Assembly: GCA_963744715.1 (NCBI GenBank)
Contig: CAVUUR010000006.1
Coordinates: 148,299 to 212,298, forward strand
Source: an uncultured bacterium
GTDB taxonomy: Bacteria > Babelota > Babeliae > Babelales > JACPOV01
Direction: 5' to 3'
DNA length: 64,000 nucleotides
Part shown: one piece after another, positions 1-64,000 of the stretch
Position numbering within the stretch: position 1 is the stretch's first letter
How the letters are laid out: each line of letters starts with the position of its first letter
Notes under the pieces: generated by a model
Database searches by the model: none
Seen by the model: the letters and a program-made list of their open reading frames with translations, nothing else
Told to the model about the DNA's origin: nothing
Program-made: the position numbers and the translations under genes

Positions 1-437
1 CAATAGGTGATGAAGTTATCATGACCATTGATTGGCCACGCAGATATAGATTGATGAGGTTGCATTTTGCTGCTGAATTAATTCTTGAAATTGTAACCAA
101 AAAATTTGGATTTGAAAAAATTGGTGCGCACATTGCTGAAACTAAATCGAGAATAGATTTTATAGCAAACACCAACATTACACCGCTTTTTGAAACTATA
201 GTAGCTGAATATAATGAAATCATCACAAGCAACAAGCCGATTCAAACCGGTTATTCTGATATTGAAAATCAAAGGCGTTTTTGGAAAATTGACGGCTTTG
301 CGCAAGTACCCTGCGGCGGCACTCATGTTAGATCAACCGCCGAAGTTGGATTTGTAACGCTTAAAAGAAAACATCCGGGCAAATCGATTGAAAGAATTGA
401 AATCAGACTCGTTGATGATACGGTTCCCAATGTTTAA
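1..437 (+). CDS. AlaX-like alanyl-tRNA editing protein (AlaRS/ThrRS second additional domain); 5' end lies outside the window
   Basis: Frame is open from the window edge. Translation contains MRLHFAAE (HxxxH-like) and VPCGGTHV (CxxxH) motifs typical of tRNA_SAD editing domains. TAA stop at 435-437. Confidence 0.7.
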   Translation, partial: IGDEVIMTIDWPRRYRLMRLHFAAELILEIVTKKFGFEKIGAHIAETKSRIDFIANTNITPLFETIVAEYNEIITSNKPIQTGYSDIENQRRFWKIDGFAQVPCGGTHVRSTAEVGFVTLKRKHPGKSIERIEIRLVDDTVPNV

Positions 438-494
438 TTGGTGGTCACGATTCAAACAATAATAAAAACCTAACAATATTCGGGGATATTTTTA

Positions 495-1091
495 ATGAAT
501 AAATTTTTTATGATTTCTTTTACTTCTTTTTTTATGATCATAACAGGTGCTCGTGCAATGCAACAAGACCAAAAAAAAGCATTAGTATCTGCTCTTGCAC
601 ATACCATACGTAAGGCCGATTACGCTACATTTAACGGACTTTATGCAAATAAAAATAATAGTCTTTCCGGTCCTAAAAAAATACAACTTTCTATCCTTGC
701 CTGTAGCAAATTGTTAGCCGCAGATCATGAACAATCTTTGAATAATGGAGCAATATATAAAAGTAAAATGATTAAAGGCATCTTTGGCTTAGGATTTGGT
801 TTAGCTACCGGCTATTTTGTATATAAAGGAATGTCACCAGATTTTTTTCCCAGAAATAACGCAGCCCTAGAAAATAGTTTTTCATCAGTAATACAATCAA
901 GCTATGCTACCGCAAAAATATGTTTGCAGGCTGCAGCCTGGGCGGGGCCATCAGCTCTTGTTGCCGACGGATTACTTAATGTATATCGTGGGTATAATTA
1001 CCAAAATCACTTAATAAATAATTTTTACCAATTGCAATCGATTAACAAAGACATTGGTAGATTAACTCAACCACGGGTTGGCAATCGATAA
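495..1091 (+). CDS. Secreted/membrane protein of unknown function (paralogue of 6138..6614)
   Basis: Signal peptide MNKFFMISFTSFFMIITGARA followed by MQQD. Central Gly-rich hydrophobic segment GIFGLGFGLATGYFVY. C-terminal GYNYQNHL. Same architecture and motifs as the 6138..6614 product. Confidence 0.6.
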   Translation: MNKFFMISFTSFFMIITGARAMQQDQKKALVSALAHTIRKADYATFNGLYANKNNSLSGPKKIQLSILACSKLLAADHEQSLNNGAIYKSKMIKGIFGLGFGLATGYFVYKGMSPDFFPRNNAALENSFSSVIQSSYATAKICLQAAAWAGPSALVADGLLNVYRGYNYQNHLINNFYQLQSINKDIGRLTQPRVGNR

Positions 1092-1122
1092 CGTTAAAAT
1101 AATGAGTAAAGCGACAATTGCT

Positions 1123-1857
1123 TTACTCATTATTTTTTAATCTCTTTTCCATGAAACGTTCACCGTTACTATTTTTTACTATTTCATAAAAATAATGTTG
1201 CGCATAGGTATGAATTAATTCTTTATCATGGGTGATACAAATAATAGTAATCTGATGCAACTGCGTTAATTTTGTTAAAAAATTCATCACCATCTGCGCA
1301 TTTTTTTCATCAAGCGCCGCGGTCGGCTCATCCAACAATAACAACGTAATTGGTTTTTGCAATGCCATAACAATTGCCAAAATCTGCCGTTGCCCACCAG
1401 ATAATGCTGCAACCTGGTTATTCGGCGTTATGCCAACTTCTTGCAGCATATCAGCATATTTGAACGTAGTAGACAAAGCAGTTAGCGATGGATAATAAGG
1501 CAACTGCGCTACTGATAGATTATTTGCAACAGAAAAATCAGTCGCGAGCATCGTATTATAATTTTGATGCACTAATCGACTGGTCGTTTTCAATAATAAT
1601 TGAGTATTTTTATCTGCAAGATTATAGATAACTTCATTAAGTTTTATTGATCCTTGAATATACTCTCCATCATATAATTCACCTTGCAAAATACGCAAAA
1701 AGGTTGATTTGCCTATACCATTTCTTCCCATAATAAACATGATGGCATCGGTAGTAAAATCACAGCTCAAATCCTTGAAAAATAATGTATCACCTTCGAA
1801 GGCAAACGAAACGTTCACTGAAATAGTACTCATATTATTGTTATAAACCCTGTTCAT
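1123..1857 (-). CDS. ABC transporter ATP-binding protein (COG1101-like)
   Basis: Walker A GRNGIGKST, signature LSGGQRQ, Walker B LLLLDEPTAALD, H-loop ITHD. Alternative start at 1833 (MSTISV) would remove the 17-nt overlap with the permease gene. Confidence 0.9.
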   Translation of the reverse strand: MNRVYNNNMSTISVNVSFAFEGDTLFFKDLSCDFTTDAIMFIMGRNGIGKSTFLRILQGELYDGEYIQGSIKLNEVIYNLADKNTQLLLKTTSRLVHQNYNTMLATDFSVANNLSVAQLPYYPSLTALSTTFKYADMLQEVGITPNNQVAALSGGQRQILAIVMALQKPITLLLLDEPTAALDEKNAQMVMNFLTKLTQLHQITIICITHDKELIHTYAQHYFYEIVKNSNGERFMEKRLKNNE

Positions 1858-2716
1858 ATTTTTTTCCTTTGGTAAATATTTGCGTAAGAACTAGGAGCAC
1901 AAATACTATGCATGCTTGTACCATAATAAAATAACGAGAATCAAAATGTATTTGCAAAAGCACCTGTTGCAGAATAAAGTAACTAACAATACCGAAAATC
2001 GGAATCATTATGCCATATTTAACCTTGGTAAAAGCTTTTCCTAAAATAATCATCGTAATACAGAATAAGTTAATGCCAAAGCCCATTGAGATATCGGCAA
2101 ATCCATTCACGCCGGCATTTAAAAATCCCGAAATACCTGCAAGTGAACTGCTCACAACAATGCAAGCAAATTGAACAAAATAAGAAGAGATATTATAGTG
2201 TGTAAAAAAATCGGGGTTATTGCCGTATATACTACAACTCAGACCAAGGGCAGACCTGCTAAAGCAGAAAAACATACTGGTAATTATGAGAGCAACGATT
2301 ATCAGCGTTGCTAATTGAGGATATCCCTGCACGCTCGGAATCAGCGATAAAATGCCATCCACCGTAGATAAGGAAACATGGGTACCATGTATAATCATTT
2401 GATTAATGCCGTGAAATAGTCCCAAACTAATAATACTTGCCAATAAAAATGAAATATGCGCATAGTATCTTACTATGCAGGTAACTAATCCAACAAAAGC
2501 ACCCCCTAATAGCGCCGCACTACTCGAAAAAACAAGTCCAAAAAATGGACCTAGGTTGAGTAGTAACACCAAACTTCCCATCAATCCACCAAAAACATAC
2601 GAAGATTCTATCGCCAAAAATGGCACTTTTAACACCGAAAATGCACAATAGGAACCCAATATAAGTGGCATATAGATACACACTTGTTCTAAAAAAGTAC
2701 ACAAAATATTCAGCAT
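1841..2716 (-). CDS. ABC transporter permease (COG4120-like)
   Basis: Polytopic hydrophobic protein. N-terminal LEQVCIYMPLILGSY resembles the LEQG.IY start of this permease family as I recall it. Its ATG overlaps the stop of the binding-protein gene (TAATG at 2714-2718). Confidence 0.8.
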   Translation of the reverse strand: MLNILCTFLEQVCIYMPLILGSYCAFSVLKVPFLAIESSYVFGGLMGSLVLLLNLGPFFGLVFSSSAALLGGAFVGLVTCIVRYYAHISFLLASIISLGLFHGINQMIIHGTHVSLSTVDGILSLIPSVQGYPQLATLIIVALIITSMFFCFSRSALGLSCSIYGNNPDFFTHYNISSYFVQFACIVVSSSLAGISGFLNAGVNGFADISMGFGINLFCITMIILGKAFTKVKYGIMIPIFGIVSYFILQQVLLQIHFDSRYFIMVQACIVFVLLVLTQIFTKGKKYEQGL

Positions 2717-3762
2717 TACTGTTCTCCTGCAAATAAGGTTGATTTCAATAGAAAGAGTACTGTTTGATCAAGTATAAAACGTTGAGCACTCATTTCGCTA
2801 ATATTAATTTTAACTCTAAAATCATGTATGAAATTGCTTGGAATTTCTGATGGTTGTTTATGATCTCGTAAAATATATATAGCTTTTTGTGCAGCTGCAA
2901 CACCTATTTCATATTCAAACACACCAAAGCCTAAAACAGCACCTTTATCAACTGAGTTCAGATCTGAAACATATAATGGTGTATGTTTTCTTCGTGCTAA
3001 CGCCACTAATGCTTCAATACCGGAAACAACAAGATTGTCTTTGAGAACCATAATGACCGCATCGTTATTATGCGCTGATAATAATGCATCTACTCTGGTA
3101 AACAATTCGTGGGTCGCGTAAATTTTAGTGGTAATTAATGCAATGCCAAATTTTTCGCACACGATTCTAAGTTGTTCAGTTTGCTTTTCCAAGCCTGGAG
3201 AAGGATAATAGGGAACTATCAATGTTTTAGTTGGATGCAACCTCAAGAGTACGTTAAGTTGTTGGTCAAAATCATAATGATCACTCACTACAACAACATT
3301 ATTGCCAGAATGTTCAAGACTTTCAACTAATCCAATTTCAACCGGATTTTCAGATACGGCACAACACACTACCGGAATAGAACTTTTTCGTTGAGAAAAA
3401 ACCTCCTTACAAATAAGTGATACCGGCGTTGTTATAGCGCACACCAAATCATAGTTTTTTTGTATGGTTTGATCTGCTTGTGAGCGCATCAAAATACGAT
3501 CACCGTTACCATTATAGATATCATAAGAAATAGCTACTTGTTTTGACAGTTCATCAATAAATCCCTGCTGAATTTCCTCGAGTGCCGGATGTGATACCGG
3601 AAGCAAAATAGCAACACGATAGGTTGTAGCAGAAATTGCGTCACAGGGAGCAATATCCTCATTATTAGATTTGCGCACTACATTTTTCTGATTTAAAATA
3701 AAAAATCCAAGAAGCACTCCCAGAGTGCATAATAAGGTAATTATAATGCCTATTCGTTTCAT
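2716..3762 (-). CDS. ABC transporter substrate-binding protein (ABC_sub_bind / COG2984-like)
   Basis: N-terminal anchor/signal IIITLLCTLGVLLGFFIL. VAILLPVSHPALEEIQQGF resembles the family N-terminal strand-helix. Sits in an operon with the permease and ATPase. ATGA overlap with the upstream gene at 3759-3762. Confidence 0.75.
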   Translation of the reverse strand: MKRIGIIITLLCTLGVLLGFFILNQKNVVRKSNNEDIAPCDAISATTYRVAILLPVSHPALEEIQQGFIDELSKQVAISYDIYNGNGDRILMRSQADQTIQKNYDLVCAITTPVSLICKEVFSQRKSSIPVVCCAVSENPVEIGLVESLEHSGNNVVVVSDHYDFDQQLNVLLRLHPTKTLIVPYYPSPGLEKQTEQLRIVCEKFGIALITTKIYATHELFTRVDALLSAHNNDAVIMVLKDNLVVSGIEALVALARRKHTPLYVSDLNSVDKGAVLGFGVFEYEIGVAAAQKAIYILRDHKQPSEIPSNFIHDFRVKINISEMSAQRFILDQTVLFLLKSTLFAGEQ

Positions 3763-4568
3763 ATGTGTTCCTTTAAAACTAACGTATTGTCGGTTATTTT
3801 TTCAGCATGAAAACGCTCCTTGCCCGTATCAGATTTTTTAAATGCAATACGTTTTTCATAGAGGTATTCGTACTGCAAATAATCTATTAATCGGTCATCT
3901 TCGCGAGAAGCTCTGTTATTGATGATGGTAATTGTTTCGAGCGATGAGCCCGAAATATTTTTTAATACCGGAAACTGTTTAATTAAATAGCGTATGCGTT
4001 CATCAATGCCAGAAATTTCTTGTGGCACACGCGCAAGTTGATAATCGGGAGGAATGATAAGAGTTACGTCACCCGTAAATTCAGTATCAACAATCGATTG
4101 CTCAATGATGGCAATAATCTCTTGTATGATGCGTTTGAAAAAAATTCTGCATCCATCAACAAAATGTTCACCGAGTAATTTCCGCATACCACTATAATAG
4201 ATGGGCAAATACGCGATCACCAGATGATCAACATCATGCTCTTTGCATAGTGAGAATGTTTTTTTAAAAGAATCCCGCACATAATCAATATCTAAAAAAT
4301 CAGCAAGTTTAATAGTGTGTAAAAGTTGCCTACTATTATTATTCTTTTTTATGTACTCAGTTGGATGAGGAGTACAACCAAGCAAAGCAATATGTTTGCT
4401 CTCGGAAGGAATAACAAAATAATCGCCCACGTATGCATGCACCTGTTGACGATGCATGCTAGTTGTGTACACCATTATTGCTAAAAATCCACCGATCAGT
4501 ATCGTACTCAAGGCCACAATCGGCATTACTTTATTCACAGGCCTTCTCCTTATATTGTGCATGAACAT
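3759..4568 (-). CDS. Membrane-anchored protein of unknown function (paralogue of 4531..5247)
   Basis: Long ORF. Likely start is MFMHNIRRRPVNK (4568) or MPIVALS (4526), followed by a TM segment. Shares HLVIAYLPIYYSGMRKL ... DVTLIIPP with YLVHMFMPSYCADMRHL ... DIRIVIPK in the upstream ORF. Confidence 0.55.
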   Translation of the reverse strand: MFMHNIRRRPVNKVMPIVALSTILIGGFLAIMVYTTSMHRQQVHAYVGDYFVIPSESKHIALLGCTPHPTEYIKKNNNSRQLLHTIKLADFLDIDYVRDSFKKTFSLCKEHDVDHLVIAYLPIYYSGMRKLLGEHFVDGCRIFFKRIIQEIIAIIEQSIVDTEFTGDVTLIIPPDYQLARVPQEISGIDERIRYLIKQFPVLKNISGSSLETITIINNRASREDDRLIDYLQYEYLYEKRIAFKKSDTGKERFHAEKITDNTLVLKEHI

Positions 4569-5247
4569 GATCAACAAGGTGCTGGTTGAATAGCGGAGAA
4601 GTTTGATAGGTATAGGTACTATCAGGCTGCACAATGTACGGATTGAATTTTTTAGTCGGATACCCTTTGCTATTGGTAATGGGTAAACTCGCCCCCGTTG
4701 CCTGAATCCCTTTTTCCTGCAAGGCAAGAATCATCGGCTTTAAATCATCAGCATCTTGATCCATAAGTATATAATTATGGCTAGAATCTAACTGCTGCGT
4801 TAATTCTTTATGCAGTACATCAATATTAGCACTCAGTTTGCTCGGTGGATTATCCTGCTCAATCATATTCGTAAAATATTCTAATTTTGGAATAACAATA
4901 CGAATATCTAAAGGATAATTTTTAGCCTGTTCTTCATATAATCGCTTGTAAAACAATGCCGATTCTTTAAGAAATGTATGAAAAACCGATGGTTGCAGGG
5001 TATCTTTTAGATGGCGCATATCAGCACAATAACTTGGCATAAACATATGTACAAGATATCTTGATTGGTTATCTACAGTATTTTCTGTTTTTTGATCCGC
5101 TGTTTTGAGCAGAATGCGTACATTTTCTTGAAGTGTTGTATAATCAAAACCGGCATCAAAAAAAAGTTTAAATAGTGCCGGATTGGAAGAATCACCAATA
5201 TATTCGTTAAATTTTTGTAAGCCAGGGACAACTTTCAAGCGATGCAA
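4531..5247 (-). CDS. Protein of unknown function; probably the C-terminal part of a gene split from 5207..5560
   Basis: ORF begins only with TTG, has no signal peptide, and has no ATG for about 70 codons. It overlaps the upstream signal-peptide ORF by 41 nt in another frame. Paralogous to 3759..4568. Confidence 0.5.
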   Translation of the reverse strand: MHRLKVVPGLQKFNEYIGDSSNPALFKLFFDAGFDYTTLQENVRILLKTADQKTENTVDNQSRYLVHMFMPSYCADMRHLKDTLQPSVFHTFLKESALFYKRLYEEQAKNYPLDIRIVIPKLEYFTNMIEQDNPPSKLSANIDVLHKELTQQLDSSHNYILMDQDADDLKPMILALQEKGIQATGASLPITNSKGYPTKKFNPYIVQPDSTYTYQTSPLFNQHLVDHVHAQYKEKACE

Positions 5248-5560
5248 TATGAGTTTTTACACGCTTTTCTACACCCTTAAGTACTTTATTAATATTATTG
5301 GCCGTAATAGGCTTATTGCTATGATCTGCAAGTTTTTGACAATGTTCTTGCAAACAATGCATATACTGCTCAAAAGCAGAAAAACGTGGCGTTGCACCAA
5401 AAACAGAAATGCTCGATGGTCTATTGCCAATGGATGTGCCAATTGATACATCTTCATTATGATCAATAATAGTTAGTTTTGCTTCTAATCCACTATCCAT
5501 CGCGCTGAGATTGCCACTAAAAAAAGGTATTAAACAAATTAAAAACAATATCTTATTCAT
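5207..5560 (-). CDS. Signal-peptide ORF; probable N-terminal part of the 4531..5247 gene
   Basis: MNKILFLICLIPFFSGNLSA followed by MDSG. The ORF ends inside the start of the next ORF in a different frame. Confidence 0.5.
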   Translation of the reverse strand: MNKILFLICLIPFFSGNLSAMDSGLEAKLTIIDHNEDVSIGTSIGNRPSSISVFGATPRFSAFEQYMHCLQEHCQKLADHSNKPITANNINKVLKGVEKRVKTHIASLESCPWLTKI

Positions 5561-5599
5561 GATTATCCTTGCTAAAATTGTCTGAATTACTGATTTTTT

Positions 5600-5860
5600 G
5601 CATCAGTATTACTAGGTGAGTGCTAAAACAACACAAACTCAGATCAATTACATAAATACATTATTCAAAAGTATTAAAAAACAGCTATGTAAAATAAAAA
5701 AAATGGTGTTAGGCGCAAGGCCAGCAAGAATTTTCCCACAAAGCTGGGATCAGAGAGGCGCAACGGGTTGTTGCCATAGATAGAGAAAAAGTAAAGACTG
5801 GCTTAGGAGCATGCCGATCTTTCATATAATACCTATTTTCCATAGGGTTCTCCTCAAGAA
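5600..5860 (+). ncRNA. Candidate structured RNA (RNase P RNA-like motifs; identity unresolved)
   Basis: GC-rich island in a 577-nt AT-rich spacer. Ordered matches to bacterial RNase P RNA conserved segments as I recall them: AGTGCTAAAACAACACAAAC (5619-5638), GGCGCAAGGCCAGCAAG (5712-5728), ATAGATAGAGA (5776-5786), AAAGACTGGCTTAGG (5793-5807). No GAGGAAAGTCC was found. Confidence 0.3.
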
Positions 5861-6137
5861 AACTAAAAACTACTAATTCTATGAAACCATACATTTTCTT
5901 ATTTGTCAACTGTAATTAAAAAAGGAGCGTAATACAAACAATGTTACTAACTTTGAACCTACCCGTAATAACCGATAAAATCTTATCGCAAAATACATTT
6001 TTTCTACTTATTTTCATAATCACGCAATTATTGTAAAAAAAAGCGCAAAGATAATAATAGAAATGGTAATATGCATCATTAATGATAGTATTTTCATGAT
6101 AAAAACAATAATAACTAATAATTTTCAAGGATGTTTT

Positions 6138-6614
6138 ATGAATAAATTGTTTATGATTTTTATTGTCCTTGCTTTCGCGATGACAACAAGTATTAATGCC
6201 ACGCAAGAAGAAAAATCACTTGCTCCTTTTATGATGCAAGCGATCAATAAGCGCGACTATTCTAACTTTCACGGACTTTATACGGGTGCACAAAATTTTA
6301 ATACTTACAAAAAAAAACTTTCTGATTTTTCTCAAGCTAAATTAGATATAGCACAACAAAAAATGAATATAAATCAAGGAGCTATCAATCCAGAAAAAAT
6401 GCTTAAAGGGTTCTGGTTTGTAGGAATGGGTTTAGCTATTAGTCATCTTGTATTATCTAAAGAAACAGATATTGCAGTTGCGTGCGGAGCTGCTACCCTT
6501 CTTACGTTCGGAGTACATGATTTGGTTGATGGCTACTATTACCAAGAGTATTTAAAGTATCAGTATGAACAAGCAAAACAATTGCATGATCAAGCATTTG
6601 CTACACAGAATTAA
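6138..6614 (+). CDS. Secreted/membrane protein of unknown function (paralogue of 495..1091)
   Basis: ATG at 6138 is preceded by CAAGGA. Signal peptide MNKLFMIFIVLAFAMTTSINA. Hydrophobic GFWFVGMGLAISHLVL. C-terminal GYYYQEYL. Collinear similarity to 495..1091. Confidence 0.6.
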   Translation: MNKLFMIFIVLAFAMTTSINATQEEKSLAPFMMQAINKRDYSNFHGLYTGAQNFNTYKKKLSDFSQAKLDIAQQKMNINQGAINPEKMLKGFWFVGMGLAISHLVLSKETDIAVACGAATLLTFGVHDLVDGYYYQEYLKYQYEQAKQLHDQAFATQN

Positions 6615-6628
6615 TTTGTCTAGTTAAG

Positions 6629-7723
6629 TTATTGGACTCGTCGCACCTCCCTCAATAATTTTTCAAATAATTCGTCTGAAGATTTTTTGACATAATAGCT
6701 AATTATTTTGTCCATAACAATCATACCTGCTAATGCATATGCAGTATAATATACATGCTGAATATAAGAAGCAAATTTAAAGAAAGCATAGCCAAGTGGA
6801 TTGTTATACCTGCATTCCGCCTCTTTTATTTTTCTAATAACAGTAGCCCTTTTCAATCTTTTTGCTGACGATGAATGTTTTTCTCTATCGCTTTCTCCAA
6901 ACATTTTTGCTGCTTCTTCATGATCTTGCGCTGTTAATAGTGATGCATATGCCAATGGCATAAGATCGGCTTCTGTTTCTACACTTCTTGATAGTTTGTT
7001 ACTTTGTTTTTCGGTTATTTCAATAGGCTTAAGGCAAAAACTTTTTCTGTTATTATTAATTAGATGATGATACATTTCAACCGACCCATGATTTTTTTTG
7101 ATGTGTTCAAATTCATGTCGCAAGGTGGCAAGCCCCATTTTTTTGCAAGAACACCGTGAAGATTGAGAAACTACACATTCAGCACACCAACCACGGAAAT
7201 TTATTACACTATTGAGGTAAAGATAAAAGTTATCTTTGAATAAGTAATCTTCAATGTTCGCACTATCAATACGTTTAAAACGCTTCATTATTGATGAGCA
7301 AGTTCCTTCACCCCATATCATTTCAACGTTTATAGTACCACGCACGTCCATTTCATTAACTACTTGTTTAATCATTTTTCTTAAATACGTTGGAACATCA
7401 TCCTTATAATTAATAATGGAAAGCCACTGCCCATAAATTCTTTTTATATATTGCTGTTCATTGTTTAATTGCTCAAGTTCATGCTTACCATATATAGCCG
7501 CTAAAGCTTTTTTCTTTTTTTGCTCAACAAATTCTTCTACGCATTCACCAGGCGCAATCCCTGCTTTTTTGACTTTTCTAACGAATGTATAAAATGTTTT
7601 ATCAGAATCACTTTGCTTTAATTGTTTAAAATAATTCACATATTTTTGTGGAACTAATTGAGCCGATACGCATCCACCGTTACTCATTAAAATACATACA
7701 ATATATTTAAATTTACTCATCAT
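6629..7723 (-). CDS. Secreted Cys-rich protein with HExxH motif (putative zinc metalloprotease, M48-like spacing)
   Basis: N-terminal hydrophobic signal MMSKFKYIVCILMSNGGCVSA. LRHEFEHIKKNH gives HExxHxxxxH. Cys cluster WCAECVVSQSSRCSC lies just upstream. Confidence 0.55.
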   Translation of the reverse strand: MMSKFKYIVCILMSNGGCVSAQLVPQKYVNYFKQLKQSDSDKTFYTFVRKVKKAGIAPGECVEEFVEQKKKKALAAIYGKHELEQLNNEQQYIKRIYGQWLSIINYKDDVPTYLRKMIKQVVNEMDVRGTINVEMIWGEGTCSSIMKRFKRIDSANIEDYLFKDNFYLYLNSVINFRGWCAECVVSQSSRCSCKKMGLATLRHEFEHIKKNHGSVEMYHHLINNNRKSFCLKPIEITEKQSNKLSRSVETEADLMPLAYASLLTAQDHEEAAKMFGESDREKHSSSAKRLKRATVIRKIKEAECRYNNPLGYAFFKFASYIQHVYYTAYALAGMIVMDKIISYYVKKSSDELFEKLLREVRRVQ

Positions 7724-7913
7724 ACATCATTCTTATAGTACATGTGAGGGTTATGATATGGTGTATCTTCGTTTACATAAAATTTATGTTAAAAAACTTA
7801 TTTTTCTTGCAACTATTATATTTTTTTCACAAAATACCAAAATAATTGAAAAATTAATACCAATTATATAATGCTCAACGTAAATTTCTATACTATTTTT
7901 TAAGGAGATGTAT

Positions 7914-8711
7914 ATGTGCTGCACATCACTGATCGATGCCCTTGTTATGTTATTAGGTTTGCTTTTTATCTATTTAACCTGCATGGTTGCCGTTGTGCAA
8001 TTTAAAGGTGATACCAGTATTGCAAATTTCACCTGGGGCGGCGGGGTCATGCTCGTAGCACTTTACACTTTTTTTGTATTCAGCGCTTTTCTGCCACAAC
8101 AAATTCTCATGACTGCACTCATGGTATTGTGGGCAATGCGCCTGATTATGTATGTGTATCTACGGTACACCGGTAAAGATCCGCGCTTTGCTGCATGGAA
8201 ATGGCAAGGCTTTAAAGCACTCTGCATTAATATTTGTTGGGTTTTTGGCCAACTCATTATGATTGCCATTATGAGCTATCCGGTTTTTGCTGTGAATGGT
8301 AATAATATTCCACGTGGCATAACCATGCTTGATCTATTTGGTTTAGCCATCTGGCTCTGCGGGTATTGTTATGAAGCAATCAGCGATTATCAGCTATTTG
8401 TTTTTATGCACAATCCGGCCAATAGAGGACGTGTCATGCAATCTGGGCTTTGGCATTACTCGCGTCACCCTAATTATTTTGGTGAAATTTTAATCTGGTG
8501 GGGCGTTTTTTTCATTGCATTTGCAACACCATATATACCTCGTAGTTTATTATTCTCACTTTCTTTTCTTATTACTCCCGTCACTATAACGTGCTTGCTC
8601 GTTTTTGTTACCGGTATTCCATGGATTGAAAAAACCATGATCAATAATCCGGAATATCAACAATACAAAAGAAAAACAAGTATGTTAATTCCGTGGTTTG
8701 TAAAAAAATAA
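7914..8711 (+). CDS. DUF1295 / steroid 5-alpha-reductase-like membrane protein
   Basis: Polytopic protein. GLWHYSRHPNYFGEILIWWG is the family's C-terminal signature. AAGGAG at 7902-7907 favours the ATG at 7914 over the one at 7908. Confidence 0.8.
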   Translation: MCCTSLIDALVMLLGLLFIYLTCMVAVVQFKGDTSIANFTWGGGVMLVALYTFFVFSAFLPQQILMTALMVLWAMRLIMYVYLRYTGKDPRFAAWKWQGFKALCINICWVFGQLIMIAIMSYPVFAVNGNNIPRGITMLDLFGLAIWLCGYCYEAISDYQLFVFMHNPANRGRVMQSGLWHYSRHPNYFGEILIWWGVFFIAFATPYIPRSLLFSLSFLITPVTITCLLVFVTGIPWIEKTMINNPEYQQYKRKTSMLIPWFVKK

Positions 8712-8730
8712 TATGCGAAGGAAATGTAAT

Positions 8731-8949
8731 ATGGCAGAAGATTTTAAGGTAGGCGATCATGTCGAGTGGAATTCTGAAGTCGGGCGTGTTCGCGGAACCA
8801 TACAAAAAAAAATTACGCAAGAAATTACGTTTAAAGGATATACGGTTCATGCATCACAAGAAGAACCGCAGTATTTAATCAAAAGCGATACTACTGATCA
8901 TCTTGCTATGCATAAAGGATCGGCTCTTAAAAAAATAACAAAAAAATAA
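8731..8949 (+). CDS. DUF2945 (HVA1-like) small protein
   Basis: FKVGDHVEWNSEVGRVRGTI ... KGYTVHASQEEPQYLIKSDTTDHLAMHKGSAL matches the DUF2945 pattern as I recall it. GAAGGAAA lies upstream of the ATG at 8731. Confidence 0.7.
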   Translation: MAEDFKVGDHVEWNSEVGRVRGTIQKKITQEITFKGYTVHASQEEPQYLIKSDTTDHLAMHKGSALKKITKK

Positions 8950-8952
8950 TTG

Positions 8953-9471
8953 TTATGGGTAATATATTGTATGATCTTCTATCGTTGCATATGAACGCAA
9001 TTGGTGAATTTTTACTGAATGAATAGTATAAATATTTTTTACAACAATTCCCTGCGCCGTAAGAACATCGGCAATAAGTGAACGATGACATCTGAACGGA
9101 AGAATTTCGGCACACATGATGGCAACATGTTTTTTTGCAGCAATTTCAATTAATTTTTTTATATTTTTTTTAAACATATCAGTTTGCATGTAATCAGCAA
9201 ACCCGCGAAATGATTTATTGTGCAATCCCTGATTGATTGATTTTTTTGTTGTGTGCCGCAACCCTGATAATCCGACCATATGCCGATAACCGATTTTTTT
9301 ATTGCGTAAATAATGCGCCAACGTTTCTTTATTAAATTGTGGATTATGCTGAGAGTAGGGAATTTTTCGAATATCGATAATCTGATTGATCTGATAGTGT
9401 TCTAATATATTTTTAAATTCATCGATTGGTCGTGTAGAATGCCCAATCGTGAAAATTATTTTTTGCTTCAT
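8953..9471 (-). CDS. DUF488 family protein
   Basis: IFTIGHSTRPIDEF ... IIDIRKIPYS ... CAEILPFRCHRSLIAD matches the DUF488 pattern. Start taken at MKQKIIF. Confidence 0.75.
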   Translation of the reverse strand: MKQKIIFTIGHSTRPIDEFKNILEHYQINQIIDIRKIPYSQHNPQFNKETLAHYLRNKKIGYRHMVGLSGLRHTTKKSINQGLHNKSFRGFADYMQTDMFKKNIKKLIEIAAKKHVAIMCAEILPFRCHRSLIADVLTAQGIVVKNIYTIHSVKIHQLRSYATIEDHTIYYP

Positions 9472-9555
9472 CGCTTTTCTCATGCACAAAATATGAATCA
9501 CCAATCAAAGGTAAGATACATCAATTTCTAATCTAATCAAAAGATTATAGTAGAT

Positions 9556-10581
9556 TTATTGGTTCGACTCACCTAATTTTACTGTTTCTTCTTCTGGCAG
9601 AGTAGCTGATAAATTATTAAGAAGGTATCCTATACGCTTTTCTTTCGCTTCAAAAAAGGCCCAATTCGCTTCTTCTGAAGCATTCGTAATTTCTTGTTGT
9701 ATTCTTCCGATTTCACTAAACGATGCGGTAAGTTCATCGATAGTGGATGGAATAGTAATGGTACTTTTTTCTAATGACTTCTTAACGTCATCAGAAGATG
9801 TTGTTATTAGATGTTTATGTAATGCTAAATATCGCTCTTTAAGCTGCTCGTAGTTTTCATAATTAGAGTTTAATAACATGGTATCGAAAAAAGGCGCTTC
9901 GGCCTTTCTAAGATCATCCGCTAGATTATCTAAACAACGCCGACGCTCTGTCTGATTATCTTTATTTTTTATGAGCACATTCCACACGTTCCTAAAGTTA
10001 GAAGGTTGATATTGAGAATAGTTTATCTCTTTCGTTATACGCTCTATTATCTTGATTTCATTCTTACTGATTTTTTTTCTTCCGACAAGCGCTTCCGCTA
10101 ATCGTTGATTAGGATTAGGCACTATATTTTTTTCTTTAATAAAATCTACCAGTTCTTTATCCGACTGAGACTTGTCCAATAAATCTACCATTAAGGCAGC
10201 TACCTTGCTTTGTTGTTTGGAAAATTTAAGATTCAGTTTTGGTGAATCTTTCGATTCATCATTTACTTTAATCCATCGCAACAATCCCCGAAATGTATCA
10301 AATCTTTCAGGAGCTAAAGGTATATATTGAAAAATTTTTTCTATATGATGATTGTCAACAGAACCAAAATTTGGAATGTTAGTATCTGGAATTAACTCAA
10401 CTTGATCAATATGATGAGCAATAACTTTACAACACAAATCATATAATGAATCTATATTTTTTACTTTATTGTGCTCAATGCCAAATTCTTGTTTATTTTT
10501 TTTGGTAATAACATCAATTTCCATTGCTATGAGCGGAAATCCAAAAATTAATGTGTATAGTAGTAGTATATACTGTTTCAT
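9556..10581 (-). CDS. Secreted F-box-like protein, family copy 1 (intact)
   Basis: Signal peptide MKQYILLLYTLIFGFPLIA followed by MEID. Helix SLYDLCCKVIAHHI. F-box-like HHIEKIFQYIPLAPERFDTFRGLLRWIKV. Collinear with the two downstream decayed copies. Confidence 0.7.
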   Translation of the reverse strand: MKQYILLLYTLIFGFPLIAMEIDVITKKNKQEFGIEHNKVKNIDSLYDLCCKVIAHHIDQVELIPDTNIPNFGSVDNHHIEKIFQYIPLAPERFDTFRGLLRWIKVNDESKDSPKLNLKFSKQQSKVAALMVDLLDKSQSDKELVDFIKEKNIVPNPNQRLAEALVGRKKISKNEIKIIERITKEINYSQYQPSNFRNVWNVLIKNKDNQTERRRCLDNLADDLRKAEAPFFDTMLLNSNYENYEQLKERYLALHKHLITTSSDDVKKSLEKSTITIPSTIDELTASFSEIGRIQQEITNASEEANWAFFEAKEKRIGYLLNNLSATLPEEETVKLGESNQ

Positions 10582-10639
10582 AACAATTAACCTCCATTAA
10601 ATAAAACTTAAACCCCCAAGATACCGTAGTAAGTTAGGT

Positions 10640-11640
10640 TTATTTGCCTAACTTACCTAATTTTATTGCTTCTTGCCCTGGCAACGTAGCCGATAAATTT
10701 TTGAGTAAAAATTGCACATTACCGCTTTGATCTTTATCAAGCGCTTTTTTCCCAGCTTCTTGTTTGATATTTTTTATCCTATTAAAGGCCGTAAACTCAT
10801 CAATAGTTAAGGTATCTGATTCAATGCCGATTGTGTTTAATAGCGTCTCAGTACCAGGACAGGCTTGTACCAATGATGTATGCAATTCTGCATATCGCTT
10901 TTTAAGTTGCTGATAATGTACATAATTATTATTCAAGAGCGTAGTATCGAAAAACGGCTTTTCTGCCCTTTTAAAAGTATTTACTAACGTAGATACACAA
11001 AGCCCGCGCAATGGAGATGTCTTCTTAGCATTTATCAACGAGTTCCACGTCTTTTCAAATGAAAAACGCTCATCGGCATTGTAAGATAAGTTTTTTGTCA
11101 TTTGTTCCACTAATGTGATTTCACGTGGACTGATTGATCTTCTTTCAATAAGCGCTTGCGCCAACCATTGATGAGCATTTGGCAATATTGGACTCTTTTT
11201 AATGGCATCCAGTAGTTTCTTTTTTTCTTTATCTAGAGAAGTATCCCTACTTAATTGCTCCACCATCAATGCGGCTCGACCACTTTGTTGGTCGGGAAAT
11301 GTAATGTTTTTATCCCGAGACTGATTGTTTACCTCAATCCATTCCAATAATCGATAAGCCTATTAAGCTTTTCAGGATTTAATAAGTAATTAAAAATTTT
11401 TTCTGTGCAGTGGTCTGGAATTTGACTGAAAGCAACCGCATCAAAATTTAACTCTTTATTATTGGTAGCAATATGCTCACCAATTGCATTACAACACAAG
11501 TCATGCAACGAAGCAATTTCTCCAACAACGGCTTGCATTTCGTGTACATTTTTGTTCTTAGAAGAAGCACGATCTATTTCCATTGCTACTACTGGAAATC
11601 CCAAAAATATGCAGAGCGATAACAATATATAATGTTTCAT
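10640..11640 (-). pseudogene. F-box-like family copy 2, interrupted by one frameshift near 11329-11347
   Basis: The N-terminal ORF (MKHYILLSLCIFLGFPVVA/MEID ... IPDHCTEKIFNYLLNPEKLNRLIDYWNGLR*) and the C-terminal ORF (LLEWIEVNNQ...) are contiguous homologues of copy 1 but lie in different frames. Confidence 0.6.
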
Positions 11641-11706
11641 ATAATTCCCCCACTAGATATGGGGAATTCATAATTTAAAAACTATGAACTCCCAAAAAAA
11701 TTATGT

Positions 11707-12711
11707 TTAAAAAAGCTTAAATGTAATAAGATCAGTAGGCTGAGCTTTTAAATCTTGTATTTTATTTTTTTCTTCTTTTGGAAGAGTTGAATCTAAGTAG
11801 TCCAGTAATGAACCCACTTGATTAGTCTGCTCTGTTAAAAACTGGTGAAGATTATTGCGTCCTTTGCTAGATTCGGTTTTTTATTTTATCAACGTTGTTA
11901 AATGCAATAAGTTCATTTATGGTTAGTACGGTTAGCGTTAATATCTCTTTGACGTAATGTCATCCACATATTCAGGATCAAAGCTTATAAACATTCCGCG
12001 CAATGCTAAATATTTTCTTTGCAAATACTTCATAACCTTGATAGTTGCAATCTAACAATACTTTGTCAAAAATTGGTTCCTGCACTTCCCTTAGCTGATA
12101 AGAAGTTTGCTTGGCTAAATCGGAAGCCATTGCTTCATCTTGCTTTCCTGCTATAGCTTTCCACATACTGTATACCGGCACAGACGAATCAACTTTAGGT
12201 TTTTTTTGATTTTTTAATATCACTCCCAAAGATTTTTGGACATCCTCACCGATTATTCTTCTTTCAATAAGAGTTTTTCGGCTAATGATTGGCTCGCGTT
12301 AGATGTTTCATTATCGCTACCTAGTATCATTGATACTGCTTTGCAAACATTCTGATTAGAAAATGCAAGCTTAAGCCTTGATTGGATTTCTGATTGTTCA
12401 TTAACTTTCGCCCATTGTAACAATAATTCAAAATTTTCAGGATTTAAGCCTGCATACTCAAAAATTTTTTCTTTGTTATAATCAAAAATATTACCAAAAT
12501 TAGGTATTCCAGTATTAGTTAATTCGACTGCACCAATATTCAAACCAACAACTTTACAACATAAATCTTGTAATGAATCCGGGTTTGCCACTGCCCCTTC
12601 AATCATACGCTCTTCTTTGATTCTTTTAGAAGAACTATCTATCTCCATCATTTCCATGGCCGCTACCGGCAAACTGCATAATAATACAGATAATAATAAA
12701 TATTGTTTCAT
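11707..12711 (-). pseudogene. F-box-like family copy 3, multiple frameshifts/stops
   Basis: N-terminal ORF 12253..12711 (MKQYLLLSVLLCSLPVAA/MEMMEID ... KEKIFEYAGLNPENFELLLQWAKV). Middle fragment 11978..12229 (EPIFDKVLLDCNYQGYE). C-terminal remnant ending LLDYLDSTLPKEEKNKI...KLF* at 11707. All three lie in different frames. Confidence 0.55.
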
Positions 12712-12822
12712 AATAATCCCTAACCTTCGGTATATAAACATAAATAAGAAATTAACTATAAAAAATATAATACCATTATTTAAATAAAAAAACAAGGTGG
12801 TAATTCAGAATGAAAACTATTA

Positions 12823-14349
12823 TTATAACGATATGCCTATTTTTGCCCATGCGCCCCAGGTGCGGAAGGCAGTATTTTGTTGTGGTGTCTCAAAGAAGGC
12901 GCCCAGGCCAATAAATGTTTCACAGCAGGAAACTGATAAGAATAGATTAGTTGCTACATGCCAACGATGAACGACTGCTGCTCGTGTTGACCCGGAAAGA
13001 AGGTCAAGGTCGAACTCTACAATTGGTATAAATGCCGGCTGACTATTAACCATATCATTAGGAGCCTGTTGCGCAATCGTACTTGCACTTGCCGTAGCAC
13101 CAACGTTAGTACCTGGCACTAACGTTCCATCTCCCGCAATACCAAAAACCGGCGGGAAGTGACGATGCAATTTAAGCATTTCATCACCATGTAACCACAG
13201 ATCATAGCCAGCTTCAAATTCAACAAAATCATTTTCATAACGAAAACCTACTGAAATATCTGCCATATTAAACGGTTTTACGCGTACTTTTCTGGTGAGA
13301 ATGTTAACCGCCGGAATATTTTTTCTACCATCAAGCGCATTGAGTAAAAGGTAGCGACTCCATGCTTTGCATTTGAGATCTAACGTACGCCATTGAATAT
13401 TACGCACCAAATACAAATTTTCTATATTAAAAAATAAGGCAAGCAAATATGGATCTTGGCAGCTGTTTAACGGAAATTGAAAGTTGACCCCCGTACCAAA
13501 TACAAAATGCCGATTATTACCAAGAAAAGGATTAAAAAGAAACTCAGCTTGTTGTGGTGCTGCCGTCGGTGCAGTAAATATGGTATAGGCACCAATCTGG
13601 AATCCATCACGATTCATACATACGGTACCAAGTTTGAACACAATTTCGCTTAACCCCATTTTTTTATGAGATTTTAAGCTAATTTTGCCGAATTCCCAAC
13701 TGTTTTGATTGAATGCTTGAAAAATAGTAGTTGGAAGGCCCGGTGTATCAGGACCGGTTTGAATAATATTCTGTCTTAATTTTGGATTATTTTCTATATA
13801 CTGAATCGGCAATGCAAGTGCTATCCAAAAACCATCAAAAAAATCCGATTTAAATAATGTGGGAAATAGTTTTTGATGAAATTCAAGCCACAAACTAGCC
13901 TGACGTTGCTGCGGATTTAATTGCATAGTACCAACAAAGTTTGATGGCAAATTAATCCATTCAGCACGAATATTACGCAACTGTGGATCTTGTGCCGCAT
14001 CACCTTTAACGATAATAATATTTTGTTTATTGATCATAAAATAACGCGCAACGTTATTTAAATGTGAGGTATGTTGATACATAGCAATTGCTTGGGCACT
14101 GCTACCCCATGGATCACACGGTTCATAAACAAAATCATGCCATGCTGTTTGTTGTGCAGCTAAATTTCTGTAAACGGGTCTGGTAAACATAAATGATTGG
14201 GCATTTTTTTCAAAATGATTTGAAACAGCAGCAAACATTTGACGAGGATTAATATTTTCTGCAGGTGGAAATTCGACACAATTATCACCATACTGATTTG
14301 ATACCGACATTACCACTAAAATCAATAACGTTATCATGCTTTTCTTCAT
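12823..14349 (-). CDS. Secreted protein, possible outer-membrane beta-barrel/porin
   Basis: Signal peptide MKKSMITLLILVVMSVSN. 508 aa rich in aromatic/Gly/Asn alternating stretches. No recognisable catalytic motif. The porin assignment is a guess. Confidence 0.45.
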   Translation of the reverse strand: MKKSMITLLILVVMSVSNQYGDNCVEFPPAENINPRQMFAAVSNHFEKNAQSFMFTRPVYRNLAAQQTAWHDFVYEPCDPWGSSAQAIAMYQHTSHLNNVARYFMINKQNIIIVKGDAAQDPQLRNIRAEWINLPSNFVGTMQLNPQQRQASLWLEFHQKLFPTLFKSDFFDGFWIALALPIQYIENNPKLRQNIIQTGPDTPGLPTTIFQAFNQNSWEFGKISLKSHKKMGLSEIVFKLGTVCMNRDGFQIGAYTIFTAPTAAPQQAEFLFNPFLGNNRHFVFGTGVNFQFPLNSCQDPYLLALFFNIENLYLVRNIQWRTLDLKCKAWSRYLLLNALDGRKNIPAVNILTRKVRVKPFNMADISVGFRYENDFVEFEAGYDLWLHGDEMLKLHRHFPPVFGIAGDGTLVPGTNVGATASASTIAQQAPNDMVNSQPAFIPIVEFDLDLLSGSTRAAVVHRWHVATNLFLSVSCCETFIGLGAFFETPQQNTAFRTWGAWAKIGISL

Positions 14350-14500
14350 TGATATTCCTTTTTAATAATGAAGCATTCCCTAAAGCTTAGGATAGCTTGC
14401 GCAGAAAAACAAGTGAGATGTACAATAAAATTTTATTGATAACCATCAATTACGCTCTTTTTTATGCATACTTTAGTTCTTTTTGGATACTATTCTTCCT

Positions 14501-14545
14501 CAATACTATTTTTTTCATCCTGATGAACGCAAAAAAATAGTATTG
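14501..14545. repeat. Perfect 15-bp inverted repeat with 15-nt spacer in a divergent intergenic region
   Basis: CAATACTATTTTTTT (14501-14515) and AAAAAAATAGTATTG (14531-14545) are exact reverse complements. Confidence 0.8.
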
Positions 14546-14744
14546 CCAAGCTGCCCCAAACAATAATCAAAAAAATGGTTGTATAATTACCTATCAGAGG
14601 TTTTTGATAATCAAAACATGCTTCTATTATATTTTTTTATAAATTTTTTTTATGGAATCAAAGAATCGCAAGAGATTGCAAAATAACTGCGTTTTGTTTT
14701 ATGTTACTAGTAATACCTACCCTCATAACTCAGGAGTGGTTTAC

Positions 14745-15758
14745 ATGTCCCTATCAATAAGAAAAGTAATTACTACTATATTTGCCTTACTCATGCTAGG
14801 TTTTGTTATTATTTTTCATGAAATGGGTCATTTTTTTACCTGCAAATTATTTAACGTAGCAACGCCAGTTTTTTCCGTTGGATTTGGCCCTGCACTCATT
14901 CATCGTACCATTGGTCAAACCAGATTTCAGCTTGCACTACTGCCATTGGGTGGTTACGTTAGCATTAATAATAAAGATCTTGATACAAAACCATACTGGC
15001 AAAAAATGGTGATTACCTTAGCGGGTATTTTTAATAATATTATTCTTAGTTTATTTCTTATTATTATTCTTTTTTTAATTAATCGCTCAATAATAGTACC
15101 GGTCATAGGCGATATAACATCCGGCTCACCCGCCGATAAAGCAGGATTGCAACGTAATGATAAAATTAGTATGGTTAATCATATACCATTACATAATACC
15201 ATGACGTTACTCATGCAGATTATTCAATCATCGCCCCATAAAAATATTACGTTGAGTATTACAAGAAACAATACACCGCTTGAAAAAGTAGTACATCTGG
15301 AACGAACAATTTTTATGGGAACATCTGTCGGCTACTTAGGAGCTACTTTTTGCACCGATACCACACATACCAAATCATTCGGCACCAGCATCATGGAAGC
15401 ACTGCAAACAACAAAAGCATTAATCTATGAATATATTTTTTTATTAATAGGCTTATTTAAATCAACATCACCAAAACAGATTAAGGGCCCGTTAGGGATA
15501 CTTGCCTTAACCAGCCAAAGCCTTTCACAAGGATTATCTTTTTTTCTCTTTTTTATAGCGAGCATCAGTATTCAATTGGGAATATTCAATCTTATTCCTA
15601 TCCCACTCCTGGATGGCGGACAGGCCTTTGAATATACCCTTCAAGCAGCAACCGGCAATATGTTATCCTTTGAGGATGTCGCCCTTATTCATTACAGTAT
15701 ACTGATACTCTGCATTCTGTTCATTATTTATATTAATAGAAAGCCCCGTACTACATAA
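14745..15758 (+). CDS. rseP: RseP-like site-2 protease (M50 zinc metalloprotease with PDZ domain)
   Basis: HEMGHFF (HExxH) in the first TM. PDZ-like GSPADKAGLQRNDKI. C-terminal NLIPIPLLDGG. AGGAG at 14732-14736 lies upstream of the ATG at 14745. Confidence 0.85.
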   Translation: MSLSIRKVITTIFALLMLGFVIIFHEMGHFFTCKLFNVATPVFSVGFGPALIHRTIGQTRFQLALLPLGGYVSINNKDLDTKPYWQKMVITLAGIFNNIILSLFLIIILFLINRSIIVPVIGDITSGSPADKAGLQRNDKISMVNHIPLHNTMTLLMQIIQSSPHKNITLSITRNNTPLEKVVHLERTIFMGTSVGYLGATFCTDTTHTKSFGTSIMEALQTTKALIYEYIFLLIGLFKSTSPKQIKGPLGILALTSQSLSQGLSFFLFFIASISIQLGIFNLIPIPLLDGGQAFEYTLQAATGNMLSFEDVALIHYSILILCILFIIYINRKPRTT

Positions 15759-15790
15759 TGGCGAACATGATTTATATCAATAATTCACCG

Positions 15791-17211
15791 TTATTTTTTT
15801 GCAAGAAGATTATCAATAATTAGTTCAAGAAAATTGTTGTTTTTTCCCGGCACATAACGCGCATGCCATTCAATTAAAAAACCTTTTTTTAACGCCATAG
15901 AATGATAACCGGTAAGAATATAATTTTCTTGGGTAAATCTTAATGAGCAAAATTGTGCAGCATGAAATCCATAGAGATCCCCAGAAAATGCAGGGTTAGG
16001 TTTTGGGGCGAGGTCCCAAGTCTTAATAAATCCCTCACCACCACGCGCACCAATCTGCTGGCCATTATCATTAAAGGCGAGTGCATTAACTGATCCAAGA
16101 TCATGCGGCAATTGCGCGATAAATTTATTTTCTTGTACATTGTATAAGGCAATTTTTTCATTTTCTTTTTTGTTTCATACAATGCCATGGCGAGAATATG
16201 AGGATCAGTTGGGGCAAAAAGTGCTGAAGAAATCTCATAATCTCGTGAAAATTTAGTCCTTTCCGATGCGCCAGCACGAATAAACGTTTTTAATAAAGTA
16301 CGCGTTGCCACATTCCATAATTTAACCGCACCATCAAAAGCAGCAGAGGCCAATAAAGAACCATCACTATTAAAACTTACGGTGTGCCCAAATCCCATAT
16401 GTCTTCCCAACGTAGCTTCTTCTTTCCAGGTTTGTGTATTCCATAATTTAACCATTGCATCATCTGATGTACTTGCCAACAATGTTCCTTGTGGATTAAA
16501 AACAACAGAAGTAACCGCATCTTCATGCTGGAGGCCTGCAACTTCTTTACTATCAAACCGATCATCTAATTCAAGTATCTTGATATTGGTAGTTTGTTTA
16601 CCAAGAAAACCTACCGCAATAATATTATTATTTTTTGGATTAAAAGCTAATGATCGAATCGGTTTTTCAGTTACTTCTATTTCTTTAATTAATGATTTTT
16701 TACTCCAGTCCAAAATTTGTAATGTACCATTATAATTGCCAACAACTACGATATTAGTACCTTGTGGATGTTGCACAATAACACTTGGATTATTTTCAGT
16801 TAATATAACTGCACCAATATCTTTAAAATAATCCGGCTTTTTACTCATTATAGAGATAGCAAGGTAATCTTGAACCACATCTGCTGCTTTCCCCAATTGC
16901 TCAAGTACAGCAAAAAGCTCATCTTTATTTTGTTGTGTAACTTTTTCTATTATATAATCTGCATACTTATTTAGATCAATTTTTTTATAATCACGAGCTT
17001 CTATGTGCGGTTTTAAATCATTAAACAATGATGCAAAAACAGAAATTGGTTTTGGTTTTACTGCTATTGGCAGCTGGGCAAGCATTGTTGAAAGTTCACG
17101 TAAGTTCTGATTGAGGAGTAATAAATTATCTTGTATATCCTGCAATGCTCCTGAGCAGGTATATTCATTACCAATGAGTACAAAAAATATTATAATCAGA
17201 TAGCGCTTCAC
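15791..17211 (-). CDS. Secreted WD40-repeat protein, reading frame broken in a T6/A6 run at 16166-16171
   Basis: Signal peptide MKRYLIIIFFVLIGNEY. WD40 units (LASTSDDAMVKLWN, LASAAFDGAVKLWN, GFIKTWDL). The downstream ORF 15791..16111 continues the repeats after a 1-nt shift within ACAAAAAAGAAAATG. Confidence 0.7.
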
Positions 17212-17298
17212 TAAAACTCCTATTGCATATTTTGATAAAAAACGGTTATTTACCTAATCAAATAGCATATTCGATGCAATAAAAGCAATATAAAAAAT

Positions 17299-17328
17299 AA
17301 ATGCTCACATGTATGCATGCGAGCATTT
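17299..17328 (-). terminator. Hairpin followed by a T-rich run downstream of 17379..17867
   Basis: AAATGCTC ... GAGCATTT stem. On the minus strand it is followed by TTATTTTTTA. Confidence 0.5.
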
Positions 17329-17378
17329 ATTACATTACATAAGAAAATATCGTAATTATTTTTTTGCAGTTTTTTTCT

Positions 17379-17867
17379 TTAGTTCTTTGCTGTATAAATT
17401 GTTAATTGTGATTGAAATTCTTCATCAGTCGAAATATCAATATTTGTTCTACTGGTTAATGCATCTACAATGCTTGACACCACTTGAATTTTTGAACCAT
17501 TATTCAACGCTTCATTGCACAGTATTATTGAATAAATTGATAACTCTTTAAAAATTGGTACTAGCTTCACGCCTTTAGACTGGCTATACCGACCATATGC
17601 ACTAGCTGCACAATCGTTAAAAAAATCTGCTCTCCCTAAATAGGTAATATAATTTTTGCCATCTTCATTCACAAGCACCGCTTCCTGCATATTGCGCACA
17701 GCAAGAGTGCCGCAAAATTCAATAAATTTAGCATTATCCAAAGCATTAATTTTTGATTGTTGCCCTGATGTCAAGGCGATAGCATCAAATATTGACGTAT
17801 TATCTTGCATAGCTAAACAAGCATTAAGCACAGTGATAAAAAACAATAACATTAATTTTTGACTCAT
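17379..17867 (-). CDS. Small secreted protein (tandem paralogue of 17895..18359)
   Basis: Signal peptide MSQKLMLLFFITVLNACLA followed by MQDN. LVNEDGKNYITYLGRADFFNDCAASAYGRY aligns with VINDKGYNIISYGNLYEKSLLFNQLADDAYNRY in the neighbouring gene. Confidence 0.6.
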   Translation of the reverse strand: MSQKLMLLFFITVLNACLAMQDNTSIFDAIALTSGQQSKINALDNAKFIEFCGTLAVRNMQEAVLVNEDGKNYITYLGRADFFNDCAASAYGRYSQSKGVKLVPIFKELSIYSIILCNEALNNGSKIQVVSSIVDALTSRTNIDISTDEEFQSQLTIYTAKN

Positions 17868-17894
17868 ATTATACCTTTAGCGAACCTCAATTAC

Positions 17895-18359
17895 TTAACT
17901 AAAAAAAACACCATATTCTTCTGGTTCTAAATTTATACCGTCAAGATTAGCAATAATCAAGCTTTTCAAATCTACGGCTTGATCAATTACGCCAGCATCA
18001 TACAATATTTCATCACGCTGCACAACGTTTCTTAATATAGCAATTGCATGTTTTATTGCTTCAAATTTATTTTTATGTAAATTTTTCGCATCCTTAATAG
18101 CTGAGCTAGAGTAAAGAATTGATTTATGTGAAAAGTCTAATGCAATTTTCTTATAATTTTCGCTTGCAGCCAAATCGTTCTCAATGTACCGATTGTAAGC
18201 ATCATCAGCTAACTGATTGAATAATAAAGATTTTTCATACAAATTACCATAGCTAATTATATTGTAACCTTTATCGTTAATCACGTTAATTTCTAAATCT
18301 TGTTCCATAGCACAACAACTATGAACAAAAATGGATACTAAAAAAACTATTATATACAT
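17895..18359 (-). CDS. Small secreted protein (tandem paralogue of 17379..17867)
   Basis: Signal peptide MYIIVFLVSIFVHSCCA followed by MEQD. Similarity to the adjacent gene is as noted for that gene. Confidence 0.6.
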   Translation of the reverse strand: MYIIVFLVSIFVHSCCAMEQDLEINVINDKGYNIISYGNLYEKSLLFNQLADDAYNRYIENDLAASENYKKIALDFSHKSILYSSSAIKDAKNLHKNKFEAIKHAIAILRNVVQRDEILYDAGVIDQAVDLKSLIIANLDGINLEPEEYGVFFS

Positions 18360-18368
18360 ATGCTTTTC

Positions 18369-19373
18369 TTATCGTTGTAATTTTTGCTGTTGTAACTCTC
18401 TTGACGCATCAATATTTATAAAATCTTTGCAGAATTTTTCCAATCGTTCTTCAGGTATATTTTTTTCCAATGTATTTTCTACTATCCAATCACTCAATAA
18501 TATGCCCTCATTTAATAAATCCTTATTACGAGATGCGCTAATTTCCGATACACTGTCAAGTACTGAATTAAGATGTTTATCAATATCATCTTGATGATCT
18601 TGTTTCTTCAACGTTCTTATATACTTACTAAAACCGATATATGCCTGTTCTTGGACAGTCAAAAGCATCATAAATTTTCTTTCATCGTCAGGGGTCATTT
18701 TACGTGAAAAACTATTTTTTCTTCCTCTCGTTCGTACCGCCGACTTATTCACAGATTTTACGTATTCTTTGAATTGCCCATCGCAAAATTGCGCAAGACT
18801 ATAAGGATTTAAGTCTTTGTCCTCCAACTTAATTGCTCGAGCAGCCTTTTTTGCAAATACCTTAAATTCATCATTATACTTTCTCACAAAATTAATAACT
18901 TCTTGATGGCAACTCGCATTCATTACCTTCTCTATACGAGTTTTAGTTTGAAGAAATTGTTCCCTATCTGACTTACATTTTTCAGAACTATTCAAAGCAA
19001 CTGAATGGCGTATAAACCCCGATAAATTACCATTATTGTCCGCTATACCCTTTTCTTTAATTGCGGATAGCCTTAGCATAACTTCTAACAAACCTACCTT
19101 CTCATCATTATTTTCCATGGGTAGCGTTGGTGCTTCAGCAATATCCCCAGGATATTCAACCGCAGGCGACCTTAAGAAAACGTCCATACGTGCTTTCTGA
19201 TCATCATTATTACTTTTTATTGGTAATATCTCATTCTTTCTAATTTCATCCATTATTCGCGCAAGCACTACCTCGCCATCAGGATCTATTTGCTCAAGCT
19301 TATCATTCTCCATGCCGAAACACTGCCCTACAAAAACAGCTGAAAACATTACAAATATAAATTTATTATTCAT
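18369..19373 (-). CDS. Secreted helical protein of unknown function
   Basis: Start taken at MNNKFIFVMFSAVFVGQCFG followed by MEND. Charged, helix-prone sequence. The upstream part of the ORF looks like non-coding AT-rich read-through. Confidence 0.55.
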   Translation of the reverse strand: MNNKFIFVMFSAVFVGQCFGMENDKLEQIDPDGEVVLARIMDEIRKNEILPIKSNNDDQKARMDVFLRSPAVEYPGDIAEAPTLPMENNDEKVGLLEVMLRLSAIKEKGIADNNGNLSGFIRHSVALNSSEKCKSDREQFLQTKTRIEKVMNASCHQEVINFVRKYNDEFKVFAKKAARAIKLEDKDLNPYSLAQFCDGQFKEYVKSVNKSAVRTRGRKNSFSRKMTPDDERKFMMLLTVQEQAYIGFSKYIRTLKKQDHQDDIDKHLNSVLDSVSEISASRNKDLLNEGILLSDWIVENTLEKNIPEERLEKFCKDFINIDASRELQQQKLQR

Positions 19374-19526
19374 AAATACCTTTATTAAAAACATATTATA
19401 TACTACAAAACAATTCATAGCATAACTGAAAATGAAATAAAGTAAATATAATAAAAAAACCTTTACTGGCAAATTTATTGTATATTTTTGCACAAGAGAA
19501 AATATTTTGAAGGATAAAAATATTCG

Positions 19527-20945
19527 TTATTTTATTATACCTTGAGCATGCAAAAATGTATTGAGATCCCCATACTCTACAGATTCCGTCATATCTTCTA
19601 TTCTTAGGCGATATTCAATATCAGTAAGGATTGCGCCAATTTCAGGCGATTTCGTTGCCGAATATGCTTTTTGATACTCTTGCGCCGATTGAGCAAACAT
19701 TAGCATATAATATTCACGAACCTTGGCTCGTTTAGTTTCCTCAGTTCGTTCAGCTTTCTCATCAACTTCTTTTTCACCGATAATTTTTTCATATTGCTTG
19801 CTTACTTGCTCATCGATAGTTTTTTCATACTTTTCTTTTAATTGCTCAGCGATAATATATTGCGTATATGCCCTTTGTTTACAATCATACCCAGATACAA
19901 GATTATTATCCTTAATGTATACATAGGCCTGCGCAATCTTGCTCAGCAATGTTGTATCAACATGAGTATCTTGCCAAAAAAAAGCTGGAGGGGTCATTTC
20001 TAGTTCGAAAATTTTTTGAAGCAACCGTTGACCATCCTTGGATTCAGCCCCCATAAGATTTTCGACGGCATTCAGAACTGAACAATAGGTATGCTGCTTA
20101 CCTAGGGGTGTAGCAAAAAAATCTTTAGCCCTTTGAATAGTGCCACTAAGCTCAACAGAAAAAAGATTGCCCGTTAAAAATTGTTTATATTCTTCCTGGC
20201 TGAGCAACGTTACTTTTTTTTGTAATGTTTCAAAATTTTTTTGATCTTTTTCTTTAATCGCCAACAATGTCTTAATAGATTTTAAGGCAGCAAGACTGGT
20301 GTAGTATCTGGCCTCCAAAGGCAATTCAACCTCAGAACAGGCAGTACTTAATGCATCGATAAGCCCTGAAGAAAATTTATTATCTTCTAAAAGAGCTGTA
20401 TATTCATCCCTACTTAATAACGTTGCTTCTTCTTTTAATAATTCAAACGTTGTTTGATCTTTTTCTTTAATTTCTAATAATGTCTTAATAGATTTCAATG
20501 AAGCGAGACAAGTATAAATTTTGGCACTTTCTTGATTCCCAAGTTTCTCATAGGCCTTACTTAATGAAGTAATAAGTTCTGGTGTAATAAAATCATCATC
20601 CTTATACACGATATTAGGATATTTTTTATTAAGCTCCTCAAACGCTTCTACTGCGCGCTCTACAGAGTCATTATTTTTAAGATTAACCAACGTTTCAACT
20701 TCCATTAATGCCCTTTTAAGAGCATCTTTATCCGTTTTATACGTATCATTGCTCAAACTTCCACGGTTAACTTCTGGACTTTTAATTTCCTTTTTCCGAG
20801 AAAATAATTTGAACCCACTTTTAGTTTTGGTTGGATTAGCCTCAAAAATTTTTTTGTTATCTTTTGTTACAGAAGTAATTTCCATTGCACTGCAACGGCA
20901 ATCAAGAAAAAATAATGGAAGCAGTAGTAATATTTTGTAATTCAT
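19527..20945 (-). CDS. Secreted helical-repeat protein with internal 71-aa tandem duplication
   Basis: Signal peptide MNYKILLLLPLFFLDCRCSA followed by MEIT. SLKSIKTLLEIKEKDQTTFELLKEEATLLSRDEY repeats as ALKSIKTLLAIKEKDQKNFETLQKKVTLLSQEEY. The DNA repeat cores at 20241 and 20454 are 213 nt apart. Confidence 0.6.
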   Translation of the reverse strand: MNYKILLLLPLFFLDCRCSAMEITSVTKDNKKIFEANPTKTKSGFKLFSRKKEIKSPEVNRGSLSNDTYKTDKDALKRALMEVETLVNLKNNDSVERAVEAFEELNKKYPNIVYKDDDFITPELITSLSKAYEKLGNQESAKIYTCLASLKSIKTLLEIKEKDQTTFELLKEEATLLSRDEYTALLEDNKFSSGLIDALSTACSEVELPLEARYYTSLAALKSIKTLLAIKEKDQKNFETLQKKVTLLSQEEYKQFLTGNLFSVELSGTIQRAKDFFATPLGKQHTYCSVLNAVENLMGAESKDGQRLLQKIFELEMTPPAFFWQDTHVDTTLLSKIAQAYVYIKDNNLVSGYDCKQRAYTQYIIAEQLKEKYEKTIDEQVSKQYEKIIGEKEVDEKAERTEETKRAKVREYYMLMFAQSAQEYQKAYSATKSPEIGAILTDIEYRLRIEDMTESVEYGDLNTFLHAQGIIK

Positions 20946-21053
20946 AGCAATCCTTTTGATGTAATAAAAAAACAAAAAATGGTTCCTTAATCTCTATTAT
21001 GTATAAAAATTAGTCTGTAGCGGTAGTGTACCAAGAATTGCTATAAAGTACAT

Positions 21054-21093
21054 AAAAAAGAGCGCAAACTACTTATTAGTTATGCGCTCTTTT
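21054..21093 (-). terminator. Rho-independent terminator after nrdB
   Basis: AGAGCGCA (21059-21066) pairs with TGCGCTCT (21083-21090). It is flanked by an A-run and a T-run, so it could act in both directions. Confidence 0.6.
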
Positions 21094-21122
21094 AATTAAC
21101 ATCACGATAAAATATTTTCTAT

Positions 21123-22124
21123 TTATTCCCAATCGAGGGATGACGCTGATTGATATTCGGTAACGCGTGTTTCAAAAAAGTTCTTTTCTTTATTCAAATC
21201 AGTTGTTTGTGACATCCATGGCAATGGATTTTCTTTATAATATAATTTTGGTAACCCAATACGTTCGAGTCTGCGATCTGCTATATATTCAACATAATCA
21301 CTAAAATGTTGCGCATTGATACCGAGTAATCCTTCTGGACAAGCATCATGAGCATATTTTTGTTCCAGAATAACTGCTTTTTTAATTAAACTAACAACCT
21401 CGGCCTGGAATGCTGGTGTCCAAATTTCTGGATTTTCAACTTTAATAGTATTGATCAAATCACAACCGAACGCTAAATGAATACTTTCATCGCGCATAAT
21501 ATATTCGAATTGTTCACCAATACCTATCATCTTATTTTGTCGCTTTAACGCAAGTATCATAGCAAAACCGGCATAAAAGAAGATGCCTTCCATGATAACG
21601 TAATAACCAATAAGATCATGCACAAAAGATTGTATATTTTTTGTACCTTCCGTGGTAAATGAAGGATCGAAAATTGATTTAGTCAGTTCAATCACGAATG
21701 AGTCTTTTTGTGCGATAGAAGGAATCGTATTATACATATTGTATATTTCATCCGGATCAAGCCCTAAGCTATCGCAACAATAAATAAAGGTATCGGTATG
21801 AATTGCCTCTTCAAAGGCTTGACGCAGTATATATTGCCGACATTCTGGATTGGTAACGTGACGATACACCGCCAACACAATATTATTAGCCGTTAATGAT
21901 TCTGCCGTAGAAAAAAAACCTAAATTCCACAAAATAAGTCTTCGCTCACGCTCACTCAATGCCGTAGGAGATCGCCATTGCTCAACATCTTGTTGCATTG
22001 AAATTTCTTCAGGTGACCAATTGTTGGCAATACCATCTTTATAATGTTTGCGCGCCCAGTTATAGGTCATGGGCAAAATTTTGTTCGGATCAGTTTTTGA
22101 ATTATTAATTATTTTTTTTACCAT
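21123..22124 (-). CDS. nrdB: Ribonucleotide reductase small subunit R2, class Ic-type signature
   Basis: Ferritin-like ligand motifs FFSTAE(75), FEE(106)AIH(109)TDTF(113), MEGIFFYAGF, RDESIHLAF. Phe replaces the radical Tyr and Glu replaces the first Asp ligand. Confidence 0.9.
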   Translation of the reverse strand: MVKKIINNSKTDPNKILPMTYNWARKHYKDGIANNWSPEEISMQQDVEQWRSPTALSERERRLILWNLGFFSTAESLTANNIVLAVYRHVTNPECRQYILRQAFEEAIHTDTFIYCCDSLGLDPDEIYNMYNTIPSIAQKDSFVIELTKSIFDPSFTTEGTKNIQSFVHDLIGYYVIMEGIFFYAGFAMILALKRQNKMIGIGEQFEYIMRDESIHLAFGCDLINTIKVENPEIWTPAFQAEVVSLIKKAVILEQKYAHDACPEGLLGINAQHFSDYVEYIADRRLERIGLPKLYYKENPLPWMSQTTDLNKEKNFFETRVTEYQSASSLDWE

Positions 22125-22154
22125 AATAATCTCCTGTATAAATTACTATTTTTT

Positions 22155-24677
22155 TTACTGACATGATTCACATTCTGTATCAAACGGATTGCATGATGCA
22201 CCAAAACTCGGTGATGGCGCTTCCGGACTTTCAATAACCGTGTCACTTTGATTTAAAACAGTATATTCACGTTTTTGAGTAAAGCCATATTTACCTGCAT
22301 CAAGGGTTGCTTTTTCAATTTGCGTTGCACCTAACGTTCTTAAATAATAGGATGTTTTAAGGCCAGATTTCCAAATGTACATATAAATTTCATCTAGTTT
22401 TTTACCCGAAACGCCCTGCATAAAAACATTATACGATTGACTTTGATCAATCCATTTGCCACGCGCCGCTGCTATTTTAATTAACCACAATGGATCGAGT
22501 TCAAAAGCCGTTCTATATTTTTGTTTAATAGGTTCTGGTATAGAAGCAATCAAACTCAAATCTCCATCATAATATTTTAATTGCTCCAACATAGTTGGAT
22601 TCCACAAATTGAGTTTTTTTAAATCGTCAACCAGATAACGATTGATAATAGTAAATTCACCCGAAATGTTTGATTTCACATAAATATTTTTATATATCGC
22701 CTCGATACTTGGATAACAACCAGCAATATTGGCAATCGTTGCCGTAGGCGCAATAGCCATAATATTAGAATTTCTAATTCCCCATACCTTCACATATTCA
22801 CGAACTGGTTTCCAATCCAATACTGATCTACGTGAAACATCAATTGGCATACCACGTTCTTTTGCTAACAAATCAATCGTATCAAGAGGGAAAATCCCAC
22901 GATCCCATTTTGAACCTTTATACGTTGAATACGCACCGCGCTCCTGCGCTAATTGTGATGACGCTAAAATGGCATGGTATGCAACAAACTCACCAAGGTA
23001 ATCTGCAAATTCCAGTGCGGCAGGTGATGCAAATGAAATATTTAATTTAAATAAAGCATCTTGAAAACCCATTACACCCAAACCGATAGGGCGGTGCCGA
23101 ATATTTGAATTTTTTGCCTCAATAGTTGGATAAAAATTAAGGTCGATGACATTATCCAACATGCGCACGGCAGTCTTTATCGTTTCTGCCAACATCGCTT
23201 CATTGAGAACACCGTTATCAGTAATATGCTGCGCTAAATTAACCGACCCTAGATTACATACTGCTGTTTCGTCAGCTGATGTGTTAAGCGTAATTTCGGT
23301 GCACAAATTAGAACTGTGTACAACCCCAACATGATCTTGTGGTGAACGAATATTGCAAGGATCTTTAAAGGTTATCCATGGATGACCAGTTTCAAATAAG
23401 CGACTCAACATTTTGCGCCATAATTTTTGCGCAGAAACTTTTTTGAATAAGGTAATTTCGCCGCGCACTACTTTTTGTTCATATTCAGTATATTTTTTTT
23501 CAAAAGCTTGCCCATACAAATCATGAAGATCTGGCACTTCTTCGGGAGAGAATAAGGTCCAATCACCATCGGCAAGCACCCGTTTCATAAATAAATCAGG
23601 TATCCAATGTGCCGTATTCATATCATGAGTTCGCCGACGTTCATCACCCGTATTACGGCGCAAATCCAAAAAATCTTCAACATCAATATGCCACGTTTCT
23701 AAATAAGCAGCAGTGCCGCCACGTCGAATGCCACTGCGGGTGATAGCAACAACCACATCATTAACAATTTTTAAATAAGGAATAACACCCTGACTTGTTG
23801 CATGAATACTTTTTATAAATGCACCGGTGCCACGAATATTAGTCCAATCATTACCAATACCACCAGCCCATTTTGAAAGTTGCGCATTATCGCCAATACA
23901 TTTAAAAATATGGCCAAGATCGTCGTTAACCGTTGATAAATAACAAGAACTTAATTGTGCAATTTTATAGCCTGAGTGAAATAAGGTAGGCGTTGAAGAA
24001 ATATAACGCAACATTGAAAATTTTTCATAAAACTCCAGTGTACGTTCTTCGCGATTCGCCTCATTAAGTGCCAAACCCATAGCAATGCGCATCCAAAACG
24101 ATTGGGGTAGCTCGCATTTTTTTTTGTTTATTTTAAAAAAATAACGTTCGCAGAGCGTTTGAAGCCCTTGATAATTAAAAAGATTATCACGATCTATAAC
24201 TATATTGCGCGCTAAGAAATCTAAATCAAATTCACGCAGACGGGCATCTAATACTCCATGTTCTATTCCGCGATGGATGCCTTCAATGAAGGAAGCTTGA
24301 TAGGTATTCTGTAGATGCATTTCTCTACTTGATTGACCAAATATTTCCTTGTATGTTTTTTGTAGCAATAAATTAACCGCGATTTTATCGTACGCAGGAT
24401 CTTGTTCAATAAAAACAACCGTTGAAAAAATAATTGCTGATTCGATTTCTTTAGTTGTAACATTGTCGTAAATGTTTCTTACTGTTTCTGCTACAATTGC
24501 ATCGATGGCTACCGTTTCATTGCAATTTTTTGCAGCGCGAGTAATAGAATTACGAATTTTATTAATATCCAAAAGCACACTTGTGCCATTCCGTTTAATT
24601 ACCCGTAATGTTCGTAATGCCGGCTCATCTAAAATACCTAAAGTCGTTCGCACATAGGTGCTATTATGAACTTCCAT
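22155..24677 (-). CDS. nrdA: Ribonucleotide reductase large subunit R1
   Basis: N-terminal ATP-cone (VIKRNGTSVLLDINKI), active-site SNLCTEITL, C-terminal redox pair CESCQ. GGAAGGAAG lies upstream of the ATG. Confidence 0.95.
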   Translation of the reverse strand: MEVHNSTYVRTTLGILDEPALRTLRVIKRNGTSVLLDINKIRNSITRAAKNCNETVAIDAIVAETVRNIYDNVTTKEIESAIIFSTVVFIEQDPAYDKIAVNLLLQKTYKEIFGQSSREMHLQNTYQASFIEGIHRGIEHGVLDARLREFDLDFLARNIVIDRDNLFNYQGLQTLCERYFFKINKKKCELPQSFWMRIAMGLALNEANREERTLEFYEKFSMLRYISSTPTLFHSGYKIAQLSSCYLSTVNDDLGHIFKCIGDNAQLSKWAGGIGNDWTNIRGTGAFIKSIHATSQGVIPYLKIVNDVVVAITRSGIRRGGTAAYLETWHIDVEDFLDLRRNTGDERRRTHDMNTAHWIPDLFMKRVLADGDWTLFSPEEVPDLHDLYGQAFEKKYTEYEQKVVRGEITLFKKVSAQKLWRKMLSRLFETGHPWITFKDPCNIRSPQDHVGVVHSSNLCTEITLNTSADETAVCNLGSVNLAQHITDNGVLNEAMLAETIKTAVRMLDNVIDLNFYPTIEAKNSNIRHRPIGLGVMGFQDALFKLNISFASPAALEFADYLGEFVAYHAILASSQLAQERGAYSTYKGSKWDRGIFPLDTIDLLAKERGMPIDVSRRSVLDWKPVREYVKVWGIRNSNIMAIAPTATIANIAGCYPSIEAIYKNIYVKSNISGEFTIINRYLVDDLKKLNLWNPTMLEQLKYYDGDLSLIASIPEPIKQKYRTAFELDPLWLIKIAAARGKWIDQSQSYNVFMQGVSGKKLDEIYMYIWKSGLKTSYYLRTLGATQIEKATLDAGKYGFTQKREYTVLNQSDTVIESPEAPSPSFGASCNPFDTECESCQ

Positions 24678-25183
24678 GTACTTCCTTCCATATGCTGATT
24701 AGTTATATCAAGGTTAAAAAAAATTAATAAAGCAACCCACATGCTAATGTTACATAACTTAACAATGTGCTGTTTTCTTAATTCATAATCAATACTCCCT
24801 TTTTTTATCGTGCTTACATTACTACGTGCCCACACGAAAACTTATTAATATTGGTTCAACTGCACAAAGACATCCCTCAACACAATCCCCCCTGTAGTTC
24901 ATGCTAAAATAAAAATTTTTTCAAATGGAATATTCCAAATAAGATCTTCTTACGATACTTTATCATGTTAATAACCTAGAAGCAAACGAAAAATTATCGT
25001 TTTTTTTTAGAAAATATATTCTTAATTTTTTATGAATAAAACATTTAGTATAATCTCAAATAGAATGATTTTTTAAATAAATTTACGTAACAGCTCTTGA
25101 CCATTACTAACCAAGGCAGGTAAGCTTACTTTCCGAGGGCAGTGTGCTTACCGCAATATTTTTTTTTAAGGAGATTTATTTAT

Positions 25184-26131
25184 ATGAATTATACACAACG
25201 TTATATAAACACAAGTTTACTGGTACTTATCACTTCTCTAGCAACATTGCATGCAGAAGTTCATAAAGTACAAACAATGGCTGAATATAATAGTTTACTC
25301 GCGCAAGGGAAACCAGTTTTTATTGATGTATCAACGAGCTGGTGTGGACCGTGCAAACAATTTAAACCAACCTTTGAAAAACTTTCTGATGAATATCCGG
25401 ATGTTATTTTTATTGAACTGGATGGTGATAATGGAGCCACCAAATCGGCTCATAACGCTTCAAGTTATCCAACCTTTATTTTTCTTGATAGCAAAGGTAA
25501 TCAGGTAGATCGTTTTTCTGGTGCACTGTTAGAAAAAATACGTAAAAATCTTAATAAAATTTCTGGCAAAGCTGCATGTCCTACACCAGCACCTGCGCAA
25601 AAAGCACCACCTCCCGTGTATAAAAAACCGATGGAAACTGCCAAACCTAAACACGTTGATTCTGCCGTTGCAGCACCGGTAGTAGTACCTATGGAATCTT
25701 CAAAAGAAGGTCGCATGAAAAAAGAAACTCAGAAAAAAGAATCACGCATGAAAAAAGAAAAGGCGCCAAAAAAAAAAGATCTAATACGAGTAACGTCAGC
25801 AGAACAGTTTACGAAGGTAGTAATTGAGAGTAACAAAAAAACGGTAATCCATTTCAAAGCACCCAACTGCCCTCAATGCGATGATCTCGGATTAGCACTT
25901 GCGCACCTAGCTCAAGATGAACAATATGAATCATTACAATTTATAACTATAGAAACTGATAATAAAAATCTTAAGAATATTATTGGCCAACCCGGTCTTC
26001 TTGCATTGCCGTCATACACCTGGTTATTTAAAGGCATGAGTGAACTAAAAGGAATCACATCAGAAGATATGTTACTGATGCATGTAAAAACAAAATTAAT
26101 GGAAGCGTATAATATTTCAATGACTATGTAA
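25184..26131 (+). CDS. Secreted double thioredoxin-fold protein
   Basis: AAGGAG at 25168-25173. Signal-like MNYTQRYINTSLLVLITSLATLHA. First domain has WCGPC. A Pro/Lys-rich linker follows. The second domain has APNCPQCDDL. Confidence 0.8.
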   Translation: MNYTQRYINTSLLVLITSLATLHAEVHKVQTMAEYNSLLAQGKPVFIDVSTSWCGPCKQFKPTFEKLSDEYPDVIFIELDGDNGATKSAHNASSYPTFIFLDSKGNQVDRFSGALLEKIRKNLNKISGKAACPTPAPAQKAPPPVYKKPMETAKPKHVDSAVAAPVVVPMESSKEGRMKKETQKKESRMKKEKAPKKKDLIRVTSAEQFTKVVIESNKKTVIHFKAPNCPQCDDLGLALAHLAQDEQYESLQFITIETDNKNLKNIIGQPGLLALPSYTWLFKGMSELKGITSEDMLLMHVKTKLMEAYNISMTM

Positions 26132-26156
26132 TAAACAAAAAGAATCGTTATACAAT

Positions 26157-26190
26157 AAAAAAGGCCTGGGTTTTGACCAGGCCTTTTTCT
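26157..26190. terminator. Bidirectional terminator between convergent genes
   Basis: AGGCCTGG (26162-26169) pairs with CCAGGCCT (26177-26184). It is flanked by AAAAA and TTTTT. Confidence 0.65.
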
Positions 26191-26206
26191 TTTACATAAA
26201 AAGAAT

Positions 26207-28183
26207 TTATCGTGCTACTAATAATAAGGCAATAATCGACATTAATTTAATCAAAATATTCAACGCAGGGCCTGATGTATCCTTAAATGGATCGCCAACC
26301 GTATCACCAATAACGGCAGCTTTATGTGCATCAGATCCTTTGCCACCCATATGACCGGCTTCAATATATTTTTTAGCATTATCCCATGCGCCACCACCAT
26401 TACACATCATTAATGAAAGAAGCACACCAACAACCGTTGCGCCAACTAACAATCCGCCAACTGCTGCTTTGCCCAAAAAGTAATTAATAATGAGTGGTAC
26501 CATAAGAATAATAATACCAGGTAATAACATTTCGCGTAACGATGCTTGAGTACTAATTGCAATGCATCGTTTATAATCAGGTTCGGCAGTCCCTGCCATT
26601 AACCCAGGAATTTCTTTAAATTGTCTACGCACTTCCATCACCATTTGCAATGCAGCTTTACCTACTGAACGCATGGTCAAAGCTGAAATAAAAAATGGTA
26701 ACATGCCACCAATAAAAACACCGGCTAATACAAAAGGATCAAGAATATCCAACACATCAAGACCAGCTAATTGGGCATATGCAGAAAATAACGCAAGTGC
26801 CGTTAATAATGCTGAGCCTACTGCAAATCCTTTACCCATAGCAGCCGTAGTATTACCTAACGCATCTAATCTATCGGTAATCGCGCGTACTTCAGGACCA
26901 AATCCTGACATTTCTGCAATACCGCCAGCATTATCTGCTATTGGCCCGTAAGCATCAACGGTCATTGAAATACCTACCGTTGAAAGCATCGCGAGCGCTG
27001 CTATAGAAACACCAAAAAGTCCACCACCAAAAAAGAATGAACATAATACTACAAGCACTAAAACAAGGACCGGCAATACGGTTGATTCCATACCAACTGA
27101 TAATCCGTAAATAATATTAGTTGCTGCGCCTGAACGAGAAATATCCGCTAATTTTTTAATAGGGGATCCACCCGTATAATATTCCGTAATGGAGCCAATA
27201 AGGATACCGGAAAAACAACCCAAGACAATGGAACCCAATAAATACATATCAAGGTGCGAATAATGTAAGTAACCAGCCATTGATACAATAAAAACAGCAA
27301 CGGCTATGTAATTTGCGTTGCGCAACATTGCCGCGGGATGCAAATTTAGAAAAGCATTAGATATCAATCCAAATGCAGAACTTATTAATCCGAATGCCGC
27401 CATTATAAAAGGGAATGTATAATAATCAAGGGAATTATATTCCATCGAAGTTGTTGCCAACATCACGGCAGAAATCATTGCACCGACGTATGATTCATAA
27501 ATATCGGCACCCATGCCCGCAGTGTCTCCAACACAATCACCAACGTTATCTGCAATAACTGCAGGATTACGTGGATCATCTTCAGGAATTCCTGCCTCAA
27601 CTTTACCTACTAAATCAGCACCCACATCGGCCGATTTGGTATAAATACCACCGCCAACGCGAGCAAAAAAAGCTACTAAACTGGCTCCGAAACCGAAGCT
27701 AGTAATGAGCTCAATCATATTGCTACGATCAGCAAAAAGATAAAAGACGGTACCGAGTCCGATCAGACCAAAACTTGCTACTGAAAATCCCATCACACCA
27801 CCACCAAAAAATGCTATCGAAAAAGCTTGTCGCTCACCTTCATTTTTTGCAGCCATAGTAGTACGAACATTCGCAATGGTTGCTGCGCGCATGCCGATAA
27901 GACCGGTTGATAAGGAGAATAATGCACCACCAATAAAAATCATAGCCGCTAATGGAGAGGTATAAATACTCATAAAGAATGCAACAACAATTGCAACAAG
28001 AGCAATAATTTTATATTCCTCTTTTAAGAAGGTCATTGCGCCATCACTAATAGCTTTGGCTATTTGATTAGCTTTTTTATCATCAACCGGCAATGCCAGA
28101 ATAAGACGAAATAAAAATACGACAATTCCTAATCCAAATAACCCCGTCAGCAGCATAATACTGTAATATGTAGTGAGCTCCAT
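26207..28183 (-). CDS. hppA: Membrane-integral pyrophosphatase (K+-dependent type)
   Basis: Polytopic protein with GGG.YTKAADVGADLVGK-like SADVGADLVGKVE, DNVGDCVGD, GNTTAAMGKG (Ala rather than Lys in GNTT[A/K]) and IGDTVGDPFKDT. Start at MELTTYY (28183), with AAGGAA upstream. Confidence 0.9.
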   Translation of the reverse strand: MELTTYYSIMLLTGLFGLGIVVFLFRLILALPVDDKKANQIAKAISDGAMTFLKEEYKIIALVAIVVAFFMSIYTSPLAAMIFIGGALFSLSTGLIGMRAATIANVRTTMAAKNEGERQAFSIAFFGGGVMGFSVASFGLIGLGTVFYLFADRSNMIELITSFGFGASLVAFFARVGGGIYTKSADVGADLVGKVEAGIPEDDPRNPAVIADNVGDCVGDTAGMGADIYESYVGAMISAVMLATTSMEYNSLDYYTFPFIMAAFGLISSAFGLISNAFLNLHPAAMLRNANYIAVAVFIVSMAGYLHYSHLDMYLLGSIVLGCFSGILIGSITEYYTGGSPIKKLADISRSGAATNIIYGLSVGMESTVLPVLVLVLVVLCSFFFGGGLFGVSIAALAMLSTVGISMTVDAYGPIADNAGGIAEMSGFGPEVRAITDRLDALGNTTAAMGKGFAVGSALLTALALFSAYAQLAGLDVLDILDPFVLAGVFIGGMLPFFISALTMRSVGKAALQMVMEVRRQFKEIPGLMAGTAEPDYKRCIAISTQASLREMLLPGIIILMVPLIINYFLGKAAVGGLLVGATVVGVLLSLMMCNGGGAWDNAKKYIEAGHMGGKGSDAHKAAVIGDTVGDPFKDTSGPALNILIKLMSIIALLLVAR

Positions 28184-28457
28184 AAAAAAATTCCTTAACC
28201 TGTTTATAAGAACATTATTACCAAATTTATATTTATGGTAATTGCAAATAATTGCTTTGTAAAGCTCTATGCAGTTTATTTGTGATTTTAAGTATGCAGT
28301 TTCAGCATGAATTGTTATAGATAGAGTACTGCTTTTGCAAAAAAAATTCATATCTTGATTTAAGATATTGCATTATTAATCCATGTTTTACTATTTTATA
28401 TTTATATTTATGGGTAATGTGGGTAGATAAAAAACTAACCATATGCAGGGAATAACT

Positions 28458-30056
28458 ATGAAAAAGTATTTTTTATTGTTCTTTATGGCATCGCCTTTGC
28501 GTGCTGATTTTAAAGATATAGAAGAATCATTACAATCTCTGGCTACTACGTTAGATACCATGCAAAATCTATTACAAAAAATGCCAACTGAACAACAGCC
28601 CCAACAACCGATTGAGCAACTAAAAACTCCGGTATTGACCATCAATTTTTCCTATGCAACGTTCAATGAGTGGTATACTGATTGCATGAAATTACCTTAT
28701 TACCGAGAAATGGGGACTGATTATTCACGCCAGCCGCCCAGACTTAGCGCAAATGAAGTAGATAGGGTTTTGAAAGGATTTACATCAACATTACGCGATA
28801 GTCCTTTAATCAAAAAAGAGCATTGGGTAGATCAAAAAGCAACTCCCGATGTTTCTTTTTTTGACCTTTCTGTGGAACTATTTAAACCGTATGTGCAAAA
28901 ATTAGTTGTTCCTAGTGACAGTGAAACGGCATTCCATGGAGATCTTCATGGCGATATTCATTCATTGTGTAAGTATCTAAAAGAATTGAGTAAAAAAGGA
29001 TATCTTGACACTAAAGATCCATTTAAGATTATCAAAAAAAATTTTTATATGATTTTTTTAGGTGATTATGTTGACCGTGGCAACTATGGCCTTGAAGTTA
29101 TTTACACCATTTTACGATTAAAAATAGCAAATCCCGATAAGGTGTTTATGGTTCGGGGGAATCATGAAGATAAATCCATAAACATTGATTATGGATTTGC
29201 CGAAGAACTTGATACAAAATTACCACACAATAAAATATTACATGATCATATTTATGGTCTATACAATTTACTTCCTGTTGCATTGTATTATGGGTCTGGA
29301 AATCCGACTTCATTAACTTTTTTCCAATGTTGCCACGGCGGCATGGAGCTTGGCTACTTACCGGAACAATTATTAGCCACTAAAGAATTAATTACATTTC
29401 AATGGTTAGGAACGTTAAACAGACCCGAAAATTTAAAAACGATTCTTGAAAACAAGTATAGGAAACTTGCCAACCAACAAAAAAATGTAAATTCTGTAGT
29501 AACAGGGTTTATTCAACAAACAGTTCCGCGACAAATTCAACAATTAAAAGATTATACTACTGCAGATATTGGTTTTATGTGGAATGATTTTGTAATTCAA
29601 CCAAATACTTATATTCATGCAAGCTCTCGAGGAAACATGATAGCCGAATATGGAGAACGCCTCACTTCCCTCATCCTCGAAGGCAGCATTAGCGAAAAAT
29701 ATAATCATACCGTTAAAGGTGTTTTTAGAGCACATCAACATAGTAACGAATTCACTAACCCATATGGCGAAAAAACTATGATGAGCGTTATTTTAGATGA
29801 TACGTATCCTAACAGCTTGGGGGTAGGAAAATTATGGAGAACAACAAAACGTTCCCAAAATCCTGCTACGCAATTATGGGATAATATAGTATGCACCTTT
29901 AATGTTTCTCCAGACACTGCCTATAGTAGGCCTAGGGGAACGTATCCTGGCTTTGATTTCGATACGTATGCTATGGTAAAAACAGGAAATAAGTATCCGG
30001 ATGATTGGAACTTTGATGTACATCGAAAAACCATATTACCAGCATTATTAAAATAA
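28458..30056 (+). CDS. Secreted PPP-family Ser/Thr protein phosphatase (eukaryote-like)
   Basis: GDLHGD, GDYVDRG and RGNHE metallophosphoesterase motifs. Signal-like MKKYFLLFFMASPLRA. N-terminal Leu/Gln helix plus a Pro/Gln linker. Confidence 0.8.
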   Translation: MKKYFLLFFMASPLRADFKDIEESLQSLATTLDTMQNLLQKMPTEQQPQQPIEQLKTPVLTINFSYATFNEWYTDCMKLPYYREMGTDYSRQPPRLSANEVDRVLKGFTSTLRDSPLIKKEHWVDQKATPDVSFFDLSVELFKPYVQKLVVPSDSETAFHGDLHGDIHSLCKYLKELSKKGYLDTKDPFKIIKKNFYMIFLGDYVDRGNYGLEVIYTILRLKIANPDKVFMVRGNHEDKSINIDYGFAEELDTKLPHNKILHDHIYGLYNLLPVALYYGSGNPTSLTFFQCCHGGMELGYLPEQLLATKELITFQWLGTLNRPENLKTILENKYRKLANQQKNVNSVVTGFIQQTVPRQIQQLKDYTTADIGFMWNDFVIQPNTYIHASSRGNMIAEYGERLTSLILEGSISEKYNHTVKGVFRAHQHSNEFTNPYGEKTMMSVILDDTYPNSLGVGKLWRTTKRSQNPATQLWDNIVCTFNVSPDTAYSRPRGTYPGFDFDTYAMVKTGNKYPDDWNFDVHRKTILPALLK

Positions 30057-30075
30057 CGTTGTTATTATAAGAATG

Positions 30076-31508
30076 TTATGCAAGTTCCATAATAATTTTT
30101 GCTTCACTAAAGTAGGTTTTTGTACCTTTTGTCAGCTGATATTCATCATGCCCTTTACCTAATAAGGCAATAATGGAACCAGCTTGCGAACACGCGTATG
30201 CTTTTTTGATTGCCTGTTCTCTATCCAATTCATATATGATAGTTGCTTTTGTATCTTTTGGAATTCCCTGCAAGATCTCCTGAGCAATAGATTCAGGATT
30301 TTCAGAACGAGGATTATCTGAAGTAATGATAACAATGTCCGCTAATTGAGCGGCAATTGAACCCATGATAGGTCTTTTTATGCGATCACGATCCCCACCT
30401 GCACCAAAAACAACAATAAGATGTGGTGTTAATGCTCGTAATGTACTAAGAACTGCTCTGTATGAAGAAGGATTGTGTGCATTATCGATAAAACAATATG
30501 CACCATTATCTAAGGTATATTTATTTAATCGTCCGGGCACTGAAGTAAATGAAATAAATGCCCGCACAACGTCCTTATGAGAAATACCACACTGCAATGC
30601 CAACGTAGCGGCAGCTAATGCATTATACGCATTAAATATTCCCATTAAGGTAGGAATTTCATAATCATAGGTATGATTATTTTTTGTTATCGATAGTAAC
30701 AATCCATGCAATTGCTTATCAACAACACTACCCCGCACCATCGCTTGCGTATTGGCAAATCCTATACTGATAACATTATCGCCGGAAAGTAATTTTTGAC
30801 ACCAACTATCGTCGGCATTAACAATTACCTGTCCTCCCGGTTGTAATTGTTTAAGCAACGTGCATTTTGCATTAAAATAATCATCAATGGTGGGATAAAA
30901 TTCAGAATGTTCGAGATCAAAATTAGTAAAAATGGCCCCCGCAAATTCAATCCCCCATGTTCGATAGAGCGAAAAAGCTTGTGCGGCGGTTTCCATAATA
31001 ACATAATCAATATCAAACATAACGCACTCATTAAAAAAAGCATGTAAATAATCAGGATGCTGCGTGGTCAAATTGGTATGAAAATCATGCCCGAGAATAC
31101 TATTTTTTACACTGCTTAATAATGCTGTTTTAAATCCGGCAGAACGCATAATATGTTCAAGAAGAAAGCAGGTAGTAGTTTTCCCTTTAGTGCCTGTTAC
31201 GCCGAAAATGCGCAGTTTTTTTGCTGGAAAATTAAATGCTTGTGCACTTAACTGGGCGAGCGCATGCCGCGCATTATCTACACGCATAAGGTAACGTTAT
31301 GTTGTTTGATGGCATATTCTGCATCCTCAGGAATATTAACGCCGTTTTCTATTACAATCGTGCAAGCACCTTTTTGTATAGCCAGTGCAATATAGTTCAC
31401 CCCATCAGTTTGCATTCCTTTAATAGCAACAAAGGTCGACCCCTTGCTAAGGTAATCGGTATGACAGGTAACGGGGAAATATGGTGGTAACGATGGAATA
31501 TTTTTCAT
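30076..31508 (-). CDS. murE: UDP-MurNAc-tripeptide synthetase MurE, split into two overlapping ORFs at 31278-31287
   Basis: The 76-aa N-terminal ORF (GSTFVAIKGMQTDGVNYI) ends with TAG 4 nt after the ATG of the 403-aa ORF (FGVTGTKGKTTT, DNAHNP, GAGGDRD). Confidence 0.8.
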
Positions 31509-31635
31509 GTGGATAATTTGTTATTTAGATATAACCTTACGATTAAAACTGAGTGAACGTACAAAAATAATGCTTTTAAGTATATTAAAAAAAATAGTAT
31601 GTTGAAATAAGATAAAAAAATTATAGGAAGAAACT

Positions 31636-32051
31636 ATGAAATTATTGGCTCTCGATCTTGGTGATCAATGGACGGGATCAGCGCTTTCAGATTCATTACA
31701 GATGTTTGCAAAACCGTATAAAACAATAGCAACTTCCTCAGCTTTAATGAATTTTTATCGACTACTATTGCTACTGAAAAAATTAGCACCATTGTTGTTG
31801 GACTCCCTATAACGTTAAAAGGAAAGGAAAGTGCACAAACAAAAAAAGTAATCAGCACAAAGCAACATTTAGAACAATGTTTTCCTACTATCACCTGGGT
31901 TTTATGGGATGAACGCTTGACCAGTCACTATGCTCAACAGTTAAAAAAGGCCGTAACAAAAGAAGAAAAACTGCTCACGCATTCACGAGCAGCGGCTTTT
32001 ATTTTACAAACGTACCTCGATTATCTTAATTTAAAAAAAAAGGCTTTATAA
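31636..32051 (+). pseudogene. ruvX: Holliday-junction-resolvase-like RuvX/YqgF with one frameshift near 31740
   Basis: [19 protein letters not shown]... runs into a stop. A second frame continues [17 protein letters not shown] ... WDERLTSHYA ... AAAFILQTYLDYL to the TAA at 32049-32051. Confidence 0.65.
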
Positions 32052-32180
32052 TAGACAATTATTAATAAAAAAGGAAATCATTGCTCTATAACTACCTAAA
32101 GTAATCACATTGCTATAATAAAATGATATACTCTTATTAAAGAGAAGAGTTTGTAGGCATATACTATTATAGGAGATAGT

Positions 32181-32363
32181 ATGAAGTGTAAAAAATGTTC
32201 AGGCCTTATGGTATTACAATCATTTTTTGATCATTTTTTAAATTTTGAGGGTTGGAAATGTTTAAATTGCGGTAAAGTTATTGCAAAAAAAGAAAAAACC
32301 CTTGAATATGATGCTTTTAGTTTATTTTATCAACAACAAAAATGTAAGAATAGAAATAAGTAA
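32181..32363 (+). CDS. Small zinc-ribbon protein
   Basis: 60 aa with CKKC ... CLNC. GGAG lies upstream. Its TAA overlaps the tsaB ATG (TAATG). Confidence 0.5.
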   Translation: MKCKKCSGLMVLQSFFDHFLNFEGWKCLNCGKVIAKKEKTLEYDAFSLFYQQQKCKNRNK

Positions 32364-33034
32364 TGCTATTTTTTTTGGCAATTCAGTGTACGTATGAAAG
32401 CCTTGAAATAGGTCTCTATCAAGGCACTACTGCACTTGATTATATGGTAGAACCTAAAATAACAGCAAGCAAATACATCATTGTACATATTAATACTATT
32501 TTGACGCGCAATAACATAACCATCAAAGACCTTTCTTTTATAGCGGCAAGTCAAGGACCAGCACCGTTTACTTCTTTACGTGTTGTTTTAGCGACCGTCA
32601 ATGGATTACAGTATGCCACGAACCTGCCCTTAATAGGCATTGACGGCCTTGCAGTATTCATAAATACCTATTATCAACCACCATGTACCCTTGCTTTATT
32701 AAATGCCTACAATAATGATTGTTATTATGCATTACGTTGTAATGATTCAATAAAAATCGGATGCAAAAATATTGATACATTATTGGAAGAAATGAGGCCT
32801 TGTATACAACAACATGTACAGTATTGCATTGGCAATGCTGCTTTACTATTTGCCCAGAAAATCAAAACAATAAATTCTTCCATTGAAATTCCGGAACATA
32901 TTCCCTTATATCCCCCCTTAGATGCGATAGCGCAAACGGCTTTAACACAATATCGGTCAACTACTAATGTACATAAGCAATTATTCCCTCTTTATCTAAA
33001 AGGAATTATGTATACCAAATCAATCAATAGCTAA
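32363..33034 (+). CDS. tsaB: tRNA t6A biosynthesis protein TsaB (YeaZ)-like
   Basis: LAIQCTYESLEIGLY ... SQGPAPFTSLRVVLATVNGL corresponds to the aid.s..vAl ... GPGSFTGLRIG pattern, but is divergent. Confidence 0.65.
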   Translation: MLFFLAIQCTYESLEIGLYQGTTALDYMVEPKITASKYIIVHINTILTRNNITIKDLSFIAASQGPAPFTSLRVVLATVNGLQYATNLPLIGIDGLAVFINTYYQPPCTLALLNAYNNDCYYALRCNDSIKIGCKNIDTLLEEMRPCIQQHVQYCIGNAALLFAQKIKTINSSIEIPEHIPLYPPLDAIAQTALTQYRSTTNVHKQLFPLYLKGIMYTKSINS

Positions 33035-33058
33035 AAAATAACGTCGGTTATTGTTCAT

Positions 33059-33856
33059 TTATAATAATGATCGCAATAATACCGCAGCACATACTGCTGC
33101 TTGCTGTGCACGTAAAACAGTGGGCGTTAATGTTAGAAATTCTATGTGATACTGACGCAAGATTGTTTTTTCTTGAAACGTTAAATCACCCTCTGGGCCA
33201 ATGATGAAAACAAGATCAGTCGGTTTATTCATTCTTGCTTGTTGTACAAAAGAAAAACAATCAGTTCCTTGAGGATCAAAAAAAATATTTATTTTTTTTT
33301 CTTTTTTTTGTGCACTATGCATTTCAATAAGTTCTTGTAATGATACAGGATTGCGAATAGATGGAAATGAAAAATTTTTAGATTGTTCTGCCGCAGCAAT
33401 AGTTACATTGTGCAATCTCATCAATTCCTTATCGCCACCCCACGAGCGTTGTTGTTTTTCCGTATGCAACAATTGTATTTCAGAAACTCCTGCTTCCACT
33501 AATCCATATACTGCCTCAGTTAACCCTTCCCGTTTCAACATCGGCAATACGCAGGTAATATGCGGTTTATGTACAACATTGTTATGCTGTTCTAAAAGAA
33601 TTACATGGCAAGATTTTTTTTCAGAAGTTTTAACTAATTGCAAAACTCCATATGATTGTTGATCAAAAAGAATAATATGCTCGCCTGCGCTTAAGCGGAG
33701 AACACGAGTTATACGATGACACAATAATTGATCATCAATAATTATTTCTTGATTAATCATTACTGATGCAACGTACGAAGAAAACTGCGGCCAATATAAT
33801 GAAAATTGATGTTTATTATTTGCTAAATCGTTCATAGATTCTTGAATATAATACAT
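33059..33856 (-). CDS. rsmE: 16S rRNA m3U1498 methyltransferase RsmE
   Basis: HRITRVLRLSAGEHIILFD and C-terminal IIGPEGDLTFQE ... LTLTPTVLRAQQA. The start could instead be 33835 (MNDL). Confidence 0.75.
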   Translation of the reverse strand: MYYIQESMNDLANNKHQFSLYWPQFSSYVASVMINQEIIIDDQLLCHRITRVLRLSAGEHIILFDQQSYGVLQLVKTSEKKSCHVILLEQHNNVVHKPHITCVLPMLKREGLTEAVYGLVEAGVSEIQLLHTEKQQRSWGGDKELMRLHNVTIAAAEQSKNFSFPSIRNPVSLQELIEMHSAQKKEKKINIFFDPQGTDCFSFVQQARMNKPTDLVFIIGPEGDLTFQEKTILRQYHIEFLTLTPTVLRAQQAAVCAAVLLRSLL

Positions 33857-34520
33857 GTTTTAATTGTTTATATGACTCAGCACAATATTCTCTTAGATCA
33901 ATGTAACGCATTAATAATGCAATACCAACCTGACGAATCATTATTTCTAATCTAGAAAGTTCTTCTGGTTGATAATCTAAATCGGGCAACTCATTAAATA
34001 ATTCTTGATCAAAATTTACTTGAGGATGAGCTTCTTTTTCTGGCATCATAGCAACCAGATTAAACTCCATCAAAAGATCCTGCGGAATAAGAATCCCATG
34101 AGCGTACGTAAGATTTTTTTCAAAGATAACAGTACCAAGTGTTGTTTTCGTTTTTTGTAATTGTATAAAAGGAACATCAACCTCGAGCATTATTTTTTGT
34201 TGATTTTGTCTATCCACCAATGCTTTAACGAAGTAACAACCGATATCATGAGCGTTAAGACCATCATGCCATAATGATGAAATACTATCCCAAACAACGC
34301 GTCGATACACACATTTAGTTTTCTTAATATACAATACATCTCCATGCAGTAGATGTTTAGCAGAAACTACGCCGATATATTCGTTATGTTCTTGGTCGGA
34401 TAAAATCATCAATAGTGAATAATGTTTTTCAAGTATATCAAAAGAAAGTGGCATTGAAATAATAGTGTTCGATGCAATGAACATAGTAATAATGACACAC
34501 CATATTTTCTTTATATCCAT
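33816..34520 (-). CDS. Membrane-anchored protein of unknown function
   Basis: Start taken at MDIKKIWCVIITMFIASNTIIS (single N-terminal hydrophobic segment). No recognisable motif. Confidence 0.5.
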   Translation of the reverse strand: MDIKKIWCVIITMFIASNTIISMPLSFDILEKHYSLLMILSDQEHNEYIGVVSAKHLLHGDVLYIKKTKCVYRRVVWDSISSLWHDGLNAHDIGCYFVKALVDRQNQQKIMLEVDVPFIQLQKTKTTLGTVIFEKNLTYAHGILIPQDLLMEFNLVAMMPEKEAHPQVNFDQELFNELPDLDYQPEELSRLEIMIRQVGIALLMRYIDLREYCAESYKQLKHVLYSRIYERFSK

Positions 34521-34612
34521 ATATCCATCCTTTTCCGTTGTATTATTGCAGATATTATAATCATTATGCAATGATAATGTTTAGTATAGCATCTTTTATC
34601 AAAGGATACATT

Positions 34613-36148
34613 ATGCATGGCAATATTTATGCATCACATCCTACACTTCTTATCATTCTTGATGGCTTTGGCTATTCACCGTCTGCTCATTATAACGCAA
34701 TACTGAATGCATATAAACCAACCTTTGATTATTTACTGGAAACCTTTCCTCACACCTTATTAACGGCTTCAGGAACTGCTGTCGGCCTCTTGGACAATCA
34801 ACAAGGAAACTCTGAAGTTGGACATTTAACCATTGGAAGTGGCCGCGTCATTGAACAAAATAGCACACGCATTGAAAAATCCATTGATGATGGCTCATTT
34901 TTTTCTAACAAAATACTCCGCAATAATCTTGATTATCTTCACAAAACAGGCAAAAAACTTCATATAATGGGACTGCTTTCGGATGGTGGCATTCATAGCA
35001 ATACAAAAACACTGTATGCACTATTAAAGGCCGCACATCAACACCACATAAGCGCAGTTGTTATTCATGCATTTTTGGATGGGCGCGATGTTCCTCCCCA
35101 ATCCGCGACTCGTTACCTAGAACAATTAGATAAAGAATGTACCCAGTACCATAATGTACACCTAGGAACTATTCACGGGCGTTTTTATGCAATGGATCGA
35201 GATGATAATTGGCTACGAACAGAACAAACGTATCGTGTTATTACAGAAAAACAAACTATTACTTTTGCTCACTGGCGTGACGCATTAACTTATTATTATC
35301 ATGAACACATTACTGACGAATTTATTCCACCAACACAATTAGATAGTAAAGGCATAGTGCAGGAAGGTGATGCTGTTATTTTTTTTAATTATAGGGCAGA
35401 TAGAACGAGACAATTAACCGATAGTTTTGTTGATCCTCATTTTCAACATTTTCAAAGAAAAAAAATTGCATTGGCACGGTTCATAACCTTAACCGATTAT
35501 GATCTACATTCAACATCAATCGATATTGCATTTCCTTCTATGCCCGTTGCTAATACGTTAAAAGATGTATTAGCTCATGCAGGAAAAACTATTTTTTCAA
35601 TAGCGGAAACAGAGAAATATATTCCCATAACCTATTTTTTTAACGGTTATAAAAATTCACCCATTGCCCATGAAACCTGCATATTGATACCATCGTTACC
35701 ACGCAGTACGTATGTACAATTTCCTTGCATGTCCGCTCAAAAAATAACGGAAACGGTTGCCCATTCTCTGCGTACTCAACCGTCTGATTTTTATCTTATT
35801 AATTATGCAAATGCTGATATGGTGGGCCATTCAGGAAATTTTAACGCAACCGTAAAAGCAATTGAATGTCTTGATAAACAACTACAAATACTCGTTCAAG
35901 CAGTACGGCAATGCAATGGTACGTTATACATAACCGCTGATCATGGCAATGCGGAAGATAAATATGATCCTATCACACGAGGGCCAAAAACGTCGCATAC
36001 TAGCAACCCCGTTTATTTTATTATGATGAACAATGATACTGCTCACAAAAAAATCTCATTACCATTAAAAGGATTAGCCGACATTGCTCCTTTTATTTTA
36101 AAAAATATGCACCTTGCAATACCACCTGAAATGAATCACGTACCATAA
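34613..36148 (+). CDS. gpmI: 2,3-bisphosphoglycerate-independent phosphoglycerate mutase
   Basis: LIILDGFGYS, GNSEVGHLTIGSGR, NYANADMVGHSG, ITADHGNAE. AAAGGA lies upstream of the ATG at 34613. Confidence 0.9.
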   Translation: MHGNIYASHPTLLIILDGFGYSPSAHYNAILNAYKPTFDYLLETFPHTLLTASGTAVGLLDNQQGNSEVGHLTIGSGRVIEQNSTRIEKSIDDGSFFSNKILRNNLDYLHKTGKKLHIMGLLSDGGIHSNTKTLYALLKAAHQHHISAVVIHAFLDGRDVPPQSATRYLEQLDKECTQYHNVHLGTIHGRFYAMDRDDNWLRTEQTYRVITEKQTITFAHWRDALTYYYHEHITDEFIPPTQLDSKGIVQEGDAVIFFNYRADRTRQLTDSFVDPHFQHFQRKKIALARFITLTDYDLHSTSIDIAFPSMPVANTLKDVLAHAGKTIFSIAETEKYIPITYFFNGYKNSPIAHETCILIPSLPRSTYVQFPCMSAQKITETVAHSLRTQPSDFYLINYANADMVGHSGNFNATVKAIECLDKQLQILVQAVRQCNGTLYITADHGNAEDKYDPITRGPKTSHTSNPVYFIMMNNDTAHKKISLPLKGLADIAPFILKNMHLAIPPEMNHVP

Positions 36149-36187
36149 TTTTCATAGTTCAAAAAAAAGCTCGGGGGGGAAATGGGT

Positions 36188-37474
36188 ATGAAAAAAATAT
36201 TTTACATATTATATGTAATCGGTAATTATTCTTTATGTATGGATTATAATGATCAAACTATTCCTTCTTTGCGCACACTAGCAGCACAGATGTATACCAC
36301 GCATAATAATAACCCCTATGAATTTAGCAAAAAAAAGATACCTGACGATTGTCAAAATCTGCTAGCTCAAGCATGGTGTAATAATAATCCGGAAAAAGTT
36401 CCTCACTACGTATATCAATGCAATACCTTATCTGAGCAGGCATCTAAACAAACTATACTATGGGGGGATTGTGATACTCTTTTGATGGCTGATAACAATA
36501 ATTTTACTATTTTTGATATTTGCTCCGACACGGTAATTAAAAAAATTCCTCTTGATCAAGGATTTCACAATAACTACGCACAACTATCAACCACTATGAT
36601 TGCCACTGCTCACAAAGACAATAAAATAATAAAACTCTATGATATAAAACATGATACCGAATCTCTCAATGCATATAACCATAGTTTTTCTCTTGTTCCG
36701 TTATTTCTTGATGAAAAAAACATCATGTTAACTGAATATAACTTTCCCAATATTGCATATTTTTGCTATCAACTTGAACCATGGCAAGAAAAATATGTTA
36801 TTGATACGCAAACTTTCGTAAAAAATACTTGTTGCGCCGTAGGGATAGCGAATAATACCTTTATTGTTAATAATCCCCCTCTTGGCATTCATATATTTGA
36901 TCTGAACGACGGGCGACTACAAGAAATATTGCCAGAAAGCAGCCGAATAAAATCGGCACTACTTTCAGGAGATAAAACAATAGTTGGTGGCTACCAAACA
37001 CAAGAAGGTTCATTAGATGCTCTTACGTTATGGAACCTCGTAACTAAAAAAAAATCCGTGGCTCATTATCTGCAATCGCCATTTTTTCTTACCGATAATA
37101 AAGTTTTTTATTACACCAATAATGAGGTATTAGATTTGCAGAAAAATGTGTTCTATAAACCTTATTACATCGCATCAAAAAAGATCAAAGACAAACTTTT
37201 TATTCCTCAAAAAGTTTGTAATGCTCATAATATTATGCTTCTTACTACCAATAATGTATCACCAGAATTTTTTGTAACTAACAACAACGAACCATCAACG
37301 TTACATGAACTGCTTGGCGCATTAGATGTTGCATCATTACTGGAACAAACAACTACCCTAACGACTGCGCAACAACGAATTAATGAACTAGAGGAACAAC
37401 TACAAAATTTGCCTCATGATAGTGATAAAAAATCTATCGCACAAATATTGCATTCATTAACAGATAATTATTAA
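36188..37474 (+). CDS. Secreted protein with F-box-like N-terminus and degenerate WD40-like repeats
   Basis: Signal MKKIFYILYVIGNYSLC followed by MDYN. IPSLRTLAAQMY and KIPDDCQNLLAQAWCNNNPEKV align with the 9556..12711 family. Later segments such as DNKIIKLYDI and DALTLWNL look WD-like. C-terminal helix RINELEEQLQNL. Confidence 0.55.
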   Translation: MKKIFYILYVIGNYSLCMDYNDQTIPSLRTLAAQMYTTHNNNPYEFSKKKIPDDCQNLLAQAWCNNNPEKVPHYVYQCNTLSEQASKQTILWGDCDTLLMADNNNFTIFDICSDTVIKKIPLDQGFHNNYAQLSTTMIATAHKDNKIIKLYDIKHDTESLNAYNHSFSLVPLFLDEKNIMLTEYNFPNIAYFCYQLEPWQEKYVIDTQTFVKNTCCAVGIANNTFIVNNPPLGIHIFDLNDGRLQEILPESSRIKSALLSGDKTIVGGYQTQEGSLDALTLWNLVTKKKSVAHYLQSPFFLTDNKVFYYTNNEVLDLQKNVFYKPYYIASKKIKDKLFIPQKVCNAHNIMLLTTNNVSPEFFVTNNNEPSTLHELLGALDVASLLEQTTTLTTAQQRINELEEQLQNLPHDSDKKSIAQILHSLTDNY

Positions 37475-38182
37475 TTAAGATACACTATTATAATCCTCAA
37501 TAGATAGTTCATTATCCCTTTTAGGGTTATATTCACCATTCGATACTTCTTTGAATGTACTATCAATAGAAACAATTGCTTCAAGCATTTCTATTATTTT
37601 GGGTAAATCATACTTTGCTTGGGATAAACCATAATACGTTGCTATGGATAACGCATCCCTTCCTTGATTATCCGTCAAAGCTGTTTTAATACTAGAGCCA
37701 TATAAAAACAAGACTCTGAACATTGTAAGCGCATTGGCAATTCTCTTCTCTCTGTCTTTCTTCTTACCCATATACTCGATTAGCGTAATTAATGGCGTAG
37801 CATTATCAATAGCTCTTTGCACATTACGATCCGCGCCACGATTAAGTGCTTTTTTAAACTCACTAACGTTATTATTTTGTATCGCGTCAAAAAGGTTTCC
37901 ATTTAGTATTTTTTGTTCAATACCAGCTCTTGTTTTCAAATCATCTAAAAATTGCTGACTATCTTCTGATGAATCGGGTGATGTTGCATGATTACGACAT
38001 AAAAATTCTATTTGCTTTTGCAGCGTAACTGGTTGAGAAATAATTTTTTTTCCTTCCTCCCGCTCCTCTAGCGATGCCAGAAGAGTTGCCATCCCATTAT
38101 CCGATATTTTATTCTCACTTTGATACATCTTTTCCATCTCCAGCAGCAACGAATCGGGTCTCGGGAAACTTTCTAATAGCAT
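37475..38182 (-). CDS. Ankyrin-like repeat module protein (second copy of the module in 38115..39131; no signal peptide)
   Basis: KISDNGMATLLASLEEREEGKKIISQPVTLQKQIEFL ... NLFDAIQNNNVSEFKKALNRGADRNVQ ... LTDNQGRDALSIATYYGLS is collinear with the upstream ORF. Confidence 0.55.
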   Translation of the reverse strand: MLLESFPRPDSLLLEMEKMYQSENKISDNGMATLLASLEEREEGKKIISQPVTLQKQIEFLCRNHATSPDSSEDSQQFLDDLKTRAGIEQKILNGNLFDAIQNNNVSEFKKALNRGADRNVQRAIDNATPLITLIEYMGKKKDREKRIANALTMFRVLFLYGSSIKTALTDNQGRDALSIATYYGLSQAKYDLPKIIEMLEAIVSIDSTFKEVSNGEYNPKRDNELSIEDYNSVS

Positions 38183-39131
38183 TACTAGTCGGATTCATTT
38201 CCCCTCCAATCTTTGCTATCATATCTTCTTCTATTTTTGATAAATTATAATACTGAGCTATAGATAACGCATTCTTACCCTGATTATCCGTCAAATGTAT
38301 GTCAATATTGGATCCGGGTGCGAGCAAGGCATTAAACATTTCAACCGCCTTGTTAATTTTTGTCTCACTTCCTTGATGAGTACTCATATACTCGATCAGT
38401 TCAATTAATGGCGTTTTTCCATCTTTATCTCTTTGTACATTACGATCTGCGCCACCATTAAGTGCCTTTTGAAAATCATCAATATTATTATTTTCTATTG
38501 CTTTAAAAAGATTTTTATTCACTGCTATTTGCTCAACAAGGATTTTACCTTTCAAAGCATCAAAAAATCCCTGCTCACATTTTTTGGGCATATCATTTGT
38601 TGGTTTTTCATATTGCTCGCGTAAGCGGTCTATTTGTTCCACGAGGGTAACTGGTTGAGAAATAGTTTTTTTTCTTTTTTCCCGTTCTCGGAGTAATAAC
38701 ACAAGAACTTTTAAACCATCATCTGATATTTTACTTTTTTCTCTATACAATTTATCAAGATTTTCCATTGCTAACATCAGCGGATTAGTATTAGTAGGAA
38801 GAATATCGCAAGACTTACTCATGCCACCACTTTTTAATACTTTTTTTATCTTACTCGGATTCTTATTGCCTTTAATCGCATCATTAAGAGCATCTAGTCT
38901 TTCTTGAGCATTATCGCCAATTGGATTTTTATAATTCGGTGTCGACGCGCTTCTTCCATATGCTTTGGGATTAGTATCTTCAATATTTTCTTGCCTCGTT
39001 TTTCTTCCAAAAAGACTACTTCTAGATTTAGCTCTTGCTATTTTTTCCTTCGACGAATTTTTGTAATCCATGCATAAACTGAACTGAAAAAGAAATAGCA
39101 AACACCCTAACGTTTTTACGCTACCAATCAT
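38115..39131 (-). CDS. Secreted ankyrin-like repeat protein
   Basis: Signal MIGSVKTLGCLLFLFQFSLC followed by MDYK. NLFKAIENNNIDDFQKALNGGADRNVQRDKDGKTPL ... LTDNQGKNALSIAQYYNLS. The 3' end overlaps the next ORF by 68 nt in another frame. Confidence 0.6.
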   Translation of the reverse strand: MIGSVKTLGCLLFLFQFSLCMDYKNSSKEKIARAKSRSSLFGRKTRQENIEDTNPKAYGRSASTPNYKNPIGDNAQERLDALNDAIKGNKNPSKIKKVLKSGGMSKSCDILPTNTNPLMLAMENLDKLYREKSKISDDGLKVLVLLLREREKRKKTISQPVTLVEQIDRLREQYEKPTNDMPKKCEQGFFDALKGKILVEQIAVNKNLFKAIENNNIDDFQKALNGGADRNVQRDKDGKTPLIELIEYMSTHQGSETKINKAVEMFNALLAPGSNIDIHLTDNQGKNALSIAQYYNLSKIEEDMIAKIGGEMNPTSNAIRKFPETRFVAAGDGKDVSK

Positions 39132-39232
39132 AGCAAACCCCTTTACCGCAAAAAATATCAGTAATTTGTAAAAAATACAAAAATCAAATGTCCCGACATT
39201 TTAGGGTAAAAAAGCGTAAAAAGCAATAGTAT

Positions 39233-39811
39233 TTATTTAATTTGATATTCAAAATCAACGAAGCCATCGTCTCGTTTTATTTCTTTAAAGCCTGCCCGTG
39301 TATACACTTTCATAGCCGGATAATTAGTGGTTCGTGTAACTAAGGTAATTTTTGTGCATCCTTGTGCAATTAAATCATTCATAGCATATTTAAACAATTG
39401 ATATCCGTAACCTTTTGATCTGTATTGATCAAGGACTCCCAAAAACAAAATGCGTCCTTCATAAAATTTCTTTTTATAATAGCTAACAAATCCAGCAGGA
39501 GATCTACCTTGATATAAAACTTTAATGGTCATAGCTCCTTTTTGCTGAAAATCTCTTGAAGTTCTATTATGCAACATGTGCGTAACATAATCTGGTGCAA
39601 AGGTAGGTGAAACGCCGGCAATTAACCACTCCCAATTGTGTTTAAAAATATCAAGAACAAAAGGAGTATCTCTACGATCATTAAAATCATAAATCCCTAC
39701 TTTTTGATACAGGTTATAATAAACACCAAAGCCAGCTGCGATGCATACGCTTGAAAAAATAAGCGCTAAACTTAATTTTTTAGTTAAAAAATTTATTCTT
39801 TTTTTTATCAT
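39233..39811 (-). CDS. GNAT-family N-acetyltransferase with N-terminal membrane anchor
   Basis: ILFLGVLDQYRSKGYGYQLFKYAMNDL (acetyl-CoA binding Q/RxxGxG/A pattern) and the hydrophobic N-terminus LSLALIFSSVCIAAGFGVY. Confidence 0.75.
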   Translation of the reverse strand: MIKKRINFLTKKLSLALIFSSVCIAAGFGVYYNLYQKVGIYDFNDRRDTPFVLDIFKHNWEWLIAGVSPTFAPDYVTHMLHNRTSRDFQQKGAMTIKVLYQGRSPAGFVSYYKKKFYEGRILFLGVLDQYRSKGYGYQLFKYAMNDLIAQGCTKITLVTRTTNYPAMKVYTRAGFKEIKRDDGFVDFEYQIK

Positions 39812-39914
39812 GAAAACCCTATAATTTTGGAAGCAAAAATTTTTTAAAATAATATCGGAAAAAACTACTTTTTAGTTTTTCAAGTATTATTCATTTTTAG
39901 CAATAATTGCATAG

Positions 39915-40676
39915 TTACATTTCACTCTTACAGTTATTATATATAATTTTAGCAAGCATTAATCCTTGTGCCGGTGCATTAGGTAAAGAATGTTCAGGAT
40001 TTTTTGCTTCTAAAATAGTGCGCACGTAATCGATTGATAATGAACGTCGCGAAGCAACTTCAACTGATGCTCCAACAATGCGTCTGATCATGTAACGCAA
40101 AAAACCTGGCCCTTGTACTTCAATGCGGCATGCATTAAATCGTTTAAAAAAATGTATAGTGATAGCATCAATGCGCCGAGTGGTGGTTATTTGCTCGTCA
40201 CCGGTACAAAAAGATCGAAAATCATGTTCTCCCACAAATATTTGTAATGCTTCATATAGTTTTTTGTCATCACATGGTCGTTGTAGTGCATATCCATAAC
40301 GCGCTAAAAATGGTAATGGCCTTTGATTAAAAATATGATACCAATATATTTTTTGTTTAACGGCGCGTTGTGGATGAAATGTTTCATCACTACTGCATAA
40401 TGATCTAATGACGATATCTCCCGGCAATGCATTATTCCATGCACGCATCATAGTAGCAGGATCAAGATGTAAATCAGTAATAACTAAAGCAACTTGCCCC
40501 AATGCATGTACGCCGGCATCAGTACGCGAAGCGCCAATAATTTTTACTGGCTTGCTAAAAACATGCAAAAACGTAGATTCTAAAATATTAGCAACAGCTA
40601 CCGCATGTGGTTGTACTTGCCAACCAGCATAACGAGTGCCGTCATACGCAACGAGTAACTTATAATAAAAAGGCAT
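39915..40676 (-). CDS. truA: tRNA pseudouridine(38-40) synthase
   Basis: YKLLVAYDGTRYAGWQVQP and the catalytic GASRTDAGVHALGQV. Confidence 0.9.
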   Translation of the reverse strand: MPFYYKLLVAYDGTRYAGWQVQPHAVAVANILESTFLHVFSKPVKIIGASRTDAGVHALGQVALVITDLHLDPATMMRAWNNALPGDIVIRSLCSSDETFHPQRAVKQKIYWYHIFNQRPLPFLARYGYALQRPCDDKKLYEALQIFVGEHDFRSFCTGDEQITTTRRIDAITIHFFKRFNACRIEVQGPGFLRYMIRRIVGASVEVASRRSLSIDYVRTILEAKNPEHSLPNAPAQGLMLAKIIYNNCKSEM

Positions 40677-40687
40677 AGATAAAAAAC

Positions 40688-42486
40688 TTATTTACGCAGC
40701 GATGAACGTAAGACTTTTTTACGCAAACGGATATGATGCGGAGTAACTTCAATAAGTTCATCAGGTTGAATCCATTCCATACAACGTTTCAAGTTCCATA
40801 ATACGTGGTGGTTCTAATTTAATAGATCATCAGTACCTGATGCACGCATATTAGTTAACTTTTTTTCTTTACATGGATTAACATCCATATCATCTTCACG
40901 GCTATTTTCACCAATAATCATACCTTCATAAATCTTGTCGCCGGGTTCAACAAAAAGAATTCCACGTTCTTGAAGATTATCTAAAGCATAAGCTGTAGCA
41001 GTGCCATTTTCCATAGAAACAAGGCACCCTTAGTACGCATAGTGATATCGCCTTTATATGGTTGATACCCATAAAAATTAAAGTTGAAAATACCGGTTCC
41101 ACGAGTATCGGTTAAAAATTGGCTTCTAAAACCAAATAAGTCCTCGTGAAGGAATTTGAAATTCCATACGAATTCGTCCATTGGCATAGAGGAACTAAAT
41201 TTTTCATTTCAGCTTTTTTCGTCCCAATCGTTCCATAACAATTCCTTGATATTCTTCATGAATATCAATAACCAAATATTCAATTGGTTCACATTTAACA
41301 CCATCAATCGTTTTATAAATAACTTCAGGTGCTGAAACTTGAAATTCAAATCCTTCACGACGCATATTTTCAAATAAAATACCTAAATGTAGTTGACCTC
41401 TTCCAGAAACTTTAAACATTTCAGGGGAATCAGTAGGCTCAACTCGTAATGCGACGTTTGTTTTTAATTCTTTTTCTAAACGATCTTTAATTTGTCGTGA
41501 CGTTAATAACGATCCTTCTTGACCATTAAAAGGAGAATCGTTCACCGATACATATATCGACATGGTCGGTTCATCGATAGCAACATACGGATAGTGGTAA
41601 TGGATTGATCAACCTCACAAATGGTAGTACCAATAGTAACCGGCTCATAAAACCAGTAACGGCAACAATATCACCATAACGAACTGTCTTTGCCTCTCTA
41701 TTTTCTCAAGGCCCATGAAGTATATAATTTGGTAACTTTAAATGGTCGGCTTACCTTTGATCATCTTTAGCACAAACCACATGCTTGACCAACACTTAAA
41801 GAACCACTAAACATTCTTCCAATGGCAATGGTGCCAAGAAAATCAGAATAATCTAAGTTAGTCATTAAAATCTGTAAATGATCCGCCGTGGTGTCGGAGC
41901 AGGAATATACTTTATAATTGCTTCAAAAAGTGGTTTCATATCACCAGTTTTTGCATTAGGATCATGTGCTAACAAAACCAAGCTTTGAAGAACCATATAA
42001 AATAGGAAAATCAAGCTGATTATCATTGTGTTGCAAGATCTAAAAAAAGATCATGAATTGATGATTCAGTTCGTGCAATATCAGCATCCGGTCGATCAAT
42101 TTTATTAATAAGAACAATTGGTCTTAAATTAAGCTCAAGCGCTTTGCGTAACACAAAACGTGTTCCAGGCAAAACACCTTCAGCCGCATCGACTAATAGT
42201 AAAAATCCTTCTACCATTTGCAAGGTACGTTCCACTTCACCACCAAAATCAGTGTGACCAGGAGTATCGACAATATTAATATTATAACCATTATAAGAAA
42301 TACCGGTATTTTTTGCTAAAATCGTAATTCCACGTTCTTTTTCTAGATCATTTGAGTCCATTACACGTTCAGTATCAGTAGCATATGATGCGTACCAGAT
42401 TGGCGCAATAATTTATCAACCAGGGTTGTTTTTCCATGGTCAACGTGGGCAATAATAGCAATATTTCTTATATTTGGCTGTTCCAT
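40688..42486 (-). pseudogene. typA: Translational GTPase TypA/BipA, heavily frameshifted
   Basis: G1 [29 protein letters not shown], and C-terminal DELIEVTPHHIRLRKKVLRSSLRK* are all present. They are spread over at least 8 frame changes between 40688 and 42486. Confidence 0.8.
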
Positions 42487-42571
42487 TGTCTCTATTTTCG
42501 TTATCTGCAAAATCAAAGGGTCATTAATATAAAATACTTATTCTTATTGTAAATAATTTTTTACAAAATGT

Positions 42572-42605
42572 CTAAGGGTAAAAAATAGCCGTTTTTTACC
42601 CTTAG
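42572..42605 (-). terminator. 14-bp hairpin downstream of 42633..43295
   Basis: CTAAGGGTAAAAAA (42572-42585) pairs with TTTTTTACCCTTAG (42592-42605). Confidence 0.55.
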
Positions 42606-42632
42606 ACCCTTAAAATTTTTAAAAAATCGTCT

Positions 42633-43295
42633 TTATGACTCGCCGAGTAAACTATTACTTCTTTTACAGCCTTGATTTGATCCCATTTGCATAAGGGCTG
42701 TTTTTGCATTATCTGTTATCACAGACTCTACAACACTAACTTTATTCCAATCAGTTGTGACGGCTTTGCATCGATTTGAAAATTTTGTATCAACTTTCGG
42801 AGAAGATGTGCCACAATTTTTTTTAGGCGTTGTGAACAGTTCTTTATTGGCGCAGACTATACCACATAATTTTTCTAGTGTTTCAGTAGCTATTTTTTCT
42901 TTTTCCGCTTCGCTAACATTTAAAGCTCTATAAGAAGTTACTAATTCTTTAGCAATATCTAACGATAAGCTCTTTAATTTTTTGTTTTGATCTTTCTTAA
43001 TTTTTAATTCATCCGTCATTTTTGCAACATACTTCGCAACTCTTTTTTCGCGCTCCTTGATTTCTTCCCTCAGCATAGCATTTTCTTGCGTAATTTTTTC
43101 CAATTGACCTTTTAGTTGATTTTCCGTTTTGCTACTAGGAAACCAAAGAACGATATTTGGATTAACACTACTTGGATTATCCAACGCAGTCTTAACAAAC
43201 GTGCTCCAACCTAAAGTGGATTCTGCTGTCCCGTTTGTCTTTATACTTTGCGCAGAAAAAAGAGTTAACGTTAATAAAAAAATTTGTTGTTTCAT
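42633..43295 (-). CDS. Secreted coiled-coil protein of unknown function
   Basis: Signal MKQQIFLLTLTLFSAQS, followed by a charged heptad-like region (ENAMLREEIKEREKRVAKYVAKMTDELK). Confidence 0.55.
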   Translation of the reverse strand: MKQQIFLLTLTLFSAQSIKTNGTAESTLGWSTFVKTALDNPSSVNPNIVLWFPSSKTENQLKGQLEKITQENAMLREEIKEREKRVAKYVAKMTDELKIKKDQNKKLKSLSLDIAKELVTSYRALNVSEAEKEKIATETLEKLCGIVCANKELFTTPKKNCGTSSPKVDTKFSNRCKAVTTDWNKVSVVESVITDNAKTALMQMGSNQGCKRSNSLLGES

Positions 43296-43433
43296 AAAAA
43301 GATTTCCTTATAAAAAAATTTAAGAATACAAATACAGGGTTTTATCAGATTTAATTATTTTTGTCAAATATTTTTCCAAGAACTATCCTATCTTGCACGA
43401 TACAATTCAAAAATATCATCCTAAAAACAAAAA

Positions 43434-43458
43434 AAGACAAGATAAAAAACCTTGTCTT
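43434..43458 (-). terminator. Terminator after rpsR
   Basis: AAGACAAG pairs with CTTGTCTT across a 9-nt loop. It is flanked by A- and T-runs. Confidence 0.6.
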
Positions 43459-43488
43459 TTTTATGAAAAATTATGTATTACTTATCTA

Positions 43489-43785
43489 CTAAAATTCGGG
43501 AGCGTAATAAGGAATAAGCGCCATCACTCGTGATTTTTTGATCATGCATGATAACACGCGTTGATGATGTGCGCACGTACCAGAAATACGAGAAGGAAGA
43601 ATTTTTCCTCGCTCGGTTAAAAAACTTCTCAAAAGCGGTGCATTTTTATAATCAAGCATCGGAACTTGATTTTCTTTTACATTACAGAAACGACAATTTT
43701 TACGCGGAGCAAACGCAAGTCTTCGCGCTTTTTTGCGCAATAAACGACCACTTACTTTTAATTTTGCCAATTTTTTCTTAGCCAC
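43489..43785 (-). CDS. rpsR: 30S ribosomal protein S18 (with basic N-terminal extension)
   Basis: [50 protein letters not shown]. Confidence 0.9.
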
Positions 43786-43801
43786 AGCTTTACCTCAATT
43801 A

Positions 43802-44302
43802 TTAATCAGATTCACTATCTTCATCTAAATCATCTTCATCCAACACGCTATCAGAAATTCGGTCAACATGCTTATCATGTGACGAGGCATTATTATTTAG
43901 TAATCCCTTCATCTTGTTATCACGCAAGAAGGTATCAACGTCTTGCGTTGGCATGTCTTCCAATGATTCCGGTTTAAAGTAGGCTATCGGCTGTTTTGAT
44001 GATAATTTACTGGTTAAATGACGCATAATAATTGAGCCATGTTTAACCATAAAAAATGAATCAATATCTTTAAAAAGAGAACCAAGATTTACTTCTTGCT
44101 TTGCCTGAAAGCGAACTAGAAAATATACCCCGTAATCATTATTTCTTACAGGATATGCAAGTCTATACTTGCCCCATCGCTCAAAGGAGTTGATCAACCC
44201 TTGTTCTTTTTTAATAATTTGTTCAAATTGTTTTTCTAATGAAGCAGATTCATCGGCAGTAATTTCAGGAACTGCGAGAACCAGCGTTTCATATTGTAGC
44301 AT
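43802..44302 (-). CDS. rpsF: 30S ribosomal protein S6 (with long acidic C-terminal tail)
   Basis: MLQYETLVLAVPEI ... ERWGKYRLAYPV ... YFLVRFQA. The tail ends LDEDDLDEDSESD. Confidence 0.85.
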   Translation of the reverse strand: MLQYETLVLAVPEITADESASLEKQFEQIIKKEQGLINSFERWGKYRLAYPVRNNDYGVYFLVRFQAKQEVNLGSLFKDIDSFFMVKHGSIIMRHLTSKLSSKQPIAYFKPESLEDMPTQDVDTFLRDNKMKGLLNNNASSHDKHVDRISDSVLDEDDLDEDSESD

Positions 44303-44413
44303 AATAAAAATCCTTTAAAAAAAAGTACACCAACTGGAAGCGCTTCTAGGAAGCACTATAAAACAACCATTGTTTTATTTAGCATAACGTTACTGCCATA
44401 GTAACCTTAAAAA

Positions 44414-44449
44414 AGCAAAAAAAGCCAGAACAATCTAGCTTTTTTTGCT
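44414..44449 (-). terminator. 12-bp hairpin downstream of the S24-repressor pseudogene
   Basis: AGCAAAAAAAGC (44414-44425) pairs with GCTTTTTTTGCT (44438-44449). Confidence 0.5.
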
Positions 44450-44482
44450 TAAAAGTTATAGAAAAGCAATCTTATAAACTGC

Positions 44483-45147
44483 TTATACTAATTTTTGATT
44501 ACGTTGAATAACGCGACCAATAATTCTAAAATGGTCTTTACCACGAATAAGCGCAACCGGCGCTTGCTTGTGGTTAACCGATTCAAGAACAATAAAATCT
44601 TCAGTATACGTTACCTGCATAATAGCTTTTAATGGGGTGTCATTACCATATTCAACAGCCGCGATATCCCCTGAACGAGTCCATACTTCTGGAGAAATGA
44701 TTAATAAATCACCTTTTACAAACATTGGTGCCATTAAGTTATTATCGATTGCAAAGTGCAAACATTGCATTGTCCGTTGTATTTAATACAGGAACAAATT
44801 CATCTTTGTGACCACTGGTAATTTGCATTAATTGATTATTATATGGTGATGGATTTGAAGGAATTTCCCCAACAACAGGTACTATTTGAACCTTTAAGTT
44901 AACATCAGACTTGTTCAGGCATGCTCACATTGCTATCGATATTATCGGTACGTTGACGGCGTTGTGCAAAAAGGTCGACAGGGCTAATTTCAAAAGCATT
45001 TGCTAATTTTTTTAAAGAGTCTTCATTCCAACGTCTGTGTACCATTTTTTATATGAGTTAGATAACTTTCAGACATACCAGTTTTTTCAGCTAAAATCTT
45101 AGTAGTCCAGCCTTTTTCTCTGAGCAGCTCTTTTACGCGTAACTCAG
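44483..45147 (-). pseudogene. XRE-HTH / S24 peptidase (LexA- or phage-CI-like) repressor with at least 3 frameshifts
   Basis: AGAGGAG plus ATG at 45147. HTH MSSTELRVKELLREKGWTTKILAEKTGMSESYLTHIKNG. Later frames give WNEDSLKKLANAFEISPVDLF, VPVVGEIPSNPSPY, and the 95-aa S24-like ORF (MAPMFVKGDLLIISPE). Confidence 0.65.
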
Positions 45148-45269
45148 TTGATGACATAATAAACTCCTCTTGGTATATTTTTGATTAAAATATGATAGTA
45201 TGGTTATACAACTGCATTAATTCTAATTGTACTCTCTTTATTATTCTTGTCAAATGGAAAAGATTACTC

Positions 45270-45965
45270 ATGGTAACTAAAGCATATAAAGACCGATTCA
45301 ATAAAAATTTTTTTGAATCGTCCGCCTGGCAGCTTAATAACCTGGTATGCGGCATTGATGAGGTTGGCCGAGGTTGCCTGGCAGGGCCTGTTGTTACCGG
45401 GGCAGTTATTCTCTATCCGCATAAAAAAAGTCGTTTAATTAAAGATTCCAAACTACTCACCCAGGAAGAATTGGCAGTAGCCTATTCATGGGTGGTCAAA
45501 AATTCATGGTTTAGCTTTGCCATTATCAGCGCTCGAGATATTGATAAATATAACATTTATCATGCCACCCTACGGGCTATGAAACGGGCAGTTATGCAAT
45601 TATTGAGTAATTGCCCACAAGCACCTTCACAAATAGTTATTGATGCCATGCCTCTTAACCTGATGGGCACCCCGTATGAGCATATTGATGTTTTTCATTT
45701 TCCTTTTGGTGAAAGTAAATCGATATCCATTGCCGCCGCCTCAATTGTAGCCAAAGTAAAGCGGGATCAATTAATGCGCACTATCGCCCCTTCATTTCCC
45801 CCCTATCATTTTGCTCGCCATAAAGGATATAGTACAAAACTTCATCAAGAAGCGGTCAAAAAGCATGGGCGAATCATTATTCATCGAATTAAATTTTTAG
45901 AAAATAAGCATTTCACCCAACCAGAAATAGGTAATCCTGATGGAGACCAGCAAACCCTTTGCTGA
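45270..45965 (+). CDS. rnhB: Ribonuclease HII
   Basis: ICGIDEVGRGCLAGPVV, DSKLLT, ASIVAKVKRD. Start taken at MVTKAYK. Confidence 0.85.
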   Translation: MVTKAYKDRFNKNFFESSAWQLNNLVCGIDEVGRGCLAGPVVTGAVILYPHKKSRLIKDSKLLTQEELAVAYSWVVKNSWFSFAIISARDIDKYNIYHATLRAMKRAVMQLLSNCPQAPSQIVIDAMPLNLMGTPYEHIDVFHFPFGESKSISIAAASIVAKVKRDQLMRTIAPSFPPYHFARHKGYSTKLHQEAVKKHGRIIIHRIKFLENKHFTQPEIGNPDGDQQTLC

Positions 45966-46536
45966 AATTATAGAAAGTTCATTAACCGGCTGGCTTGCCC
46001 AAAGTTGGCAATGGGATCAATTTCCTTCATTCGGCTCTGTTATTACTATTGAAACAAAAAAACGGATACTTTTTGGTATTGTACATCAAATTGAAACAGG
46101 CTCTATGGATCCTGTACGTTATCCATTTGCCTATCAAAAAACAGAAGAAGAACTGCTACAGGAACAACCTCAAATTTTCGAATTCCTCAAAACAACCTTT
46201 CATTGTTTGACTATCGGCTACCAAGAACAGGGAGCACCTATTACCTATCAATTAGCTCCGGAACCCCCCAAAATTCATGCATTTGCTGCTTGCGCATCAC
46301 GCCAACTATATAAAAATTTTTTTGCAAACAATCAGTACCTCCACATTCTTTTTGGCCTTTCAAATAGTATATTTAATCTTGACGAACTATTGCTTGCCAT
46401 TTTAAAACAACTGAAAGATCAGGATATCCTTACTGAAGTTACCGTTGCCAATTTCATCGATACTTTTTCCTTATTGACCGGCAATGATTACAAACGGTTA
46501 AAATTATTCTTGCAACGAGCAGAACAAATTATATAG
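45940..46536 (+). CDS. Conserved-looking protein of unknown function, overlaps the rnhB 3' end
   Basis: 198-aa ORF overlapping rnhB by 26 nt. The N-terminus FAEIIESSLTGWLAQSWQWDQFPSFGSVITIE..ILFGIVHQIE looks like a small beta-barrel. No catalytic motif recognised. Confidence 0.5.
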   Translation: METSKPFAEIIESSLTGWLAQSWQWDQFPSFGSVITIETKKRILFGIVHQIETGSMDPVRYPFAYQKTEEELLQEQPQIFEFLKTTFHCLTIGYQEQGAPITYQLAPEPPKIHAFAACASRQLYKNFFANNQYLHILFGLSNSIFNLDELLLAILKQLKDQDILTEVTVANFIDTFSLLTGNDYKRLKLFLQRAEQII

Positions 46537-46569
46537 CTTTTCACTAATTCTTCATAAAAAAGGAAAATA

Positions 46570-47082
46570 GTGAATAATTATGTAGTACTATGCAGTGCCT
46601 TATTTACAATCTTTTCGACACTTGCAGCAATGGAATTAACAGAAGATAACCCTGTTGCATTATTTATAACCAAGATTGTTCAAGCCCATCCTAATAATAA
46701 TTCCTATGTATGGCATAATACTATTGACCATACCAGAAAAGGTTCTGGCACGTTATACGATTATTTTGAGCTAGGCAGTTCTGTTAACGTAATTTCCAGC
46801 ATAAGGCTACCAGAAGAAAAACAGCATGATTACGTTGATCAAATGCTCAAAGGAATATCGACTTTCGATTACAACGATAACACTATACTCATATTAACTG
46901 GCGCAGAAGAAACCATTAAAGAGGTCGTCCAACAAAAAGAACGTAAAAAAGCTACACGGTTAGCAAATACCAACAAATCCTCATTACTGTTATTTGGAAG
47001 TTTTGTTGCTGCCTGTACTATTATGGCAACCTTAACTACGCAACGTTTAATGCGCACCTATATACCTAAACTATACCAATAA
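46570..47082 (+). CDS. Secreted/tail-anchored protein of unknown function
   Basis: GTG start after AAAGGAAAA. Signal NNYVVLCSALFTIFSTLAA followed by MELT. C-terminal hydrophobic segment SSLLLFGSFVAACTIMATL. Confidence 0.5.
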   Translation: MNNYVVLCSALFTIFSTLAAMELTEDNPVALFITKIVQAHPNNNSYVWHNTIDHTRKGSGTLYDYFELGSSVNVISSIRLPEEKQHDYVDQMLKGISTFDYNDNTILILTGAEETIKEVVQQKERKKATRLANTNKSSLLLFGSFVAACTIMATLTTQRLMRTYIPKLYQ

Positions 47083-47168
47083 TTCTCATTCAACCCCCTG
47101 CTTACATTTATTTATAATTCAGATATACTAATAAATTAAGAATATCTTATTAAAAAATTGTTTAATAG

Positions 47169-48155
47169 ATGAGAGATTGTTTCATGCGTTCTTTTTTTAC
47201 TGTTATATTGTTTTTTCCCCTCTATACCTGGTGTAGTGATACTATTGTTTCACCTGCACAGAATGTAAGTATGAACCAAACAAAACCTATCACTCACGAA
47301 CGCATTCACCCTAAAAATATTCTTCTTTCATGGTTGTATACCAGTGTATTGAGTAAACCATTACGATTATTACTCACACAGCGTTGGGTAAGTATAGGAG
47401 TTGGCTGGCTGGCTAATCGATCATTGAGTAAATATTTAATACCGGCATTTATACAAGCACAACATATAAATACGCAAGAGATACTTCCGGAAGAATATGC
47501 AACGTTTAATGAATTTTTCTATAGAAAACTAAAACCGGATGCTCGCCCCATTGATAATGACCCTGCATCATTCATATCCCCTTGTGATGGCAATTTGATG
47601 ATTGTTCCTGATATTACGCCGACGACTGAATTTTTAGTAAAAAATAAATCTTTCAATCTTGAATGTTTTTTGCATGATAAAAATCTTGCTGAAAAATTCT
47701 ACCACGGCACTATGGTGGTTATTTATCTTGCTCCTTCCGATTATCACCGTTTCCATGCGCCACTTGATTGTATCCCAGAACAAGCAATTCGCATTAATGG
47801 AAAATATGAATCAGTTAATACCATTGTGTACCAAGCAGGCATTCAACCATTAACGGAAAATGAACGCCAGTTAACGATATTAAAAACATCCTCCGCAGGT
47901 GACATTGCTTATGTTTCTGTGGGAGCACTTTTCGTTGGCGGCATTACCCATACTTATCAAGCAGGACAACTATCAACAAAAGGTGATGATTTTGGTTATT
48001 TCTCTTTCGGCGGATCTACTGTAGTATTATTATTACAACCAAATACGTTTAATATTAATCCTGCATTAGAACAAGAACTCAAAAAACATGGAAATGCATC
48101 AATAAAAATGGGTATGCCTTTAGGAACTATTATTCAAAACAATCAGTTCGAATAA
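47169..48155 (+). CDS. psd: Phosphatidylserine decarboxylase proenzyme
   Basis: YHRFHAP and the self-cleavage motif GYFSFGGSTVVLL (G-S-T). N-terminal hydrophobic segment. Confidence 0.85.
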   Translation: MRDCFMRSFFTVILFFPLYTWCSDTIVSPAQNVSMNQTKPITHERIHPKNILLSWLYTSVLSKPLRLLLTQRWVSIGVGWLANRSLSKYLIPAFIQAQHINTQEILPEEYATFNEFFYRKLKPDARPIDNDPASFISPCDGNLMIVPDITPTTEFLVKNKSFNLECFLHDKNLAEKFYHGTMVVIYLAPSDYHRFHAPLDCIPEQAIRINGKYESVNTIVYQAGIQPLTENERQLTILKTSSAGDIAYVSVGALFVGGITHTYQAGQLSTKGDDFGYFSFGGSTVVLLLQPNTFNINPALEQELKKHGNASIKMGMPLGTIIQNNQFE

Positions 48156-48190
48156 AAAATTGTTTTTGCGGTTTTGTATAAGGAAAATAT

Positions 48191-49084
48191 ATGTTTAATA
48201 TCATCAAAAGTACGCTACATACCTTATATGCCTCATTCACTACTAAAATTAATACCTTGTTTGCACAAACTTCTGTTGACGATAAAACGCTACAAGAACT
48301 TGAACAACTCTTAATACAAGCCGATACTGGTTTTGCCGTCAGCAAAGAAATCATAAACGCCATTAAAATTACTCGTAAAAAACAACCAATGAATGATGGC
48401 GCCATGTTAAAAAATATTCTTGAACAGGAATTAATAAAACGATTAACGCCGTATACTATTCCCCAAACTGCCAAAACAGTATATTTATTAGTGGGAGTAA
48501 ATGGAAGCGGCAAAACAACCTTTGCCGGTAGATTTGCACAACAATATACCCAACAAGGAAAAAAAGTTTTACTTGCAGCGGGGGATACCTTTCGGGCAGC
48601 AGCAACGGAACAACTCACTCTCTGGGCGCAAAAAAGTAACGCTGATATTGTTAAAGGCGCAGAAGATCAAGATCCTGGATCGGTGGTTTTTTCTGCATGC
48701 CAACAATTCATCACCGGAAACTACGATATCTTAATTATTGATACGGCAGGTCGCTTACAAACAAAAATTAATCTTATGCATGAATTGGCAAAAATAAAAC
48801 GAATTATCGAACGCCAACTTCCTACTCACACGGTAGTAACCTTACTAACCATCGATGCAATGCTCGGCCAAAATTCATTGGAGCAAGCCCGCTTATTTAA
48901 TGAAAGTACAACAATTAATGGTATCGTTTTGACAAAAATGGACGGAACCGGAAAAGGCGGCATCGTCTTTGCCATAAATCATGCCCTTACCATTCCTGTT
49001 GCCTATATTTCTGCAGGTGAACAGGTAGATATGTTACAACGTTTTGATCCAACTGCTTACGTTAAGCATCTTTTAAACGCATAA
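48191..49084 (+). CDS. ftsY: Signal recognition particle receptor FtsY (short form, NG domain only)
   Basis: GVNGSGKTTFAGR, DTAGRLQ, LTKMDGTGKGG. Confidence 0.9.
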   Translation: MFNIIKSTLHTLYASFTTKINTLFAQTSVDDKTLQELEQLLIQADTGFAVSKEIINAIKITRKKQPMNDGAMLKNILEQELIKRLTPYTIPQTAKTVYLLVGVNGSGKTTFAGRFAQQYTQQGKKVLLAAGDTFRAAATEQLTLWAQKSNADIVKGAEDQDPGSVVFSACQQFITGNYDILIIDTAGRLQTKINLMHELAKIKRIIERQLPTHTVVTLLTIDAMLGQNSLEQARLFNESTTINGIVLTKMDGTGKGGIVFAINHALTIPVAYISAGEQVDMLQRFDPTAYVKHLLNA

Positions 49085-49196
49085 CATTACTCAATTTATT
49101 TCCCCCATAAAATAACTATCTAGTACATATACTTAACTTTTCTAGCAAATCTTAGTATAACCAACAATAAATGTTATTGTTGGTAAAGGAATAATC

Positions 49197-50090
49197 ATGG
49201 AACGCATCGTAATACCTTTTATTAATCAAATAGCCAAACAGTTAGCACCAATTTATCAACATACCAATGAACAAGAGCAAGTTACATGGTGGCTGATACA
49301 AAAACTTACTGGTATTGAGCAAGCAACCTTATTAGCTCACAGTACTATTGAATTAACTGAACAACAAGAACAAACACTGGCCACATGGATTAACAATCAT
49401 GTAGTTAATCATATGCCATTACAATATATATTGGGCACCGTCCCTTTTAATGATCTTGAAATAATCGTTGAGCCTCCGGTATTAATACCTCGCCCTGAAA
49501 CAGAAGAATGGTGTCTAACCTTATGCTCACAACTCAAACCACTTACTTCCAAAAAAATTCATCTTACTATTCTTGATCTCTGCACAGGAACTGGCTGTAT
49601 AGCATTAACGTTAGCAAAGGAATTATCATATGCACAGGTATATGCAACGGATATAGCTGACTTCGCTCTTGCTTTAGCCAAAAAAAACGCTGCTCACAAT
49701 ACTATTAACAATGTTACGTTCATACAATCTGATATCTATGAAAACATTCCTACTGATCTTACCTTTGATTTGATCGTTGCGAATCCTCCTTATATTACCG
49801 CTAAAGAGTGGAAAAAAATGGATCCAATGGTAACCGAATGGGAAGATAAACAGGCACTCGTTGCAGAACATGAAGGTTTGGCAATAATAGAAAAAATTAT
49901 TAAAGGTGCGCAGCAACGGCTCAAAGAAAATCTTGCAATGAAAATGCTTAATATTCCGCAACTTGTTATTGAAATAGGATACCGACAAGGAGAGCGCGTT
50001 AAAGAACTTATGCATAACAATGTTTTTAACCATATTGCTCTACATAAAGACCTTGAAGGAAAGGATCGTTTAGTAACGGGAAGGATGTAA
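49197..50090 (+). CDS. prmC: Release-factor glutamine N5-methyltransferase PrmC/HemK
   Basis: PLQYILG, LIPRPETE, SAM-binding DLCTGTGCIAL, catalytic IVANPPYI. Confidence 0.85.
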   Translation: MERIVIPFINQIAKQLAPIYQHTNEQEQVTWWLIQKLTGIEQATLLAHSTIELTEQQEQTLATWINNHVVNHMPLQYILGTVPFNDLEIIVEPPVLIPRPETEEWCLTLCSQLKPLTSKKIHLTILDLCTGTGCIALTLAKELSYAQVYATDIADFALALAKKNAAHNTINNVTFIQSDIYENIPTDLTFDLIVANPPYITAKEWKKMDPMVTEWEDKQALVAEHEGLAIIEKIIKGAQQRLKENLAMKMLNIPQLVIEIGYRQGERVKELMHNNVFNHIALHKDLEGKDRLVTGRM

Positions 50091-50094
50091 AATA

Positions 50095-50772
50095 ATGTGG
50101 CCATTACCTACACCTCAATATACTATCGTGAGCATAAATATTGATCCGGAAGGAGTAGCGTGTTACGCATTTTCCCTACAGAAAAAAAAGATATTATTAC
50201 GCCATTATGCGCATTTTGATACTGCAAAAATAATGATCATTAATGGCATTATTTTTAACAGCACTGCACTTCATTCGCATATAAATAAATTTATCATTGA
50301 TAACGATCTTGCCTATAGTTACGGCGTATTAGCAATTACCCAACCCAGCGTTACACAAGAATTATGTACCACGAACGCAGTTCAAGATATATACCACCAA
50401 CATGCTTACAACGTTACTAACCGCCCTATACTATCATTGCTCTCCGATCGCTGGTATTACCTAAGTACTATTTCAGAACAGTATCTTTTTCATTACAAAT
50501 TATTTTTAACACGACTCAAGTTACATTGTTTACAAATAACCACACCTATACTTGCATTGTTAACCATATATGAATTGCTCTATCCAAAAAATATCATTAC
50601 CTATGATAAACAAACTATTTGCTCATTGTACGATCACTGCATGAATGCAATAACTATCAATGATCTAGAAAATTGTGTAACGATAGCTTCAAATATTACG
50701 CTCAACAAAACAGAACTTGCTCGAGGCGTTGGATTATTTTTACTTGGAAAAAAAACATATGAACAATCATAA
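50095..50772 (+). CDS. Hypothetical protein, possibly a reduced PilM-like partner of the next gene
   Basis: 225-aa ORF starting 5 nt after prmC and overlapping the next gene. The only support for PilM is a weak resemblance in layout (IVSINIDPEGVACYAF...) and its position upstream of a PilN-like gene. Confidence 0.35.
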   Translation: MWPLPTPQYTIVSINIDPEGVACYAFSLQKKKILLRHYAHFDTAKIMIINGIIFNSTALHSHINKFIIDNDLAYSYGVLAITQPSVTQELCTTNAVQDIYHQHAYNVTNRPILSLLSDRWYYLSTISEQYLFHYKLFLTRLKLHCLQITTPILALLTIYELLYPKNIITYDKQTICSLYDHCMNAITINDLENCVTIASNITLNKTELARGVGLFLLGKKTYEQS

Positions 50773-51310
50773 TTTTATTGTACCCATTGCTCCTAAAAAA
50801 CAACGTGAAATACGTAGATGGTATATTATTTCATGCTATAGCGCTATTATCGTTATATGCTTGATAAGTGCGCTCACCATACAACAAGTATATGACCTCT
50901 GGCATCTTAAAAAAGATTATCAACTGCTATCAAGACAAGAACAAGAATATGAAACTTTTTTAAAAACCGTTGAACAACTTGAGATACAGGAAACGGCGCT
51001 TGCTAAAAAATTGAAAAAATTAACGCAATTTTGTAAAAATCCAATAATGCCATCAACGCTCTTTGAACATCTTACAACAATGTTACCCAACGATGTTGCA
51101 TTTTCTAAGGTTATTTTAAATGATCATCGCACCGTTGAATTACAAGGCCATGCCATGAATACACAAGGCATAACTACCTTATTGCAACGATTAGATTCAT
51201 CACCCTTACTTACACAGATTCATGTAACTTCTTTACATCATCAATCGCAACAAGCAACAGCAAATGCTCCATGCTTGCAGTTTGTTATGCAAGGAACTAT
51301 AAAAAAATAA
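50759..51310 (+). CDS. PilN-like bitopic membrane protein
   Basis: Short basic N-terminus (KKQREIRRW), one TM (YIISCYSAIIVICLISALTI), a coiled coil, then LPNDVAFSKVILNDHRTVELQGHAMNTQGITTLLQRLDSSPLL. This is the typical PilN layout. Confidence 0.5.
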   Translation: MNNHNFIVPIAPKKQREIRRWYIISCYSAIIVICLISALTIQQVYDLWHLKKDYQLLSRQEQEYETFLKTVEQLEIQETALAKKLKKLTQFCKNPIMPSTLFEHLTTMLPNDVAFSKVILNDHRTVELQGHAMNTQGITTLLQRLDSSPLLTQIHVTSLHHQSQQATANAPCLQFVMQGTIKK

Positions 51311-51394
51311 ACAAACTAGGTATTATTTTTTTGCTTGTTATACTTGATTATGCGTAATACAACATAGTTTAGTTTTTTATCTGTTTTCATTGTC

Positions 51395-53236
51395 ATGGGA
51401 AAAATAAAACAATTACCACCGCACGAAGCCCACAAAATTGCAGCAGGAGAAGTAGTAGATCGCCCTGCCAACGTAGTAAAAGAATTAATAGAAAATTCAA
51501 TTGATGCAGGCGCTCAATCTATTTGCCTGTATCTTGAACGTTCCGGGCACAATAGCATTAGAGTTGTCGATAATGGTTACGGCATGGATCAAGAAGATGC
51601 CGAACTGTGTTTTGCACATCATGCAACAAGTAAAATTAGTTCCGTTGAACAACTGTATTCATTACAAAGTTTCGGATTCCGCGGCGAAGCATTAACCAGC
51701 ATTGCTGCAGTAAGTAAAGTAACCCTTATCACCAAAGAACAGCATGCGCATACTGGTATTAAGCTTGAGCGAACTAATAATATCATAACCAGTTGCCAAG
51801 AAGTTTCGTGCACATCAGGCACCGATATTACCGTTCAAGATCTTTTTTATAATGTTCCCGCTCGAAAAAAATTTCTTAAAAAAGAACAAACAGAATTGCG
51901 CAACATTGTGCAACTATTTCATGCATTCTGCTTTGATTATCCGAAGATACAATTTAAATTGTATTCTGATGGTAACCTTATTTCTAACGTTCCATCAGTT
52001 GAAAATCTTGAACAACGCGTACAACAATTGTGGCAAGCAATACCAATGATGAGCATTGAGCAAACAACAAATAATACTATCAAAATACAGGGTATTATTT
52101 CATCTCATCAGCATTATCGGTATGATCGCAGCAACATTTTCTTTTTTGTTAATCAACGATGGGTAAAAAATAACGCACTTATAAAGGCATTATTAAAAAG
52201 TTATCTTAACGTATTGCCCGAAGGGCGCTATCCGAGTGCTATCGTATCATTAACGATTGATCCGCAGGAAATTGATATTAATATTCACCCGCGCAAAGAA
52301 GAAGTGCAATTTCTTCATGAACGCATCGTTGAACAGGTTGTTTACAATGCAGTAAAAAGTACTCTTGAGAAACATCTGTCGCATCACGTTGTTTTACCAA
52401 GAGCAACAGAACCTTCTTACGCCACCACCTTTGCACCATTAAAAACTACCGTAGATCATACTAACACATTCCCTAAAAACTTCTCTTTAACAGCGCATAC
52501 TGCATCTGAACAGAAATTTGAAGAAAAATTTCATTATACAAAACCTTATGCTAATTCTTTTGCACAACAACCAATAGCAACAGCACCTGCGCCTATTGAG
52601 CGGCACAACAATACACTACAAAATGCACAACAACAAGAATCTTTTGTGCACGCTGAACCCTATCAATTTATTGGCATGTATAATAACACGTATATTCTTG
52701 CCGAATCGCCAGAGGGATTAGTATTAATTGATCAACATGCGGCGCATGAAAGAATTTTATACGAGCAGTTTAAGAGCCGTTTTGACACCATGCAAACAAT
52801 ACCGCTCTTATTCCCTGCCATTATTACATTTTCTGCTGATGAATATGCGTTGATCACCGAATATACGGATATCCTAAAAACTCATGGCTTAATTATTGAA
52901 TCGTTTGGGCACAATAGTATTATCGTTCAATCAGCACCGGCGCATTTAAAAAATATTTCATTTACAGACCTACTTAAGGAATTATTAGGTTTGCTCATTG
53001 AACATAAAAATCTTGATCGCGATACCTTTTTGACTACCATTCATGAAAAAATTCATGCACAAATGGCCTGCAAAGCCGCAGTAAAGGCGGGTGATGAACT
53101 GACGCAAGAACAGATTAAACGATTGCTTAATGATCTTTATGCAACCAGTAATCGATTTGCATGTCCTCACGGAAGACCAACCCTATGGACGCTGCATCAA
53201 GAAGAAATTGAACGAAAATTTAAGCGAAAAAAATAA
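51395..53236 (+). CDS. mutL: DNA mismatch repair protein MutL (endonuclease-motif type)
   Basis: GHKL ATPase motifs (ELIENSIDAGA, VVDNGYGM, FGFRGEAL). C-terminal DQHAAHERILYE and ACPHGRPT. Confidence 0.9.
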   Translation: MGKIKQLPPHEAHKIAAGEVVDRPANVVKELIENSIDAGAQSICLYLERSGHNSIRVVDNGYGMDQEDAELCFAHHATSKISSVEQLYSLQSFGFRGEALTSIAAVSKVTLITKEQHAHTGIKLERTNNIITSCQEVSCTSGTDITVQDLFYNVPARKKFLKKEQTELRNIVQLFHAFCFDYPKIQFKLYSDGNLISNVPSVENLEQRVQQLWQAIPMMSIEQTTNNTIKIQGIISSHQHYRYDRSNIFFFVNQRWVKNNALIKALLKSYLNVLPEGRYPSAIVSLTIDPQEIDINIHPRKEEVQFLHERIVEQVVYNAVKSTLEKHLSHHVVLPRATEPSYATTFAPLKTTVDHTNTFPKNFSLTAHTASEQKFEEKFHYTKPYANSFAQQPIATAPAPIERHNNTLQNAQQQESFVHAEPYQFIGMYNNTYILAESPEGLVLIDQHAAHERILYEQFKSRFDTMQTIPLLFPAIITFSADEYALITEYTDILKTHGLIIESFGHNSIIVQSAPAHLKNISFTDLLKELLGLLIEHKNLDRDTFLTTIHEKIHAQMACKAAVKAGDELTQEQIKRLLNDLYATSNRFACPHGRPTLWTLHQEEIERKFKRKK

Positions 53237-54010
53237 TTAGCGCATAGTATTACTATTAAAAGCGTTAGTTCGTTCTTCCAATAACGTTCTATACACATGT
53301 GCATACACTAATATACTCGCCGGCCATATAATAAATAAGGTTATGCCAAAAAAGACCGTTGCTATTGAATTCATCAAAACAAACAAAATATTTAATGCTA
53401 AAAGTTTCCATTTCGAACCGTACGTTACTTCCGCACTGTGATGAAATGCTTCAAAAACACCAAGATTTTCATACACGATACCATGATGCACAAAAGCGTA
53501 TCTAATGCTTAAATAAATACCTGGAACAATAAAACAAGCAAAACCAAGCCCGCACATAAGCCAATATAATAATGAAGCAACCAGATCACGTAACACTAAA
53601 TGCCCACAAGAAAATAATCTTTTGATATAACTTTCTCCTCGATCATAAAAATCAAAAGCAATTCTAATATTACCTAGAGCAAAAAAGCGAATCATCGGGT
53701 AAAATCCTAGAATCAACAATGCAATAATGCCAAACATGGCATACCAATTTAAATGATGAATGACAGACTTTAATTGTACTTTGACCATTTCCATAGCACT
53801 CGAAGAAGATGCAACATCAAGCATACTAATAGTTGGAACTACATTATTGAAAAACAATACATAGGCTAATAATAAAACTACCAGTCCCACTATAAAAGCA
53901 ATGCCATATTGCACAAAAATAAGCCCGAGAAAAAAAGCAAAATGCTCAAACAGCGTAAAAAATCCAAATTTTAATGATTCAGTTATTGAAAAACCTTTTT
54001 TTTGATCCAT
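53237..54010 (-). CDS. Polytopic membrane protein of unknown function
   Basis: 257 aa with about 6 hydrophobic segments. Its stop directly abuts the mutL stop (convergent). Confidence 0.55.
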   Translation of the reverse strand: MDQKKGFSITESLKFGFFTLFEHFAFFLGLIFVQYGIAFIVGLVVLLLAYVLFFNNVVPTISMLDVASSSSAMEMVKVQLKSVIHHLNWYAMFGIIALLILGFYPMIRFFALGNIRIAFDFYDRGESYIKRLFSCGHLVLRDLVASLLYWLMCGLGFACFIVPGIYLSIRYAFVHHGIVYENLGVFEAFHHSAEVTYGSKWKLLALNILFVLMNSIATVFFGITLFIIWPASILVYAHVYRTLLEERTNAFNSNTMR

Positions 54011-54131
54011 GGTTAATATTCCTTTATTTTTTCATCTATTGAACAACCTATAGTTGTAAGAATAAAAAGAACAAACAGATAATACAAGAATTTTTTAAGA
54101 TTTATACTACTTATGAAGTCACCATTACACA

Positions 54132-54169
54132 ATAATAGAGAGGAGAAATAATATTCTTCTCTCTATTAT
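54132..54169 (-). terminator. Hairpin downstream of the 645-aa ankyrin gene
   Basis: ATAATAGAGAGGAGAA pairs with TTCTTCTCTCTATTAT (one mismatch) across a 6-nt loop. Confidence 0.55.
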
Positions 54170-54207
54170 GCCATATCAAAATTGAACATCTACTCTTTAA
54201 TGCATCA

Positions 54208-56145
54208 TTACAGCGCTCTATGCAAATTGCGCAACGTCATATTTAACGTTTGCAGCTGTTGGTATACTACGCCAAGATCTACCCGCGTTGGTTGTTGTTT
54301 TCTCTGCGCTTCTTGAAGTAATGCTTTTGCTTGTTCGTTACCAGATAAATCTAAAGCGGTTTGCCCTACTGCATTTTTTAATGTAATATTTGCTCCCTCA
54401 TTAAGCAAGGCTGGTATGAGCTCATATCTAGTACCCTCCGCTGCCATCATTAATGCACTAAAGCCTTCTCGATTTTGTAAATTAACGTTGATATTTTTAA
54501 TTCTTAAAAGCAATGTTATTATCGGTTCCTCATCATCAGAAATCGCTGCCATAAGCGCAGTATCTCCATTGTCATTCTGTCCATTAATATCCGCACCCGC
54601 ATCAATCAGCGCTTGAACGATACCGGGATTACGATGTTCTACTGCTTCTATGAGAAGTGTTGTTGCATGACCAGCTGCGTCTTTTATCACGTCATTAATA
54701 TGATCTTTAATTTCTTGATCACCCAGGAAATCTTTTATTTGGGTTACCTGAACCTTTTTAATCATTTCTTGTAACTTTTTCAATTTTTGCTCAGTAGTTA
54801 GTGCTGGTTTTTTAATCAACTTTTCAAGATAAGTTACAATGTTATTGTTATGCGCGCCTTTAGCAACGTCAAGAGCTGTCTGAGGCTTCTTTTCATTTAT
54901 TCCAAATATTACAGCTTTGTTAAGATCTGCGCCCTTATCAACGAGTAATTGTATTATCTGATTTGCCATATCTTCTGCGTCATTCATAACTACATGAAAA
55001 ATAGGTGTTAATCCATTCTCATCTTCCAAATTTGAATTTGCACCTTTATTTAAAAGAGAACTAACTACCTTACGCGCATCGTCAGTAAAAGCAAGATCTC
55101 GTTGCGTTGCATAAAAAAGAGCGCTTTCTCCTTTACTGTCTCGTGCATTAACATTAGCCCCTTTATCAAGCAAAAATGCAACGATGCCTGGTTGCCAATT
55201 AGATGCTGCCTCCATTAAAGCAGTTCTACCATTATTATCCGCTTTATTAACTAACTCATGATTCTTGGTATATAGACTCAATACTTTAGAATAATCTTTA
55301 CCCGCGGCATCAATAAATTCCTTGATTTCTTGTTGTTCTTTAGTCGGCTGTTCTCTTGCAGCGCCACGTATTAATGATCTAATAAAGTCATTCTTGGCAT
55401 AGTTCACGGCCGTGTCCCCTTTGGAATCCTTTGCCGAAACATCTGCTCCTGCCCGAAGCAATGCCCCTACTATTTCCCTATTTCCTTTCTTAGCTGCAAA
55501 CATAAGTGGTGTTTTACCTGCATTTGTTTTCACATTTACATCGGCATCGTTCTCTATCAGAAATTTAATAGCAGGTAACTGTGACCCTTCTATAGATGCA
55601 ATCAATGGATTCATTTCTTCACCCCGATATTGCATCATCGCATCAATATTGGGTAGCATATTTGGCAAAATTGTTTTTAAAGTTCCAACTAATCCTTTAT
55701 AAGCAGTATCAACAAAATTTTTTAATTGTTCTTCTTTTTTCTTAGGTAATGCTGGCGGATTTTTTAATAATTTAACAATTGCTTCAAATTCTGGTTTGCT
55801 CTCTGCTAAAGACAATGGCGTTTTTTTATCTGAAGTGTGCGGATACTTAGGATTTGCACCTTTGTTCAAAAGCTCCCTTATAAGCGAGAAATACCTTGCT
55901 CGATCTAATGTATCTTGTGGTATTTCTGTCACATCAATTGCAAGCCACAGGGGAGTTTCTCCAGTCTTATAAGGATCTGCATTTGGCGCAAGTATATTCA
56001 TAGTTATCATGTTTGCTGCAAGGCCATAAGTTTTATCGGTAATATATGATTTAAATTCACCGTAATTAAGCTTTTCTTGCTCCATAGCAAAAGCAGTATG
56101 CATTCCTATCATAGTAAAAGTTAATAATAACATCTTTTTGTTCAT
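54208..56145 (-). CDS. Secreted ankyrin-repeat protein (645 aa)
   Basis: Signal MNKKMLLLTFTMIGMHTAFA followed by MEQE. Many ANK units (GKTPLMFAAKKGNREIVGALLRAGADV, GRTALMEAAS...LLDKGANVN). C-terminal Leu/Gln helix. Confidence 0.85.
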   Translation of the reverse strand: MNKKMLLLTFTMIGMHTAFAMEQEKLNYGEFKSYITDKTYGLAANMITMNILAPNADPYKTGETPLWLAIDVTEIPQDTLDRARYFSLIRELLNKGANPKYPHTSDKKTPLSLAESKPEFEAIVKLLKNPPALPKKKEEQLKNFVDTAYKGLVGTLKTILPNMLPNIDAMMQYRGEEMNPLIASIEGSQLPAIKFLIENDADVNVKTNAGKTPLMFAAKKGNREIVGALLRAGADVSAKDSKGDTAVNYAKNDFIRSLIRGAAREQPTKEQQEIKEFIDAAGKDYSKVLSLYTKNHELVNKADNNGRTALMEAASNWQPGIVAFLLDKGANVNARDSKGESALFYATQRDLAFTDDARKVVSSLLNKGANSNLEDENGLTPIFHVVMNDAEDMANQIIQLLVDKGADLNKAVIFGINEKKPQTALDVAKGAHNNNIVTYLEKLIKKPALTTEQKLKKLQEMIKKVQVTQIKDFLGDQEIKDHINDVIKDAAGHATTLLIEAVEHRNPGIVQALIDAGADINGQNDNGDTALMAAISDDEEPIITLLLRIKNINVNLQNREGFSALMMAAEGTRYELIPALLNEGANITLKNAVGQTALDLSGNEQAKALLQEAQRKQQPTRVDLGVVYQQLQTLNMTLRNLHRAL

Positions 56146-56162
56146 ATCAAATCTCCCTTTTT

Positions 56163-56218
56163 ATAGTATTTTTACCTAACATTACTGCTCGTGGCATGTA
56201 TAATGCAATAGTTTTTTT
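56163..56218 (-). repeat. Leader/promoter cassette copy A upstream of 54208..56145
   Basis: The minus strand reads TTGCAT-N18-TAATGT, then AAAGGGAG and ATG. It is near-identical to 57373-57427 and related to 57468-57521. Confidence 0.6.
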
Positions 56219-56255
56219 GATAACTTCATCATGTTGGCTCTATACAAATACAAAA

Positions 56256-56280
56256 GGGGAAGAAATAAAACTTCTTCCCC
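56256..56280 (-). terminator. Hairpin downstream of the 358-aa ankyrin gene
   Basis: GGGGAAGAA pairs with TTCTTCCCC, preceded by AAAA and followed by TT. Confidence 0.55.
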
Positions 56281-56330
56281 TTGACACTTATATTATTTTA
56301 AAATGCACACTTATTTTCTTTATGCATCAA

Positions 56331-57356
56331 TTAAAATGCTGCACGCAAATTCTGTAATGAAGTTTGAAGCTTCATTAATTGTTGATGTACTATGCCAAGA
56401 TCTGCCGGTTGCGATGGTTGTTTATTCAAACTTTCAAGGTAGTTTATGATTTCTTGTTTTTTCCGGCCTCTGGCAATATCAAGAACAGTTATTGATTTTC
56501 CATTTTGGGCTAATACAGTTTTACCAAGATCTGCACCTTCTTGCACCAACACCTTTATGATTGCAAGAGCATGGTCTTCATCACCATTTTCCACAGCATA
56601 AAAAATGGGTGTTACTCCCGATTGATCTGCAATATTTGGATTTGCATGGTGAGCTAAAAGGGTCGTAACGATATCAACAGCACTTACATCAAATTCTCCA
56701 GGACTTCTGGTTACCCATATTAATGCCGTATGTTTATTACCATCCTGTGCATTAGGATTAGCACCTTCAGTGAGCAAAAAATTAACATTAGCTAATTTTC
56801 TGGCTGCTGCGGCATTCATTAAAGCTGTCATACCAAGGTTATCCTTAGCATCAAGTAGGCCTTTGTTTTTGTCATATAATGCTCTTAACTGCGCAACGTC
56901 AGCCCTACCTGCTGTGCCAATAAAATTTACAATTTGTTCTTTTGTTGGCTGAACTGGTTGCGGGCCAACGGGTTGCTCTCCCTTTAATTTTCCTTTTAAC
57001 AAATCAATAGTCTCTGGAGTAGTAAATCCTTTTCTCTCTGCCAAAGATACTAATCCCGTATTAACTTGTGCACCTTTATCTAACAATCTTTTTATAAGAT
57101 ATTCATAAGGCTGCTTATCGATCTCTTCCATTTTTATTGGTGTATTAATTGTAAGGAAAAGGGGAGTTTCTCCATTAGAGTAGGGATCAGCATCTGCCCT
57201 GACTGTCCCAGAATCTATCATCGTTGCTGCGAGAGAATATTTTCTCAATGAAATTAATTTAGAAAATTGATCATACTTAAGATCTCTTTGTAGTGCCCCA
57301 AAAACTGTATTTATCGCTAAAATACTAAAAACTAATAACAATATCTTTTTTTTCAT
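56331..57356 (-). CDS. Secreted ankyrin-repeat protein (341 aa from MKKKILLL)
   Basis: Signal MKKKILLLVFSILAINTVFGA. Its N- and C-terminal regions are paralogous to 54208..56145. ANK units (GMTALMNAAAARKLANVNFLLTEGANPN). The longer ORF up to 57407 reads through the leader cassette. Confidence 0.8.
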   Translation of the reverse strand: MKKKILLLVFSILAINTVFGALQRDLKYDQFSKLISLRKYSLAATMIDSGTVRADADPYSNGETPLFLTINTPIKMEEIDKQPYEYLIKRLLDKGAQVNTGLVSLAERKGFTTPETIDLLKGKLKGEQPVGPQPVQPTKEQIVNFIGTAGRADVAQLRALYDKNKGLLDAKDNLGMTALMNAAAARKLANVNFLLTEGANPNAQDGNKHTALIWVTRSPGEFDVSAVDIVTTLLAHHANPNIADQSGVTPIFYAVENGDEDHALAIIKVLVQEGADLGKTVLAQNGKSITVLDIARGRKKQEIINYLESLNKQPSQPADLGIVHQQLMKLQTSLQNLRAAF

Positions 57357-57372
57357 ACCTATCTCCTTATTA

Positions 57373-57427
57373 ATAGTATTTTTACCTAACCTTACTGCGC
57401 GTGGCATTGATAATGCAATAGTTTTTT
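57373..57427 (-). repeat. Leader/promoter cassette copy B upstream of 56331..57356
   Basis: ATAGTATTTTTACCTAACCTTACTGCGCGTGGCATTGATAATGCAATAGTTTTTT aligns with copy A with only a few substitutions. Confidence 0.6.
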
Positions 57428-57521
57428 AATAACAATATCTTTTTTGTCATAGAAATCTCGCTTTATTACAATATTTTACATAACATTACTGTTCGCACTG
57501 ACGACAATGCAATATTTTTTT
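57428..57521 (-). repeat. Orphan start-codon stub (ATG at 57450) plus degenerate leader cassette copy C
   Basis: The minus strand ATGACAAAAAAGATATTGTTATTA copies the first 8 codons of the ankyrin gene (ATGAAAAAAAAGATATTGTTATTA), then runs straight into cassette B. Upstream lies a third TTGCAT ... TAATGT cassette. Confidence 0.55.
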
Positions 57522-57603
57522 GATAAATAGTCCCCTAATAGTTCTTTGTGAGTTGCTTCATAACCCTACATGCACCAAAAAATAATCAGCAATACATTAT
57601 TTT

Positions 57604-58620
57604 TTATAAATATTGTTCTTTATTATTTTTTTTAAGCATTTGCACAATTTCTTTGATATGTTCGGTATTATCCGATTGTGCAATAAGTAATGCATCTTCT
57701 GTTTGAACAACACAAAGATTATTAACACCAATAAGAGCGACCAATTTGCCGGGAACGTCAATTTTATTGTTATGCGCATTCAATGCGATAACGTTTTGCT
57801 CAGATTTTTTAAGCGTAAGAAAGGTATCTAAATTGCCAACATCTGACCAATCAAATAGTGCAGGAACCACCCAAACATTATTGCTATGCTCCAAAACGGC
57901 ATGATCAAATGAGATTGAAGAAATTTTTTGATAATCATAACCCTGGTCAACGTACGCATGTACCATTTGATATAGCGTTAATGCATGCATACGAAATTCA
58001 CGTAAAAAAGTATCTACTTTGCCACAAAATATGCCACTATTCCATAGCATATTTTCTTGCTGAACATATTGTTGCGCAGATTGCAATGTTGGTTTTTCAT
58101 GAAAAGAATGTACTGGATATGCATCTTTATCAACATGCTCTGTATCGGCTTGAATATACCCGTAACCAGTTGCCGGATGGGTAGGTTTAATACCAAGTAA
58201 GGTAATAGAATCCTGTTTTTCAGAAACCTGTATTGCTTGCATTAATGTTTTTTGAAAAGCATCAGTATCTTTAATATAATGATCGGCTGGCACAAAAACA
58301 ATTAACGCTTCTGGATTGAGAGCATATATTTTTAAACATGCCAATAAAACTGCAGGCCCAGTATTACGCGTGGCCGGCTCTGTAGCGATAACACCCACGC
58401 GTGAACCAACCGCCTGTTGAATGGAAGCTTTTTGTTCATCTGTAGTAAAAATCCAAAGATTACTTTTGTCCACTAATGAATCTACACGATCGATAGTTTG
58501 CGCAAGCAGTGATGAACCATTAAGAGAAAGCAGTTGCTTGGGGTGCAGTTGCCTACTTAACGGCCACAGTCGCTCCCCTTTTCCTCCGGCAAGAATAACA
58601 ACGACGACGTTTTTGTTCAT
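57604..58620 (-). CDS. manC: Mannose-1-phosphate guanylyltransferase (nucleotidyltransferase domain only)
   Basis: VVVILAGGKGERLWPLSRQLHPKQLL. The size and layout fit the GDP-mannose pyrophosphorylase family. Confidence 0.75.
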   Translation of the reverse strand: MNKNVVVVILAGGKGERLWPLSRQLHPKQLLSLNGSSLLAQTIDRVDSLVDKSNLWIFTTDEQKASIQQAVGSRVGVIATEPATRNTGPAVLLACLKIYALNPEALIVFVPADHYIKDTDAFQKTLMQAIQVSEKQDSITLLGIKPTHPATGYGYIQADTEHVDKDAYPVHSFHEKPTLQSAQQYVQQENMLWNSGIFCGKVDTFLREFRMHALTLYQMVHAYVDQGYDYQKISSISFDHAVLEHSNNVWVVPALFDWSDVGNLDTFLTLKKSEQNVIALNAHNNKIDVPGKLVALIGVNNLCVVQTEDALLIAQSDNTEHIKEIVQMLKKNNKEQYL

Positions 58621-59357
58621 TACTTTTCTCTTTTTGCTGGCCTCACCGTTGAATATATTCGATTACCTAATAATTTAAAGAACATGCCTGCAACTTCAGC
58701 CATAATGGAAACTGATAATTTTGATTTTCCATAAATACGATTTTGTGCTTGTATAGGAACTTCAATAATAGTCGCACCTGCTTTTTTAGCATGATACAAT
58801 GATTCCATGCAAAATGAAAAACCATGAGAAGTAAAATGTTTGTACATTTCAGGCTTTAAAATGGAAATATTATATAATCTAAAAGCACCGGTGCAGTCAT
58901 ACGGCATACCTAAACCATATTTGATCATGCCGCGCCAAAAATAGGTAAATGGTAATCGAATTTTACCCCACCCGGACATGCCACCACCATACGTATAACG
59001 AGACCCAATGACAATATCTGCCTTATCGCGCTTTTCAAGCATCGTTGGAATATACAATGGGTTGTGCGTAAAATCAGCATCCATGGTCAGCAAATAGGAG
59101 TAATTTCGATTCCGCGCAAAATTAAATGCCTGTACATGAGCAGTGCCTAACCCCATTTTTTTTGGTCTATGCAGAACATGCACCGTGGAATCTTTTTTTT
59201 TAATAGTATCAATAACCGCCCCCGTTCCATCGGGTGAATTATCATCGATGAATAATATATCAACCGGTATACTTAATTCTTTGAGGGCTTTATATAAAAG
59301 AGGAACATTTTGACATTCATTATAGGTCGGTATCGCTACTAATATTGTATTTTGCAT
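58620..59357 (-). CDS. GT2 glycosyltransferase, polyprenol/dolichol-phosphate mannosyltransferase (Dpm1)-like
   Basis: VAIPTYNECQNV, FIDDNSPDGT, LTMDADFTHNP. AAGGAA lies upstream of the ATG at 59357. Confidence 0.8.
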   Translation of the reverse strand: MQNTILVAIPTYNECQNVPLLYKALKELSIPVDILFIDDNSPDGTGAVIDTIKKKDSTVHVLHRPKKMGLGTAHVQAFNFARNRNYSYLLTMDADFTHNPLYIPTMLEKRDKADIVIGSRYTYGGGMSGWGKIRLPFTYFWRGMIKYGLGMPYDCTGAFRLYNISILKPEMYKHFTSHGFSFCMESLYHAKKAGATIIEVPIQAQNRIYGKSKLSVSIMAEVAGMFFKLLGNRIYSTVRPAKREK

Positions 59358-59528
59358 ACTATATTTCCTTATCATAATTCTATACTTATTCATGTATAGT
59401 ACCTGTTTGCATAACTATACATATCCTTAAGTATACCACGTACTGCAAGAATAATTAGTATCAGTTAAAATATTCTGCATAGCCCAAGCAACCACCGCTC
59501 GCAATAATTTTCAGATAGTATATTTACA

Positions 59529-61712
59529 CTACAGTTCTTTAATACCTCCTCCTTGACAAGCAAGTTGATCAATAATCAGCGTAAGCTTTGCTACGCGATA
59601 AAGATGATCATACGAAATCGGCGGAGTAAATGAACTGTCCTTAAGATTATTAAAAAATGTTGTTATTAATGATTCATGACCTTTATCGGAAACGTGTTTC
59701 GACTCATTAAATGATGATGCCAATCCAAAACCTTGTAAGGTTTTGTAATCATCCATCACAATTGATTTTGAATCAAAAAATAATTCCATCCGCTCTTTGC
59801 CAAGCCCAGCATGACCTAAAGCTGTATAGAGTAATGTGCATACTGAACCATCGGCAAAACTAAGTTGTACTGAAAAATTATCGGTAGGGAAAAGATCATC
59901 GTGACTCGGTTTGAGTGATTCAACTGACACAGCAGTAGCATACGAATCAGTTAAAAAATAAAAAAGATCAATAATATGGCACGCTTCTCCGATAATTCTG
60001 CCAGCACCAATTTCTGTTTGTATCCAATGATCTCGTGATATAAATCCCGCATTCATTCGATAAAAAATCATTAACGGTGACGTTCTTTGTGTAATGACTG
60101 TTTTAATCTTTTTAATACAGGGAGCAAAAGATCTATTATAATCAACGCAAAATGGAATCATCGGATGTTGTTGCAAAAATGCATACAAACGATCCAATTG
60201 TTCAAAATCGGTAACCATCGGTTTTTCTAAAAAAACAGCCTTCCCATGCTTTAATGCGGTCAGTGCTTGATCACAATGATATTTATGAGGAGATGAAATA
60301 ATAACCGCATCAACCAAATTTTCATTAAATAACGCATCATCTTCCGTTAGTGCCCTACTCGCTTGATATAATTTTGAAATAGTTAAGGATGTGGCAACGT
60401 TAGCATCAACAATTGCATTAATTTTAACGTTATCAATGCGAGAAACGATCGGCATTAATTTAACTTTTGCAAAACCACCGGCACCAATAACGCCAACTCG
60501 AATCGTACCACCATGCATTGCCGGAATAAAACGAGGTGGTGTTTCTTCATCATTTTGATGGGCATCATTATGCTGTACCGCACCAATTTTTGGTTTTTCG
60601 ATATGTTCTTGATAAGAGATAAGTGCCGCTAATGCTTGTTGTTCTTTAATAGCAGCGTATGCAGATTCCACATTATCAACGTCAAAACAATCTGGAATTA
60701 GGGTATCAACAATAATCTTTTTTTGTTCAAGCAATGTTACAAATGCCTGCATGTTACGATTTTCTGTCCAACGAACATATGCATAAGGATAATCAATTCC
60801 TTGTTGTTCATAAGAACTATCATAGCGGCCGGGGCCATACGAACAAGAAATGAGCAGATCGATCTCTTTTTGATACAAAGGACTCCGCTCAAGTCCCAAT
60901 CCTACATCACCAACTACCACAACCTTGCCTTTTTTGCGCGTTATTTCCATTGCTTGTTGCATAATATCATTAGTTTTTGATGCAGCAGTAACGATAGTAA
61001 CATCGACACCGTAATGATTAGTGTGGGTTGCTAGTTGCTCAATTACTGAACTCGTTTTAGCATTAATAACAAAATCAGCACCATGCTGTTTTGCTAGAGT
61101 TAAACGATCTTCTAATAGATCAATGCCTATTACGGTTGCTCCTGATAATTTTGCAAGTTGTACGGTAAGTTGCCCAAGTAATCCTAATCCTAAAACACAT
61201 ACCGTTTCGCCCAATTGCACAGAAGCTCGGCGTAATCCTTGTAATGCAATAGCGCCTAAGGTCGATACACTTGCATGCTTAAGTAACGATTCATCACGTA
61301 CGTGAGCAACCAAATTTTCTGGCACACACACCATTGACGCATGGTTGGCAAATCCAGCACCGGCGCAAGCCACAAAATCACCCGGTCTAAAACGATTTAC
61401 TTTACTACCCACTGCAATAACTTTGCCCGAACAAGAATAACCGAGCATCTGCAAAGAGCCTTGCATTTTTTCTCGTATTAATGCTCTTGTTCCTTCAAGG
61501 CCGTTATGCGTAAGCGATTCTAATACTTTGGCTATTTTTTCTGGTATTTTATGCAATAAAGAACCTGATTGCGCATTATTAATGGTCGCCTGTTCCGTTC
61601 CCGGACTAATACATGAATAATGAACAGCAACGAGAACCATCTGCTTATCCAATATTGGTTGACAAACTTCTTTTATGCGCACTAAACCGTTTTCTAAAAA
61701 TACTTGTCTCAT
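59529..61712 (-). CDS. Bi-domain oxidoreductase (MDR alcohol-dehydrogenase-like N-half fused to a Gfo/Idh/MocA C-half)
   Basis: N-half has the Rossmann motif VLGLGLLGQL after a GroES-like fold. C-half has VGVIGAGGFAKVK and EKPMV, typical of Gfo/Idh/MocA. Confidence 0.75.
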   Translation of the reverse strand: MRQVFLENGLVRIKEVCQPILDKQMVLVAVHYSCISPGTEQATINNAQSGSLLHKIPEKIAKVLESLTHNGLEGTRALIREKMQGSLQMLGYSCSGKVIAVGSKVNRFRPGDFVACAGAGFANHASMVCVPENLVAHVRDESLLKHASVSTLGAIALQGLRRASVQLGETVCVLGLGLLGQLTVQLAKLSGATVIGIDLLEDRLTLAKQHGADFVINAKTSSVIEQLATHTNHYGVDVTIVTAASKTNDIMQQAMEITRKKGKVVVVGDVGLGLERSPLYQKEIDLLISCSYGPGRYDSSYEQQGIDYPYAYVRWTENRNMQAFVTLLEQKKIIVDTLIPDCFDVDNVESAYAAIKEQQALAALISYQEHIEKPKIGAVQHNDAHQNDEETPPRFIPAMHGGTIRVGVIGAGGFAKVKLMPIVSRIDNVKINAIVDANVATSLTISKLYQASRALTEDDALFNENLVDAVIISSPHKYHCDQALTALKHGKAVFLEKPMVTDFEQLDRLYAFLQQHPMIPFCVDYNRSFAPCIKKIKTVITQRTSPLMIFYRMNAGFISRDHWIQTEIGAGRIIGEACHIIDLFYFLTDSYATAVSVESLKPSHDDLFPTDNFSVQLSFADGSVCTLLYTALGHAGLGKERMELFFDSKSIVMDDYKTLQGFGLASSFNESKHVSDKGHESLITTFFNNLKDSSFTPPISYDHLYRVAKLTLIIDQLACQGGGIKEL

Positions 61713-61723
61713 GCATACTCCTT

Positions 61724-63037
61724 TTAATCTTGATTTATGGTAGGCATATGATAATAAGCATTGCTCGCTGGCCAGAACACATGTTCTTGTTCTTCTTGAT
61801 GTTTATGTTGTTCATATAAAAGTCCGCACACATCAATAACAATTTTATCATTAATCTCATACGTATTAAGAGTTTTAAATAGGCGATGATTAACTAAACA
61901 CACAATAATATCTGCTTGCTCCACTGCGTAGGCAAAAGGAACGGTTTGTTTATTAAGTTTGGAAATAATTATTTTTTCATCAACGTGCGGTTCGCAGAGT
62001 AAAAGGTCTATTGCATTATTTTTTAATAATTGCTCGGCAATTTCTAATGCAGGAGATTCTCGAATATCATCGATATCAGGTTTATAGGCCAGACCAAGTA
62101 AACTTACTTTACATACGCCAGCATGTTGTTGTTGCCATTTTTTAACATGTTCGTATATCGATGCTACAACCTGTTGGGGTTTTTCATCGTTAATTATGCG
62201 AGCTGCTTTTAATAACACCGTTTGCTCAGGAAATGTTTCAATTAAAAACCAAGGATCAACCGCAATGCAATGCCCTCCAACGCCTGCTGAAGGTTGCAAA
62301 ATATTCACGCGAGGATGTTTATTTGCTAATTCTATAATTTCAAAAGGATTTAAATGTAATTGATATGCCATTGCTGCAACTTGATGCGCAAAAGCAATAT
62401 TAACATCACGAAAACTATTTTCTACTAATTTGATCATTTCTGCTGTTGCTGCATTGGTTAAATAAAGAGGTCCTTTAACAAAATATTTGTATAATATTTT
62501 TGCTCGTTGCATCGATTCTTGATTAATTCCTCCTATAATGCGCGCATTATAGGTTAATTCTCTAAAGATATTTCCCGGCAAAACTCGCTCAGGGCAATGT
62601 GCAACAAAAAAATCTTCACCGGCTTTGAATCCAGTTTTTTCTTCAATGCGCTCAGAAAGTTTTTGTGTTGTACCAACGGGCACCGTTGACTCGAGAATAA
62701 CAACGTTGCCTTGGGTAATTACCTGCGTTATTAAATCTACCGCATGCCAAACATAAGAAAGATCCGCCGTTTTATCATTATTAAATGGGGTCGGAACAGC
62801 AATAAGAAAATAATCGGCAGGCTCTATGGTATTAGTGGCATAGAATTTTTTTGTTGAAAGAACCTGTTGTAATTTGTCAAAAATTTCAGGCTCTTGAATT
62901 ACCGGATCCGATTGATTAATCCGGTCAACCCTTTGCTTATCGATGTCAAAACCAATAACGTCAAGACCTTGCTGTGCTGCAACAATAGCCGTAGGCAATC
63001 CTATATATCCTAACCCTAAAATACATACTTTTTTCAT
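61724..63037 (-). CDS. wecC: UDP-N-acetyl-D-mannosamine dehydrogenase-like (UDP-sugar 6-dehydrogenase family)
   Basis: KVCILGLGYIGLPTA NAD-binding motif and catalytic-Cys region GVGGHCIAVDPWF. Confidence 0.8.
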   Translation of the reverse strand: MKKVCILGLGYIGLPTAIVAAQQGLDVIGFDIDKQRVDRINQSDPVIQEPEIFDKLQQVLSTKKFYATNTIEPADYFLIAVPTPFNNDKTADLSYVWHAVDLITQVITQGNVVILESTVPVGTTQKLSERIEEKTGFKAGEDFFVAHCPERVLPGNIFRELTYNARIIGGINQESMQRAKILYKYFVKGPLYLTNAATAEMIKLVENSFRDVNIAFAHQVAAMAYQLHLNPFEIIELANKHPRVNILQPSAGVGGHCIAVDPWFLIETFPEQTVLLKAARIINDEKPQQVVASIYEHVKKWQQQHAGVCKVSLLGLAYKPDIDDIRESPALEIAEQLLKNNAIDLLLCEPHVDEKIIISKLNKQTVPFAYAVEQADIIVCLVNHRLFKTLNTYEINDKIVIDVCGLLYEQHKHQEEQEHVFWPASNAYYHMPTINQD

Positions 63038-63058
63038 TACAAACCCTTTTTTTATGTA

Positions 63059-64000
63059 TCATCTCATTATTTCTTTAGCTGGTTTTACGGATATCATGTG
63101 CTGATACTGATCATTTAAATAATTATCGATATGGCAAACAATTTTATCAGCAGCATAACCATCACCATACACTGAATTTTTTTTTCTTGTTGCATGATCT
63201 TTATTGTATAATGTTTCCATAGCATCCAAAATAACAGCACTATCGGTTCCGGCTAAATGGCCAAGCCCTTCCCATATTCCCTCAGCGCGTTCTGTTTCAT
63301 TACGTAAAATTAATACATGCTTTCCTATGCTGATTGCTTCTTCATAAATACCTCCTGAATCAGTTGCAACCCACTCGGCATTGAGTAGTAGATAAATAAG
63401 ATTTTTATATAACAATGGTTTAAACATTATAATATTTTTTGTTGCACCTATATTTATTTGTTCGATTACCTGCACAACGTGAGGATTGGGATGATAAGGA
63501 TAAACAATTACAACATCATCATGCTGTTGTGCAAATTTTTGCATTGCCGTCAGAATATTAGCAATGCCACCATTGAATGATTCGCGTCGATGTGCTGTTA
63601 AAAGAATTAATTTTTTCTTATTAATCATACATTCTTGAACTAATGAATAAATATCATGATCTATTGCTATATCCCGCGTAGCAATTTTTTCTTGCATAAT
63701 ACGAAGCATGTCAACCACCGTGTTGCCACTATGTATAATACTATTGCGGTCAATATTTTCCGATAATAAATTACCAATTGCTAACGCAGTTGGCGCATAA
63801 TGGAAAGAACTAATCATACTTACAAAACGCCTATTCATTTCTTCAGGAAATGGTCTTTTAATAGTTTCCGTACGCAATCCGGCCTCAACATGACCAATCG
63901 GAATATTTAAATAAAATGCAGCTAACGCACCGGCCATGGTCGAGGTTGTATCTCCTTGCACTAAAACAAGTGATGGTTCTATTGTTACAAAAATATTTTT
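63059..64000 (-). CDS. wecB: UDP-N-acetylglucosamine 2-epimerase; N-terminus lies beyond the window end
   Basis: VLVQGDTTSTMAGALAAFYLNIPIGHVEAGLRT. The frame stays open to position 64000. Confidence 0.85.
   Translation of the reverse strand, partial: KNIFVTIEPSLVLVQGDTTSTMAGALAAFYLNIPIGHVEAGLRTETIKRPFPEEMNRRFVSMISSFHYAPTALAIGNLLSENIDRNSIIHSGNTVVDMLRIMQEKIATRDIAIDHDIYSLVQECMINKKKLILLTAHRRESFNGGIANILTAMQKFAQQHDDVVIVYPYHPNPHVVQVIEQINIGATKNIIMFKPLLYKNLIYLLLNAEWVATDSGGIYEEAISIGKHVLILRNETERAEGIWEGLGHLAGTDSAVILDAMETLYNKDHATRKKNSVYGDGYAADKIVCHIDNYLNDQYQHMISVKPAKEIMR

Follow-up and report, generated by a model that had tools for sequence, protein, structure and literature searches.

A Met-first junction at predicted signal peptidase I sites of secreted proteins in a Babeliales-like bacterium

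The secretome of Chromulinavorax comprises 44% of its CDS (PMC6561590), and that of Babela massiliensis, a cultured relative in which type II secretion is the sole secretion system detected, includes 79 of 126 ankyrin proteins (PMC4378268). For mature bacterial toxins, the exposed N-terminal residue controls stability in the host cytosol (PMC3755998; also PMC2518864); the potency of anthrax edema factor varies more than 100-fold with its N-terminal residue (PMC3755998). Here we describe a recurrent N-terminal residue pattern in the secreted proteins encoded by a 64-kb stretch of DNA, analysed as a whole and hereafter called the window. The genome is AT-rich, the window has its best match in Babeliales/Dependentiae, and the organism is a Babeliales-like (Dependentiae) intracellular parasite.

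Anatomy of the junction

An earlier note on this DNA had described 13 proteins whose signal-like N-terminal segment ends in [A/G/C]-M-[E/D/Q], and all 13 junctions were verified by translation from their gene starts. Seven of them do lie in the block 9556-20945 (starts 10581, 11640, 12711, 17867, 18359, 19373 and 20945). The signal peptides and junctions are as follows, with the arrow marking the predicted cut.

495..563 (+), gene 495-1091, 198-aa ORFan: MNKFFMISFTSFFMIITGARA↓MQ, Met codon 558-560
5495..5560 (-), gene 5207-5560, 117-aa ORFan: ...FFSGNLSA↓MD, Met codon 5498-5500
10519..10581 (-), gene 9556-10581, tandem copy 1, 341 aa: ...FGFPLIA↓ME(ID), Met codon 10522-10524
11578..11640 (-), tandem copy 2, split ORFs 11329-11640 and 10640-11347: ...LGFPVVA↓ME(ID), Met codon 11581-11583
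12652..12711 (-), tandem copy 3, split/truncated ORFs 12253-12711 and 11978-12229: ...CSLPVAA↓MEMMEID, Met codon 12655-12657
17805..17867 (-), gene 17379-17867, 162-aa ORFan: ...VLNACLA↓MQ, Met codon 17808-17810
18303..18359 (-), gene 17895-18359, 154-aa ORFan: MYIIVFLVSIFVHSCCA↓ME, Met codon 18306-18308
19308..19373 (-), gene 18369-19373, 334-aa ORFan: ...VFVGQCFG↓ME, Met codon 19311-19313
20880..20945 (-), gene 19527-20945, 472-aa helical-repeat ORFan: ...FFLDCRCSA↓ME, Met codon 20883-20885
36188..36244 (+), gene 36188-37474, 428-aa ORFan: MKKIFYILYVIGNYSLC↓MD, Met codon 36239-36241
39066..39131 (-), gene 38115-39131, 338-aa ankyrin protein (Ank_2 Pfam match slightly under the cut-off): ...LFQFSLC↓MD, Met codon 39069-39071
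46570..46635 (+), gene 46570-47082, 170-aa ORFan with a GTG start: VNNYVVLCSALFTIFSTLAA↓ME, Met codon 46630-46632
56080..56145 (-), gene 54208-56145, 645-aa ankyrin protein: ...IGMHTAFA↓ME, Met codon 56083-56085

In every case the segment before the junction is a Sec-type signal peptide of 17-21 residues, with K/R in the n-region in 11 of 13 and a helix-breaking or polar residue at -4 to -6. Position -1 is Ala in ten junctions, Cys in two and Gly in one; position -3 (four Cys, three Leu, two each of Ala, Val and Ser) holds an allowed residue throughout, such that a (-3,-1)-compatible pair directly precedes Met in 13/13. Met occupies +1 in all 13, followed at +2 by Glu (8), Asp (3) or Gln (2), and D/E recurs at +4 in six. 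With cleavage sites predicted from the (-3,-1) rule and our own heuristic n/h-region scanner, [A/G/C]↓M-[E/D/Q] is a predicted signal peptidase I cut site that would make Met the first residue of the mature protein. The weakest of the 13 is gene 17895-18359, which has an n-region lacking K/R and a weak Shine-Dalgarno. The codons for Ala, Glu, Asp and Gln vary (GCA/GCT/GCC/GCG, GAA/GAG), so the motif exists at the amino-acid level.

Across the window, the scanner followed by curation yielded about 23 signal peptides that look cleavable, close to the roughly 22 counted before; 13 of the 23 carry the junction. The [AGC]M[EDQ] tripeptide has a background of 6.5e-4 per position (measured in the window's long ORFs past residue 40), against which the probability of at least 13 of 23 is about 4e-23; chance is excluded. 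Paralogy is excluded as well, as the earlier note had argued: BLASTP among the window's secreted proteins shows that, of the 13, just the tandem triplet at 9556-12795 is related, leaving at least 11 independent families, and DNA repeats span a junction only among these copies (a repeat common to copies 1 and 2, family D11, covers it). Genes 36188-37474 and 38115-39131 share SLC↓MDY and are otherwise unrelated.

It is extremely improbable that the pattern is an artefact or the mark of another signal, whether chance, shared descent or repeats, mis-called starts, lipoprotein (signal peptidase II), type IV prepilin or Tat processing. The tandem paralogues do account for 3 of the 13 and several c-regions contain Cys, but DNA or protein similarity is limited to those copies, and the upstream starts have both a Shine-Dalgarno and the canonical n-h-c layout. 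By inspection, none of the 13 fits a lipobox, the residues before Cys being N-A with Asn at -3, or H-S, Q, D, R or L. The twin-arginine motif is absent from all 13, and the hydrophobic stretch lies before Met here, after it in prepilins.

Copies 2 and 3 of the tandem family are split ORFs, which corrects the earlier account, and copy 1 has no homologue besides itself among 5.8 billion proteins. Gene 19527-20945 contains a 213-nt repeat (family D1), and its 5' part recurs in an independent data set (L001).

Distribution of Met at +1 among proteins and lineages

Pfam searches on the 13 junction proteins gave ankyrin repeats or nothing (no match for gene 5207-5560, for example), and the 'F-box-like' label used previously found no backing there. 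All of the window's Met(+1) proteins are ORFans or ankyrin proteins, with no enzyme-family match among them. The junction is absent from the thioredoxin (LHA↓EV), the metallophosphoesterase (LRA↓DF) and the phosphatidylserine decarboxylase (PSD), all recognisable enzyme families, and from an outer-membrane-protein-like protein that has no family match. Two paralogues of junction proteins also depart from the pattern:

6138..6614 (+), paralogue of gene 495 lacking the full motif: ...VLAFA-MTTSINA↓TQEE
56331..57356 (-), ankyrin paralogue of gene 54208-56145 with a homologous signal peptide and Ala at +1: VFG↓ALQRD

In gene 6138-6614, Thr aligns with the junction Met of gene 495 (A↓TQEE), with another possible A↓M site upstream of it. 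In gene 56331-57356 the predicted cleavage position is conserved, and Met is evidently not obligatory. The WD40 protein and one ankyrin paralogue in the window read G↓ALQ in place of the junction, and Met(+1) is also missing from some of the UCH and ankyrin proteins of related loci, so Met(+1) is no strict effector tag. A hand tally of gene tables indicates that most non-Met signal-peptide proteins in related loci are likewise without Pfam domains, and the class association is modest there. The suggestion that the motif marks an effector class thus stands in part: within the window, Met(+1) affects lineage-specific, effector-like ORFans and ankyrin proteins and not recognisable periplasmic enzymes, whereas the WD40, ankyrin and UCH exceptions speak against a general rule.

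To place the pattern in its lineage, we used 14 Babeliales-like loci (~260 kb), a small sample drawn entirely from around one marker gene; L008, L012, L085 and L091 are named as Babeliales and most others were assigned by a PSD best match to those MAGs, the assignment of L092 being ambiguous and the PSD of L095 not checked. Met(+1) was found in 20 of 91 signal-peptide-like proteins (22%) from these loci, versus 3.9% in other bacteria (1.28 Mb; p = 1.3e-6), 4 of 148 (2.7%) in low-GC controls (p = 2.3e-6) and 0 of 19 in Chlamydiae loci. Automated hits agree, with 10-12 of 24 in the window versus 10/256 or 19/256 in the other bacteria (1.28 Mb; Fisher p = 3e-7 and 4e-7). Given these differences, Met(+1) is a bias shared lineage-wide by the secreted proteins of Babeliales/Dependentiae, strongest here (13 of about 23). 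Among the three readings offered earlier, a signal-peptidase or sorting motif is the best supported, by the (-3,-1) site and by this roughly 6-fold enrichment over diverse and low-GC bacteria.

The second mature residue behaves differently. E/D/Q fills +2 in 13/13 window junctions versus 19% of ordinary N-termini (p = 4e-10), while the +2 residues of relatives include Arg, His and Pro; on these comparisons the E/D/Q preference, a distinction that the earlier note had missed, is specific to the present genome and Met(+1) is the lineage-shared part. Lys is found at +2 in 0 of 33 junctions versus 19% of ordinary N-termini in the same genomes (p = 0.0014). A residue compatible with Met removal (G, A, S, T, C, P or V) follows in 3 of 33, versus 27% of ordinary N-termini (p = 0.03) and 7 of 10 control 'junctions' (p = 4e-4).

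A signal peptidase I that in this lineage prefers Met at P1', and in the present species an acidic P2' too, would make the bias a matter of cleavage kinetics in which the mature N-terminus has no role. The bias is indeed lineage-wide and placed exactly at P1', and an altered S1'/S2' pocket would select just the residues flanking the scissile bond. We nevertheless regard an enzyme preference as quite unlikely: the thioredoxin, metallophosphoesterase and outer-membrane-protein-like proteins do without Met(+1), the pattern is seen in just 22-55% of signal peptides, and the P2' preference varies among related genomes.

Start codons and the origin of the junction Met

The true starts are preceded by GGAG/AAGG-like Shine-Dalgarno sequences (GGAGG in copy 1, GGGG in gene 495-1091), with a mean anti-Shine-Dalgarno duplex of -6.3 kcal/mol and 77% at or below -5. 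No Shine-Dalgarno was found at the junction ATGs (mean -1.4 kcal/mol, 0/13 at or below -5), which are indistinguishable from 348 ordinary internal ATGs (mean -1.15 kcal/mol) in both pairing (p = 0.61) and local folding energy (p = 0.44, Mann-Whitney).

These values tell against the earlier proposal that translation also starts in frame at the junction ATG, giving a cytosolic isoform without signal peptide beside the exported one. The +1 residue is always the amino acid of the canonical start codon, and U-rich, weakly structured signal-peptide codons could in principle allow Shine-Dalgarno-independent initiation. In gene 46570-47082 the junction ATG is even the first ATG of the ORF, yet it pairs at +0.4 kcal/mol versus -5.6 for the GTG. 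Dual initiation also leaves the small residues at -1 and -3 unexplained in all cases, and ankyrin-type, host-directed proteins have no evident use in the bacterial cytoplasm. We consider it very unlikely.

Alternatively, Met could be the original start codon, left as a slowly decaying, unselected relic when a signal peptide was gained by 5' extension. AT-rich upstream DNA readily encodes Phe/Ile/Leu-rich peptides, many of the proteins are acquired or lineage-specific, and the acidity at +2 would result from filtering for N-termini compatible with export. With a relic, a residue that has a single codon need not have been gained convergently, and the very large secretomes of Dependentiae make frequent signal-peptide gain plausible. 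The two paralogue pairs lost Met (to Thr and to Ala) at ~35-40% identity, as under neutrality, and no recognised family of periplasmic enzymes is represented in the Met class. However, a relic need not fall exactly at +1, yet the first Met past the hydrophobic core follows a small residue in 27 of 35 cases (window and Babeliales loci) versus 10 of 38 controls (p = 2e-5). Nor does +2 resemble ordinary N-termini, with no Lys, few small residues and only E/D/Q in the window; by hand count, dropping Lys, Arg and hydrophobics from the window's ordinary second residues gives an expectation of just ~44% E/D/Q, or ~1e-4 for 11 independent families. The junction ATGs retain no residual Shine-Dalgarno signal, and searches found no signal-peptide-less homologue beginning at the aligned Met. 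Finally, A↓MEID is identical in the three tandem paralogues, whose overall identity is just ~40%, and is conserved there as strongly as the domain core. The fit of a simple fossil start codon is poor, and we hold this origin to be doubtful.

A selected mature N-terminus

The explanation we favour, at a probability of about 0.5, is that secreted, effector-like proteins have been selected for a mature N-terminus beginning with Met, the function of which we infer. Translation would begin at the upstream codon bearing the Shine-Dalgarno, the 17-21-residue n-h-c signal peptide would take the protein through Sec, and signal peptidase I would cut after the small -1 residue, leaving Met at the front, with Glu, Asp or Gln next to it in this genome. 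Under the specificity rules of MetAP and NatB (PMC4692089), Met would be kept because the following residue is not of the type that permits its removal. Every case here would expose Met-Glu/Asp/Gln, the type acetylated by eukaryotic NatB, and the exported protein would resemble an unprocessed protein made in the cytosol. The Arg, His and Pro at +2 in relatives imply that N-termini of the NatB type are not a general feature.

NatB normally acts co-translationally, and acetylation of an imported protein is therefore speculative. Ala, Ser and Gly at the N-terminus would be stabilising too, so avoidance of N-degrons alone cannot account for the choice of Met. Nor is Met obligatory: two paralogues whose signal peptides are homologous to those of junction proteins carry other residues at the aligned position, Thr in gene 6138 and Ala in gene 56331-57356. 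Cleavage at the junction bond, selection on the N-terminus and a role in the host are presumed steps of this scheme. Anthrax edema factor provides a precedent, as a toxin feature, for N-terminus-controlled fate in the host cytosol. In the present organism, selection would probably act on which residues form the mature N-terminus, and its purpose would likely lie in the fate of the protein after Sec: its stability in the host cytosol, its recognition there, or a second step of export.

Anatomy of the signal peptides and their junctions

The tripeptide [A/G/C]-Met-[E/D/Q] closes the N-terminal signal peptide of 13 proteins in the window. All 13 N-termini translate as listed in the earlier note, and its placing of seven of the junctions within 9556-20945 was confirmed. 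The upstream start codon is ATG in 12 of the genes and GTG in one, and most of these starts have a GGAG/AAGG-like Shine-Dalgarno sequence upstream. A Lys or Arg occurs within the first 2-6 residues in 11 of the 13 (none in genes 18359 and 46570), and the h-region is uncharged and hydrophobic; all 13 pass our scanner threshold (Kyte-Doolittle mean over the best eight residues no lower than 2.0), with values of 2.2-3.8. A helix-breaking or polar residue lies at -4 to -6, and the signal peptides are 17-21 residues long. With cleavage sites predicted by the (-3,-1) rule, position -1 is Ala in ten proteins, Cys in two and Gly in one, whereas position -3 is Cys (4), Leu (3), Ala (2), Val (2) or Ser (2). 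The first residue after the predicted cut (+1) is Met in 13/13, with no Pro, and the second (+2) is Glu in eight, Asp in three and Gln in two; position +4 is often a second acidic residue, giving M-E-x-D in several proteins. The first eight mature residues are polar and acidic, with a net charge of zero or below in 11/13. At the level of sequence, the 13 agree in all features with Sec-type, signal peptidase I signals.

Other classes of signal were rejected. No Cys in the 13 c-regions follows an allowed -3/-2/-1 triplet of the signal peptidase II lipobox, [LVI][ASTVI][GAS]-C, by inspection. The lipoprotein +2 'Lol-avoidance' rule, by which the residues right after the signal peptidase II site set a protein's destination, needs the lipobox, an invariant Cys(+1) and acylation, and none of the 13 fits the lipobox. 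No n-region contains the RR of a Tat signal (motif S/T-R-R-x-F-L-K), and RxL, as in a PEXEL-like element, precedes the junction in 0/13. Type IV prepilins and pseudopilins (class III) are also cut behind a small residue, in their case Gly; Phe or Met then occupies +1, and Glu +5. Their leader is short and basic and the hydrophobic segment, of about 20 residues, comes after the cut, whereas here it comes before the Met and the mature start is polar or acidic.

Cys is unusually common near the predicted cut in these c-regions (at -3 in four and at -1 in two, in addition to DCRCSA in gene 20945), in no case as a lipobox. An identical six-residue junction, SLC|MDY, with Cys rather than Ala at -1, occurs at 36188-36244 (+) and 39066-39131 (-) in proteins without detectable similarity to each other.

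After curation, the scanner hits in the window came to about 23 signal peptides that look cleavable, so that just over half carry the junction. The background frequency of [AGC]M[EDQ] in the remaining protein sequence of the window is 6.5e-4 per position, and against this tripeptide background 13 of 23 junctions have P ~4e-23. Common descent does not account for the pattern, as the earlier note had argued, because paralogy among the 13 is limited to the three tandem copies at 9556-12795, and the junction is found in at least 11 unrelated families. A motif or cassette at the DNA level was also rejected: DNA is shared across the junction only among the three tandem copies, and the codons of the flanking residues vary, which makes the junction a protein-level feature. 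Within the tandem family, A|MEID is invariant among three paralogues that are only ~40% identical overall. The arrangement of this family is as follows.

9556-12795 (-): secreted 341-aa ORFan triplicated in tandem, period ~1060 nt
11329-11640 and 10640-11347: the two ORFs that make up copy 2
12253-12711 and 11978-12229: copy 3, split and truncated

Copies 2 and 3 look like decaying duplicates or uncorrected frameshifts. The F-box label formerly given to the family found no Pfam F-box match at E <= 0.01, and the only match of the 341-aa protein (9556-10581) in 5.8 billion proteins was itself. Its AlphaFold2 model is all-helical, with a mean pLDDT of 49, too low for a fold search. The first 200 residues of a window ankyrin protein, searched exhaustively with HMMER, matched nothing but that protein, its paralogue in the window and generic ankyrin repeats.

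Occurrence among secreted proteins and across the lineage

The Dependentiae (Babelota, TM6), obligate intracellular parasites of protists, form a widespread phylum of which only a handful of members have been cultured. The top named relatives of the phosphatidylserine decarboxylase (PSD) of the window, which is at most ~50% identical to any public sequence, are metagenome-assembled genomes (MAGs) of 'Candidatus Babeliales' and 'Babeliaceae', and we therefore treated the window as belonging to a divergent member of this phylum. With a GC content of 35%, it intersperses housekeeping genes (including ribonucleotide reductase, MutL, H+-pyrophosphatase, RseP and PilN) with numerous secreted ORFans and with repeat proteins resembling those of eukaryotes, whose ankyrin or WD40 repeats lie downstream of signal peptides. 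Published Dependentiae genomes have signal peptides on a large share of their genes and on most ankyrin proteins (PMC6561590; PMC4378268), and the sole secretion system detected in Babela is type II secretion (PMC4378268).

Further features of the window and its setting were recorded. A 6.5-kb contig from an independent public run (Logan ERR11748453) encodes a ribonucleotide-reductase small subunit identical to that of the window, and its thioredoxin and gene 20945 N-termini are likewise identical, indicating that the same organism is present in a second data set. A PilN-family gene (50759-51310, +) and an unannotated 225-aa gene just upstream (region 50095-51310, +) belong to an apparatus like that of type IV pili or type II secretion, the sole kind of secretion machinery reported in the phylum. 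The gene typA/bipA (40814-42516, -), for a translational GTPase, is spread over six or more short ORFs that lie in different frames; the GTP_EFTU domain falls in 42023-42361, and BipA_C in 40814-41014. As the adjacent housekeeping genes are intact, typA/bipA is probably a pseudogene. Rfam and tRNA scans across 1-64000 detected no tRNA, tmRNA or Rfam family.

All 13 Met(+1) proteins of the window are ORFans or ankyrin proteins. The window proteins of recognisable enzyme families, thioredoxin, metallophosphoesterase and PSD, have other +1 residues (Glu, Asp, Gln and others), and that of an outer-membrane-protein-like protein with no family match is not Met; a genome-collection scan with the latter gene gave no match. 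The exceptions are a WD40 protein and an ankyrin paralogue, both of which carry G|ALQ. Among the related loci, Met(+1) is carried by many ORFans as well as by ankyrin, DOT1-like and AAA proteins. The association with putative effectors, for which the earlier note had suggested the junction might be a marker, is real in the window and only modest overall. Some UCH and ankyrin proteins of the related loci lack Met(+1), and the majority of secreted proteins there have no Pfam domain regardless (by hand tally of the gene tables). Several of the proteins concerned have features of their own.

15940-17211 (-): secreted WD40 gene, with an apparent frameshift near 16100
15791-16111 (-): ORF overlapping the WD40 gene and continuing with WD-repeat-like 'GFIKTWDL', without Pfam confirmation
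17130-17211 (-) and 28458-28560 (+): similar coiled segments right after the signal peptides of the WD40 protein and the metallophosphoesterase, ALQDIQDNLLLLNQNLRELSTMLAQLP and DFKDIEESLQSLATTLDTMQNLLQKMP, respectively
37475-38182 (-): 235-aa ORF with no signal peptide that overlaps the 3' end of the ankyrin gene 38115-39131 and matches residues 116-304 of its product at 49% identity; a partial tandem duplicate
13076-17110 (-) of the related locus L082: two AAA-ATPase paralogues with long atypical signal peptides ending in PLSY[AT]|MD

The AAA paralogues resemble a secreted AAA family of Babela with 'somewhat atypical' signal peptides (PMC4378268), and a search with a Met(+1) AAA protein of this locus matched mostly archaeal CDC48. 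Two ankyrin paralogues have similar C-terminal Leu-heptad tails; these tails and the shared coiled segment may represent a common interaction or targeting module.

A single heuristic was applied to all data sets: the n-region had to be basic and the core hydrophobic, with a (-3,-1)-compatible site no more than 12 residues from the core, Met(+1) and a polar continuation; gene starts in the fetched loci were set by a heuristic of our own. Most Babeliales-like loci were assigned by PSD similarity to named Babeliales MAGs and by synteny rather than by name (one, L092, is ambiguous by PSD similarity, yet syntenic with the others), and the controls are loci from a genome-collection scan with the PSD alignment, in which the matches listed were mainly from other phyla.

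Table. Signal peptides with the Met(+1) junction in each data set
Data set; sequence; junction
Window; 64 kb; 10-12/24 automated, 13/~23 curated
14 Babeliales-like loci; ~260 kb; 20/91 (22%)
78 loci, other phyla; 1.28 Mb; 10/256 (3.9%), mostly doubtful sites
39 low-GC loci (subset of the 78); 0.67 Mb; 4/148 (2.7%)
11 Chlamydiae loci (subset of the 78); 0.19 Mb; 0/19

In the Babeliales-like loci, a small sample centred on one marker gene, the junction is significantly more frequent than in all controls (p = 1.3e-6). The comparison with AT-rich bacteria proposed in the earlier note likewise favours enrichment, at 20/91 versus 4/148 in the low-GC controls (p = 2.3e-6). The +2 residue varies in the Babeliales-like relatives (Asp, Glu, His, Arg, Asn, Ser, Pro and others), so that Met(+1) is the part common to the lineage and E/D/Q at +2 is particular to this genome. 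No account of a Met(+1) bias in Dependentiae was found in the papers on Babela, Chromulinavorax or Babelota or by full-text searches; the departure from known signals is a P1' Met, accompanied here by an acid or amide at P2', that is frequent in one lineage.

An NCA2-family gene (PF08637, nuclear control of mitochondrial ATPase), a eukaryote-type gene unexpected in bacteria, is conserved in Babeliales-like loci (L083, 4518-6107; L093, 100-1713; L095, 10001-10528), with an N-terminal signal or anchor. A metagenome scan with NCA2 recovered one locus only.

Placement of the methionine

Independently of the motif, we examined the residue preceding the first Met after the hydrophobic core. This residue is small in 27/35 proteins from the window and Babeliales loci versus 10/38 in controls (p = 2e-5), placing the Met precisely at P1' of a signal-peptidase-type site; all 27 also have an allowed residue at -3.

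The earlier note had suggested that the in-frame junction ATG might be an internal start yielding a signal-less form. A precedent is human complement C3, in which alternative translation initiation gives secreted and cytosolic isoforms (PMC9095555), and the in-frame Met that directly follows the signal peptide could yield a signal-less form here in the same way. Unlike in the C3 case, the junction ATGs lack initiation signals, whether a Shine-Dalgarno sequence 5-12 nt upstream or weakened local structure: their mean anti-Shine-Dalgarno pairing is -1.4 kcal/mol, versus -6.3 at true starts, and matches the -1.15 kcal/mol of 348 other internal in-frame ATGs, and local folding energy equals that at other internal ATGs, with no reduction in structure. 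This computation, which covers Shine-Dalgarno-dependent initiation, gave no positive evidence for a second start, and internal initiation would leave unexplained the -1/-3 residues, which follow signal-peptidase rules.

An attractive alternative is that the Met is a fossil start codon, kept for free when the signal peptide was gained through a 5' extension. The secretome of Dependentiae is clearly expanded, and in two pairs of paralogues whose signal peptides are homologous the Met is replaced at the aligned cleavage position, by Thr (gene 495 versus 6138-6614) or Ala (54208-56145 versus 56331-57356), so that it is not obligatory. However, a former start need not lie exactly at +1, where the Met is found, and the residues that follow do not resemble ordinary N-termini of the same genomes: Lys is found at +2 in 0/33 versus 19%, residues permitting Met removal in 3/33 versus 27%, and E/D/Q in 13/13 in the window versus 19%. 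Further against this origin, no leftover Shine-Dalgarno sequence precedes the junction ATGs, and A|MEID has stayed identical in the three diverged tandem paralogues. No signal-less homologue beginning at the aligned Met was found, although homologues are nearly absent for these ORFans; among PSD homologues, too, there was no pattern of starts at the aligned Met.

A proposed maturation route and its counterparts

Judged from sequence, the tripeptide is very probably a signal peptidase I cleavage junction. That selection acts on the mature, Met-first N-terminus falls a little short of an even chance, and to the main reading, which combines such a junction with a selected Met-first N-terminus, we assign a probability of about 0.5. 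Signal peptidase I would cut at the junction, and the mature secreted protein would begin with Met. The exposed Met would be kept, because by the known rules (PMC4692089) the residue after it almost never permits Met excision. Met-Glu/Asp/Gln is the class acetylated by the eukaryotic NatB (PMC4692089), and in this genome all 13 junctions (13/13) are of the NatB class. A Met-first, non-hydrophobic N-terminus would resemble that of ordinary proteins of the host; a second export step could instead read the exposed N-terminus, like the x-E/Q/D of PEXEL. Sec-exported bacterial proteins that reach the host cytosol obey the N-end rule through the residue exposed by maturation (PMC3755998; PMC2518864).

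It is a much more doubtful proposition, and on balance an unlikely one, that Met(+1), in this genome as Met-Glu/Asp/Gln, serves the effector secretome of Dependentiae as a functional maturation code, in which signal-peptidase cleavage would expose an imitation of the unprocessed NatB-class start of a host-made protein. Such a start might shield the effector from host N-degron pathways or permit its N-acetylation, or might be read by second-step export through type II secretion or vesicles. That the window proteins reach the host cytosol is suggested by their ankyrin content and by the literature on Babela and Chromulinavorax.

A GNAT acetyltransferase gene (39233-39811, -) adjoins the Met(+1) ankyrin gene 38115-39131. 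Its best match is RimI, a protein N-terminal acetyltransferase, at 48.8 bits (under the 86-bit cut-off), and it has a basic n-region and a signal-anchor of transmembrane length. As speculation, this RimI-like protein is a candidate modifier of exported N-termini.

The junction proteins share with canonical Sec/signal peptidase I substrates (von Heijne -3,-1, 'AXA') the charged n-region, hydrophobic h-region, polar c-region and small residues at -1 and -3, as well as their length (17-21 residues) and the neutral or acidic character of the early mature region. In other bacteria the +1 residue is varied and Met is rare (~3-4% of controls, mostly at doubtful sites), whereas about half of the signal peptides here, and 22% of those in the relatives, carry Met(+1), with E/D/Q fixed at +2 in this genome. 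In the Plasmodium PEXEL (RxLxE/Q/D), cleavage by plasmepsin V exposes an x-E/Q/D N-terminus that marks proteins for delivery to the host cell (PMC3567231; PMC10900883). The setting in an intracellular parasite and the E/Q/D set at the second mature position are the same. Unlike the present junction, PEXEL is eukaryotic, lies downstream of the signal sequence, is cut by an aspartic protease of the ER and leads to export via PTEX; its first mature residue is variable and N-acetylated, whereas here Met is invariant and the predicted cut is made by signal peptidase itself. The likeness is one of functional analogy only, not of membership. For the anthrax edema and lethal factors, the mature N-terminal residue sets the half-life in the eukaryotic cytosol (PMC3755998; PMC2518864); these are single, experimentally tested toxins, and a proteome-wide Met(+1) signature is not known to have been described.

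Starts or cleavage sites in this lineage may be misplaced by software for gene calling and signal-peptide prediction that was trained on other bacteria. If the Met is a fossil start codon instead, the junctions would be of evolutionary interest as visible traces of signal peptides gained on a large scale through N-terminal extension. If the signature is functional, it would provide a sequence rule for predicting effector repertoires from metagenome-assembled genomes, and would point to an unrecognised requirement on the mature N-terminus of Sec-exported effectors, as a host stability or sorting signal, a question that could be tested by N-terminal proteomics in cultured relatives. The maturation code, if true, would be a bacterial counterpart of the 'x-E/Q/D' mature-N-terminus signal of the Plasmodium PEXEL.
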